DNA of 63,558 nucleotides, filler included, from Conidiobolus incongruus B7586 (lineage: Eukaryota), in NCBI GenBank assembly GCA_000697335.1. It is 5 parts of 5 records of this genome, joined end to end, with 100 filler letters (N's around TTAATTAATTAA, not from the genome) between each part and the next. Parts side by side here need not be neighbours in the genome. Positions count along the whole stretch, not along the records: positions 31,639 to 38,337 come from JNEM01006294.1; 4 more parts are not named here. The stretch is one strand, 5' to 3'. A program made the translations under genes and the position numbers. The notes under the pieces are model-generated. The model was not told where the DNA came from and did no database searches. It saw only the letters and a program-made list of their open reading frames with translations. Position 1 is the first letter of the stretch. Every line of letters starts with the position of its first letter. Shown in pieces: positions 1-63,558 of the stretch.

Positions 1-302
1 TATTATTAAATTAAAATTAATTAAAAAAATTATTATAACTAGAATATTTATTAGATTTTAATTATTTTAAATATATAAAAAATTAACTTATATAAAAGAA
101 AATTTTTATAAATATAATTAAATAATTTATAGATAATAAAATCTCAGTTTATAATAAAAAAATTAATTTTTTTAAATATTAAAAGTTTATCAAAAATATA
201 GGAAGAATTTATAAATTATAAAGAAAAATATTAATTTTATATTAAATTTTTATTTATTTTTTATCTTAAAAAAGTATTATTATTTTAAAACCTAAAATAA
301 TA
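1..302 (+). mobile_element. Degenerate mariner 3' fragment (copy A)
   Basis: 175-234 (aatattaaaagtttatcaaaaatataggaagaa...aaatattaa) aligns codon for codon to the GIRSLPKVWKKVINNKGGY* end of the best copy (60916-60975), mostly via G->A/C->T. It is followed by a TIR-like end (aaaaaagtattattattttaaaacctaaaataa-TA). Confidence 0.65.
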
Positions 303-889
303 ATCTGATATTTAAATTTTATTTTTAATTCTAGTATAAAAATATCTTTTAAAAATAATGATTTTTAAATAAATAAAATATATTCTGAAATTAATAATAT
401 TAAATAAAAATAAGAATAAAGCTTAGAAAATATGTTTATACCCATTTAAACAAGAAATATACCAAATTGGTACTAAAATACCAATATATTCTATTATATT
501 ATTGAAAAATAAATTATTAATATTATAAAGTCATTATATTCTAGGATAATTATAATTGAAATATTTATTTTGAATATTATTCATCCAAATTTTAATTTTC
601 ATCTAATAGTTAAATTTTAATAAAATAACTATAAACCTTAAATAGTACTTATTTAACAATATATAAAAGTCAGATTAATTACAACATTAATACATTGAAC
701 ATAACAACATTCTTAATTATTGTTGATTTGTTGAATATCAAAATATTATATATCAAATTTTAAGAATTTCAATTCCTTAATTAAGAACACTAAAAGTTTA
801 AAATATTTGGAACAAAATTTTTAAAATCTGTAACTACTTTATTAATGTACTGATTTATCAACTAATCAATATATATTTTAGTAACTTTG

Positions 890-892
<3 letters not shown>

Positions 893-918
<26 letters not shown>
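893..918. repeat. (TA)n microsatellite
   Basis: About 12 consecutive TA units. Confidence 0.9.
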
Positions 919-920
<2 letters not shown>

Positions 921-1693
921 TACTTAGTTTTTCGAAGTTAATGCCAAGACAATTGAAAAGATATTTTGTAAATTTGATTAATCATCGTGTTAATAATCAA
1001 AATTATAAACAAAGTAATTATTTCTTTGTTCAAGTAAATAAAATAGGCAAAAATGAATAATCAGCTAACAAACAGTTATTTCAATAATTTGAATTTTTCA
1101 AATTTCATACTAATTAGTTGAAATATATTTAAAATTGAATTGAAATAATTTCCAATATATATTATTTGAATGGGTATAATCAGTCAAATATTGTAAACAA
1201 GATTGCAGCTAATTTATGGATAAATTGATGACCTGAAACTAGGGATATGAAATGCTAGTAAATATTGATATTCACTTTGAAACTAATTAAATAGACCTCA
1301 ATTCGTTCATTCTGTACATTCAAATTTAATTCGATCATCAAAAATTATTAATTTAAATCTATGTTGCTTAATTAGCACAATTTTTCTTGGTTTGAGCCAT
1401 GTATTTGCCAAGATGGAGTTGTGCAGCTATTAACACAATTTCTAGTGGTTCACTTTACTGTGATAATTGATTTCATTAAATTTCCATTTCGAATATCAAT
1501 ATGTGAGTTGTGATTTCATTGATTTGATAATTTAACATTTAAACTGTGCGCATTTCAATCAAAATCAACACTATCATGTTTCCATTTGGTATTTGTTTTG
1601 ATGATTATGGGATGACCCATCAAACAAAAAATAAAGTGCATATAATGACTCTTTAAGCGTTATGCTTTCTTATTTTTAAGTTTCTTTTACAAA

Positions 1694-3109
1694 ATGTCAG
1701 AAAATGAAAATAAACCAAATACATCAACATCTGATAATAATGAACACTCTTCACCAAAGCAATCTCCAGCCCAACCATTAAATAACTCAACTTATACTCA
1801 AGTTCCACAAAACGCACCTTATAGTCATCCTGCTCCAAGTTCCGACCCAACTTTAGATCATTCTGTTAATGAATCTTTAAATTATGATAATAGAGGATAT
1901 GAATTTGCTTCACCATACGCTGACCAGATTTATGGATATCCTTATCCGCCTCATATGTTATATCCTCACCACGCTCAAATAGATCCTAGATATCCTTTCC
2001 CTGCTCCTTTACCACCTCAACCTCAAATGTATTATCCATATGCCCATCATCCAGAACAATATACTCCCGAAAGTTATTATCCTCCAGGACATGCTATTTA
2101 TCCGCCTCAAACCCATCCTACTACTCAACGACCTCATAGCGCACAAAATCATGCGCCAAAGCCTTTACCCATACCTCAAGAACAAAATATAGAAACCTCT
2201 GAGAGGCCAAGTTCATCAAACAATAATCCAACTATACCTTTTTATCCTTCAGAATCTCAAACACCAGCTCCCATTCAGTCCTCACCACCACCCAAGGTTC
2301 CTGCTCCTGCACCTGATCCTGGCGAAAATTTACCTAGACCCCCTACACCGCCACCGGAAACTGCCTCCACTGCCCCCTCCGCTTCTTCTCCCCCTCAATC
2401 ACCAACTCATTTATCAGGAGCTTTACCTTTTGTTGCAAATCCACCACTTCCTCCTCACGTGACATTAGCTCACCCAGTACATAACAATCCACCTCCCCTC
2501 ATAGCCAGTCCCCAGCCCAGTCACAACAACCCTCAGCGCGTTAATACCGCTCAAATCCATCCATCTCCTCCTGCCTCACCAACACGCAAGGAGCGAAGTC
2601 CATTCTTCAAATATTTACTCGAAAAAAATTTCAAAGCATCCGTCGGCAGTATGCCGAACCGAGTTCGATTATATTTGCGAGTTATACAATTAATCGCATC
2701 CGTCGGTGCCATTATTCTGACATCATTTACAATTAAAACAATCGAGCCTCGACAAGTTCCATTCGGTGAAACTTCCCCACTCTATTTCATCTTTGTAATC
2801 TGTGCACTTAGTATTGCCATTGATCTCTTTCTAATCGTGCAATATTACTACCGCCGCATTCACTACCATCCCAAGGTCACGCGCATCTACTACTTCACTA
2901 TCGATTTCATCATCCTACTATTTTGGTTCTCTGATCTACTTACCCTAATGTTACGATTAACATGCCCTATCCGAGGCTTCAACGGCTGGTGTGAAATTTA
3001 TAATTCCAATCTATTCTTTTCCTTCACATCGGCAACTTGTGCTTTAGTCAATTTTGTTTGGGATTTTGTTGGTACTTGGAGACAGAAATCTGTGCAAATC
3101 CCAGGTTAA
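1694..3109 (+). CDS. Membrane protein with long Pro/His/Tyr-rich N-terminus and C-terminal 4-TM MARVEL-like domain
   Basis: Intronless 471-aa ORF. About 300 aa are low-complexity Pro-rich, then four hydrophobic helices start with LRVIQLIAS, typical of MARVEL helix 1. Confidence 0.75.
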   Translation: MSENENKPNTSTSDNNEHSSPKQSPAQPLNNSTYTQVPQNAPYSHPAPSSDPTLDHSVNESLNYDNRGYEFASPYADQIYGYPYPPHMLYPHHAQIDPRYPFPAPLPPQPQMYYPYAHHPEQYTPESYYPPGHAIYPPQTHPTTQRPHSAQNHAPKPLPIPQEQNIETSERPSSSNNNPTIPFYPSESQTPAPIQSSPPPKVPAPAPDPGENLPRPPTPPPETASTAPSASSPPQSPTHLSGALPFVANPPLPPHVTLAHPVHNNPPPLIASPQPSHNNPQRVNTAQIHPSPPASPTRKERSPFFKYLLEKNFKASVGSMPNRVRLYLRVIQLIASVGAIILTSFTIKTIEPRQVPFGETSPLYFIFVICALSIAIDLFLIVQYYYRRIHYHPKVTRIYYFTIDFIILLFWFSDLLTLMLRLTCPIRGFNGWCEIYNSNLFFSFTSATCALVNFVWDFVGTWRQKSVQIPG

Positions 3110-3508
3110 TCATATTTAATAATTTTTGGTTACTAATTATTTATTAATATCAATATCTTTTTAATTATTAACGTTTTTAATAAATGTAAATATTATTATT
3201 CATTGACAATATCATATTAACTTTTAAGATTTGTTTTATTCAAATCCAAACCTTCAGTTGATATGATGCAATGTTCGAATGATATTAAAAATTTGAAACT
3301 AGTTATATTTTTGCAATAAAAATTGATTTTTAAAGATAACTAGATTAATTAATTCAGGATTTTTAAAGTAAATGTAATTGAAATGAATGTTGAGAATGAA
3401 ATTGACAAAGAAAATTAAAATTGAAAAACAAAATTAAAAATAGATATTAATTGAAAAATTTAAGTCAACTTGCTTTAGAATTGATTAGATAATTTTAATT
3501 TTCAATAA

Positions 3509-3582
3509 GATCTCGTGGTGTAGTTGGTTATCACGTCTGTCTAACACACAGACGGTCCTCAGTTCGAATCTGAGCGAGATCA
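3509..3582 (+). tRNA. tRNA-Val(AAC)
   Basis: Acceptor GATCTCG/CGAGATC, anticodon arm TCTGT-CT AAC AC-ACAGA, T-loop GTTCGAATC. Confidence 0.97.
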
Positions 3583-4061
3583 TTGATGAATTAAAATATT
3601 ACATTTTCATCTACAAATTTTATTTTTATCCAATCATTAAATACCACAATCATTCAAATCCTTCATTATTTTCCAAAGATTCGCATAAACAAAATTCACA
3701 AGTGCATTCCTCAATTCATTCATTTCAAGAGGATCATCAAAAAAGATGGAAAATATCATAACAAGTTTCGTATCCTATTAATTACTAATTTGATAATGAC
3801 GATCTGAATATAAATTGAATTAATCAAATTTACATTCATTATCTTTTTATTTTAAAATAGTAATAATTATAATAAAATAAAATTTAATTTTTAATAAATA
3901 ATATAATTATTTTAAAATATTATAAAAATATATTATTATTAAAGTAAGTTATAAAATATAATTTAAAAAAATAATCAAAATATATTATTCATATTAAATT
4001 ATATATTCTTTCTTTAAAACTTATTTGAAAACTAATTAATTTCAAATTTAGATTTTAAAAA

Positions 4062-6257
4062 ATGACTAAAAATAATTCAAGTGTTGACAGTAATCAGCAA
4101 TTTAAACTAAAACAGAGACACAGTAGTGTGAGTAGTACGGACAGTAATCTCGATAGAGTTGATGCCTTAGAGAGTGAGAGTTTGGTCAAATCAATCAAGA
4201 ACGAAAAATCTAAACAGTGGGGATTGGGTAAAGATAATGGAAACTTTGTATTGTTGGTTATTTTGTGTAAGTCTTGTTAGTAATTATATTATAAAGTATA
4301 CTAATAAAGATTCTAGATTTACTTCAAGGTATTCCAACTGGCCTTACATTTGGAAGTATTCCATTTTTACTCAAGTCCAAATTGAGTTACTCAGAGTTGG
4401 CTATTTTTTCATTGACTGGATATCCTTACAGTCTCAAGTTATTTTGGTCACCTATTGTCGATAGTGTGTATTTGCCAACTGTAGGAAGAAGAAAATCTTG
4501 GATCATTCCAATCTTCTTTATTTTGGGATTTTTGTTGTATTATTTGGGTATTCATTTGGAGGATTTTATGACTGGTGTAATGCTTATAACTCACTATAAT
4601 GAATCATTATTGATTAGCTTTAATTTAGGATAATGTGAATATTGGTCCTTTAACAACTGTTTTTTGTGCAATTATATTTTTAGCAGCAACCCAAGGTAAT
4701 ATCAATTAATTTATACCTCTATATAGTTTTTATTAAATTTCAATTCGATAGATATTGCTGTTGATGGATGGGCTTTGACTTTATTATCAGAAGAGAATTT
4801 AGCATACGCTTCAACTTCTCAGACGGTTGGCTTAAATGCCGGTTTCTTCGTTTCCTTTACTATCTTTTTGGCTTTGAATTCTGCTGAATTTGCGTAATTT
4901 CAATATGCTTCACCACTTTTATTATACTAATTAATATGACTGTAGTAACAAGTATGTAAGATATGTACCATCTCCTGAACCTTTGGTTTCGTTAAGTGGT
5001 TATCTGTCATTCTGGGCTATTATTTACTTTATTGTCGCCATTTATTTAATTCTTTTTAAGGATGAAGTAATATTAGATAATATTAAATATATTTACCGGT
5101 ATTTAAATTCTTTTAGAATGAAGATAGATCTCATAATGAAATCATGGGAGTTAAAGAAACTTACACAACTATTTTTAATATCTGCAAATCATCACGTAAG
5201 TGTCACTAGCATGAGTTATAAATTGCCAATAATACTTATTATATGGCTATAGATATGATGACGTTTATTGTAATTCTATTAACCCACAAAATTGGATTTG
5301 TTGCACACGATAATGTCACTAATCTAAAATTAATCGAGAAGGGATTCCCCAAAGAGGATTTAGCATTTACTTCATTTTTAGATTTTCCACTACAATTAAT
5401 TTTTGGTTTTTATATCGCTAAAGTCACTACATCCGAAAGACCTCTAAAGCCTGTAAATTTTATTTTATTTTATTTTGAATTTTGAATTTTGTAATTTAAC
5501 AATTGATTTTTTTAGTGGCTATATGCGTTGTATGCAAAATTGGCATCATGTTTACTTTCCCTTTTAGTAGTTTATAATTTTCCTTCAACTGGTATTAACA
5601 ATACTTATCTTGCTATTCTAATCGCTTCCAATGTTTTACATACTTTATCAAGGTAAACTTTAAATTATATGATCATTTCATTGATATTAATGATATTATT
5701 AGTACTATTCAGTTCGTAGGTATGGGAGCTTTTTTTAATATTATTGCAGATCCTACAATTGGTGGAACTTATATGACTGTAATTATTGTTAAAACGATAT
5801 TTTTCAAGATCATATTAATTAATTCTTTTAGGTTTTAAATACCATCAATAATTTGGGAGGTACTTGGCCCCAGTTTTTCATTTTGGAAGCTGTCGACTAT
5901 TTGACTAAGGCTAAATGCTCCGTTCAAGAAGCTGATGGTACAGGTATTCATTATAAATTCAAAACTTATCCTTATTCTAACTGTATTTTAGTTTTGCAAT
6001 GTGTCAAAGAAGCAGCCAAAGCAAAATGCAAAGAATTGGGAGGTGTTTGTAACGTGACTCAAGATGGATACTACTGGGTAGTCATCATTACCATTTGTAT
6101 CGGTTTTATCTCCACCTTCTTTATTAGAACTAAGGTTAAGCAATTAGAAAGTATGAACAATTTTTACATTTATATATGTTTTTTATTAATTATAATTTTC
6201 GATATAGAAATTCCAATTTCAATGTGGCGTATTCAATCAAATATTAAAAATGAATAA
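4062..6257 (+). CDS. Acetyl-CoA transporter 1 (AT-1/SLC33A1 family, MFS), multi-exon
   Basis: Exon peptides LQGIPTGLTFGSIPF, YPYSLKLFWSPIVD, GRRKSWI, ATQDIAVDGWALTLL and ADPTIGGTYMT..LNTINNLGGTWP. Separated by short GT-AG introns. Confidence 0.93.
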
Positions 6258-6322
6258 AATAAATATTTGTTACATTGTTAATTTAAATTTAATCGTGTTT
6301 AAAAATAAAAAATGATCAAAAA

Positions 6323-6395
6323 TGGAGAATCGGGGTATCGATCCCCGTGCCTCTCGCATGCTAAGCGAGCGCTCTACCATTTGAGCTAATTCCCC
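6323..6395 (-). tRNA. tRNA-Ala(AGC)
   Basis: Reverse complement GGGGAATTAGCTCAAATGGTAGAGCGCTCGC-TT AGC AT-GCGAG...GGATCGATACCCCGATTCTCCA, with the G3:U70 Ala identity pair. Confidence 0.97.
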
Positions 6396-9006
6396 TTATT
6401 ATCAAACTTTATATTATTTTTGTGAATTAATTGTATTCTACTATTATATTCAATTTTTATTCTTAGTATTTTACTTTCACATTCCATTAATATATTTATA
6501 TCTAACTTTAAAAATTAATAATATCATAAATTTTCTATTTTATCTAACTTTTTCACTATTATTTTAATATTTTATTTATATATTTTACGTAATTATATTA
6601 TTTTTCCTTTTTTTCAAATTCATTTCTATTTCTTTCAGAATATTTATATTTTAATCATCACTAATTACAATTAATAGTAGAGAACTTTTCATATAAATTG
6701 TGTAAAATAATATTGTATAAAATATATTTAACTGTATCATATTACCTTTAATTTTTGATATAATCATTATTTTGTAAAAATAACAAAAAAATTCTATAAT
6801 ATAAATTAATTATTTATTATTCAGTTTAATTATTTTTATTAGTATTATATATAAATGATTTTATATTAAATTATTTTAAATATTATTTATACTTTATTAT
6901 TTTTATAAATTTCTAAAATTGTAATACTTTTAATTTCAATTTTTATATGATAATTTTTTATAATCAATTGGAAATTATTTCTTTAGTATAATCATTTAAA
7001 TTTCTACACTAAATGGTTAATTTATATAAAATATTTGAAATAAATTATGGATTAATAATACTTGCTAATTCATTGATTTGTTATTGGTTATTAGTGACAA
7101 CTGTAATTATGGGAGAAAATAGACTTTTAGAGCTTAAATGGGGAATCATCAGTGGTAAACAATAGATTACCACAAACAAAGGAAATTAAGGGGGTTCACC
7201 AAATTAGGTGAAAGTAGCTTACTGCAAATAAATATCTCACACTTGTCACAACTCAATACTTTTGTGAGTGTTATGAGAAAAACTTAAAGACTGTATACTT
7301 TTGGAAATGAAGATAGAAAGATGTGTTTATTAGTTTGCTTATGATAATCTTATATTAGTTTTCATTGTGGATTTTTGTGGACATGAATGACTTATGGGTG
7401 GAAAGTGATGAGTTCAAACAGTTTATGAAATGAGGTACCTCCAATGTGACTTCTTGAATCAGTGTGGTAATCAGAGTTTCTTGGGTGATTGACAGGATTA
7501 TTTCCTGTCATTAGTTGCTCTTAACTACTATTCTATTTTGGTTTTATACAAAATCAATAAATTAATTATTTTTTACAGTTATTATATATATATTGTAAAA
7601 AAGTACCAAAATTATTTTAATTATAATTTTTTTAATAAGAAATTGTTTAAATTCCTGTTTCAAACTAAAAAATTCTAAAATTTAAAATTTTCAAATGAAA
7701 TTTAAATATGTATTGGGTAATATATGAGGTTTACAATTATAGAAACCATATTAAATATTACTAATTTTAAAAGAGATAATTTTATAACTTATTTATAATT
7801 ACTAATTTAAAAATATGAACTATTACCAATATAAACCATTTCGGTAGAATAAATTATCAAATATGATATTTATATGACCAAACAATATTAGATGCATCAA
7901 TGATCAGTATAAAAATAAACTTTGAATATTTGGTTTTGAATTTAAAGGTTTTTATTTATATTTATTTTGAAAATATTTATTTCTCAAAAATTGGAGGTTC
8001 TGACAGTGCAACCATTTCTGTAAGTTATTTCAAGTGTGATGATAAATATTAAGCAATCATTCTAGCACAAGTCTCCCATTATTTTGTTTTTTATCAAATT
8101 TAATAGCTTTGTAAAAAATTTAATTTTCTTTATATCTCAATTTTTTGGAAAAATAATATGCACATGTGATAATATTAAGAATTCAGCAATTCATATACAT
8201 CTTATAAAATTATTTATTTATTTTCGATTTATTATTTACACTAATGGATTCCAATATTATTGGCATTTGATAATTTATCAAGCAATAATATAGGCGGCGG
8301 AAATTATATTATGCACTGGTATTACAAGCACCAAAGGTAACTCTTCGAGTTAATATCCATGATTATTCAAGTTTCAACCGGAATAAATTCCATAATTTAA
8401 TTTAAGTTAATTATATTGAAATTAAAATAATGTCGAAAGTAACTCACATAATAATGCTAATTAATCATTATGGACTTTATAACGAGGATCATTATAAAAA
8501 TATTATGGAATTGATGGTTTATTTTAATATTTATAGGAAGTTAATATACTTTCAAGTTGAATATAATCTGATTTAAAGCGCTCGGAGGATAGGTGAATAT
8601 GAACTAGTTTAGCTTTTTATACGATTATTATCTGAAGTTATCCATGATTAGGCGATATAGCCAAAAAACCTACCGAAGCATTGTAAAAAGTTGATAATTA
8701 ACTTTAATATGATAGAGTTGAATAATGATCCTTGTCAAATTTGATCAATTTTTATTAATTATTTAATGGAATTATTAATTAAGCATTAACAACTAATCAA
8801 AAAGATTCAAATATTCTTAATTGAGAAATGCGTGTTCATTGATGGATGATAAGTGGTGAAGCAATGTAAGTGATTTAATCAAATTAACATAAACGAGTGG
8901 TATATTAATTGATTAAATCAAAAAGTCAATCTGAGTTGGTAATACAAATGCATATATATATACCCGATCAATACCTTCATTGATTTCTTTAACTCTGAAA
9001 GTTTCT

Positions 9007-9933
9007 ATGCGAAATTTTAGTATGAATCCTTGGTTTATACTAGATTGTTTTGAATGTTTAAAATTTTTTAGTGCTATACTAATTAATGGTCTTCTATTAT
9101 TTATTACCTACAATCGTTTTCATCTTAAAGGTGTAGATGTTTTTGTGTCTTTTGTCGTATGTATAATTGATATTCTATTCTGTGCTTTCGTTTTAATACA
9201 CATTATTCTCTATTGGTCAACTGGAACTAATATCAATTCAAATCCTATGTATTGTCGAATCAATTTCGTTGTGTATTATTCTTTTGCAACAGCTGGATTT
9301 CATGGGATGGTTACTCTAGGGATACTGAGGTATTTGGCCATTTGCAAAAATATAATTATGACCGAGATTAAGGCTATCATAATAATGACAATTAGTACAT
9401 CTGTCCAAACTACATTGTTAATCTACTTAATCACGACAAATGATCCCCTAGCCATTTCTGAGAAATTATTATGTTCAGTTAATATCATCGCACCATCACC
9501 ATCTTTTTATATATCACTTTGGATGATTATTATTAATTTCTTTTATTTAATGATTATCATATTTTGCTATTTAAAAATATCTATTTATTATTTTAAAAAA
9601 TTGAGCTTAATGGAGTCAAATTACTTATCAGCTCAATCATCGATCAATATCAAGAAAAAACTGTGTCGAGAAAAGTTAATCACAGTATTAAAAACAAATG
9701 CAATTATGGTCATATTTATTGTTCAAGTATTACCTAAAAGTATATTTGATCTGGTGAACTTCTTTACTGTTGACGCACTGGATCATATTTCTGAAGCTAT
9801 CACTTTATTTATTATCAATTTTTTCCCTTTGACCTATCCTATTATGATCTTATTCTTTCATGATGAAACTCTACAGGAAATGAAATTACTTCAAGTTTTA
9901 TGGATTGCTAGAATTAAAAAATTATTTCATTAA
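9007..9933 (+). CDS. Family A (rhodopsin-like) GPCR-like 7TM protein
   Basis: Intronless ORF with seven hydrophobic segments, Cys at the top of TM3 (YCRIN), a DRY-like LRYLAIC, IIFCY in TM5 and an NPxxY-like YPIMILFF. Start is ATG 9007 or 9022. Confidence 0.75.
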   Translation: MRNFSMNPWFILDCFECLKFFSAILINGLLLFITYNRFHLKGVDVFVSFVVCIIDILFCAFVLIHIILYWSTGTNINSNPMYCRINFVVYYSFATAGFHGMVTLGILRYLAICKNIIMTEIKAIIIMTISTSVQTTLLIYLITTNDPLAISEKLLCSVNIIAPSPSFYISLWMIIINFFYLMIIIFCYLKISIYYFKKLSLMESNYLSAQSSINIKKKLCREKLITVLKTNAIMVIFIVQVLPKSIFDLVNFFTVDALDHISEAITLFIINFFPLTYPIMILFFHDETLQEMKLLQVLWIARIKKLFH

Positions 9934-10735
9934 ATATATATTTATTACACTAAAAGAAAATTATTTCAGGAATGGAAAGTCATATTGTTTAATTTATGAA
10001 TATGGAGCTTGATTCGCCTATTTATTTAAATTTATTAAAATTTAAATAATAGTATCTATCATTGATGCTATATTTTTATTTTGTTTCTCATGTTATTTTC
10101 ACATTTAACAATTTGAATTTTAAATAATAATTTTATCATTATGATCCTTATATAATCATGATTAAAAGTAATTGAGGGTAAAAACCGAATAAATAACAAT
10201 GGAATAAGAACTGTTTGATAAAATAGAAACTTTTAAATTATGAATTCACTTTATCATTATGGATATTATATATATAACTTGAAATGCAACCAGATATTAA
10301 ATTAACTCATCAGATACAGGTAGAAGCTCTCAATAAGAATAATAAAGCAATCGTTATCATCTAATGAAATTATAGAGATTTGGCTCGATTTACGCTGCTA
10401 ATACTGTTTTATTTAATTTTATTAAAATTAAGTTTTATTCTAACATATAGAAATTCAAATTTATTGTAAATAAAAGTCATTGATAATATATTATTGATAT
10501 AACATTAGAATAATATATATTCTATCAATATTGAAATTATCTTAGATCACTTTGCTTGTTTAAACCAATATACTTATTGACAGGTTTTACCTGTAACAAT
10601 TAAATGAGTTAAATTTTCAATAATTAAAGTTCGTTGTAAAACTATAATAATAGATTAATAAACATTCTAATAATCAATGTAAACTATTTGATGGAAAACT
10701 TTAATTTTTAAATTAAATTTTTGTGAAGGGTTAAA

Positions 10736-11687
10736 TTATTTTTCAGAAGCTCTTTGTAAAATGCTACGAACACCGGGTTTGTCGCGGGTAGTGTACATAG
10801 CTTCAACTTCTTCAATTTTTCTTTCGGTTTCGTTCTTAACTTGGGTCACGGTTTGATCGATTTTCTTGCTCTCATCTTTAGCTTGGGTTAAGGTTTGATC
10901 AACCTTCTTGTCGCTTTCAATCAATAATTTTTCAGCTTTAGCTTCGGCTTCTTGGGCGATGGTGGATACCTTTTCTACAGCTTTGGTGGGTGCAGTAGAA
11001 AGATTGTTGAGAGCATCCAAATTGATTTTGTGCTTGTTGTCCAAATAAAATTGGTATGTCTTATTATGGATATTGTTGGTAGTACCGGGTAAGAAATAGA
11101 GTGCGGCAGCATCGGTGAAAATAATGGGAGATAAGAATCTGAAGAGAATATTTCCTAAAAAGATTTAATTTAAATATCTGTTTCAAATATAAAAAATATA
11201 TATCAAATACTGTTTCTAGCAAAGATAAAACCAGATAAACCAATAACACCAACATATAAAGCACCAGGTAATAATTTTTCTTCTTTAGGGACAATTTCCT
11301 TAACAGTTTCTAAAAAGTATAATTAGTATGTTTTGAAAAATTAAATGGAATTAATTTTGGTGATTACTTTCAACTTTCTTTTCAGCACTTATCCAATAAT
11401 TAACATACTCTTTGAGTTTATTCTAGAAAATTGAACTAGATTAATACACGAAATAAGAAAAAGTAAATATAATAATTTACATTAGCTTGCTCCAAATTTT
11501 TATTGATTTCCAATCTTGTTTCACGGAACCAATTTTCTACTCTAGTAGGTTCAGTTTCAAGATAAACTACTTGAGCTACTTCGTTATCATAAATACTAGG
11601 CTGATAAAAATCATTAAAATCCATATTTTATATTTTATTTAAATTATCAATTACTTTAGTATTAGGTTTACTAGATTGATCACTCAT
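10736..11687 (-). CDS. MICOS subunit Mic26/Mic27 (ApoO family), multi-exon
   Basis: Exons give MSDQSSKPNTK / PSIYDNE...EPTRVENWFRETR / LPGALYVGVIGLSGFIFARN / RFLSPIIFTDAAALYFLP. The C-terminal MYTTR motif is typical of fungal Mic26/27. Confidence 0.82.
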
Positions 11688-12038
11688 ATTGATTAAATTT
11701 GATTTATTTTTGATTGTGATGAAATAATTATTTAATTAAATATTAAAAACTATTAATGAACATTATTAGAAAAATAAAAATTATGGGAACAACTTGTATT
11801 AATTTTTGATTAATAAAATGATTAGACCAAAAGATAAAAGAATAAGGAATTAAATGAATTTACAACTATAGTAACTGTGATATTGTATATTAAGAATAAT
11901 ATATGAAAAATCAAAAAATTGAAATTAAAGTTATCATATTAATATATGAAGGGTATAAGGCTATTTTATGAACTGAATAAAGTAGAAATTGAAATAGTTA
12001 TTTTGAAATGAAGATTACAATTGAATACCAATACGCAA

Positions 12039-12111
12039 GGTTCCATGGCCAAATGGATAAGGCGCTTGACTACGGATCAAGAGATTCCAGGTTCGATCCC
12101 TGGTGGAATCG
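12039..12111 (+). tRNA. tRNA-Arg(ACG)
   Basis: Acceptor GGTTCCA/TGGAATC, anticodon arm CTTGA-CT ACG GA-TCAAG, T-loop GTTCGATCC. Confidence 0.97.
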
Positions 12112-13099
12112 ATTGTTCAAATCTTTTATATATACAAAGTACCTATTACTCTACAATATATTATTTTTCATACTTCTTTTTTTCTCCAAGAAGTCCAAAA
12201 AATTTTTGATAACAATATTTTTCATTAAACAGATTCTATATATTTGAAAACTCATGAACATCAAATTGGTTGCTTGGATTATTTTAATACTAAAAATTTA
12301 TTTCAATCAGATTTACTTTGAACTCGAAATATACTAAACATTTTTATGCCCTTTGTAATATAATATCAATCTTAATTATTTTTCAAATTCATTTAATATT
12401 TTCTAAATTTTCTCTATAAATTGAGTATTGTAAAGATTAGAAATTATTTGAATAGGAATTTGATTTTAATTAATATTGATTTTATCTTCTCAAAAAAAAT
12501 TTTCCATTTAATGATTGTTGAAAAATTTTAATTAAAAAAATTAATATTATAACTAATCCTCAATATGAACTAACAGGTGAATTTAAAAAATTTTTTTATA
12601 TAATAATGAATTAATTTGTTTATATAATCTTCATTGATTATAATGATATTAGTTGAAAATAAAATTTTTATTTACTCAAATGAACTTCAATGGATTTATT
12701 TGAAATTGTAAAATAATTAATTTTTATAATGAAAGAAATTATCTATTACTGTGTTATTCGAATGAGAATTGGTAAATTTTTTAATATAATTGATTGATTA
12801 AATTTCATTCAACTAGGTTCAATATCCGAATCATGATAATGTATATAACCAAATTGATTTCAAATAAATAAATGCAAAGATTACTAGCATTTAAATATAA
12901 TATTTCAAATAATTTTTTAATCATATTTGACTAGAATATAAATGAATTACCGGTTGATTGTCCCATAAATTATATTTAATAAATAAATTTCATCAAATTC
13001 AAGTCACCTCAATTAATATTATCATCTTAAAAAAATTCCTAATTAAATCACTATTATAATTATTAATGCTATCATAAATTCAAACAATAAGAATTAAAT

Positions 13100-15850
13100 T
13101 ATAAATACTTCTGATCCTGTTAAATAATGGCACAACAAAAAGTGACCACTCTCGTACTATCTCAAGTATGAACCCTCCCCAAGATTATTCACCAATTGTA
13201 AGATTCGGAGAGCTCTAAAAAGTGAAATTTCGCTAGAGATTTGGAATGACTACAAGCTATTATTAATCTCATAGAATCTAGAGTTGATCCTAAGCTAGTG
13301 TTGGATCAAGTGGTCCAAGTATGTCATTATTTTATGAGTTTGAATATAACTAATCTTTGCATAGATGATGGGTTGTACGGATCTCCAAGCTTTAAATTTA
13401 GTTTGTTCCATATCAAATCGTCTAGAAAATACTCAAATCGATCTAAGCGTGTTAGAAGTTAACAAAGTATTGGCATATTCGTCACCTTCAAACTCCGCAA
13501 TGACTTATCATCTGAATTTAGTTTTGGAATTTCATAGTATTAGATGTTAAATACACAATCCAATTTGATTGAATTCTTTTGATTAGATTTCAAATAATAA
13601 AAAATAAATCCTCCAACGATGATCAAAGATTGTTTTAACGAATACGATATCATTCCAACTTGGAAATTAGAGAACACTACTTTTTAGCAATGCATAATAC
13701 TTTAAAATTGGAAAAATTTAGGGATATAAAGAGATGCAAATTGAATTATAAAAATCAAAGTAATATTTAATTTATTTGAACATAGTAGAAGTTTTCATCC
13801 ATGACCTTTTACAACTATTTAACAATTTTTAAAACTCGTCATTCATCCAATATATAATTCCTATATTAATACAACTAATCAAATACTGATTCAAATTCAA
13901 TTGGATGATTTAAACTATATTGAATCTATGCTTTTGAATTTAAGATTTTCAGAATTGGAATTACAGCAAAATTGGAATCAATTACTATTACATTACTGGA
14001 ATAATTTGGAATTGGAAGATGCTACATGATTAATGGAAATGCTATATATATATATATACATCGATAATTAACTTAATTAATTATTGAATAGTTAAGATTA
14101 GAAGATTTGATATCAAGTTTTCACTTACAAATTAATCTTAATCCAACTCCTCAATTATTTTTAATGATAACCAATCTTTACCCGCTAGTTCAAAATATTA
14201 TCAAAGATAAGTTAGATGATAGAAAATTATAGAACAGATTTTTCATTAGAAACAAATGTAAGGTTATTATAATTAATATAGAATTAAACTAATTTATATT
14301 ATTACCTAAATTCTTGGAATTCCTAGCTGTACCTTTCGATATCCATGCTCAATTAAATTTTTTTTTAAAAATTTGAAATAATTTTCGAAAGCGATTATCA
14401 AGTGTTTGGTAAGATTATTCTATTTTATTTAGAAAATAATTTACTTGTTCATTAAATATTGGACTTATCTAATATTAGTTTAGAGAGAGTACGGACGCTA
14501 AAATTATCAAAATTCAATTGAAATTGTTTGTGAAATTAATATGCTAAAATAATTATAAGAATATTTTTAATATATTTGATATATTTTATATCAATTTATA
14601 TAAATGTTGATTAGTCATTACCTTTAGTTCTATTTATCAACATTTATATAAATTGATGTGATTATTAATATTTTGGTTACAATTACAAAGGGTCCAGAAC
14701 ATCAATTTACACCTTACACAAACATCTTGTATAACAAATTGAGTCGAGTATTTCCAAATCTGAATCGAATTCACTTACCACAGTCCCTCTCTTTTTCCTC
14801 CTTCTCATCATTTTATCCAAAATCTACTCCATTAATAAACTTCTCATTAACCAATATCATGGAGATCATTATTTTGAATTGTTGCACTGCGGAATGGAGC
14901 AAATTAACACCATAAGGCATTAAGGCTACGTTAGATTTGATAGGTTGGTAAGGGAAAGACAATCCCAGTATTTTTAACAAATTAGAATCCGTATTTAACA
15001 GTATACAAATCGAATCAGATTACGGCAAATGACCTTTGGAAAATTTTGTAATTTGGTATTTTTATTAGATTGTTGTTTTCCTAGTTACAATCAAGCGATT
15101 CAATTCAAAACGACGCGGTGGGCAACTTTATAACATTCCAACTGGAAGATTCGAACTAGCTACAAACCCATCTTCATAAAACTGTTCCTCAAGTAGAGTT
15201 CTGATGTGAATCATAGTAGTCTATGCACATCAGCCGATATCGAACCCGAGAAATTGAATTCTAACGTTTTGGACTAGTATTGCAACATCTACAAAGACAG
15301 GTCTAAGGGATCGAGAGTTCATGAATCCAAAACCCTCCTAATTTTATTCCAATTAACCTTCAGCGATCTATTTGATTTAGATCCCATCGTTTACTTCATG
15401 ATTCGAAAGCAATTTGAATATTTGTGGTCTTCCTGCAACACCAGGTAAATGTTGTCATTTGCTCATTTATATCTTTATTTATATTGGAATAATATAAGAC
15501 GATCCATTCCCAATCTCGACTCAGCTCAACTACCTATCCCACTAACACTCTGGAGGATATTGAATCCCAATTCCACTATTTTTCAATATTTACCTTACAC
15601 TTTGAAATTTTGAACGATTCTGAATAGCGTTGGAAAGGATATACTTTCAAGGATTAAAATTTATTATTAATTAACTATGTATTAAACTAAATCTTTATAG
15701 AAACAACCACAAATTTTGATATTATTAAGTATACAATACTTACCTAAATCCAAAACCTATGATAATGACAAGATTTGAGATATACTATTAACTACCAAGT
15801 AAAGCTCTATTCCTATTTCTACTATCTTAATTCATCAGGTTTTGAGATCA
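13100..15850 (+). pseudogene. Probable decayed multi-exon gene, product unidentified
   Basis: Exon-like, more GC-rich blocks alternate with intron-like GT...CTAA...AG segments (e.g. 13319-13365, ~14258-14327, ~14408-14483). Reading frames are broken by stops and frameshifts. A promoter motif lies at 12961. Confidence 0.4.
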
Positions 15851-16050
15851 GTTAAAATTGAGATATTTTATTCCAAATATCAATAATTATTTTTAATAAC
15901 AAATCTTAATAAATTTTGATAATTAATGAAATATCTCATTTTTTAACATTTATAATTAATATAGGTGAAATTCAAATATGATTCAATCTTTTGAATTTAA
16001 ATTTATTTATAATTTAAAATAAATCACTATTGATTTATTTGAATATTTTA

Positions 16051-17760
16051 TTAGTATAGAAATTAAGAAATTATAAGTGTGGTGGTAAATACCAATATAG
16101 TGCAGAGGAAGGCTTAATATAAAAGTAGCGTGACACAGAACGTGGTACTATAACGTGGCTATAGCGTGCAAATGTAAACAAAGTTTAATTAAGCTTCAAA
16201 CTGGGATGAGTCACTGATATATTAAGATTTATATTAGGTAGTGCCAATATACTGTAATATTAACAGGATATAATCTTAATCTTAGAAATAGTGAAAAAGA
16301 TAAGAAATAGTAAGAATTGAGAGGAAAAAAAAGAACCTAGTTTATTAGATAATTCAATACTATTTATACAATTAATTTAGCTATAAAAGTATAAATTAAT
16401 CATATAATTTATAGTTAATTAAATTATATGAAAATATATATAAGAATTTAGAGAACTAGTCTCTTAACAGAAATGGTATATTTTTTAACTTTTGATCTTT
16501 TAAATATATTATAAGTTTTGAGAAATTATTTATATATAAAATATATAGGAAATTAAATATTTTCAAACTATATATATATATATTCAATTATAACTATTTT
16601 TTTTATTAAAATATTTTAATTTTAAAATTTATAATTAAATTTAATTATATATAAATTAAATAATAAATATCAAATAGCTTTTATTTTTGTATTTTTAAAA
16701 CTTAACTATAAACCCATTAAAATTATTTAAAGATTATAAATAGTTTATAAAGATGATATTTTATTTAAAATTATTATTTATTGCTAGGTTTATGATTTTA
16801 AAGCTAAAAGGGACATTATTTAAAATTTATTAAAATTTAAAAAATTAATTTCTATTATTATTTTTTTACTTATTAATAAAATAAAAAAAATATTTTAATA
16901 AATTACTTTTTATTTTAGTTAAAAAATTATTAAAATAATTTAATATTATTATATATAATTGAGTTTAAACTTAAATTAATTAATAAAAATATAAAATAAA
17001 TACTTAATAAATTAACAAAACTTAAAAAAATTAAATTAACTATAATTTAATTAAATTTATTAAGATATAACTAAAAACAAAGGTTTTGGTAGTAAATACT
17101 TATAATTAATAAATCTTAAACTTTTTGATATAATTTGTTATTCAAAATAAAATAAAATATTTGGTTAAATTAAATTAATCCTTTTCAAAAATTTTAATGA
17201 ATAAATATTTTAAATATAAATAAATATTAATTGATATAATAAATTATAATGATATATAATTTTCTTATTTAATATCTTAAAGAAAATTAATTAATTAATT
17301 AATAATAAACTTTATATTATTTTTTTAAATAAAATAATTTTTAAATAATATTCTTAACATAAATTAAAAATATTTATTATTTTGTATAATAATTATAAAA
17401 TACATAAAATTAAAATTATAAAAGATTTTTTATATAAAAGAATTAGAGAAAGTAATTACATTTAATATATTCACTTATTATAACTTATATAACTATAATT
17501 GTTTCAAATAATTAAAAAATTAGCTCATAAGAAAAAAAACTCCTATAAAAAAATTAAATTAATTTATATAACATCAAATTTCAGTCTTTAATAAAATGAA
17601 TTTTTTTAGGTGTTAAAAACTTGCAAAAAATATAAAAAACGCTATTAATAATAAAAAAAGTATTAATTTTATATTGTTTATTAAATTTTATATTGTATTT
17701 ATTAATTTATTTGTTTAATTTTAATTTTAAAATTGTGCCACTACTTAATTTTTACACTAA
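16051..17760 (+). mobile_element. Full-length degenerate mariner (copy B), ~1.3 kb, interrupted by a solo LTR
   Basis: TA-flanked. The left TIR (ttagtatagaaattaagaaat|ggtata) is the inverse of the right TIR (tgtgccactacttaatttttacactaa). Colinear with 59795-61069. Confidence 0.88.
16072..16469. mobile_element. Solo LTR (copy 1) with 5-bp TSD GAAAT
   Basis: Termini TATAAG (from TGTAAG)...CTTAACA. GAAAT lies at 16067-16071 and 16470-16474. Homologous to 33342-33708. Confidence 0.85.
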
Positions 17761-17996
17761 TAATTTAAACTTCTTATTCAAATTCTCTATCAAATTAAAT
17801 TAAAATCGGGATTATTGATCCCATAAATTTGATTAATTGTAAAATATAATTTAAAAGGATAAACTTTGATAATTCTTAATTTTTTGGTTCAATTTTAATC
17901 ACCCATTCATTTATAAATAATTAGTTTTTAAAAAAAATTATAATTTAAATTGATAGAATAATATATTTATATATTATAGAATTAATTCTTTAAAAA

Positions 17997-20619
17997 ATGG
18001 GAAAAGTGAATAATGCTGGTCACCACCATAGGGCGTCCAGTTTAAAACAGAGTAATAAAAAATTTAAATCGAAACATAGCTCAAAAGGTGCTTTGAAAGA
18101 TAAGAATAAGGGTAACTCTACTATCAATAATATATAAATTGAAAATGATTGATTTAATCGTTAAATAGGCAAAGTTAACCGCAAAGCTATCGCTCAAGGT
18201 AAAAAGGATGGATTGTTAAATAAGAACGATCGTAAGAATTCCGCTAAGGTTGGGATGAAATTCAAGCACCAGCAATTAAAAATGAATACTAAGGTATTTG
18301 AAGGCAAGTTTGGTGCTCCTAAGATTGTGGTAATTATAAAATTATATTCAAAGTTTGATAATGTTGGTTGTTAAATATTGATTCAATAGGCTTTGGTTCC
18401 TCTATGTCCCGATGTCAGTGTTGTAGATTTAGCCCAAAAGTTAGCTGAATCGGTTAATCAACCTTTCGAAATTCAAGGGAATAAAATCACTTTAAGGTAG
18501 TAATTATACTATATAAAGAATTAAAAGAGTGATTAATGTTTTTGATTAGTGCACCTCAACTCAAGCAACGTCTCCAATTAGTATTACTCACCAGAGATAT
18601 TTATGATGTTATGGATGCTTGTAAAGTTGCCGACTATATCGTCTTCTTGTTGTCTGCTCAAGTTGAAGTTGATGCTCTTGGTGAGACTACCATTTCTTGT
18701 GTTCAATCACAAGGTGCTCCCTCAGTTTTCAATTTTGTCCAACATTTAGATCGCGAACCTTTAAAGAGAAGACCCGATATTAAGAAGAGTTTGAGTAGTT
18801 TTGTTAATTTCTTTTTCCCTGAACAGGATAAGATTTTGGAAATGGACAACAATATGGTATTTACTAGAGTAATAGTATTATTAGATGGAATATTAAATCA
18901 TTAATTTAGGAATGCTTAACTACTCTTAGATCGATGGTTAGTCAAGTTCCCAAAGCAATGCCTTGGAGAGAAGGTCATCCCTATATTTTAAGCGATAAAG
19001 TCGAATTTGTCCCCAATCAAGATCAACCCGGTACTGGAACCCTTAAAGTTACAGGTTTCCTTCGTGGTGCTAATTTAAATGTCAATAGATTGGTTCATAT
19101 TCCCAATTTTGGTGACTATCAAATTGAAAAGGTTGAGAAAGCTGATCATCCTTTTGCTCGTCAACATAGTAATATGGATGAACAAATGACTGATTCTGAT
19201 AATATGAGGTTATTGGCTGTACCTGATCCTGAATTACAAGAATCTTTGATCTCAAGCAATGAACCCGATATGATGGAAGGAGAACAAACTTGGCCCACTC
19301 AAGAAGAATTATTAGAAGCTGAAAATGCTCTTAAAAACTCTCAAAACCAATCTAAGAAGGTGAGAGTTCCTAAGGGTACCTCATCCTACCAAGCCGCTTG
19401 GATTGTTGATGACGAGGATGGTGAGGATGATGGTAATGATGAAGATATGGATGTTGATGACGAAGAAGAGGAAGAAGTTGTCTATGAACATGATCAACCA
19501 GAAGAATACGAAGAAATTGATATGAACGAAGATGCCAAATCTGTTGCTCCTTTCGATGTCTTAGATGAAGAGGAAGAAATGAGACAATTTGAAGAGTATA
19601 AGAGACAGCGCGAAGCTGAAAGAAAAGAACAATTGGAGTTCCCTGACGAAGTTGACACACCTCTCAATGTTCCCGCTAGAATCCGTTTTCAGAAATATCG
19701 TGGTATGTTGAGTATGAGAACTTCTCCTTGGGATCCCTATGAAAACTTACCTCAAGATTATTCTCGTATTTTTCAATTCCAAAACTTTGCTAGAACTAAG
19801 AAGAGAATTCTCAGTCAAGCTAATGAAGGTGGTATTGAAGAAGGCACCTACATTACTATCCATATTAAGGACGTAAATAATGCTAATGGTCACTTGTACC
19901 ATCCTGAACGTCCCTTCATTGTATTTGGTTTACTCCCCCACGAAAATAAGATTACTTTACTTAACTTTGCTGTTAATAAATATACCGAATATACTGAGCC
20001 CGTTCGTTCCAAGGAACCTCTCATACTCCAATTCGGATTCCGCAGATTCCGCATCCAGCCTATCTTCTCCGAACATCATCACAAGGGTAAGACAAATAAC
20101 GTATACAAATTCCAAAGATACTTTGAAAATCATCAAGCCGCTGTCATGTCCCTCTACGGTCCAGTTACTTTTACTTCAGCACCCGTGATTGTTTTCAAAG
20201 AAAACCATACTAATTTATTCCACCCTCAAATAGTCGCAATGGGTAGTTTCTTAGACCACGACACCACTAGAATCATAGCCAAACGCATTATTTTAACGGG
20301 TCATCCCTTCAAAGTACATAGAAAATCCGCCGTCGTACGCTACATGTTCTTCAATCCCGAAGATATCGACTGGTTCAAGCCTATTCAATTGCATACCAAA
20401 CACGGTAAAATTGGTCACATCAAAGAGAGTTTGGGTACACACGGCTATATGAAATGTATCTTCAACGACTTGCCCAAGCAGCACGATACGGTATGTATGT
20501 CCCTCTACAAGCGCGTTTTCCCCAAGTGGACTACGGAAATGTTTGTTCGACCTAACTACGACTACGTACCTCAAGAGTCGCAAGCTCCCAAGGAAGGTCA
20601 TGGTATGGATTTTGACTAA
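17997..20619 (+). CDS. TSR1: Pre-rRNA processing / 40S biogenesis protein Tsr1
   Basis: N-terminal HHHRASSLKQSNKKFKSKH, MEGEQTWPT, RVPKGTSSYQAAW, FPDEVDTP, RFQKYRG and GHIKESLGTHGYMKC. Four introns near the 5' end. Confidence 0.97.
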
Positions 20620-21602
20620 TAGATTATATATACTAGCTTAGAATTTTGAATTTATCCAATAAATTATATTTCATTTGATAAAATATTTTAAAAAATTTAA
20701 CATTGTGAAATAATTTATGGCTTTTATCAAAAAAATAAAGGAAATTGTTTAATTTTATATTTTAATTAATATTTGAAAAGATGTTCCTATTATTGGTAAA
20801 TTTATATCAAATTAAGATAATAGGTATATGTATACTAAATTGAATATGATTTGATTTTCAAAATAACTAAAATATGATATTAACCCATTTTAATCCTTAT
20901 TTTTTAATTTGATTTTTTTTTGAATTTATATTTGTGTCTGATACCTTTTAATTCAATCATATTAAAAATTTCCACATTATCCATCAATCACATGAATATT
21001 AAGCTGTTCATATTTATTATCATCAAAAATCAATTTTATTAAAATATTATATTGAATTTTCAATTATAGCTTATTTACTGGAATGAATAAAATATTACAA
21101 AATAGATATTAATTCTATATTTGTGTTGGTCAATCAAAAATTGATCAGAGTGTGTATAAAAATAGTGTGTATTTAATAACTAAAAATATATGTCATGTAC
21201 TATATGATTTCCCAATCTTCATAAATATAATTATTAAAATTATGAATTGTACTTTATCAAGAAATTGAATAAGTACTATATTTATATCCTTTAGTCGAAA
21301 TAATTATACAAGTTTTATAAATATAGTATAAAGTAAATTACTATAGCTATTTAATGTATAAAATCTTAATTTAACCACAGGAAATTATTGATTATTATTA
21401 ACATTGATTAATTATATGATAGATTTTCATAGAAATTAAGGAGTTATCCCATAAGTTTAAAATTCAACTCTAATTCCTCTGAAAAAATTAAATATAGGTT
21501 AATTCCAATACCAAAATTGAAATTCAATTCAAAACCAATCAATCATTAAAATTATTAAAATAATAATAATTTACAATTATAATATAAAAAAGAATAATCA
21601 AT

Positions 21603-24600
21603 ATGTCCGAGCCTTTCATCCTTAACGAAGAACTCACGGCATTTCAAGATCAGGCAATTTTACTTGATGATGAGTATAACTTATTGAACAACAGTGATAG
21701 AGAGTGGGAAACTTGGTTCAATGGTAAATAATTTAAACATTATATTTGAGTTCAAATGATTGATATCTAGTTAGAGCTTAGCGACAATTTTGAAGAAAAT
21801 CCTTCTAGTATTATTCAATCTCATTTATTCCAAAAGCTGAAATATTGCTTAACGTAATAATTGTCAAATTTTTAAAAAAAAATAAAGTGTATATTAATAT
21901 ATTGATAGAGTTTTTAACGATTTACCACCTAAAGTAGCTTATAAGATATCGGATATCATTTTGACAGGTATATTCATACGTTGAATAGTACAAATTGATT
22001 TAGTAACATTAATTTAATAGGATTCAATACTTTTGTGAATTATACCGAAGAAGATATCGAAGCTAATAACGGTCCATTCGACGAACAGAAACAAGCTTTT
22101 GACATGTATGGATTTTTCATTTATTCTTGGGTTTACTTAATCAACTCCCAGCTAGAATCAGAAGAACTCACTAAAGCCAAAGTAATTCATTTTAACACTC
22201 ATTTCATAACTTTTATATTGAACACTTTCCACATTAGACAAAATCAAAATCGTCCAAATCCTCCAATAAAAAGCAGGATAATGCTTCACATGATCTCACA
22301 CAGATTCGAATTCCTTTAATGAAAGCAGTATTTAATTCTTTGAAATTGAATTTGAAGAAAATTTATCCTACATCACATGAATTGGAATCCTATGCTGGGT
22401 AATTTGTATATTATAATAACACCGCAATTTTTATTTATATTTTTTAGAATGTTCACCAAGCTTATGTTCCAAGTATTATCGAATACTGATAACTTAAAGG
22501 ATCAGGAATTATGTCAATTAACTTATGAAATTCTCGCTTACTCCGCCAAACATTACAACCAAAACTTTGGTATGAATTAAATTTTGTTAATAGTCTATTA
22601 CTATATTAATGATCATTAATAGGCATTCAAACTTCTATTTTACAGAATCTCCAATACTATGACCAATTCAGCGATAGTATGGCTGAAATATTAGGAATAT
22701 GCTGTAATCAATATGAGCACACAAGCCTTGCTGAAGATATTTTAAAAGAAATCAGTGAAAAGGATTTTGCTGCTAGTGATAAGATTGGCCCAAAATCCTT
22801 CTCAAAGTTCTTAGTTAGATTGTGTGAATTAAATTATAAAATATTGATGAAGCAAATGCATAGCTTGATTAAACATATTGATAGCGAGGTATATACGCTT
22901 TGATTAATTAAATATATTAGTTGTTTACAATTTATAATTTAGGCTTATCAAATGAGAAATGGTCTTATTGAAATTATCGGTATGCTTATCGACCAATTGT
23001 CTCAATTAGATTTTACAGAAAATCTTCAAGTCCAAATTGATCACTTTTTCGACGTTATTGAGGAGAGATTTCGAGACAACAATTCTTTAGTACGTTCCAA
23101 GTTATTACAAGTTGTTGCAAAGATTGCTGAGTAAAAAATATTAAAAATTGTCAATAACAATATATTAACTTTTATCAAATAGATGTAAAGCCAAATTTCC
23201 TAAAAGAAGAATTAACCTTATCTATCATATCATTGGTCGTTTGGAGGATAAAAGTAGCTTGACTCGTAAAAACGCTATTAAAGCACTTTCGAATTTCTTG
23301 ACTACTCATCCTTTTTCTATGGATGGTGGTGAATTATCCAAGGAATTTTTCCAAAAGAAGCATGATCAAATTAAACAACGTTTAGAGGTAATTTTTGGTT
23401 GTATAGAAAAACTATTGTTTTTAATGTTGAATCTATTACAACTTTTTATCACAATCTAATAATACTATTTAGGAACTTCAAAACACTGTAATGCAAGAAC
23501 GACCACCTCACTTAGAAATATCATCCTTGAATATCAATCCTGAGGAAGCGCCACCTAATGATCCTGTGGATTTAGCTGGACCCGAATTCACCGAATTATC
23601 ATTAAAGCAGAAATATTATAGTGATGGTTTACTGTTTATTGATCAAATATGTTCAGCAATCCCTATCTTGGCCCAACTTTTAAATTCAACCTATAAGCAA
23701 GAAACTTTGGAAGCGATGGATTTTTTCGTATTGGCTTATCAATACAAGATTGAGGATGCTATTGTATTTTATTATGTCAAATTTGTTTTTGTTCATCTAA
23801 TCTAATTCTAAATTTAGATTGGTGTTAAGAAAATGATTCATTTGGTATGGACTAAAGATAACACAGACGAAGGAAAGAGTATCAGAAAACATTTAGTAGA
23901 TTGTATATATAGAATATACTTTACCATTCCTCTTGCTACTGATCACAAATCTACTGTTAACGGAATTGTCAGAAACCTAATTAGGTAAACTCAACGTACA
24001 TACCATATAAATGAATAGAGCCTGATTTATTATAATTATTTAGTTTAACTTATAAAGCCACACTAGCTGATTTGACATCTCTCGAAGAATTATTAATTGC
24101 CATGACTGAAGCAGGACATATTGAACCAGATGTCGTTAACAAACTATGGAACGTTTATGGTAGTTATTTATTTTCAAAGCAACATCATTATTTTACTCAA
24201 TTTCCTCTAGGTCACACTAAAACCGACATTCCAAGGCCTCAACGAAGAGGAGCAATTATTATTCTTGGTATGATTGGACACGCCATTCCATCCATGATTA
24301 GCCAAAACATCGGAATTATGATGAAGATTGGTTTAGGTGAATACGGAAAGGTAATTCAATTAAATAAAGGTCCTAGTCAATAACTGACAAACTCATAGGA
24401 GGATTTAGAGCTGGCCAAATATACCTGTATAGCACTACAATGTATTGGAGGTACTAGAAAACGTGTCAAAGGTATTGCCATATATAATATTCTATTTCCA
24501 GCTCTTAACATGTTTTAGGAAATACCAATATATCTCACAGTAAGCGTCTTCCAATGTCCGATCCCTTGTTTGATCAATTAAAAACCATGTTTGAATTGGA

Positions 24601-26158
24601 TAATGATTTAGTTACATGGTATTCAATATAGTATTGTATATAATATTATATGATCTAATTTTTTTTAGGTTTAGTATGGCTGAACAAATTATCAATGTCA
24701 TTTATAATTTAGGTCTAAGACCAGATATATTATGTCAAGAAATCATTCTTATGTATATTGAAAAAGCTCGTAATGCTCAGAGATTTGAAAACGATAAAAC
24801 ATTATCTGATCCTTGGCCATTGTCTCAATTAATATTTATCGTTGGTCATGTTGCGATCAAGCATATTGTATTTCTAGAAGTTGTTGAATCAGAATTGAAG
24901 AAAAAAGGAGCTAACAAAAGTAAGAGGATGATAATTTATATATAATGTAATTACTTATAGATGATTAGGTCTTCACGAAGACGAATTTGAACATGTTACA
25001 GGAACTGCTGAAGATGAAATTGTAGAAATCATGGGTCGTATTCGTGACAGAGAATTATTATATTCTCCAGATGCTCTTTTAGCCAAATTCGGTCCAATTG
25101 TTGTTGAAATAGCAGCAAACAACAAAGTTTATACAGTAAGTGTTTCAGTTATAAAACTATTATATTTTATATTGATAAATTGGTTTTAGGATTCTATGCT
25201 TCAAATCTCTGCTACTCTTACAATGGCTAAATTCATGTGTGTTAGTAGTATATATTGTGAGGAAAACCTCCAATTACTATTGACTATTCTTCAAAAATCT
25301 AAGAATCATATTATTCGTAGCAATATTATTATCGCACTTGGTGATATTGCAGTATGCTCTAATATCCTGATTGGTGATAATATGTCATACCTTTATCGAA
25401 GGTTAAGAGACCCTGAATCTACTGTCAAGAAAAACTCTTTAATGGTACTTACTCACTTAATTTTGAACGGTATGATCAAAGTCAAAGGTCAATTGGGCGA
25501 AATGGCCAAATGTCTACAAGATGAAGATCCAAGGATTTCTGATCTAGCCAAGCTCTTCTTTACAGAATTGGCCAGTAAAGATAATGCAGTATATAATAAT
25601 TTACCAGATATGATCTCCCACCTTTCTACTGGACAAGATTCCGTTGATGAGACGACCTTTCACAAAATTATGAAGTTCTTATTTGACTTCATTAAAGAAA
25701 AAGAAAAGCAGTGTGAATCAGTTGTCGAAAAATTATGTCAAAGATTTAGAAATAGTGACGATCCTCGCAATTGGAGAGATATTGCCTACTGCTTAAATCT
25801 AATACCCTATAAATCTGAAAGATCATTTAAGAAATTAATTGAAGGGTTCGGATTTTATCAAGACAAATTACATGAAGATAAAGTTTTCAATCATTTTAAT
25901 GATATTATTGCTAAGGTAATTACATAGCTATTTTTAAATATTATCATTTTGATTAATGTTTAATAGGCTCGTCAACAAATTTGGCAACGAAATGAAGCTA
26001 AAATGATCATTGATGAACTCGAAGAAAATATTAATAAGGTCAGACAAGGTGATAATAGTATGTTAGTCGACAATGAATATCCTCAACCTATAAATGATAA
26101 TGAAGATGAAATGGAAGTAGATGAGTCACCAGATGATCCGATGGATACTACTGACTGA
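21603..26158 (+). CDS. YCS4: Condensin complex subunit 1 (Cnd1/Ycs4/NCAPD2), intron-rich
   Basis: HEAT-repeat exons and a Cnd1 domain: IRSNIIIALGD, VLTHLILNGMIKVKGQLGEMAKCL, LFFTELASKDNAVYN. Confidence 0.95.
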
Positions 26159-26546
26159 ATCATTTCATCACAATACCTTTAACTTTAATTCATTTTCAAT
26201 ACTACCATTAATTTTATATCATATTGCTAATGCTTGATAATTATTAATTACTTGTGAAATATATATATCGTTGATATTTATTCGTTCGATATTCTAGATA
26301 TTAAATATTATATTGTGTTCTATTTTTAACTGAATATTTAAAATATTTCTTGTTTAATATTAAATATTTAAATTGCAGAAAATCTATATAACTACTTTTG
26401 CTAACAACACTTTATTTCGTTACAGTAAAAAATATATTCGGAATTTGTTTTATTAAAAATAAGAAGTATATTATCAAAATATGATTAAAGTTTATTTTAT
26501 AATTACATAAAACTAGCAATAGTGAATCATTTGGACTGAATTAATT

Positions 26547-29499
26547 TTATAAGCCGAAATACTTTAACATTGTCCTTTTCCCAAATGGGATTCGATAAAG
26601 AATAAGCATCAAAAGGTTTTGAAGCCAATTGACATAACTTTTTCCTAATGGTAGTTGACAGTTCCTGCTTATTGGTATCATTTCTATTTTATAAATTGTT
26701 AGATAATATATAATAATAACTAATAAATTATTACCCATTGAGTATAGTGTCAAAAATGTTCACCTAAAGGTTTAGTGGTTAGATTGATTTTAAAATTATG
26801 TAATATGATTACCGATAGTTCATGAGAAATTAAAAATTTGATCGGTTGTTTAGGTTTGACATTAATAGTTTGACAATTAAAAAACATGACTAATTTTAAT
26901 TCCATTACTTGCTGACAACTTTTACAAATCCACTTTGGACCCATGAGACTACTATTATTCGTATTTTTAATAATACAAGACTGAATAACAAAATCTTCAC
27001 TAGATCGAAATCAGACAAAATTGTTGGAGAATGAACTCAATTGAGATATACCTGTTCCAGCACTCTGAAGAACAAACCAAACGAAGCATTTTGTCAATCG
27101 AGTGAGGACGAACATCCATTAATTTGACATGATATTTGATTAAATCATCCTGCTATACAATCAATGATTAGAACAATATCTAAATAATATAAAATATCAG
27201 CTCACCTTTACACTAACTGAGGTATCTGTAAATATGATATGATCTATTCATTTCTAAGATGATTCAATATTTACACAATTAACTAAATTTTACCTTCATT
27301 GGGGATAGAAATATGAGATAATGATTGATAAACGTTAGCTTTAGTATTTAGTGGATTTGGAGTACTTGGGCCAGAATTTTGTATGTTTGATTGTAGATTA
27401 GTATCTTGATTCAAAACACAGAAGCCTACAGCATCTGATTTAGACTCTGTTTTATCAGTTGTAACTTTGCTAGCATCAGATTGGATATCAAATCCTTCAT
27501 CTTCCATAATCCTCGCTTCATGATCGCGAATATTGAGATATTGGGGAGTATATTGATTCATAAAATATTTCTTCTTCCTAGTTAAAAATGTCGAATTTAA
27601 TTCTAAAGCTATCATCAGGAATAATTTGATTACTTGACTAATTCTTTATAGTGCACATTTTCACTATCAGGAATTGGATCAAAATCCAACTTCTTTACAT
27701 TATTTTGACCGGAGATAACGGAAAAAGATCTCAAATGCAACTCGAGACCATTTTTGTAGTTGCTTTCTGCTTTCAAACCTCTGAATTGAAGAATTTCGGA
27801 TTTCGGATTTGTTCTCAATACTTCATTGATGAGAGGCGCTGAATCATCCCAACAAGTTAAATGAATGCAACTTGATTGGTTTAAAGGAATTCCGTTTTCA
27901 AAAGTATGGGGTTGATTCCTGTTATAATGTACTTTAGATTAAATAATGCTCATAAAAAGGTATTTTTTGGATTTACTTTAACATAGGATTTTCCGTAAAA
28001 TCTGTACATAATAAAGTAAGTCTATCAGGTCTCGAATCAAACTTTTTTAAAACCTAATTATAACAAGAGGAAATTAACATCTTATAATCCGATATTAAAA
28101 ATGAAAATACCAATAAAACCATGTCATAATAATCATTGAATTGTAAATCTTGGACTCGGCCGAATTTAACTTCTCTAATCGTTTCATTTGAAGGAATTGA
28201 ATTTAAGGAACTGCTCTTTAATACTTGATTCATCCTCCTAGACAAAATATATTTAATTAACAAATTAAATAAATAAATAATAATAATTTACCTTACGATT
28301 CCCTTGCATTCAACATGGGTTGGATTGATTACTGTACTAGTGTTAGAGAATTGGAAATGAGGTCTAGTTCCATTAATAATCAACTCTAAATTATTTCGTT
28401 TGTCTAATTTTGCTTTGACCATGCTAAAGTGAAAGAAACTGAAATTTGGACTGTTTAATACTTGAGCTATCTGGTCATCCCAAACGGTCAATTTTAAAAA
28501 GTAATTCCCTTTTAATTGTTTTGATTGTGGCAATTCAACAGTGTAATTACTGTAAATAAATATGAGTATATATTTTAACTGCTGAATAAGTGATTACTAT
28601 ATTACCTCAGATTGTCACCACAAGAATAGTCAGTGATGAGAAATTGGGAGCGGTTGCCATATCTATTATCATGTCTGACAACCTAAATGATTTTAAGTAT
28701 GAAATGAATATAATTGTATTTGATTTACCTGTGCAATAATTTGAATAGTTTGACCCGGTTGGATTTCTGCTAACGTATTAGGTCGTTCATAAATTGAAGA
28801 CAGAACAATTGAATTAATCGATTGGCTGTCCGTTTGATCATCTGAAAATATTTGGTGATTTGGTTCAGATTTATCAGGTTGATTCACAGAGGTAGAAGTA
28901 TTAGCTGTTTGACTCAAGTCAGTTTGTTTCCTCTTTTTAGGCACGGGTTCAGTATCAACGCTATCTGAAGATTGAGTAGGATGAGATTTGATTTTAGAAT
29001 TTTCCTTGACACGATAGACCAACTTCATGAATTTTGGGTATTTTAAAATATCTTGACTACTATACACTTTATAGGGATTGGAACCACTCATTAAACCGAT
29101 AAATTTTCCACCTATATCGACTTGAAACTAATGATTTACTCGATTAATATTTTTGTATTAAACCCATAGAAATATGTTATTTACTTGGATATTTTTAATA
29201 ATGACTAATTGAAAATTCTGTGAAATTGGAGGACATAATAATCCCTCATTATTGATAAAATAATTAATTTCAACTTCGCCTTCAATGTCTCTTAATTTAA
29301 ATCGAAATTTATCACCTAATAACATTTATTATTTTTTTCATAAAATTAAATATATAACTATAATACCTATTAAAAAATGGTTACAAAAATCAACTACAAC
29401 ACCAATTATAGTATAATTTTTTAAAGGTTCAATCTGAGAAAGTGGTTGGAATTGTTGTACTTTTGTTAAATCTTCAAGTTTTATATTTGGTGTCTCCAT
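26547..29499 (-). CDS. POT1: POT1-like telomere ssDNA-binding OB-fold protein, multi-exon
   Basis: OB1 start (IIGVVVDF), two POT1PC-like OB folds (FLITDYS...LTVWDD and LLCTDFTENP...LTCWDD) and a C-terminal OB with Cys pairs (CSSEC, CKSC). Confidence 0.75.
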
Positions 29500-30545
29500 A
29501 TTTTAATTTGAATTTACAACGTAAAACAAATCTAAAATTTAATGAATGACGCGATTTAAATAAATTATATAATGTAAACGATAATTAAAATTATGGGATG
29601 TTCCTTTTGATCAAAACATTATTTTTTTCAATTTTGTTTAATATTTTAAACAGATATAAGCTAAATGATTACTTTATAACTCAACCTTTATACATAATAC
29701 ACATTAAATATTTATATTTTGAGGCTTATATATAGATACTTTAATCATTCACTTAAAGTTATCATTATCCAACTCAAGCTCATTAAACAAAAAGAACTTG
29801 GCCTTCATTGTGATAACTACGTTATCTTAATAAATGTATTTTAAAAGTATTGAATATACCTAATTATTATTATTATTTAATTAGATTCTTGAAGTTATGT
29901 AAATATTAACAGTTTTGGGAATCATTATTATAAAATATTCATATTATACTTTCCATAATAACATTAGTTTTTTCATAGCTAGGCCCTCAAATACAGATTC
30001 ATCTTATTCTATAACACTATTCCATTATTTCAAAACAACTAGAGAATATTTAAATTTTTTTGGAAGTTTAAATTTACTTCATTAAAAATAAGTTGTATTA
30101 ATGCTGAAATATTAAAAATTGTGCAAAATATTTAATATTGTTGAAAATCAAGGATTAATTAATTATATTGATATTATCACACGTATATTAATTCAAGTTT
30201 ATTTAAATTCGATATTTTGAAATATTTTATATTTTAGAAACCATATAAAAATATAAAACCAAAAAGATATAATTTGTATGGAATCGATAAATTTTGATAT
30301 GATCCTTGGGTTAGTATTATTATTAATAAAATTTAATATTTGCTATTATCAAAGATTGATTTTACTTGAAAATAATCAAAGTGACATGTATTATTATATT
30401 TTTTTGAATCAGTTGTAAATATTAACCAAGAATGATTAAATTAGATAATTATAGGAGAATAAAATCGATTAATATAATATTGAACCAAAAATAGGATATT
30501 AAATGTAATTAAATTGAAAGCAATATATTTGATCAAATAGAAAAA

Positions 30546-31538
30546 TTACAATTTGGGAGTGTGAATAGAGTTTCTGATTAACTCAATGAAAGTTCTGGTG
30601 GGACGACCACTCATGCCCTTGGTCAAGTAGCCAGATTCACCAGTGGTTTCCATAACACCAGCAATATCCAAGTGAGCATATCTTAAACCAAATGATGAGT
30701 CTTCATTCCAGTCATTAACAGCCTTTTCGTCCTTGTTTTCAGGCTTGGGTAAGAATTCTCTCATGAAAGCGGCAGCAATACAAGAACCACCATAACGATC
30801 ACCAATATTGGCTAAATCAGCAACGCTGGTGCGAACGAGAGAGCTTGGTAGCTAGGGTGGAAAGGCATTCTCCAGAAAGGATCACCAGATTGCTTACCAG
30901 CCTTTTCAATTTCTTGCCACAGAGAATCGTCAGTAGAGAAAGCAGCAGCATATACATCGCCAAGGGCAATGCAAATAGCACCGGTAAGAGTAGCAACAGT
31001 CATAACGGTATGAGGTTGATAAGTGGTGGTGGTGTAGTAGAGAGCATCAGCCATGACTAAACGACCTTCAGCATCAGTGTTCAAAACTTCAATAGACTTT
31101 CCATTCATGGCAGTGACAACATCACCAGGCTTGGTTGCACGACCATTGGGCATATTTTCACTGAGAGCAACAACACAAGTGACGTTGACAGGGAGCTTGA
31201 GTTCAGCAACAGCTAAAGTGGCAGCAAGAGAGGTAGCAGCACCACCCATATCACCCTTCATAGCATGCATACCAGCAGAAGGCTTGAGGGAGATACCCCC
31301 GGTATCAAAAGTAATACCCTTACCAACAAATGCAATGGGTTTTTGGTCAGCAGGACCTCCACGATAGTGAACTTCAACCAAACGAGGTTCTTGATCAGAG
31401 CCAGCAGCAACTGAAAGGAAAGATCCCATCTTCTTTTCCTTGATCCATTCTAATCCTCTAACTTGAACTTCAACATTTTCCAAACCTTTGGCGAATTGCT
31501 CAACTTGTTCGGCAAAGATAGTAGGAGTAAGTTGGTTA
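30546..31538 (-). CDS. Cytosol leucine aminopeptidase (M17), 5'-truncated by gap, with apparent frameshift
   Basis: VGKGITFDTGGISLK, MKGDMGGAA, NTDAEGRL, ATLTGA and HLDIAG. The frame switches near 30836-30843. Confidence 0.93.
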
Positions 31539-31638
31539 NNNNNNNNNNNNNNNNNNNNNNNNNNNNNNNNNNNNNNNNNNNNTTAATTAATTAANNNNNN
31601 NNNNNNNNNNNNNNNNNNNNNNNNNNNNNNNNNNNNNN
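31539..31638. other. Artificial contig spacer N44-TTAATTAATTAA-N44
   Basis: Identical 100-bp structure occurs four times; the 12-mer has stops in all six frames. Confidence 0.97.
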
Positions 31639-31717
31639 ATTTTGTAAATATTAGAAATTAACTAAAAATATAGTAAAAAATGATTAATAGTAAAGAATAT
31701 TAATTTTATAATATATA

Positions 31718-33300
31718 CACTAACTTGTAAAAATGAGTTATAAAATCAAAAATATATATATTTTAATTAATAACTAAAACAATTGTATATATTAGATTAC
31801 TTGAAACTATAATATATAATTAAGGTATATTATTTAATAATAAATAAATATATTTAGATATATTTAGATATATTTAGTAAACTATTAGCAAAAATATTAA
31901 CCTTTAATATTTAACTAAGGTGAGTTATAAATTTGTAGGTTTTTGAGATAAAAGGATATATTTAACAATATATAACCATATCTTTTTTCTTTTTTTGTTA
32001 TTATTTTATATAATATTTTATAGATATACTAAATTTTTTTTATTAGTATTATTATACTTAAATCCCTCTCTAAAAAAATTTACTTGTGTATTAATTAACT
32101 TTATAAAAAAGATAAATTAACTTATGATATTACTAGAATTACTAGTGTTAAATAATTTATTATAGCTAAAGTTATTAAGAATAACAATAAAGAAACATTT
32201 AAACTTAAACTTAAGTGTGTTAAAATTATATATAAACATGATAAGAAGTATATTTATAGGTTAGTTAATATAAGTAAATATAGTATTATTGTAGAAATAC
32301 AACAGGAATTATAAAACTATACAAGAATATTAATTAACACTAATACTATTATATATACTTTATATTAACATAGATACTATTTACACTTTAAGAAAAAATA
32401 CCCCCAACTAAAAAAATCCCATTATAAAACTAAGTGGGAGTTTAAATATCATTATTAATGTTGAACTAAAACTAATTAGAGTAAGGTTATTTAATTTAAT
32501 AAAACAAAAATATACTTTAGTAGATTTAATAAAAAAGTTAAATACTTTAAAAAAAATACAAAATTACTTTATAACTATTATGTTAATTTTACCCAAAAGT
32601 ATAATAGTAGGTTAATTATTATTTAAGGATATATGTTGTTTTTAAGTGTAAAGTATCTTTGTAAAGTTAATAGGGGAATTAATATTAAAATGTACTAAAG
32701 TATTTTAAACAATAAATTGAAAAAAACCATTGAATAATATAGGTTAAACAAATCTAATGTTATTTTCTAGTAAGATAATACCTTTTGTTATACTATAACT
32801 TCTATTACCAAATAGCTTAAAAATAATAAGATAATAGTTATAAAGTAGCTTCTTTAATTTTTTAACTTTAATTTAATTAAACACCTTTAGGATTAGTTAA
32901 AAAAAATTATTAAAGCTTTCCCCCTAGTAAAAAATTTAAATCAACTTTAAAAATATATTTAAGAAGCATAGAATAAAATTAACCTTTTTTAGTATAAGAA
33001 GTTAGTTGATTCTATACCCCACAAACTTAAAGAAGTTAGAAAAACTAAAGGTAGATACATTAAGTTTTAATTTTTTTTTATCACCAAAAACCTACAAATT
33101 TATAACTCACCTTAGGTAAAATTTAAAGGTTTATATTTTAACCAATTAATAGCTAAATATTATCATTTAATGATATATATAACTAATAAATATAATAGAT
33201 TTTAATTATTTAATTTAAGTTTATTTTATTAAATATTAATCAAGTTATTAGTAAAAATATAAGTGTTTTTGATTTTATAACTCACTTTTATAGGTTAGTA
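31718..33300 (+). mobile_element. Full-length degenerate Tc1-family (DD34E) transposon with long IR/DR terminal repeats
   Basis: TA-flanked, with ~240-bp TIRs (e.g. ctaaggtgagttataaatttgtaggtttt at 31915 versus aaaacctacaaatttataactcaccttag at 33087). Relics of FQQDNAxCH (32765), WPPQSPDLNPIEHLW (32846) and LVDSMP...KGGYTKF* (33002-33070). Confidence 0.92.
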
Positions 33301-33341
33301 TATATATATATATATTCATGTATATTTATTTTTTATATATT

Positions 33342-33708
33342 TATAAGTATAATAATAATAAAACTAATATAATATAGAGGAAAACTTAATATAAAGTAGT
33401 GTAGCTTATAGCATAGTATTGATAATATAGCAAAATGATATAAATATAAATAAAGTTTAATTGAGCTTTATAAACAAATAAGTTAACACTGATATATTAG
33501 ATTTTATATCAGGTAATGCTAATATATTATAATACTAACAGAATATAGTCTCAACTTTAAAAATATTAGAAAAGATAAGAAATAATAAGAATTAAAAGGA
33601 AAAGAACTTAGTTTATTAGATAATTCAATATTATTTATATAAATAATTTATAGTTGAATAAATTATACAGAAATATATATAAGGATTTTAAGAATTAGTC
33701 TTTTAACA
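33342..33708. mobile_element. Solo LTR (copy 2) with 5-bp TSD ATATT
   Basis: Termini TATAAG...TTTAACA. ATATT lies at 33337-33341 and 33709-33713. Colinear with 16072-16469 but more AT-shifted. Confidence 0.85.
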
Positions 33709-35144
33709 ATATTTTATATTAAATTGTTTATTTGTATATAATCTCAAAAAAGTTTTATTACTTAGGATTCCAAGTAATATTAAATAGTTTTAAATTTTTA
33801 TTAAATAATATATGAAAAAAGATATAATATCAATAAATTATCATTTAAAATAATTTATCTTCTCTCTAAATAGCACCCTCTTTTACCATTTGAATTTACC
33901 TAACTTTGAAAAAAGCTGATATTTAATTCAAATATAAAATAAATCAACTTAATTTTTATTTTTCTACATAAGATTTGGATATCTTTGAACTTTGAGCTTA
34001 GTATTAAGAATCCCAAGGTAATTGAATTCACAAGGATCGATATCAGATGAATATGAGCCATAAAATAATACATTCAATGATTTTTTAATATTGAATTTTT
34101 GACTATGATTAATAACATTTGCATTTTCTTGACAAAATAATGGAGTTTTTAAATTTTTAATCTTGGCCAATCATCCAGCATATTTCCCAATAAACGACTA
34201 TATATTATTACTTTCATTGTAATTATATTGGGTAATAAATAAAAATATGGACTGAATTATAGCCCAATCTCATTACCAAATGTCTTTCCTTTTCATTTTA
34301 TTCAAACTTTGGAATTTTTTTAGAAATTAGCGAATTTTTTCAATTAAAATGAAAATATATAAAAGGAATAACATAGTAAGAAGGAACAAAATTTCACCTA
34401 TAACCATATATTTCTCAATATACTAAATCTAGAATGATAATTTGAAAGGTTCATCGTAGCATTTTATACTCTTTATTGCTTTTGTTTTGGGATAAAACAT
34501 AAGGTATCCTTTTTCGAACAACTCAAATTATATGGTTAGAAAATAACAAATTTTAATAAAATTATATTTTATTTGAATGATAATTCTCGTAGAAAAATCA
34601 AAGCGTTTTGATATATATTAACCTTTTGAAATATAAGTTTGTTTTTATAATGCTAAGGAGTCCAAACCAAGAGGTATTTTAATAATCTATGATTCTTGCA
34701 CGAAGTATTTAATCCAATAATTTATGGTAGCAATAGTATAAGCATTATATGAATGCGCTCTCTTTAAATTTTGATATATTTGGTAAAGTATAAAATCAGC
34801 TAGATAAGATGTTTTTACATATAATCATTGATTGAATTTGTCAATAGTTAAGCTTTAGTTTACAGTTGCCAAATAAAATGAGAATATAACATTTTATTAA
34901 AAATTCTGATACTGAATATTTATTCAATGTTGCAATATATTTTTGAATTGTTTTTAAAATGCCATCTCGAATAAATTATAATGATATTGTACAAATTTTT
35001 TTAAATTTAATTAATAACCTTTGATAAAAAATTAGAAAATTTATGATATTAAAGTGGTTTTTATGATAAAATTGGTTAATTGAATTAGACTTTGAAATAT
35101 AAATAATTTAAAAACTTTACTTCAAACTTGAATCTATTCTAAAA

Positions 35145-38100
35145 TTAAACTATACAAAAATCTAAACTTCCCTGTAGATCGAGACCTTGATAAACATCCG
35201 ATATGACAAATACACCATAGCTGTACTTGCCACCCTGGCCAGGTGTCAATATTTCTAATTTAACATTATACACATTCTTGTCAGGCACAATGGTGACACG
35301 TTTCATTCCTAAGATCAAATCTTTCTTCATATCTGCGACAATAATCCACCAAGCTTCTTCCTGAATTTTATGGAATTTGGGAGCGTAGGCACGACCGGTA
35401 TAGCGTCCATTACGCGTTAGGGTAATTTGAACTTTTTGGTGGACGTGAGGCTTGTATTGCGGGATGGACCCACTCGAAGGTAATGATATCTGAAGTTTCG
35501 GCATTTGGTCCAAGACTTTAGAAATGTCGGCGATTTGGTCGCGAGATAAGCCGACCTTTGCTAGGACTTTGGACGTGGCGGACCTGGGGGCGTTGATAAT
35601 TTCAGCTAGGCATAGCACTGGGGGATTGAGGGTGTTGAGTTTGGTTACTATGCTGTCGTCAATCCAGGGTAATTGTTTTAGAGTGGAGTCGGTAGGCCAT
35701 GCAGCTTGCTTAAGTGCTTGGAGACAGTTCGCCACATTCAACAGTGTAGTGAGATGGCCCTTGTAGCATGTGACATCTGCAATAGCTTGCAAGATACGAA
35801 TGGCCTGATCCAAAACGGTGCCAGTATCGGTAACGTAATCAGCAATTGGGAGAGTAGCATGCGACAAGAATGCTTGCAGCAACAGGAACACTTTGGCGTT
35901 GGGACGATCGTAACTCATAGGATATACAGGATAGGGAACAAGTGCTTCGAGATCCTGATTATACAAATCTTCGTTATGACGCACGGGATGTTCGATATAT
36001 TCTTCCGAATTCGCCAAAATTCTTAAGAGATCTTGGAATTCTGTATCAGCTGTCAATTCATTGTAGAATTTGCGAATGGATAAGTGACTCAAGTAGTAGT
36101 GTGATGCGATTTTACCCAGTTTGATAGGTGCTACGGCGTCGAATTCATTCTCTTCAATACAACGCGATTTGATTAACTCCCTGAAGGAATTGTCAATCAT
36201 GCGGGACATGTACTCGCGAACAGAATTGGGTGTAGCATCTTGAAGACCGTAAAACGTTGGATTCATTCTCAATCTCTGGTAAAGATAAGTCCAAGTCAGG
36301 TAATCCATAGCCTCCTGCTTATTGGTAATCGTACCCGATGCAATTTCGGCGTTGAAATGATCATCCAAACACTTGTGAAGTTTGGATTCCACCGGGAATG
36401 GCTCGTGAAGGAATTTCTTAAAGAATTGTTTCTTGGTGTCGATCGTAAACACACGAGCAATGGCTGATGTATCGAATTGGGGACGTCCGGCACGTCCGAT
36501 CATTTGTAAAATGTCGGTGAGGTCGTAGTCGATGTAACTGTTGGTCTTGGCGTCGAAGTATTCGGTTCCTTTGACAATGACCAAATGTGCTGGGAAGTTC
36601 ACACCCCATGCCAGAGTACTGGTGGCAATGAGTACTTGAATCTTGGAGTTGACAAATAATTCTTCGACCAACTTACGATCGGATTCGACCAAACCAGCGT
36701 GATGTAGACCAATACCGAACAGAATGGTCTCCTTGAGACTTGCATCCTGAATCCTCTCCACCAACATTTCCACATCCTCTTCTGGCATATTGAGGAATTG
36801 TTTGGGATTATCCTCAGTCGCACAGAATTTGATAAGGTCGCGAGCTGTGAGACGCGTCTGTCTTCTCGATGACACGAACACAATCACTGGCTTGGAGGGA
36901 GAGTGTGTGCGGATTGCCTTGTAGGTGGGACGATTCATCACCTCCATTCTGGGGCAGTAGTGCTTTCCGGAAAAGCCGTCAATATAAATTTCGAGGGGAA
37001 CGGGTCTTACGGAGTGTCGGAAGTTGAAGAGCCCCTTCTCGTCAATGCCCAACCAAGCTGCGAGATCGACAGCATTAGCTAAAGCTGTGGAAAGTCCTAC
37101 AATTCTGATGTGGCGACTGGTCTTAGAACTGATGAAATTCATACGTGATACGATCACTTCGAGAATGGGGCCGCGATCGCCACCCAACAAGTGGATTTCG
37201 TCAATGATCATAAGGGATACTTTCTTAACATATTCTCTGGATTGCCATCCACGACTGATACCGTCCCACTTTTCAGGAGTAGTGATAATAATGTCGGATC
37301 TTTCGATGGTACGAATATCTGGAGTGACATCACCAGTCAATTCGACGACTGTCTTACCCATCAAGTCGGACAATCTGGAAGTCCAGTCGGAAATACGTTC
37401 TTTAACCAACGCCTTCAAGGGTGCGATGTATACAACTTTAGAGTCGGGATGGTCCCTGAAAGCTTGCCACATAGCGAGTTCAGCCGCGACAGTCTTACCA
37501 GAACCTGTAGGAGCGCCAATCAAGACATTGTAGTCGTGATGGTAGAGCGAGTGGAAGATTTGCGTTTGGATAGGATTGAAGTGAGAGAATCTACGACCAC
37601 AAATCTCTTCAAGAACAGGATCCTGCAAAGCTGTAATAGGTAAAGGATTCAACTTTAATAAGTTAGTATGCTGCGATTTGAGCTGGGGTAGGACAAGATT
37701 GTGGAAAGACACTGGATGTAAAGTTTCGGCACCGATCCATCTATCAGAAATAGCTCTAACGAAAATTTGGGGTGGTAGAGGCTCTGGAATGGGGATGGTA
37801 AACATAATCTTAATCTCCTCATTCATATTCTCCTTGCTGATAAAGAAGTGCTCGGAATGGTATAATTCCATATTGTCCGTATCTTCTACCCAGAGATGAT
37901 AGGGTTCGCCGGTGCCGTGGACTTGATCACTCCATACGAAGTCTGGATAAATGGTCACCTGCATTCTCAATACATTGCGAGTGATTGGGAACAGTTCTAC
38001 ATCCAATTCTACCTTGGGGAATTGCTGAACACATTTGAGTAAAGTTGGACCCATTCTCATAAAGCGGACCATGTCGCCCAATTCATTCGCACTCATTGTC

Positions 38101-38337
38101 GACAGTTGCTCAATCGTAAACTCTTGGGTCAAATCCTCCAACTTCATTCTCAAATTTTCGGGCAGTTCAAATTGTGCGAGGGGATGTTGGAATGACCACA
38201 TGCGCTTCTCGATAGATTTGCAGAGTGATAAAAGAACTGCGGCAGTGGGACCCCAATTTCTGTTGAGGGCAATTTCAAATACAGCTCTGAAGATACGGCC
38301 AGCATTTTGGGATACGTAATAACTGTCGGAGACTAGG
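35145..38337 (-). CDS. SLH1: Ski2-like helicase Slh1/ASCC3 (second helicase cassette + Sec63 domain), 5'-truncated by gap
   Basis: GAPTGSGKT, TTPEKWDGISRGW, DEIHLLGGDRGPILE, LAWGVNFPAHLV and QMIGRAGRPQFD. These residues fit Slh1/ASCC3 better than Brr2. Confidence 0.92.
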
Positions 38338-38437
38338 NNNNNNNNNNNNNNNNNNNNNNNNNNNNNNNNNNNNNNNNNNNNTTAATTAATTAANNNNNNN
38401 NNNNNNNNNNNNNNNNNNNNNNNNNNNNNNNNNNNNN
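38338..38437. other. Artificial contig spacer
   Basis: N44-TTAATTAATTAA-N44. Confidence 0.97.
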
Positions 38438-38955
38438 ATAAATATTATATTAATTAATAAATATCAAATATTAATATAATGGTCTTTAAAAGCATAAGGT
38501 GTTTTTATTTAATATCTAGAAGAAAATCAATTTATAATCACTTTATAATATTTTTTTAAAAAATATTATATTTAATTAATATTTTTAATATATTTGATAA
38601 TAATAAATATATATAATTAAAGTTTCAAAATTTTTCTGATTAAAAAATAGGAAAAGCTATCATATCTAATATATTCACGATATTATAACTCATAAAATTA
38701 TAATTGTTTAAAGTAATTAACAAATATACTTATAAAAAAAATTTCAATAAATAAATTTGGATGGTTTATAAAATATTAATTTTTAGTCTTGAATAAAAAG
38801 AAATAATTTTCAAGTGTTAGAAGTTTGAAATAAATAAGAAAAAGTTATTAATGGTAAAATAGAGTATTAATTTACATATATATTTGTAAATTATAAATTG
38901 CAATTATATTAAAATTCAATTTCAAAAAAGTCTCACTATATAAAATTTAAAATAA
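38438..38955 (+). mobile_element. Degenerate mariner 3' half (copy D)
   Basis: ctatcatatctaatatattcacgatattataac...tataattgttt and gtgttagaagtttg...gttattaatggtaaaatagagtattaa align to the HPxYSPD and GIRSLP...GY* regions of copy F. Confidence 0.75.
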
Positions 38956-39360
38956 AAATTAAATAAGATTATATAAAATTCAAAGTTTAACATTTTATTA
39001 ATCAAAATTGTATACAATTTAAATTGATTAAATATATATTAATATTTACTTATATAATTATGTCAAAGCAAATTATCATCATTTTCAGTCCAATTTTTTA
39101 TTTTTTTTTAATCAAATAGGGGCAAACTCACATTAGAGTGCACTGGTTTCTGATATAGATTTAATAAGAATTTGTAGAGTTAAAATGTGTTAGGGTATTT
39201 TTGGTATATTGTGATATTTTTAGTTTGAATTCAGTTATCAAAGCATAAAGGTTGCTGTAAAAACAGTCGTAATTAAAATCAAGTATCTAATGTATATTAG
39301 AAAATAGTTTTATTGAATAAATTATGCATTTTACAAATTATTTTGTATCTAATCAATCAT

Positions 39361-42300
39361 TTAATGAGATCCGTTAACAATAGCGACAATCTTATCCTTA
39401 GTGTTATAGCATTGATCCTTGGGACCAGTGATAACAACGGCAATACCATCTGAGAATAGGGCACTGTCCTTTCTACCTCCGCGACTTCCTCCGGCTTGAG
39501 GCAATTCAATCTCACAGCCGGTGGCACGTCTTAATTCATTAATAACCTTACCACCAGGGCCAATGATGTGGCGATGGTGAGAGTTGGGAACGTAGATTCT
39601 CAAAGCATGGGAGTTCTTTTGAGCACTAGCATAGAGCTTTTCCAGTTGCTGAACAGCTTGCTTTAAGTTGTTTTCAGATCCAGAAAGTGTCAAGGTGAGT
39701 TCTTCATTGCCATCGGTAGGCTCAACTAATTCGGTGCATACCATAGGTTGGTTCTTGCTATCATCATCAATTCTGGGAGCTGAGCTGGATCCAGCAATAT
39801 TGATGAATTTGGGGGCTTCAATATTGGAGGGAATATTGATGTCAAGATTGTGGTTGCGTCTCAATCTTTGAAGGTTGAGATTATTGTGGCCAGACAATTG
39901 GTGATGATATTTTTTGAGGTAGGTGAAGGAGGCAGTGTGAGGGAGCTTGGATAAGATTTCGGCCTTAGCGCTTTCAATGTTTTCAGGCTTACCAGAAATC
40001 TTGATCAAATCACTCTTGCTTTCTTTAGAGGGGACTTTGATTTCAACTTTGAATTTATCTTGGAGAGTTCTCAAGTTGGAACCGCCTTTTCCGATGATGG
40101 AAGCGTGGGCAGAGGGATCGACGGTAATGGTGTCAGTGACAACGCTTTCTAATTCTTTAGCAACAGATTGAAGTTCAGCAACGATCTTTTCGACAAGTTC
40201 ACCTTGGCCCTTAATTTTAACAACATCACTATTGTCTTGTCCCTTGGGGAAGTGTATCATGTTGGTTGCTTGAGAAGCATCGATATCAGAACCCAAAGCT
40301 CTGGTAACCAATTCCCTAAGCTTAGAAGCTCCAGGGCCGATCAATTGACGGTGGATTCTGTTAGGAATTTCTATTTCTTGAGTAATAATGGAATTTTGCT
40401 CATTCACAATATTCATAATCAATTTTTGAGCTTCCTTGATATTGGCCTTGGTACCAATGATGGTGATATTGGCTTCCTCTTCATTGTCAGCACTATTATC
40501 AACGTCAATCTTGGTGTTGGTATCGTCCTTAATTTCGTTAATCTTGACACCTCCCTTGCCCAAAATGTGAGGCAAATGAGTGCGGCTAACAACAAATTTA
40601 ATGGACTGGCTGTTTTCCTTTTCGTATTCAACCAATTCGATAATTTCAGCTTGAGCTTCAGCTACGCCCTTCTTTGGTCCTTTAATAAGAATTTCATCTT
40701 TACCAAGTATATCTTTGGGAGTAGCGCCATCTTCACCGTCTTCTCTTTCCTTATCCTCGGAACTGGGGAATTTAATAAAGACGCCATATTTCTCTTCCAA
40801 ACGATGGACATATTTACCAGCAGGACCAATGACAAAACGATGGTATTTGGAAGGAATGGATAATTTAATTTGAGTTTGGTCATTGAGTCTTTCAATCAAT
40901 TCAAGAATTTGTTTTTTAACCAAATTGGCATTCTTCTCGAATCCTTGGATGGTAGCTTTAACAGGACCCTTAGCAACATTACCTGGCTTGTTGTCAATAT
41001 CAATCTTAACATCATAGGTTTCTCTGTATTTGGTCATGTGTGAGCCATTCTTTCCAATTACGTGAGCTAAAAATTTTTGAGGAATAGATAATTCAGTAGT
41101 GTAGCTATGAAGAACTTCATAATTTTTAGCATCCTCAATGTATTGTGAGAGCTCTTTGTAGATCCTTTCAACTTCGGGTTTAGAGCCCCTAATAAGAATT
41201 TCATTTTCACCCAAAGTACGTAACTCGGGAGTGTTAGCAAGTTGAATACGGTTGCCAAGTTTAATCCAGGCTTTGGGATTCTGACCAATCACAGTATGGA
41301 GATTAGATTCCTTAGGACCAGCAATTCTCTTGAAATATTTGGAAGGAACTTCAATAACTTTTTCAGTAATATCGGTGTGTCCAGAAACCTTTTCTAATAG
41401 TGATTTCTTAACTTTACTCAAGGCGGATGAGTCAGAAGTAGAGTTGAATAACACAACATTAGAACCACTATCGCTGGAAGTAATCACAATGACACCTGAT
41501 TCAGCCTTAATCTTTTCAAGGTTGGAACGTTCTTTTCCGGCCAAGAAGTAATGAAGTTCAATGGGAACATCAATAAAATCAAATTTAGTAGGAGGCAACT
41601 TGCTGATTAATTCTTGGAGGTCCGCAATAGCAGAGTTTACGTTGTTAGATTCTTTGCTGACGACTTCAATATCACCCTTGGTGGCAGAATTAGGTTGAGG
41701 TAAATGGATTTGAACAGAATGCTTCTTTTCAATTTGGCGAATTAATCCAGAGTGGGAAAGATAGCGATATAAGCAGTCCAAAGCATTGTTATCGTAGTTA
41801 GAGTGAATTTTTTGAACTTTCAAGACACCAACTTGGGCGGAATTAGCCTTGTTCATGATTTCAGCAAAGGCAATTCCCAAATTCTTTTCCAAACCTCTCA
41901 ACTTAACATATTCAGAAGGATCAGAGACTGGGGGAAGTTCTAAGAAGCATCCAGTAGTTTCGAAAATTTCTTTCAAATGAGCACCATTATTTCCAACCAA
42001 AAATCTATGTCTTCTCTTAGGGATGGTAACCATTAACTCGCGTAAATCAGATTGAACGGTTTCAGAGAACTCAATCAAACGCTGACGAACAACTTCGATT
42101 GAATCTTGATCACCTATAAGTACAATATCAGATTCAACGCTATCTCCATTGATTTCATCGTATCCGCTTCCAACTAAGAAGGGAATTTTCAAGCTGACAC
42201 CAGAGTTACCAACCAACTGGGGAATATTGGCATTCTTGGGACCTGAAATGAAAGGATAAATATTGAAAGGAATTTCGGAAACTCTAACTTCTTTCTTAGG

Positions 42301-43161
42301 GGCCTTTTCCTTAACAATGGCTTCAATCTCTTCTTTAGCCAAGTTGACACCAGTTAAATCACCAGTAATAGAGACTTCCAAAATGGTATCTTCGTTTTCT
42401 TCAGCTTCATTACGTTTAGGAACGTTGATGGTAGTACAAGTTTTAGTTTGAAGAGCTTTGAGATTGCGTCCTTTGAGACCTAAAACAAAACCAATAACAC
42501 TGGATGGAACTTTAACAGTAATGGTACCCTAGAATGAATATAATCGGGTTAAATTTTCCAATTATGAGAGCATTGAATGACAAATATTCAAAAAATGTTC
42601 TAATAAATATGAAAGCTGAATAATTACCTTAGGGGACAATTGAGAGACCAGTTCTCTTTTAGCTTTAGAAACCTGATCAGGTTTACCTTTGATAATAAAT
42701 GTGACAGTACCTGAAATTCTAGAGGAAGAAGCATCAATTTGAGCGCCAGATTTTTTAATTGATTGCTGGACAGCATCGCGAACAGAAGGAGTACCAAAAG
42801 CTTTCTGGGGAATAGAGTAATCAAAAATTTCGGTAACCAAGTTAGATTTAGGAGTAGAAGAAGCAGGAGGCTTAGAAGACCAAGCGGAAGGACGAGCAGT
42901 TGCCGATGGGGCACCAAGCGAGGGGAACATTTCTTGAGAATCAAGATCGGGAACAGCATTCTTGGGCTTAGCAGCAACGGGAGTGGGTTCTTCTTCTTCT
43001 TGCTCTTCTTCATCATCAGAAAGAAGGCTTAAGTAAGCAGTACGTAAATCGAGTTCAGATCCGAGGAAAGAGTTGTCCAAAATGGGATTTGATGAGGTGG
43101 AGGGTTTGGTGCCATTGGAAGTGCCAATAGCTCCATTTAAGCTGCCGTTAAAGTCAGTCAT
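39361..43161 (-). CDS. SCP160: Vigilin/Scp160 multi-KH RNA-binding protein (2 exons; intron 42529-42627)
   Basis: N-terminal FPSLG motif and many GxxG KH repeats (IGKNGS, IGPAGK, LGKGGV, IGKGGS, IGPGGK). The GT-AG intron joins the frames. Confidence 0.94.
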
Positions 43162-44917
43162 AGCAATAGTTGAAATCAGTCAAGCGAGAATACCAGAAAA
43201 ATCGAAACAGATAGCAAATCAAGTATGTAAATCTTGATCTATACGAAATAAAAATGTAAAATTTAAAGAATTGATATTTCAAAGAAAATTGAAATCTTTT
43301 AATTTTAATATATGCTGATGATTAATGTATTTTTAATGTCCTTTTGGAATTAAAAGGTTGGCTTTGAATATGAATGCTGAATTGTATTTATTATGATGAT
43401 GTTTCTAGATTCATTCCAAATCCCCATCACCTAATTTCCTAATTAAGTCATATTTGTTAAATCAATTTGGAATTGAGTTCTAATTTTATCCTCAAAATAT
43501 CATGTTTCAATTTGATTGGATGTTTATTTTATTTTTTCAAAAGATATCAAATATTTATAACAAGTGACTTGGCAATTTTATTACTAGATTATATATTTTT
43601 TATTATTTTGAAAATAACTGATTATAATATTGAAAGAATTAATTTAGATATTTGGATTGTACAGAACATGGTTAAGGTTGATATACAAATTATGCCATAT
43701 ATTTGATAACATTATTTTATCCAACAAACTGGAAGTGAAATTACCGTATATTTAACACATCATAATTCGAAAATAACTACGCATAAAATAAATTATAAAA
43801 CAAATTTGTCATTTTCCAAATCTAGATAAAATTGATATTTAAACTAAATTTCAATTATTTTATATCAATCATCATTGTTCTGTACATGATTTTAATAATA
43901 TGAGAAATTTTTACCTTAGAACTTGGCCAAAATTGTTTAAATTTAATCATCCTTGCCCAAGTCCTGTATGAACTCCAGAGACCTCAACGTCAATCCTAGA
44001 AGACTGGTTTGATTAATTGTTAAATAATGAAAGAGTATGTTTTTTATAAATTGATATTATGATTTATTTTTATATAATATTAAGGACATTTAAAAATCTT
44101 GCTTGACCCAAGTTATATTTGCAAATATCGATAGTTACCATATTCTTTGCTTTTATTATATTTGTCACAAATGATTACCTTGTGCCAAGAGTATTCACTT
44201 ATTTTGATGAGTAATTTTTTTTGAAATCTGTAATATAATTAATTGAATATTACTTATACTTTTAATGCTTTTACCCTCAATATATTTATTGGCTTTCACT
44301 ATTTTTTAATTATAATATCAAGATATAAACTAATATAATATTGTTCAATAATTAATTTAATATTTCAAGTGTACTTTTTTTGTAATCTTTTTAATTTCAA
44401 TTTTGATTCTTTTTAATACTTTAATTTTTTAATTATATATTTCTTTTTAGGACTATTAATTTTATAACATTATATAAATATGACAAAGATGATAAATTCT
44501 CATAATATATTTTTATATTGAATAACCAATCCAAAAAAATAATTTATAAAAATTTTCATACCAAGGTCAAAAACAAAATCTCTCTTTATGAATATAATTT
44601 ATTTTACAGTTTGTTAATCATACTTATTTTCTAGTATCATTGTGATATTAGAATAAAGCTTACAAAATAAAAGGATATAAGTATATTGCTAATATTTGAT
44701 TAATAAACCAAGGAAATTAGTATTGGTTATAATTAATTAAATTAGCTTTATATTATAATTATAAGGAATTATTTTTATAATTAAAAATAATTTGATAAAT
44801 TTATTAATAATGGAATTAAAAATAATATATATACTAAGTTTATTATAATATAGTTAACTTAATAGATAATATTAATTGTTTCAGTATATTAATCCTAGGA
44901 TTCAAAATAAAATTAAT

Positions 44918-45017
44918 NNNNNNNNNNNNNNNNNNNNNNNNNNNNNNNNNNNNNNNNNNNNTTAATTAATTAANNNNNNNNNNNNNNNNNNNNNNNNNNN
45001 NNNNNNNNNNNNNNNNN
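44918..45017. other. Artificial contig spacer
   Basis: N44-TTAATTAATTAA-N44. Confidence 0.97.
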
Positions 45018-45510
45018 TTTTATTTAATTCTTAAAAGAAAATTAATTAATAATAAACTTTATATTTTTTTAAATAAAACTATTTCTAATTAGTATTCTCA
45101 ATATAATTTAAGAAAACCTATTATTTTATATGATAATTGTAAAATACATAAATTTAAAGTTATAAAAAACTTTTTAATTAAAAATAACTAGAAAAAACTA
45201 CTATATTTAGTATATTCTTTAGATTATAACTTATATGATTATAATTGTTTTAAGCAATTCAAAAACTAGCTTATAAAAAAGAAAATTTCTACAGGAAAAT
45301 TTAATTGGTTTGTGTAATATCAAATTTTAGTCTTTAATAAAAAGAATTATTTTTTAAGTGTTAGATCTTTGCTAAAAGTATAGCAAAAAGTTATTAGAAA
45401 TAAAAGAAATTATTAATTTTATAATATTTAGTTATTTTTACTTTTTATATATTAAAATGTTTACTTTTTTTCAATCACAAAAAATTCCCATTATTTAAAT
45501 TACAAAGTAA
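45018..45510 (+). mobile_element. Degenerate mariner 3' half (copy E)
   Basis: cctattattttatatgataattgtaaaatacat (I L H>Y D N C K I H) is near-identical to 60676-60708. Ends in a TIR-like ...cccattatttaaattacaaagtaa-TA. Confidence 0.85.
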
Positions 45511-47330
45511 TAATTTATTATAATGAAATTAGAGTTAGTTGCTTTATAATTCAAAATATGTATATCAACCAATTCTAATTATTGAGTGATAGAAAAATGT
45601 TAAAAAATAATATAGTATAATATAAATTTAAATATTTTGATATCTTTTTATAATATCAAATTATTAAGAAAAGCTTATGATAAAAGAGTTATAATTTTAA
45701 TCTTAAAAAATCAGGAATTTATGAAGTTGTAAATATCTAACTATCAAAATAAAGATGAAAAAAATTGATAAATATAATATTCTTATCAGATTCATTTTTA
45801 TTTCAATGTTGATGATTATTTATATATAATGATATTAAAGGTTATAATAATATATCTTATATTATTAAAAGTAAATAATTATAAATTTATTATTGAAGGT
45901 GTAAAATATTAAAAAAGATTAGTAAATTAAAAAAAATTTAAATAATTTTTATAAATATATTTAAACTTAGATTTTTTCGTAGATCATGCCTTATCATTCA
46001 ATCAAGTATTATTGAAAGTTTTAATAATTGTTTGGTTAATAAATAAATCATTTAAGTAACAAAATACTGTATATTTCATATAAGTGTATTATTATCGTTA
46101 AATGGATAATAGGATATATAAAATTATAAATAATATAAAAACCAAAATTTGTAAAATATTTAGTATTAATTTACTATCAAATTTAATTTCAAATAAACTT
46201 AAATGTTTTAGTAAATAAATTATTCGTTAAATTGGTCAAATTAATGGAAATTATATTTTGATATAATTTGTTAGTATTTTCATTGTAAAATTGATATATA
46301 TCATTGTGTTATAGTTTATGTGATATGTTTTGGTGAAAAAGTACATTCTCTTAAATATCTGAAGGAGATTTTTATTAAAATATTATATGATCAAGCTTGA
46401 GATTTAATTCGATGATATATTAATATAAAGAAAATTTTTAAAAATATCAAGATTAAAATGATATTTTCAGTCTTTTCGTTATATTACTCATCCTTATGAT
46501 TTACATGAATTTATTTTAATTTTACCAAATAATTTGTGACTCATATCTCAGTATTGTAATCCAATTGAGCTTAAACGTGATAAATTTAATAATCAAGTAT
46601 TAAATATAACAACAGAGAGTTATTTTTAATAGTAATTTATCTCGTTGAGTAATGCCAATCTGTTCTTTAATGCCACATGCCAAAAAACTAATATTCGATT
46701 GCCTTAATCTAGCCATCAAATATATATCAATTAATAATTTTCTCCACTATTATTTATCACCCAATCCTTATTTCCTGACCAACAATATATTCATTTAATA
46801 TTACTTTTGAAGATGATGAAAATCAAAAATATCTTCACTGACTCCGCACTTAGCCTAATAGTAATCCTAGCCTCTAATATCAATTTTATAGTACCAAAGT
46901 ACATCATTTATCATACCATTATTAAACTATAATTTCAGTTTGCCATTTCTATATCAGTTGATTTATTATTAATATATTAGTAGATGTAATTTTGAATATT
47001 TTATAAATTGAAATAACTTAAGTTGAAATACTATATTATGTACTGTATAAATTGTTGCTTAACTAATTTTGTTGAAACATCCAATCATCTAGTCTAAATG
47101 GCCCATACATTTATAGAAATCACTTCATTTAAACTATTTTCACTTTTATTATTCCCCTGCAAATCAGATAAAATTTGTTCCAATTAAATTCCTATAATTG
47201 ATATTTGTTCAACTTTTCTCCCTCTCATTAATTATGCATTTACAGGAATATAAATAGGGCGATGAATCCAAAAATTTTGAAATAATTTAAATTCTGATTA
47301 ATTTAATATATACATAGATTTTGATTAAAC

Positions 47331-48392
47331 ATGAGACAAAGAATAATTTCATCGCAAACTATATCAACCAATTTAGATGATACAGATAAACCATTGAACT
47401 TATTTGAAAAGAAACAGTCTACGATCAAGCAAAGACTGGTTATAAAATGGGAAGATGCTCCTGCCTGGATGAGATCAGATCATATTCTGGATGGATACCG
47501 TCAAATAACCAACTCCTATATTGGATGTTTTAAATCACTTTTTTATCTTCACAATGAAACTGGCAATGTCTATACTCATTTTATAGGCTCTATAATTTTC
47601 GTTATTCTTGGAGTAACTACTTTCTACTTGTTAAGCCACCATTCAATTCAATCCAATTGGCTAGTGAATTGGCAAGATTACATTGTGCTATATACTTATA
47701 TCTTCTGTGCAATTTCTTGTCTCGTATTATCCTCCTGCTTCCATCTCTTTTTATGTCATTCCGAACCTGTTAAAAACCATTGGAACAAATGTGATCTTAT
47801 GGGCATCGTCCTTCTAATTGTTGCATCCTTTTATCCAACCATCAATTACGCATTCTTCTGTGAGCCTTTTTGGAAATTGACTTATCTCATCAGTATTACG
47901 AGTTTAGGATCTTTAACAATTGTCCAATGCTTTCTCAGTTATTTTTACTCCGAAAAATACAGAGTCTTCAGAACTTTAAGTTTTATCTCTTTGGCATTAA
48001 CTGGATTTGTTCCTATAATTCATTACTTCGCTAAAGTTGGGGTAATTATAAGGTATTAAATCATAAAATTATAGCTAATTAAATTTATTACAGGTTATAT
48101 CGGCTATTCAATATGCTCCTATGCAGTACATAGGATGGATGGCTATATTCTATTTAACTGGTGCACTAATTTACTTGTACCGACTACCTGAAAGATTTTT
48201 CCCTGGCAAATTCGATTATTGGGTAAGTTTGTCACATCACACTTACATTATGAACCAAACTAATAATCAATTTTTTAGTTTCATTCACATCAAATCTTTC
48301 ACGTCTTTGTAGTAATTGCAGCATTATTCCATTTCAATGGAATTTTACACTCATTTAAAACGCATCATAGTAATTTTATAGGTTGTTTTTAA
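47331..48392 (+). CDS. PAQR/IZH (HlyIII, adiponectin-receptor-like) protein, 3 exons
   Basis: GYR, HNETGNVYTH, FHLFLCHS, DLMGI and PERFFPGKFD..FHSHQIFH. Two introns near the 3' end. Confidence 0.93.
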
Positions 48393-49936
48393 ATTTGAAT
48401 TTCAAATAATTGAATTTAAATCAGTTCTATATTGTTATCAAATTTATTCATTAAAAACATATTCAATATAGTGGAATATTCTTTGATTTAATAAAATTTA
48501 CGGATTTAAAGAAAATCATATCTGATTTATTACATGCTGATGATTGAAAGTGATTTATCACTTTTTCATTGAATTTTCTTATAAATTGTTAGCAATAAAA
48601 TAATAATTGATAATACAGGATTAAATACATTATTTATTTCACTCTTTTATATCAAATAAACTCTTTTAAAGTATAATTAGATATTTGATTAACGTTTTGA
48701 TTAATCAATATTTACCTGTCTATTTCTTTTAATTACAACTAATTACTTTAAAATGCCACTAACCATCCAATTGTTTGATAGAATAATGACTACTGTAAAT
48801 ATTCACCAAATTGATTCTTAATATTGAAATCAAAATTTAACTCCTCAAATTGATCGTGAGATGTACCATAATAATTATGGATTAACTTTATAAAACTAGA
48901 TCTCAAATTGAATTAGTTTTGAAGATTGATACTTTGTATATTAGATAACAATTTTGATAAATATCAATCCAATCTCAACTATCTATAATAATGGATCTAT
49001 AATTATTCAATGCCGATACCTATCCGAAAAAAATTCGTCCTTCACCATTATTTTACAAATTTCAAAAAATTCATTTTAATCCATTTTTTCATCAATTTTA
49101 TTGTAAATTCGAAAATTATTGACCAATAAAATCATTACCCTTCAAAACTGGACCAATTCTTTTAAAAATAATCTTAATTCATAAAGTTTTCAAAAAAAAA
49201 TTTTTTTATCTAAAACCTAAACATAAATTCCAAAGATATGAAATAATTTAATTAATCCGATATCTATTCGGAAAAACTTATCAAAATTTAATTCATTCAA
49301 ATGTATTTTATTTCAATTCTGAGGGCATTTATTGAAATCAATCTTTTTTAGAGTTTACCTTAATTTTAAATTAATAGTTTTTACTTGTCAAAAGTTTTAG
49401 CTTATGTACTCAATTTTTAGAATGGTTGTAATTATTTGGAATAATGAGAGTTCATTATGGTTACTGGTTTCAAATTACATTACTTTACAAAAAGTCTTCA
49501 TTGGATTGTTGCTAAGAGATTTTTAATCACAGCTAATTTTGTTTGATCGTTGACATAAAAATTACCAAATATATTGAATTATATTGATTTATTCCACATT
49601 CTGTATTATTAATATCTGATAAAATGTATTGAATTTAAGTAATATTAGCAAAATTTGAGGTATGAACCTTGGTTTTTACTCAAACTTGAATTAAGCCTAT
49701 TTCCATTTTGGGATGAGCCAAAACTTATGAACATTTTAGAATATCCATTATTTTAAAAAATTTACTGAAAATACAAAGAATCATTGTGATGGAAATCTTA
49801 ATTTCTTATTTTGAACCTGAATATAACCATTAAAACTTAATTTTATATAAAGTACTTGTTAATTCAAGTTAAATCCTAATTTTTCTTTTATTAATCATTT
49901 GTCTCTTAGTAGTCAAAATTTTTTGGTAAAAATAGG

Positions 49937-50932
49937 ATGAAAGAACAAAAAGTTTATGAAATTTTGTCTAGTACAAAAGGTTCAGGGTCTTCCCCTTCGG
50001 TTACAAAGCCCGAAACCACCAAAGAACCCACGGAAACTTCGCCTTTAGCACCTCTTCATAAGACTTACAAAAAATTGGTGTGTACGTTTAGGGAGCTGCC
50101 TGCTTGGGCTCAGGATAATATCTACATTCAGACGGGGTACCGAATCCCAACTAATTCTTACTACGAATGTTGGAAATCCCTTTTCTATTTTCATAACGAG
50201 TCGGGTAATGTGTATAGCCACTTGATCGGAGCTATCACTTTTATTGTATTTGCTTTTACTACTTCCTATTATCTCGCCTATCACTCCAACCAATTAGGCG
50301 AACTGGTCAAATGGAGTGACTGGGCCGTCATTTACACATTTATTGCAGGGGCTATCTTTTGTCTTGGATTATCGTCCCTCTTTCATCTATTTTCCTGCCA
50401 CTCCGAGGAAGTGTGTGCCAAGTGGAATAAGTGTGACTATGTTGGTATTGTTTTCCTTATTGTAGGTTCCTTCTTCCCTGCTTGTTATTACTCATTCTTC
50501 TGTGATGAGTTTTGGAAGAGTGCCTACCTCACAATGATCACAATACTAGGGATTGGTACAACATTTATCTGCTTCATCGATAAGTTCAGAACACCCCAAT
50601 ACCACAAAGTTAGAACATCGGTATTTTGTTTGTTGGGACTTTCTGGGGTAATCCCCATCACCCACTCATTGATCAGGGACGGGTACGAAAAATTCTCCAG
50701 CTCGCCACTTTTCTCATGGCTCCTCGGTATGGCGGTCTTCTATCTCGTAGGAGCATTTATATATGCCTATCGAATCCCTGAGAGATGGTTTCCCGGAAAA
50801 TTCGACTACCTGTTCCATTCCCATCAGATTTTCCACGTGTTCGTCCTTACTGCTGCCATTTTTCACTATGTCGGTGTGATCAAAGCATTCTATTTCCATA
50901 ACTACAATTTGGGTGGTTGTCTCTTGGTTTAA
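49937..50932 (+). CDS. PAQR/IZH protein, intronless tandem paralog
   Basis: HNESGNVYSH, HLFSCHS, DYVGI and PERWFPGKFDYLFHSHQIFH. Confidence 0.95.
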   Translation: MKEQKVYEILSSTKGSGSSPSVTKPETTKEPTETSPLAPLHKTYKKLVCTFRELPAWAQDNIYIQTGYRIPTNSYYECWKSLFYFHNESGNVYSHLIGAITFIVFAFTTSYYLAYHSNQLGELVKWSDWAVIYTFIAGAIFCLGLSSLFHLFSCHSEEVCAKWNKCDYVGIVFLIVGSFFPACYYSFFCDEFWKSAYLTMITILGIGTTFICFIDKFRTPQYHKVRTSVFCLLGLSGVIPITHSLIRDGYEKFSSSPLFSWLLGMAVFYLVGAFIYAYRIPERWFPGKFDYLFHSHQIFHVFVLTAAIFHYVGVIKAFYFHNYNLGGCLLV

Positions 50933-51120
50933 TTAGGTTCAAATCAATTTTTTTTTACATTTTCGACTTCTATAATTAAATCTCCTTTCAATTAAATTAT
51001 ATAATAATAAACAAATTATTGCAAACATCAAAAATATGCCATAATCTTATTATTTAATTATGAATATAACATTGCTATTTATTTTCATTATTTAAATAAT
51101 AAACTCCCTCTCCTTTCCAT

Positions 51121-51378
51121 TTATTCGATAACCAATTTTTCATTCTTATAAAGTTTAAAAATGATAACTTGTCTCCTCAAAGCTTCCAAATCTTCCTGAG
51201 CATATTTTAAAGCTTCAGAAATTTTAGCTTCGTCCTTAAGATTTTGATTCATTCTAAAACCATCTCGGGTTCTTCTCAAAACATACTCTCTAAAGTTATA
51301 GTTGGTTAGCTGTTTTCCCTGTTTGATTAATTCACGATAGAGTTGTAATTTTTGAGCGGATGTGAAAGTGGTATTCAT
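51121..51378 (-). CDS. ISD11: LYR-motif Fe-S biogenesis protein Isd11/LYRM4
   Basis: LYRELIK...NYNFREYVLRRTRDGFR...LRRQ...KLVIE. Confidence 0.92.
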   Translation of the reverse strand: MNTTFTSAQKLQLYRELIKQGKQLTNYNFREYVLRRTRDGFRMNQNLKDEAKISEALKYAQEDLEALRRQVIIFKLYKNEKLVIE

Positions 51379-52434
51379 ATTTGAAATAAATTCAAAAATC
51401 TGTATAATTTTACAATTTTGGTGTTATTAGTAAAAATCATATTAATTATTAAGTGAAATTAATTGAATTACTTTTTAAAATTGAATAATTTGAATTAATA
51501 ATCAATTATAAAATTGAAATAACTATTTGTAATTTTATATTTTCAAAGGTATTATGGGATTGTGAATGTCATATGATTTCATTAGTGATGAATTGAAATT
51601 AATAATGAATTGAAAAATTATTTTACTGAACCTGTAATTTAATTAAATAATTTTAATCACCTTGTAGGAATTATAGGATTTTAAAAGGGTAGTTATTTCT
51701 TATATATAAATATATATCGCTGCTTTATGAATTTTTGTTTTTTTACGAGCTATTATCATGTATGTATGAATAAATATTAAAGAAAATATTTTATGTTTCC
51801 TGACATGAATTGTAATAATAAAATCTAAAAATACAATAATAATATTTTCCAAAATAATTTTTGATGATAAAAGGCAAATTAAAATAATTTTTTTTAGCAT
51901 TCAATGAATTCATCTAAAATATCTATAAAACAGGGATTGATTAATTAAAGAAATAAAATGTAGCATTTAATTATTATATGGAATGAGTAAAATCAATTGA
52001 ATGAGTTCAATATAATATAAGCAATTAATATCTAAATATATTAAAAATTCATAATAATTATAAAATTTAAAGGTAAACAATTTTAAACTTAATCTTTCCA
52101 GAAGCTGTATTAATTTAATGAGATTTTAATACTATAAAATAATTGAAACTATTTAATATTTATATTCTGAAAGATAATAGACAATTGAGTAAATTTATTA
52201 ATCTAATAACAGAAATTAATATTGTGAATATACAGTTAATTAGAAGTTTTAATTAATTGAGGTAATAAAATTGAGAGAAAATTTGAAAAATTGTACTATT
52301 AAATCTTATAAAACCAATATTTTTTCAAACTTCTTGAATACTATAAATTGAAAATGAATTTGAATAAAGTTATAATAATTTTGATTTAATTGTTATTAAT
52401 AATACATCCCTCCTTCAAATTATTGGATAAAAAT

Positions 52435-53570
52435 TTAAACTTTCATAGATTGCGACAGTTGATTTCTCTACCAAATTTGAATTAATTAATATAAATATAA
52501 ATCAATATAAAATAAAGCTTACAATATTAATGATTTTATCCTTCTGATCGGGTGGCAATTGATCGATCTCTTCTTGAGTCATCGTCATAATACGATCATA
52601 CAATAACTAAAATATTATTAGTAAGAAATTTTTATAATAAATGGAATTGAAGTTACTTTTTGTTGATCTGGATTTAAATCGGTACCTAAATCTAAAATCA
52701 CAATTAACAAATCATCCTACACATATATATTATAAAACAAACCTTCATTTTGTTGTTGCTGCACCTGAGCAGGGGGAGGAGCTGACGGATGAATCATCTG
52801 ATTAAAGTAACTTTCCTGAATGTAGTCCAAATGGAGGAATCCCTTCAACAGGAAGTAATTCAACTGAGGATTTTCAATTAGGAATTGGTGGCAGGCGCGC
52901 GCGTCTTTCATATACATAATCTATTTAAAATTAATATAAAATAATTGGAGCGATGTATATTATGAATTACTTTGAGCTGTTCCATCACCTGATAAATTTG
53001 ATCCTTAGTCATTGTACTAATTACACCATTAATCGTATCCACAGACGAGTGCTGCCTCTGCAATGCCACATTCTGTCTGAAGCCATGCTGCTGACCTGGA
53101 TTTGTAGCAGGTAGCGGAGGTACATTCTGGCCACTCTGGGCAGGTTTATCACCACTGTCCGAGCTATCACCAGCGAAATCCACCCTCAATAATCTATTGC
53201 CAATATCGTAGTTATTCAAATTTCTTACTGCACTACTAGCAGTTTCAATGTCATGATAATCACAAAAACCAAAGCCTTTAGGTTTGCCGGTATCTTTATC
53301 GAATACCAATCTAATCACTATGAATTATACTATTAAGTCTGTGAACATATCGAAAATTACCTAAAGTTGACAACTGGCCCCACTTGACTAAATATTTCTA
53401 TCAATTGTTCTTCGGTAAATTCGTAAGGAATATTCCCCACTAAAAATATCCATTTAATAAAACATATATTTATCATATTAATATAATTGCATATTTTGTT
53501 TACCAAATACTCTTTTCGAAGGTCCTGCAGGTACGTTATTTACATTGTTGTTAGGATTATTTTGATTCAT
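52435..53570 (-). CDS. RNA15: mRNA 3'-end processing factor Rna15/CstF-64, multi-exon
   Basis: RRM (VFVGNIPY, RLVFDKDTGKPKGFGFCDY, SAVRNLN), hinge (FLIENPQL) and C-terminal MTQEEIDQLPPDQK..I..RNQL. Confidence 0.92.
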
Positions 53571-53648
53571 TTTTTATTTTTGTTGAATTAAAATTGAATG
53601 AAGTGATTTTAGTACTATCATTATAATATTTATTAAAATTGAATTAAT

Positions 53649-53679
53649 ATATGGGATAAATGAATTTCTAATCCCATAA
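53649..53679. promoter_or_regulatory. Inverted pair of TCCCATA(A/T) elements in the RNA15 / LYR divergent promoter
   Basis: ATATGGGA at 53649-53656 and TCCCATAA at 53672-53679, each ~78 bp from and co-oriented with one ATG. Confidence 0.6.
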
Positions 53680-53756
53680 TAATAAATTTGAGCCTAATTT
53701 GTTTAAAATTAATCTAAACTTGGAATTTTTAAACTATTGAATAAGAAATAAAAAAA

Positions 53757-54776
53757 ATGGTATTTAAACGAGTTCCACAAACGATATCACCATTACAATT
53801 CCAAAAATTTCCATTAGCACCAAGACTTAAGCACGATCACTTGACGCAACAACCCAACCATAAATTCCAAGTATTAACCCTATATCGCCAACTGTTAAAA
53901 CTATCCAATTCTTTACAATTCCCAAAATATAGGGATTACTGTTTACAACATATTAAAAACAGATTCCGATACTATAAAGTAGAAAAGAATCACCACAGGA
54001 TTTTTGGTCTTTTACAAGAAGGCCAACAATCCAAAACCCTCTTAGAAAAATGTTTGAATCGAGATACTCCATCACTAAAACTTTTGGATGATTTAGTATG
54101 GGGTCGATCAGGATTTTTAAAAGATAAATTACAACATATCGAAAAACATCCAGAATTTGGTAAAAAGCCCCACAGATTATTGAAGGATTTAAGATCGATT
54201 CAAAACCGTATTCGTACTGGCAAGAAAACTTCACCACCTTTAACTTTCAATCCTAAAGAATTCGCCATTCAATCCGAATTTCCTCAAAATCCACGTCCTT
54301 TACAAAAACCCAGCGATAAAGTAAAAATTGTTAAGACCAACTTTGGTATTACATTTTTAAAATTTATTGGGAGACCTATTCCCCACTGGTTTAGTAGTTA
54401 TATCAATCGCAAGATATATAGAGAGGTGACTAGAAGGAAAAATTTGGAAATGCTGATGGAATATAAACAAATGCTGGTTAAGGAAATTGAATTTGAAGAA
54501 AATCTGGGATTAGAGCCAGATAGGGATTATTGTAAATAGAATCTATTTTATAATATTTTAATATGACTAACCATTAATCTAGTGATGACAACGAACACTT
54601 CCATAGATAAAATAAAACAAGCGATTAGCAAGAGTTATGAATTGACTCAACGGAAACAATCTATAGAGCTTATTCAGCCCGACAAATATGTTAGGGATAT
54701 AAATCCACGATTGCGCATTCATATGAAGGCTTGGCCTAGAAAGGTTGTTGAAGATTGGAAGATGAGGTATGATTAA
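53757..54776 (+). CDS. Mitochondrial LYR-motif (Complex1_LYR-like) protein, 2 exons
   Basis: Basic N-terminus, VLTLYRQLLK...IKNRFR. One GT...CTAAC...AG intron at ~54533-54582. Confidence 0.75.
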
Positions 54777-54791
54777 TTTGGGTTTATTGCT

Positions 54792-56025
<1,234 letters not shown>

Positions 56026-57249
56026 CTTTATCAAAACAACTGACTAACTTGAAGAGTGACTTGAATTATACCATTTTATAACACCAGTCAAAATATTGTG
56101 GGAATTTTTTGGAATTTATCGTAAGATTTTTTTTGTTAGATTATCTCATATCATCATTAGACTAAAAATTCAATTTTAAGAGGATTGGTTGGTGATTAAA
56201 TTTAAAAATTATTACTTTAAACAATATTTTATTATTAATCTGAACTGTATTCTCAATTTTGTTTACTTTTAAAGTTTACCAATATAATATTATATATTAA
56301 TATATGGTTATTTTTCTGAATATTAATTCATTGAAATTGATTGTCAGACTAAATTTTATTTTAATGGTTTCATTTATTCATTAATCTTAAACCTTTAAGA
56401 ACTGACCATATACAAAAAGGATCCAAATATGACATTTAATAAAATTCATATGACTTGGGGAATTAATTGAGAATTATATCAATTTTGAACTAACCTTAGC
56501 CCGAGTATTTAAATATTGTGAACAATATTTTAGCTTTCCAATTATCTATCTAATAATTAAAAAAACAATTTTTCCAGTAGATTTAAATATTTATATTTGG
56601 AAAAGGTATAATAGAAATTTTGATGAAGATACGTATATTATTAGATTACCAAATATTTGAAGTTAGATAGATTATTATAATAGATACCTATTTAATATTT
56701 ATTAATTAATGAAAAAAAATAACTTATTGATTGGTATAGGGTAATCATAGTTTATATATAGTCTAAATATGATGACATTATTATTTAATTTCCAATATTT
56801 GATTGAGTCTGCTTGACAAATTTTTGATATTTTGAATTTCCAAAGTGATTGGACAATCCATTGTGTTAGGATTGATCTAATTAATTCAAAAAACTATTAA
56901 GAAATATACTATGATTATATATATTTTATAGTATATAGAATTATTTAAAAAAATCCATGTTAGTAGCTTCTTAAGTGAATGATTATCAAATTCAGTAAAT
57001 ATAAAAATTTATTTCCAAACAATTTAACACAATAAGATATTAATAAAATACTAAAATTTAATAAACCTGACTATTGTTCAAATTAAAATACCCTGTTAAG
57101 AATTTAATAACTTTATAATGAACGCTTTGGAATGAAAAGGTAAGAATTTAGAAAAAAATTATAAACTCTGGAGATAATATTCAAAATAATAAAAATCAAT
57201 GATCTAAAATCCCTCAAAATCGTTATGATTTGTTATAAAAAATTAATTT

Positions 57250-58375
57250 TTAATTAATGGGGAATTTTTTAGGAATGATAATTGTGTCATTTCGTTTCCA
57301 AAATTCTTTTAGCCATTGAGCTACTTGCTCGGGATCGTCTTCGTGAACGTTATGTCCTACTTCGCTGCTAGCGATATGAAGTTGGAATTTGCCTAATTGT
57401 ATAGTTAGTGTTAAGAGAATTACAAAAATTGATAGGTTAGTTACCTTGCATTTGTCCAATTGTCAAATCCTTATCCAAACGCTCTGTGACTGCGAGTATG
57501 AGTAATTTGCCCGTTTTGCATGTTAAGAACTTGTTAGAGAGACCTGTGAACCATCCTGGCCAATACTGTTGACTGGCGAGAAGATCCGTCCTCCATTCAT
57601 AAGTTTGAGAATTTTCGTTCAATTTGAGCTGAGGTGGAATAGACAATCTAGCTGATTCGATATTGTTCACAGTTTGTGTGGAGATAGCCCATTCTACTGC
57701 AGATTCCAAAGATGTGAAAGAGGACGGACGTTTCGCGACGATGGATGCCATTCTGGGAAGAGCGTCGACTGCGGTTCCTTCTACAACATCAATCACTACG
57801 ACACCGAGGAGACGTTTGCGCAATTCTGATTCCATTTTATGTGCTGCTTCAACTACCACAGCACCTCCCAAGCTATGCCCCACCAATATAAGTTTACTAG
57901 CGGGATCTACAGTTTTGCCATTGGTAATAAATCGCAAAAGATCCCACGTCAAAGTCTCTAGCGACAAATCACTGTCGTTACTACTGCTAGTTTCTCCATG
58001 AGCTCTCGAATCATAAGCAATTACAGCACATTCGCCACTAGCCAATTGGCTCAACTTCTTAGCAACTAGACCAAAACTTAAAGCACTGAGCCCAGCTCCG
58101 TGATGAAAAATAAAGGTTACAGGGCTGTCCAATTTAGACTTTTGGGGAATTGTAAACACATTTAGATTTAAATCACCACAATCTGAAGATATATTGACTG
58201 TAAATTGATTTTCAAAGGTTACAGAATATGGAAGCTGTGAGAAATTTTCATGGGCGAGGTGACTATTTGTGTACTGTTTGGACTGTGTTGACTCATGCTC
58301 TATAGTAGAATTTTCTGGAATTGATGTAGTGGATGAAAATTGATTTTTGAATAAGGATTTGTTAAGTTGTGACAT
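57250..58375 (-). CDS. PPE1: Protein phosphatase 2A methylesterase 1 (2 exons)
   Basis: HHGAGLSALSF, GHSLGG, DVVEGTA, WFTGLS, RLDKDLTIGQMQGKFQL and GHNVHED. Confidence 0.95.
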
Positions 58376-59694
58376 AATTTAATGCTCTTGGGTATTTTTA
58401 TGGATATTTTAAGTTTTAATTTTAAAATAATTGAAGTGATAATTTTTATGAAATGAAATTGGAAAAAGGACTTAAATTAGTGTATTAATGTTCAATTTGT
58501 TGAAGTTAATAAATTATGGGATTACTATTCTAACATTCCAATACCAAATTCAATCTTGAATCAATGTATTTATTTAACTATGAAAAATGAATACTAATAT
58601 TGTTATTTAAACCGTTTAAATTTAATTAAAAATTTGAACTTATATCGTTTGACAGGAGTTACCCAAAAATATCTTGGTATACTCTCATATCAAATTTACC
58701 TAATCTTGATATTGGAATCATATTTTTTCAAAAATATATTGAAACTAAAAAATTGAAAATGATGATTATTAAAATTATTAAATAACATCATAGTATTAGA
58801 CTCAGTGTAGTATTTTCTCAATTTATTCTTTTGAAATCAGTTTAGTACTATTAATATTAAATATATTAAGATTTTAGATATATATATTATATTAACCATT
58901 AAGTTAATTTCAAATGTTAATAAAACACTATATGTACTAAATTGCCATTAAATAAATCTATTATATTTGAAATTTAAAGTTGATGAGACTCAGTGTTAAG
59001 CTTTCAAAATAGAACCAATATTATCACTTCTATATTCAACTTATTAAATTGAAAAAATTTCAAATTATATTTACAACGTGATTAAAAAAACTTGAATATT
59101 ATTTTAAATAAATTAAATTTCTTTGAATATTAAAAATTTCATCGTCCTTTTGTTTGACTTATATTATTAAAATTTTTTATACATTGTAAAATACAATTTT
59201 TTTATAGCTCAAAGAATTCAAAATTATAAGAGTTTATATTAGAAGAATATAATGGATAAGATAATAAAGCCCATTCTATTGAATGAATAAGTTTTTTAAT
59301 AACGTTATTTTAATCAGGTTTAATATAAAATTAGATATAAAATGCCTTGATATTTATTTTAAAAATACCATTTCCTTATTTATTTTTTGATATTTTATAT
59401 TTATTATTCAAAATATTTTATCAAAATAATAATTGTAAATAATTATTTTAATAAGTTATAATTCTCCTTTTAGTATCAAATTATCAATTTTTCAATTAGA
59501 CTAATATTTAATTAATTAAGTAATATACAATTTAGAAATTAATTTTACTATATATATAATATTAGTTCTATTTATATATTAAATTTTTTCTTTTATATTT
59601 TTTTAAATTTAATAATTATATAATTGATTTAAATATTATAATAAGGTTACCTAGTATATAATTAAATTTTCGATATTAATTATTATTTATAAAA

Positions 59695-59794
59695 NNNNNN
59701 NNNNNNNNNNNNNNNNNNNNNNNNNNNNNNNNNNNNNNTTAATTAATTAANNNNNNNNNNNNNNNNNNNNNNNNNNNNNNNNNNNNNNNNNNNN
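59695..59794. other. Artificial contig spacer
   Basis: N44-TTAATTAATTAA-N44. Confidence 0.97.
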
Positions 59795-61069
59795 GATCTT
59801 TCAAATATATTATATGTTTTGAAAGATTATATATATATATATATATAGGAAAATAAATATTTTCAAACTATATATATATTCAATTTTAATTCTTTTTTTA
59901 TTAAAATATTTTGATTTTAAAATTTATACTTAAATTTAATCATGCTTAAACTAGATTGTAATTATCAAAAGGCTTTTATTTTTGTATCTTTAAAACTTAA
60001 CTATAAACCCTCTAAAATCATCTAAAACTTGCAAACAGCTTATGGAGATGGTGTTTTATTTAAAACTACCATATATTGCTGGATTTGTGATTTTAAAGCT
60101 AGAAAGGACACTATTCAAAATTTATCAAAATCTAAAAGATTAATTTCTACTGTTACTCTTTTATTTATTAATAGAGTAAAAAATATATTAAGAAATACCC
60201 TTTTATTTCTGTTAAAGAACTATTAAAGCAATTTAATATTAATTATACAAGTATGTTATATTTACTTAAGTTTAAACTTGGATTAATTAATAAAAATACA
60301 AAATGGATACCTTATAATTTAACAGAAGCCCAAAAGAAAACTAGAGTAGCTATAGCTAAACTAAACTTATTAAGGTATAATCAAAAACAAAGGTTTTTAC
60401 AGTGAATACTTACAATTGATGAATCTTAAATTCCTTTATATAATCCTTTACTTAAAAATAAAACAAGATGTTAGGTTAAGTTAAATCAATCCCCTTTATA
60501 AATTCCAATAAATAAACATTTTAAATATAAGCAAATGTTAATTATTGTAATAGATTATAATGGTATATAGTTGTCTTATTTAATACCTCAATGAAAATCA
60601 ATTAATAGTAAGTTATATATTACCTTTTTAAATAAAACAATTTTTAAATGGTGTTCTCAATATAAATTAAAGACACCTATTATTTTACATGATAATTGTA
60701 AAATACATAAAGTTAAAGCTATAAAAGATTTTTTATATAAAAAAAATTGGAGGGAGTTACCACATCCAGTATATTCACCTGATTATAACCTATGTGATTA
60801 TAATTGTTTTAGACAATTAAAAAAACAGCTTACAGCAAAAAAAATTCCTGCAAACAAATTAAATTGGTTTGTAAAACATCAAATTTCAGTCTTTAATAAA
60901 AAGAACTGTTTTTTAGGTATTAGAAGCTTACCAAAAGTATGGAAAAAAGTTATTAATAATAAAGGAGGCTATTAATTTTATATTATTTATTAATTTTTAT
61001 ATATTATTTATTAATTTATTTATTTAATTTTAATTTTAAAATTGTGCCATTACTTAATTTCTGCACTAA
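59795..61069 (+). mobile_element. Mariner (D,D34D) transposon, best-preserved copy F; transposase pseudogene ~59942-60975
   Basis: Translation gives AYGDGVL..TTIYCW, WIPYNLT (WVPHEL), ILTIDES*, ILHDNCKIH-34aa-D in HPVYSPDYNLCDY, and GIRSLPKVWKKVINNKGGY*. Right TIR followed by TA at 61070. Confidence 0.95.
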
Positions 61070-63215
61070 TAATAGGGATTTGATATTTTTATTGTTTGGA
61101 ATCAGGATTTGTAGACCACATGCTTATGATATTGTTGAAGGAATAGCAAAATTATTTTGATCTGTTTCATCATACATACTATATATCATATATTATTTAA
61201 ATTAATTTTAATAATGATTCTATTTGAATTTTAAAAATCTCTATCAAGAAAAATTAATATTTAATATTTAATATTTAATTTTTAATTTTTTTGAATATTA
61301 ATTTTTAACTTTTTGATATATTTAGTAACAAATTAAGCACTCTAATCTTCATGGTAGAAAAAAATAACATTATTGGAATACTATAAAAAAGAAGTGTAAC
61401 AGTACCAAGTACCTAAAATGGGAACTGTAAATTCCTACAGCTTGATATATATTTCTCGCTACAATCATTGAAAAATAGAATCAAACTTTTATTTTCTAGT
61501 TGTGCCCATTTTGTATCAAATGACTAGATAAAAAATAATTAAAATTTTTCCATTTAATTTTTTCAAATTATTCACATTGAACAAAATTCATTTGGATCAT
61601 TTTTAGAAATAGTAATTACCGAACTGAGATCTTAATCGACTACTTAATAATACTTTCAAGACTTATTCAATGATCATCATATTAAGAAATTAAATTTTGT
61701 ATCAAATTGTATAAAAATTATATTATTATTGTTATTATTTTAAAAATCAAGTGATAATATTTGTACTTTTATTTCAATATTAAATTTCCCTTAATAATAT
61801 GAATATCTCTTCCTATTTTAATAATTCAAATCTGAGATCAATACTCCAACTAAAATCAAACACGTTTATAATAAATTCATGATCATTGATTAAATTCACA
61901 AGGAATAATTAATTTTTTAAAGTATGACAATAATGTTAATGGTTTTTCATAAAAGTGATATAAACAGCGAAAAGTAAAATTAATACAGAATATTATTGTT
62001 AGGTAATTAGAATCAGTTTTGATATGTTAAATTAGTAACTAGTTTAAAAAGTCGTGTTAATACATTTTCAAGATATATTGAACAATAAATTAACGTGATA
62101 ATCTTGTCAATAACACTTTTTTATTAACTTTATAAGTACTATATTAAACAAAATACATTATAGTAGTATATTCAAATGTAGTTGATTTATCAGATTTTGA
62201 TTATATATAAAAATTATTAATTATAAAAATACAAAAATCTATAAATTTTATATTTAATCATTTCTCATTTCAAATGATTTAAAGTTAATTAGGTTATAAG
62301 AATATTGTTATAAATATATTTAAATCCATGATATTAACTTCAAAATTTTCACTATTGTATATATTGAGTTAAATAATTAAAAACACCTCATTTTTATTTC
62401 TGTTAATCATTACTTTTATTAAGTATGTGATTGGATATTAATTTAAATGAAAACATAATATGATATCTAGATAGAATTTTGCCAATGTGAAAAACATAAT
62501 AATATAAAGACAAGGGTATAATTATATATTATGAAAAAATTTAACTTTTAAAGTTCTGGACATCTTTAATGAAATCAAATAGTCTTTAATTGCTGAGCAA
62601 TATGAGTTTTTCTATTATTTATATGCTTATTTAAAATTTTATATTTCAAAGATTTGTTATTTTTATAAAGAAGACTTATTTCTTGATATAATTTTTAAAA
62701 GTAATTATATTATAATTGAAAATCTTGTAATATTATATAATTTGAAATATATTTACTCAACTCTGTACTTTTTGCTGTTAAATGCTATTTCATATGATAG
62801 AACTATTTTTTTGATTAGTTTAATTAAATTCTCGGTTATTTAGAGTCATGACACACGAATTATAAAGTTGAAAATGACTAATCAAATAACGTGGGAAATG
62901 GAGGATGTTTTTTTGAAATAGTTGTTCGTTTATTGTGTTACATTAGCTGAAATGTTGTTGAACAATTAGTTGAAAACGATAAAGCGTTAAATCACATCTT
63001 TGTGAATATAATGATAACCTTGACAAAATATGTAACCCTAAGGCTTACAAAGTTCGTCAAATCTACGAGCCATAACGATTACTTATATTTCCCAATATGA
63101 TGAATTAATACGATTTTATATCCCAAAATTTTGTGATACTATAAATCAACTGGGACCTAGATTGTTTTAAATTTGTTTGAATTTGGTAATAAGATCAAAA
63201 TTCGCAATGGACAAC

Positions 63216-63558
63216 TGTCACGTATCTACCCAATTAGTCCATATATATTTACCTTTAATATCAGTACCCATAATTTATCTCTTATTCTACTTTCCCTTAA
63301 ATTGATCCATTCTTATCCCAATATCAAAAAGGGGAAATACAACAGGGATCTATCTATCTATTCATTCATCCAGTTATCTATCTATTCACTCATCCATCTA
63401 TCCAACTATCTATCTATCTATCTATCTGAAGGAAACTAACTCCAAGTCTTTGTCAAGAACTTCCAATAAAACTCCATATAACTACATCCTAATCCTATAA
63501 CTTATCCACACTCCAACTTAATTCAATACAATTATCCTAGTTTCCAGCACTAGGATAA
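63216..63558. mobile_element. Possible LTR (starts TGTCACG) containing a (TATC)n tract; runs off the window
   Basis: TGTCACG start and an abrupt shift to C-rich, CpG-poor composition. No partner LTR or TSD is visible. Confidence 0.3.
63349..63427. repeat. Imperfect (TATC)n/(CATT)n tetranucleotide repeat
   Basis: atctatctatcta...ctatctatctatctatctatct. Confidence 0.85.

Follow-up and report, generated by a model that had tools for sequence, protein, structure and literature searches.

The Tc1-like element in this stretch of the Conidiobolus incongruus B7586 genome (GCA_000697335.1) raises the question of whether a fungus outside the Dikarya directs mutation at its repeats, or whether the element has drifted toward A and T together with the DNA around it. 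The preliminary description of the locus argued for fast, repeat-directed cytosine mutation by a distinct, possibly undescribed defense. The window, i.e., the whole stretch of 63,558 nucleotides that was analyzed, consists of five contigs placed end to end with N-spacers, and gene order across the spacers is not genomic. The four spacers (31539–31638, 38338–38437, 44918–45017, and 59695–59794) are identical, each made of 44 N, a 12-base linker with stops in all frames, and 44 N. A mariner-like copy was found at the start of the window and at the start of all four later contigs; contig starts inside such copies are expected if repeats broke the assembly. The Tc1 element lies on the second contig (31639–38337), 80 bp from the contig edge. 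Two host genes served both as controls and as markers of host identity:

35145–38336, minus strand: exon of a host Slh1/ASCC3-type helicase (Pfam Sec63/DEAD), on the contig of the Tc1 element
17997–20619, plus strand: host TSR1 gene, on a different contig (the first of the window)

The helicase was 83% identical to that of C. coronatus, with the next match at 63% and ascomycete matches at 53–55%. TSR1 was 87% identical to a protein (P0001) whose cluster includes a Conidiobolus coronatus protein, and in a tree of 25 rows, none of them ascomycete, it was placed as sister to C. coronatus (100/100) within an Entomophthorales clade (100/99). Judged by these two markers, the host is a Conidiobolus (Zoopagomycota) other than the C. 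coronatus reference and not an ascomycete. The proposed check of taxonomy by TSR1 phylogeny has thus been run, and the suggestion of an early-diverging fungus agrees with both genes. The related claim that flanking genes keep their GC and CpG content can concern only the helicase, to the right on the same contig; the supposed left flanking gene is not a genuine neighbor, because the element sits 80 bp inside its contig and the contigs were joined artificially.

The element itself is made up of the following parts:

31716–31717: left TA target-site dinucleotide, read from the sequence
31718–31953, plus strand: left long terminal inverted repeat (TIR), about 235 bp, in an IR/DR-type layout whose conserved sequence forms an outer and an inner block, recognized by TIR comparison
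32054–33070, plus strand: unshifted reading frame of a dead Tc1 transposase, 338 codons and a stop, interrupted by 22 internal stops and with ATA at the start codon
33076–33300, minus strand: right long terminal inverted repeat
33301–33302: right TA target-site dinucleotide, with a brief run of TA after it

The element spans 1583 bp (31718–33300) with TA flanking both ends, weak evidence by itself in AT-rich DNA, and its TIRs (about 230 bp) are 73.5% alike across 238 columns. The transposase reading was searched against 1.84 billion proteins and gave 404 matches at E 0.001 or better, the best being an intact 338-amino acid transposase (P0123) aligned from 6–335 to 6–335 (E 7e-50) without a gap, so that the window copy carries no indel in 1014 nt. 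P0123 has DDE_3 and HTH_Tnp_Tc3_2 domains above cut-off; the decayed reading retained only a weak HTH_Tnp_Tc3_2 match in Pfam (E 0.03). The first catalytic D, placed at codon 149 by alignment to P0123, is now AAT (G>A), the second (codon 241, GAT at 32774) is intact, and the catalytic E (codon 276) is now AAA at 32879 (G>A). This triad aligns to the D, D, and E of P0123 with 34 residues between codons 241 and 276, i.e., DD34E. The two motifs from which the element had been recognized, at 32846–32890 and 32765–32782, contain the codons as quoted, and reversing C>T/G>A alone recovers 14 of 15 residues of intact relatives in the former and 5–6 of 6 in the latter (FQQDNA). The fifteenth codon of the former (CTT) fits the Pro that had been proposed, at a position where intact relatives have Ala or Ser. 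The spacing between D and E, the TIRs, and the TA target site were likewise found as first described, and together these comparisons confirm, at the level of sequence, a complete, dead Tc1 (DD34E) transposon at 31718–33300.

DNA was available for metagenome loci carrying relatives of the element, and the closest 4 of 72 (L001–L004) were used for nucleotide comparison. Like P0123 and the window copy, they have a collinear 338-amino acid DD34E transposase, and they share long TIRs with a common terminal motif and a TA target; in L001, L002, and L004 this motif is that of the window copy save for C>T/G>A differences. They are intact, with a GC content of 0.46–0.57 and 46–86 CpG in the ORF, whereas the window copy has a GC content of 0.19 and no CpG. 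Horizontal transfer of such an element into Conidiobolus is possible. The inner TIR block of the window copy (31919–31945 and 33085–33111) has the same 27 bases in both arms and still contains G-rich TpG sites, in contrast to the heavy mutation of the ORF. Selection for binding by the transposase, in copies mobilized again after mutation, could explain its retention.

To determine the spectrum of change, codons conserved in at least 80% of 17 intact relatives chosen from the top matches (139 codons) were taken as the baseline. Of these, 59 were unchanged and 80 differed, and among the latter 75 could be reached by C>T/G>A alone and none by the reverse transitions (T>C/A>G); C>A/G>T would account for 5 and A<>T for 4. 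In 10,000 shuffles the number reachable by C>T/G>A had a mean of 16 and a maximum of 29, and a chance motif match was rejected on this count. At bases forced by the amino acid, C>T was seen at 19/33 and G>A at 59/92 (78 of 125 C/G), with 3 transversions at C/G, and all forced A/T bases (67/67 A and 51/51 T) were unchanged. DNA columns in which all four relatives agree gave the same picture, with C/G converted to T/A in 142/217 and other changes in 14/403. All ten conserved Trp codons and four of five conserved Gln codons are now stops, and both strands are mutated about equally across the whole ORF. Although the "ancestral" bases are inferred from relatives only 59–76% compatible with the element and not from a true master copy, the comparison shows that about two thirds of the C and G of the Tc1 element have apparently been lost to C>T/G>A. 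The transitions are one-directional and recoverable by reversal, as had been proposed, and transversions and indels are far from proportionally as frequent.

We then compared the repeats with host genes and with "unique" non-coding DNA, defined as DNA with no match elsewhere within the window after a rough coding mask. GC content alone does not separate the two (0.17 in the Tc1 element, 0.19 in unique non-coding DNA). CpG dinucleotides numbered 0 in Tc1 against 11.4 expected and 2 in the mariner copies against 18.8 expected, with an observed/expected ratio (o/e) of 0.61 in unique non-coding DNA, and the composite RIP index was +0.83 in Tc1, +0.14 in mariner, and +0.37 in a third repeat, compared with −0.56 in unique non-coding and −0.54 in coding DNA. 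The mutation signal stops near 33,800, no more than about 100 bp beyond the last repeat copy. Neutral decay to a GC content of 0.19 predicts that 17 of the 118 forced A/T bases would have changed, where none did (P 8e-9), and 29 of 186 columns, where 4 did. In the host genes, which are coding and under selection, the helicase differs from C. coronatus at 150 positions with 26 C>T/G>A against 24 reverse changes (15 against 8 when polarized), and TSR1 at 73 positions with 17 against 10. A metagenome scan for DNA of the closest TSR1 relative as a neutral-site control returned 17 pattern matches and no relative, and the host control therefore consists of amino acid differences and composition. The 1974 fourfold sites of ten host genes had a GC content of 0.35 and C before G at 135/545. 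The restriction to repeats known from RIP was thus seen here for three repeat families set against this window's coding DNA and its unique non-coding DNA, in line with the original view of repeat-restricted mutation over genome-wide drift; by CpG content and index, unique DNA does not carry the signature of the element.

Three further observations concern DNA outside the recognized repeats. A rhodopsin-family 7TM gene (8935–9933; Pfam 7tm_1, E 7e-8) stood lowest among the ten genes in fourfold GC content (0.20), with C scarce before A or G; possibly it belongs to a multi-copy family that this process has affected slightly. Two adjacent paralogs (47325–48059 and 49913–50932), which we take to be members of the HlyIII (PAQR-type) membrane family, are 46% identical, both open, and of ordinary GC content; this is an old duplication left unmutated. 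Decayed repeats may also underlie two non-coding stretches (6396–7158 and 44212–44917), which have a GC content of 0.14–0.15 and 0–1 CpG and match nothing else in the window.

Other repeat copies in the window allowed the direction of change to be followed beyond the Tc1 element:

31639–31717, plus strand: AT-rich piece similar to a mariner-family end, immediately to the left of Tc1 and starting at the contig edge (blastn to 45349–45430 and 60909–61035)
59795–61073, plus strand: mariner-type (DD34D) copy M60, GC 0.198, 0 CpG (Pfam DDE_3, E 1.3e-7; D-34-D counted in translation)
16494–17764, plus strand: mariner copy M17, GC 0.097
45018–45564, plus strand: partial mariner copy at a contig start
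38438–39014, plus strand: partial mariner copy at a contig start
1–437, plus strand: partial mariner copy, the most decayed, GC 0.064 over 1–330
16088–16482, plus strand: unclassified third repeat, less-mutated copy with four CpGs kept
33360–33720, plus strand: unclassified third repeat, second copy with no CpG left

The mariner-type family thus has five copies in the window. M60 is the least decayed, with a 126-amino acid open stretch carrying the DDE_3 match and D-34-D and yet no CpG, and from this copy CpG appears to have been lost first. Over 1267 columns, M17 shows 148 C>T/G>A and 30 reverse changes relative to M60, together with 10 C>A/G>T and 31 A<>T differences; 14 indel events also separate the two. 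In the older copies, which are shorter, A<>T changes are far more frequent and transitions about as many as transversions. In the third repeat, 33360–33720 has 44 C>T/G>A against 14 reverse changes relative to 16088–16482. This repeat lacks a recognizable ORF, and both of its copies adjoin a Tc1 or mariner element. The degree of decay varies among copies, and the C>T/G>A bias extends to at least three repeat families. The saturation of repeats by C:G to T:A transitions, a feature of classical RIP, is hence present in Tc1 and in other copies.

Additional copies were sought in contigs from two of four sequencing runs (one sample, possibly the source of the window), aligned to 31640–33280 at 80% identity or more. 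At least 41,422 and at least 32,133 contig pieces fell on the element in the two runs, numbers that reflect piece depth and not copy number and that may include chance matches of AT-rich pieces, with an unmutated copy likely to fall below the 80% filter. In run X1, variable places along 31640–33280 included at least 111 C>T (129 C), 120 G>A (141 G), 96 T>C (641 T), and 122 A>G (730 A), and at least 42 transversions. At least 231 of the 270 C/G that survive in the window's stretch were mutated in some other copy of this run.

The mutations depend on sequence context. Where all four relatives agree, the fraction mutated by 3′ base was 31/37 for CpA, 10/13 for CpG, 11/17 for CpT, and 17/41 for CpC, and with three-of-four agreement 50/61, 47/55, 33/44, and 30/64, respectively; no CpG is left in the 1583 bp of the element. 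Ancestral CC became CT in 18 cases and TT in 13, with 6 remaining CC and 2 now TC, and ancestral CG became TA in 4/7 (four relatives agreeing) and 17/35. The contexts had been called broad (CC, CA, CT, CG), and all four are indeed hit, but unequally, CpG and CpA more than CpT and CpT more than CpC. By 5′ base the fractions were 25/32 for TC, 32/40 for CC, 13/22 for GC, and 9/17 for AC, and TpC is depleted (o/e 0.56). Among trinucleotides, for which numbers are small, TCG was mutated at 8/10, CCA at 21/23, and TCT at 10/11, a pattern without a TpCpG target. In the comparison of M60 with M17 the contexts were flatter (CA 58/84, CT 64/104, CC 26/46), as expected if M60 had already lost its best targets.

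Simulations started from L001–L004 under uniform, CpG-only, CpA-only, 5′-T, and 3′-graded models, and the first four all missed the observed dinucleotides, the 3′-graded model coming closest. Decay by CpG-only methylation was rejected, with a simulated GC content of 0.435 and CpA o/e of 1.56 against 0.186 and 0.61 observed, and CpA-only RIP was rejected along with its simulation, CpG being gone and CpT mutated at 11/17. An APOBEC-like 5′-TC target was also discarded, given that the 3′ base explains more and the 5′-T simulation fails. No simulation yielded a GpC as low as the observed 0.57 along with high ApC, so the 3′ grading leaves a 5′ effect unaccounted for. Cytosine methyltransferases give a ranking by 3′ neighbor with CpG first, and the graded 3′ context (CpG, CpA > CpT > CpC) points to known methyltransferase classes; going by these patterns, a methyltransferase accounts for it better than an APOBEC-type deaminase, decay at CpG only, or drift does.

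Several known systems resemble this pattern in part. With RIP of Neurospora and other Pezizomycotina it shares one-way C:G>T:A saturation on both strands, a positive composite index, and dead elements with intact spacing. It differs in its zoopagomycete host, in the reported absence of RID/Masc1 from a congener, and in a context wider than CpA, which is the top non-CpG target here alongside the losses at CpG and CpT. In Zymoseptoria tritici, Dim2 is reported to raise the mitotic mutation rate over tenfold, and almost all of the mutations, which lie in methylated repeats, are C>T at CpA (PMC8016269). C>T in repeats with CpA as a main target is common to both fungi, but the tie to a de novo methyltransferase is Zymoseptoria's (PMC8016269) and the enzyme link here comes from a congener; moreover, more than 98% of the changes described in Zymoseptoria fall at CpA, with CpG spared and rid present, whereas in Conidiobolus, outside the Dikarya, CpG is wiped out and CpT heavily hit. 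RIP-like hypermutation at TpCpG has been described in Pucciniomycotina (Horns et al., PMC3318451) and DNMT1-linked CpG/CpA/CpT signatures in the transposable elements of Dikarya (Amselem et al., PMC4352252). These accounts are similar in a C>T bias in transposable elements outside the RID system and in strong CpG loss, but Conidiobolus shows no TpCpG specificity and its non-CpG loss is about as strong.

Whether RIP-like mutation occurs outside the Dikarya is unsettled. Stajich et al. report a RIP index of 24.2% in Zoophthora radicans and suggest, with major caveats, that RIP may act there (PMC11105155, 2024), while Badet and Croll find RIP-like signatures only in ascomycetes among 1,239 genomes including C. 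coronatus (PMC12543289, 2025). The former study concerns the same fungal order and, for Entomophthoraceae, draws the same inference as ours, but its signal is a windowed dinucleotide index, whereas the Conidiobolus evidence is site-by-site and direction-resolved; its supplements gave no match for PF00145 or orthogroups. We found no report of alignment-based repeat hypermutation in Conidiobolus in the literature searched, which covered few subscription papers. The proposed "distinct, possibly undescribed" defense is accordingly only partly new: an index-based case for RIP had already been made for the relative Z. radicans (PMC11105155), and the 3′ context leads back to known methyltransferase classes. 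What is new is direction-resolved, site-level evidence in a zoopagomycete, with contexts that match none of the CpA, TpCpG, and CpG-only patterns in the literature consulted.

As the best explanation, to which we give about an even chance, the C>T/G>A changes confined to repeats would be produced by host cytosine methyltransferases, with DNMT1 acting at CpG and a Dim-2-like enzyme at CpA/CpT, without RID and much faster than background. Silencing and methylation of transposon copies would probably come about through heterochromatin or RNAi and not by pairing. Methylation would then be coupled to mutation, either because the enzyme assists deamination or because T:G mismatches are repaired poorly, along the lines suggested for Zymoseptoria Dim2. 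Repeated rounds of mutation over time would be needed, because most ancestral CpGs became TpA, which takes one hit per strand. With Trp and Gln codons turned to stops, the likely outcome would be permanent inactivation of the transposon. Candidate enzymes come from C. coronatus, for which DNMT1 (KXN74494), UHRF1-like proteins, and DNMT2 are reported, with neither DNMT4 (RID/Masc1) nor DNMT5 listed (PMC9915587). A further protein, KXN73869, is sister to the Dim-2 clade in the published tree (99.9/97, on a long branch) but stands in the Coemansia row of the table, with "ND" for Conidiobolus, at odds with the tree (PMC9915587). The Dim-2-like enzyme is thus a candidate, placed by way of a congener and a long branch.

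The other readings share some of this evidence. Complete CpG loss is predicted equally by passive deamination, which counts against the methyltransferase reading. If the 5mC of dense silencing methylation at CpG and non-CpG sites were slowly deaminated by hydrolysis, possibly in resting spores that persist for long, mutation would be a mere by-product. In keeping with this, CpG is the most completely lost context, copies vary in decay with older ones also collecting A<>T changes and indels, and 5mC deamination is established chemistry (PMC13297926). The rate is harder to reconcile with slow decay: C>T per site (about 1.0 after correction) is roughly 30- to 80-fold above other changes (3/243 forced bases; 14/403 columns), at non-CpG sites too, and the 1014 aligned nucleotides hold no indel. 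The C>T excess at mammalian methyl-CpG is roughly 10-fold. The excess seen here argues for acceleration, and we consider passive decay improbable, though a serious contender. Somewhat less probable still is a true RIP analog, in which a RID-like enzyme, so far unrecognized in this lineage, would mutate duplicates sensed by homology during the sexual stage or in resting spores. The RIP-type indices, CpA as the top non-CpG target, hits on both strands over the whole ORF, and the end of the signal close to the last repeat copy would all suit it, as would the Z. radicans index and enzymes with a RID-like domain layout reported, with caveats, in Entomophthoraceae (PMC11105155). The strong loss of CpG and CpT is nevertheless unlike a CpA-only model, DNMT4 is "ND" in the C. 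coronatus row (PMC9915587), and Muszewska et al., who also note that Conidiobolus genomes vary widely in DNA-transposon load, describe no fungal-type RID outside the Dikarya, with no RID/Masc1 there in 633 proteomes bar a bacterial-like chytrid enzyme (PMC5751038).

The remaining three readings are considerably weaker. A cytidine deaminase (AID/APOBEC-like) acting on transposon DNA would leave a pure C>T/G>A spectrum, depleted TpC, and somewhat more mutation after a 5′ pyrimidine, all of which were seen; however, a 5′-T model leaves CpG and CpA undepleted and overshoots the loss of TpC, and the greater effect of the 3′ base, the CpG count of zero, and the nearly equal strands along the ORF make this very unlikely. 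Genome-wide drift, with the element as old neutral DNA in an AT-rich genome, gains from the element's GC content, which is near the value for unique non-coding DNA, itself somewhat short of CpG. It is largely refuted by the unchanged forced A/T bases and columns, by the balance of the host genes against C. coronatus and their fourfold composition, and by mariner copies at a GC content of 0.06–0.10, below unique DNA, and we regard it as highly improbable. Ascomycete RIP, on a contaminant contig or in an ascomycete before transfer, is the least credible of all: the window does consist of joined contigs and the element may have come from another host, but the helicase on the same contig is by far closest to C. 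coronatus, the repeat families are common to the contigs, and tens of thousands of differently mutated pieces in the same runs would need amplification and mutation in the host.

The process works like RIP in outcome and, on the methyltransferase reading, is best filed as a variant of methyltransferase-linked repeat mutation, in a phylum where its occurrence is disputed. The data also suggest why k-mer screens miss such cases, since decayed repeats are nearly identical in GC content to unique non-coding DNA; gene callers and Pfam miss these elements too. With DNMT1, one Dim-2-like enzyme, and no RID reported in C. coronatus (PMC9915587), C-to-T mutation without RID becomes testable with few candidate genes. 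More broadly, it is possible, though on balance doubtful, that Conidiobolus, and perhaps the Entomophthorales generally, evolved an active equivalent of RIP without RID, in which a divergent Dim-2-like enzyme and DNMT1 recognize repeats and convert C to T at CpG, CpA, and CpT; targeted repeat mutation would then predate the Dikarya or have arisen twice in fungi.
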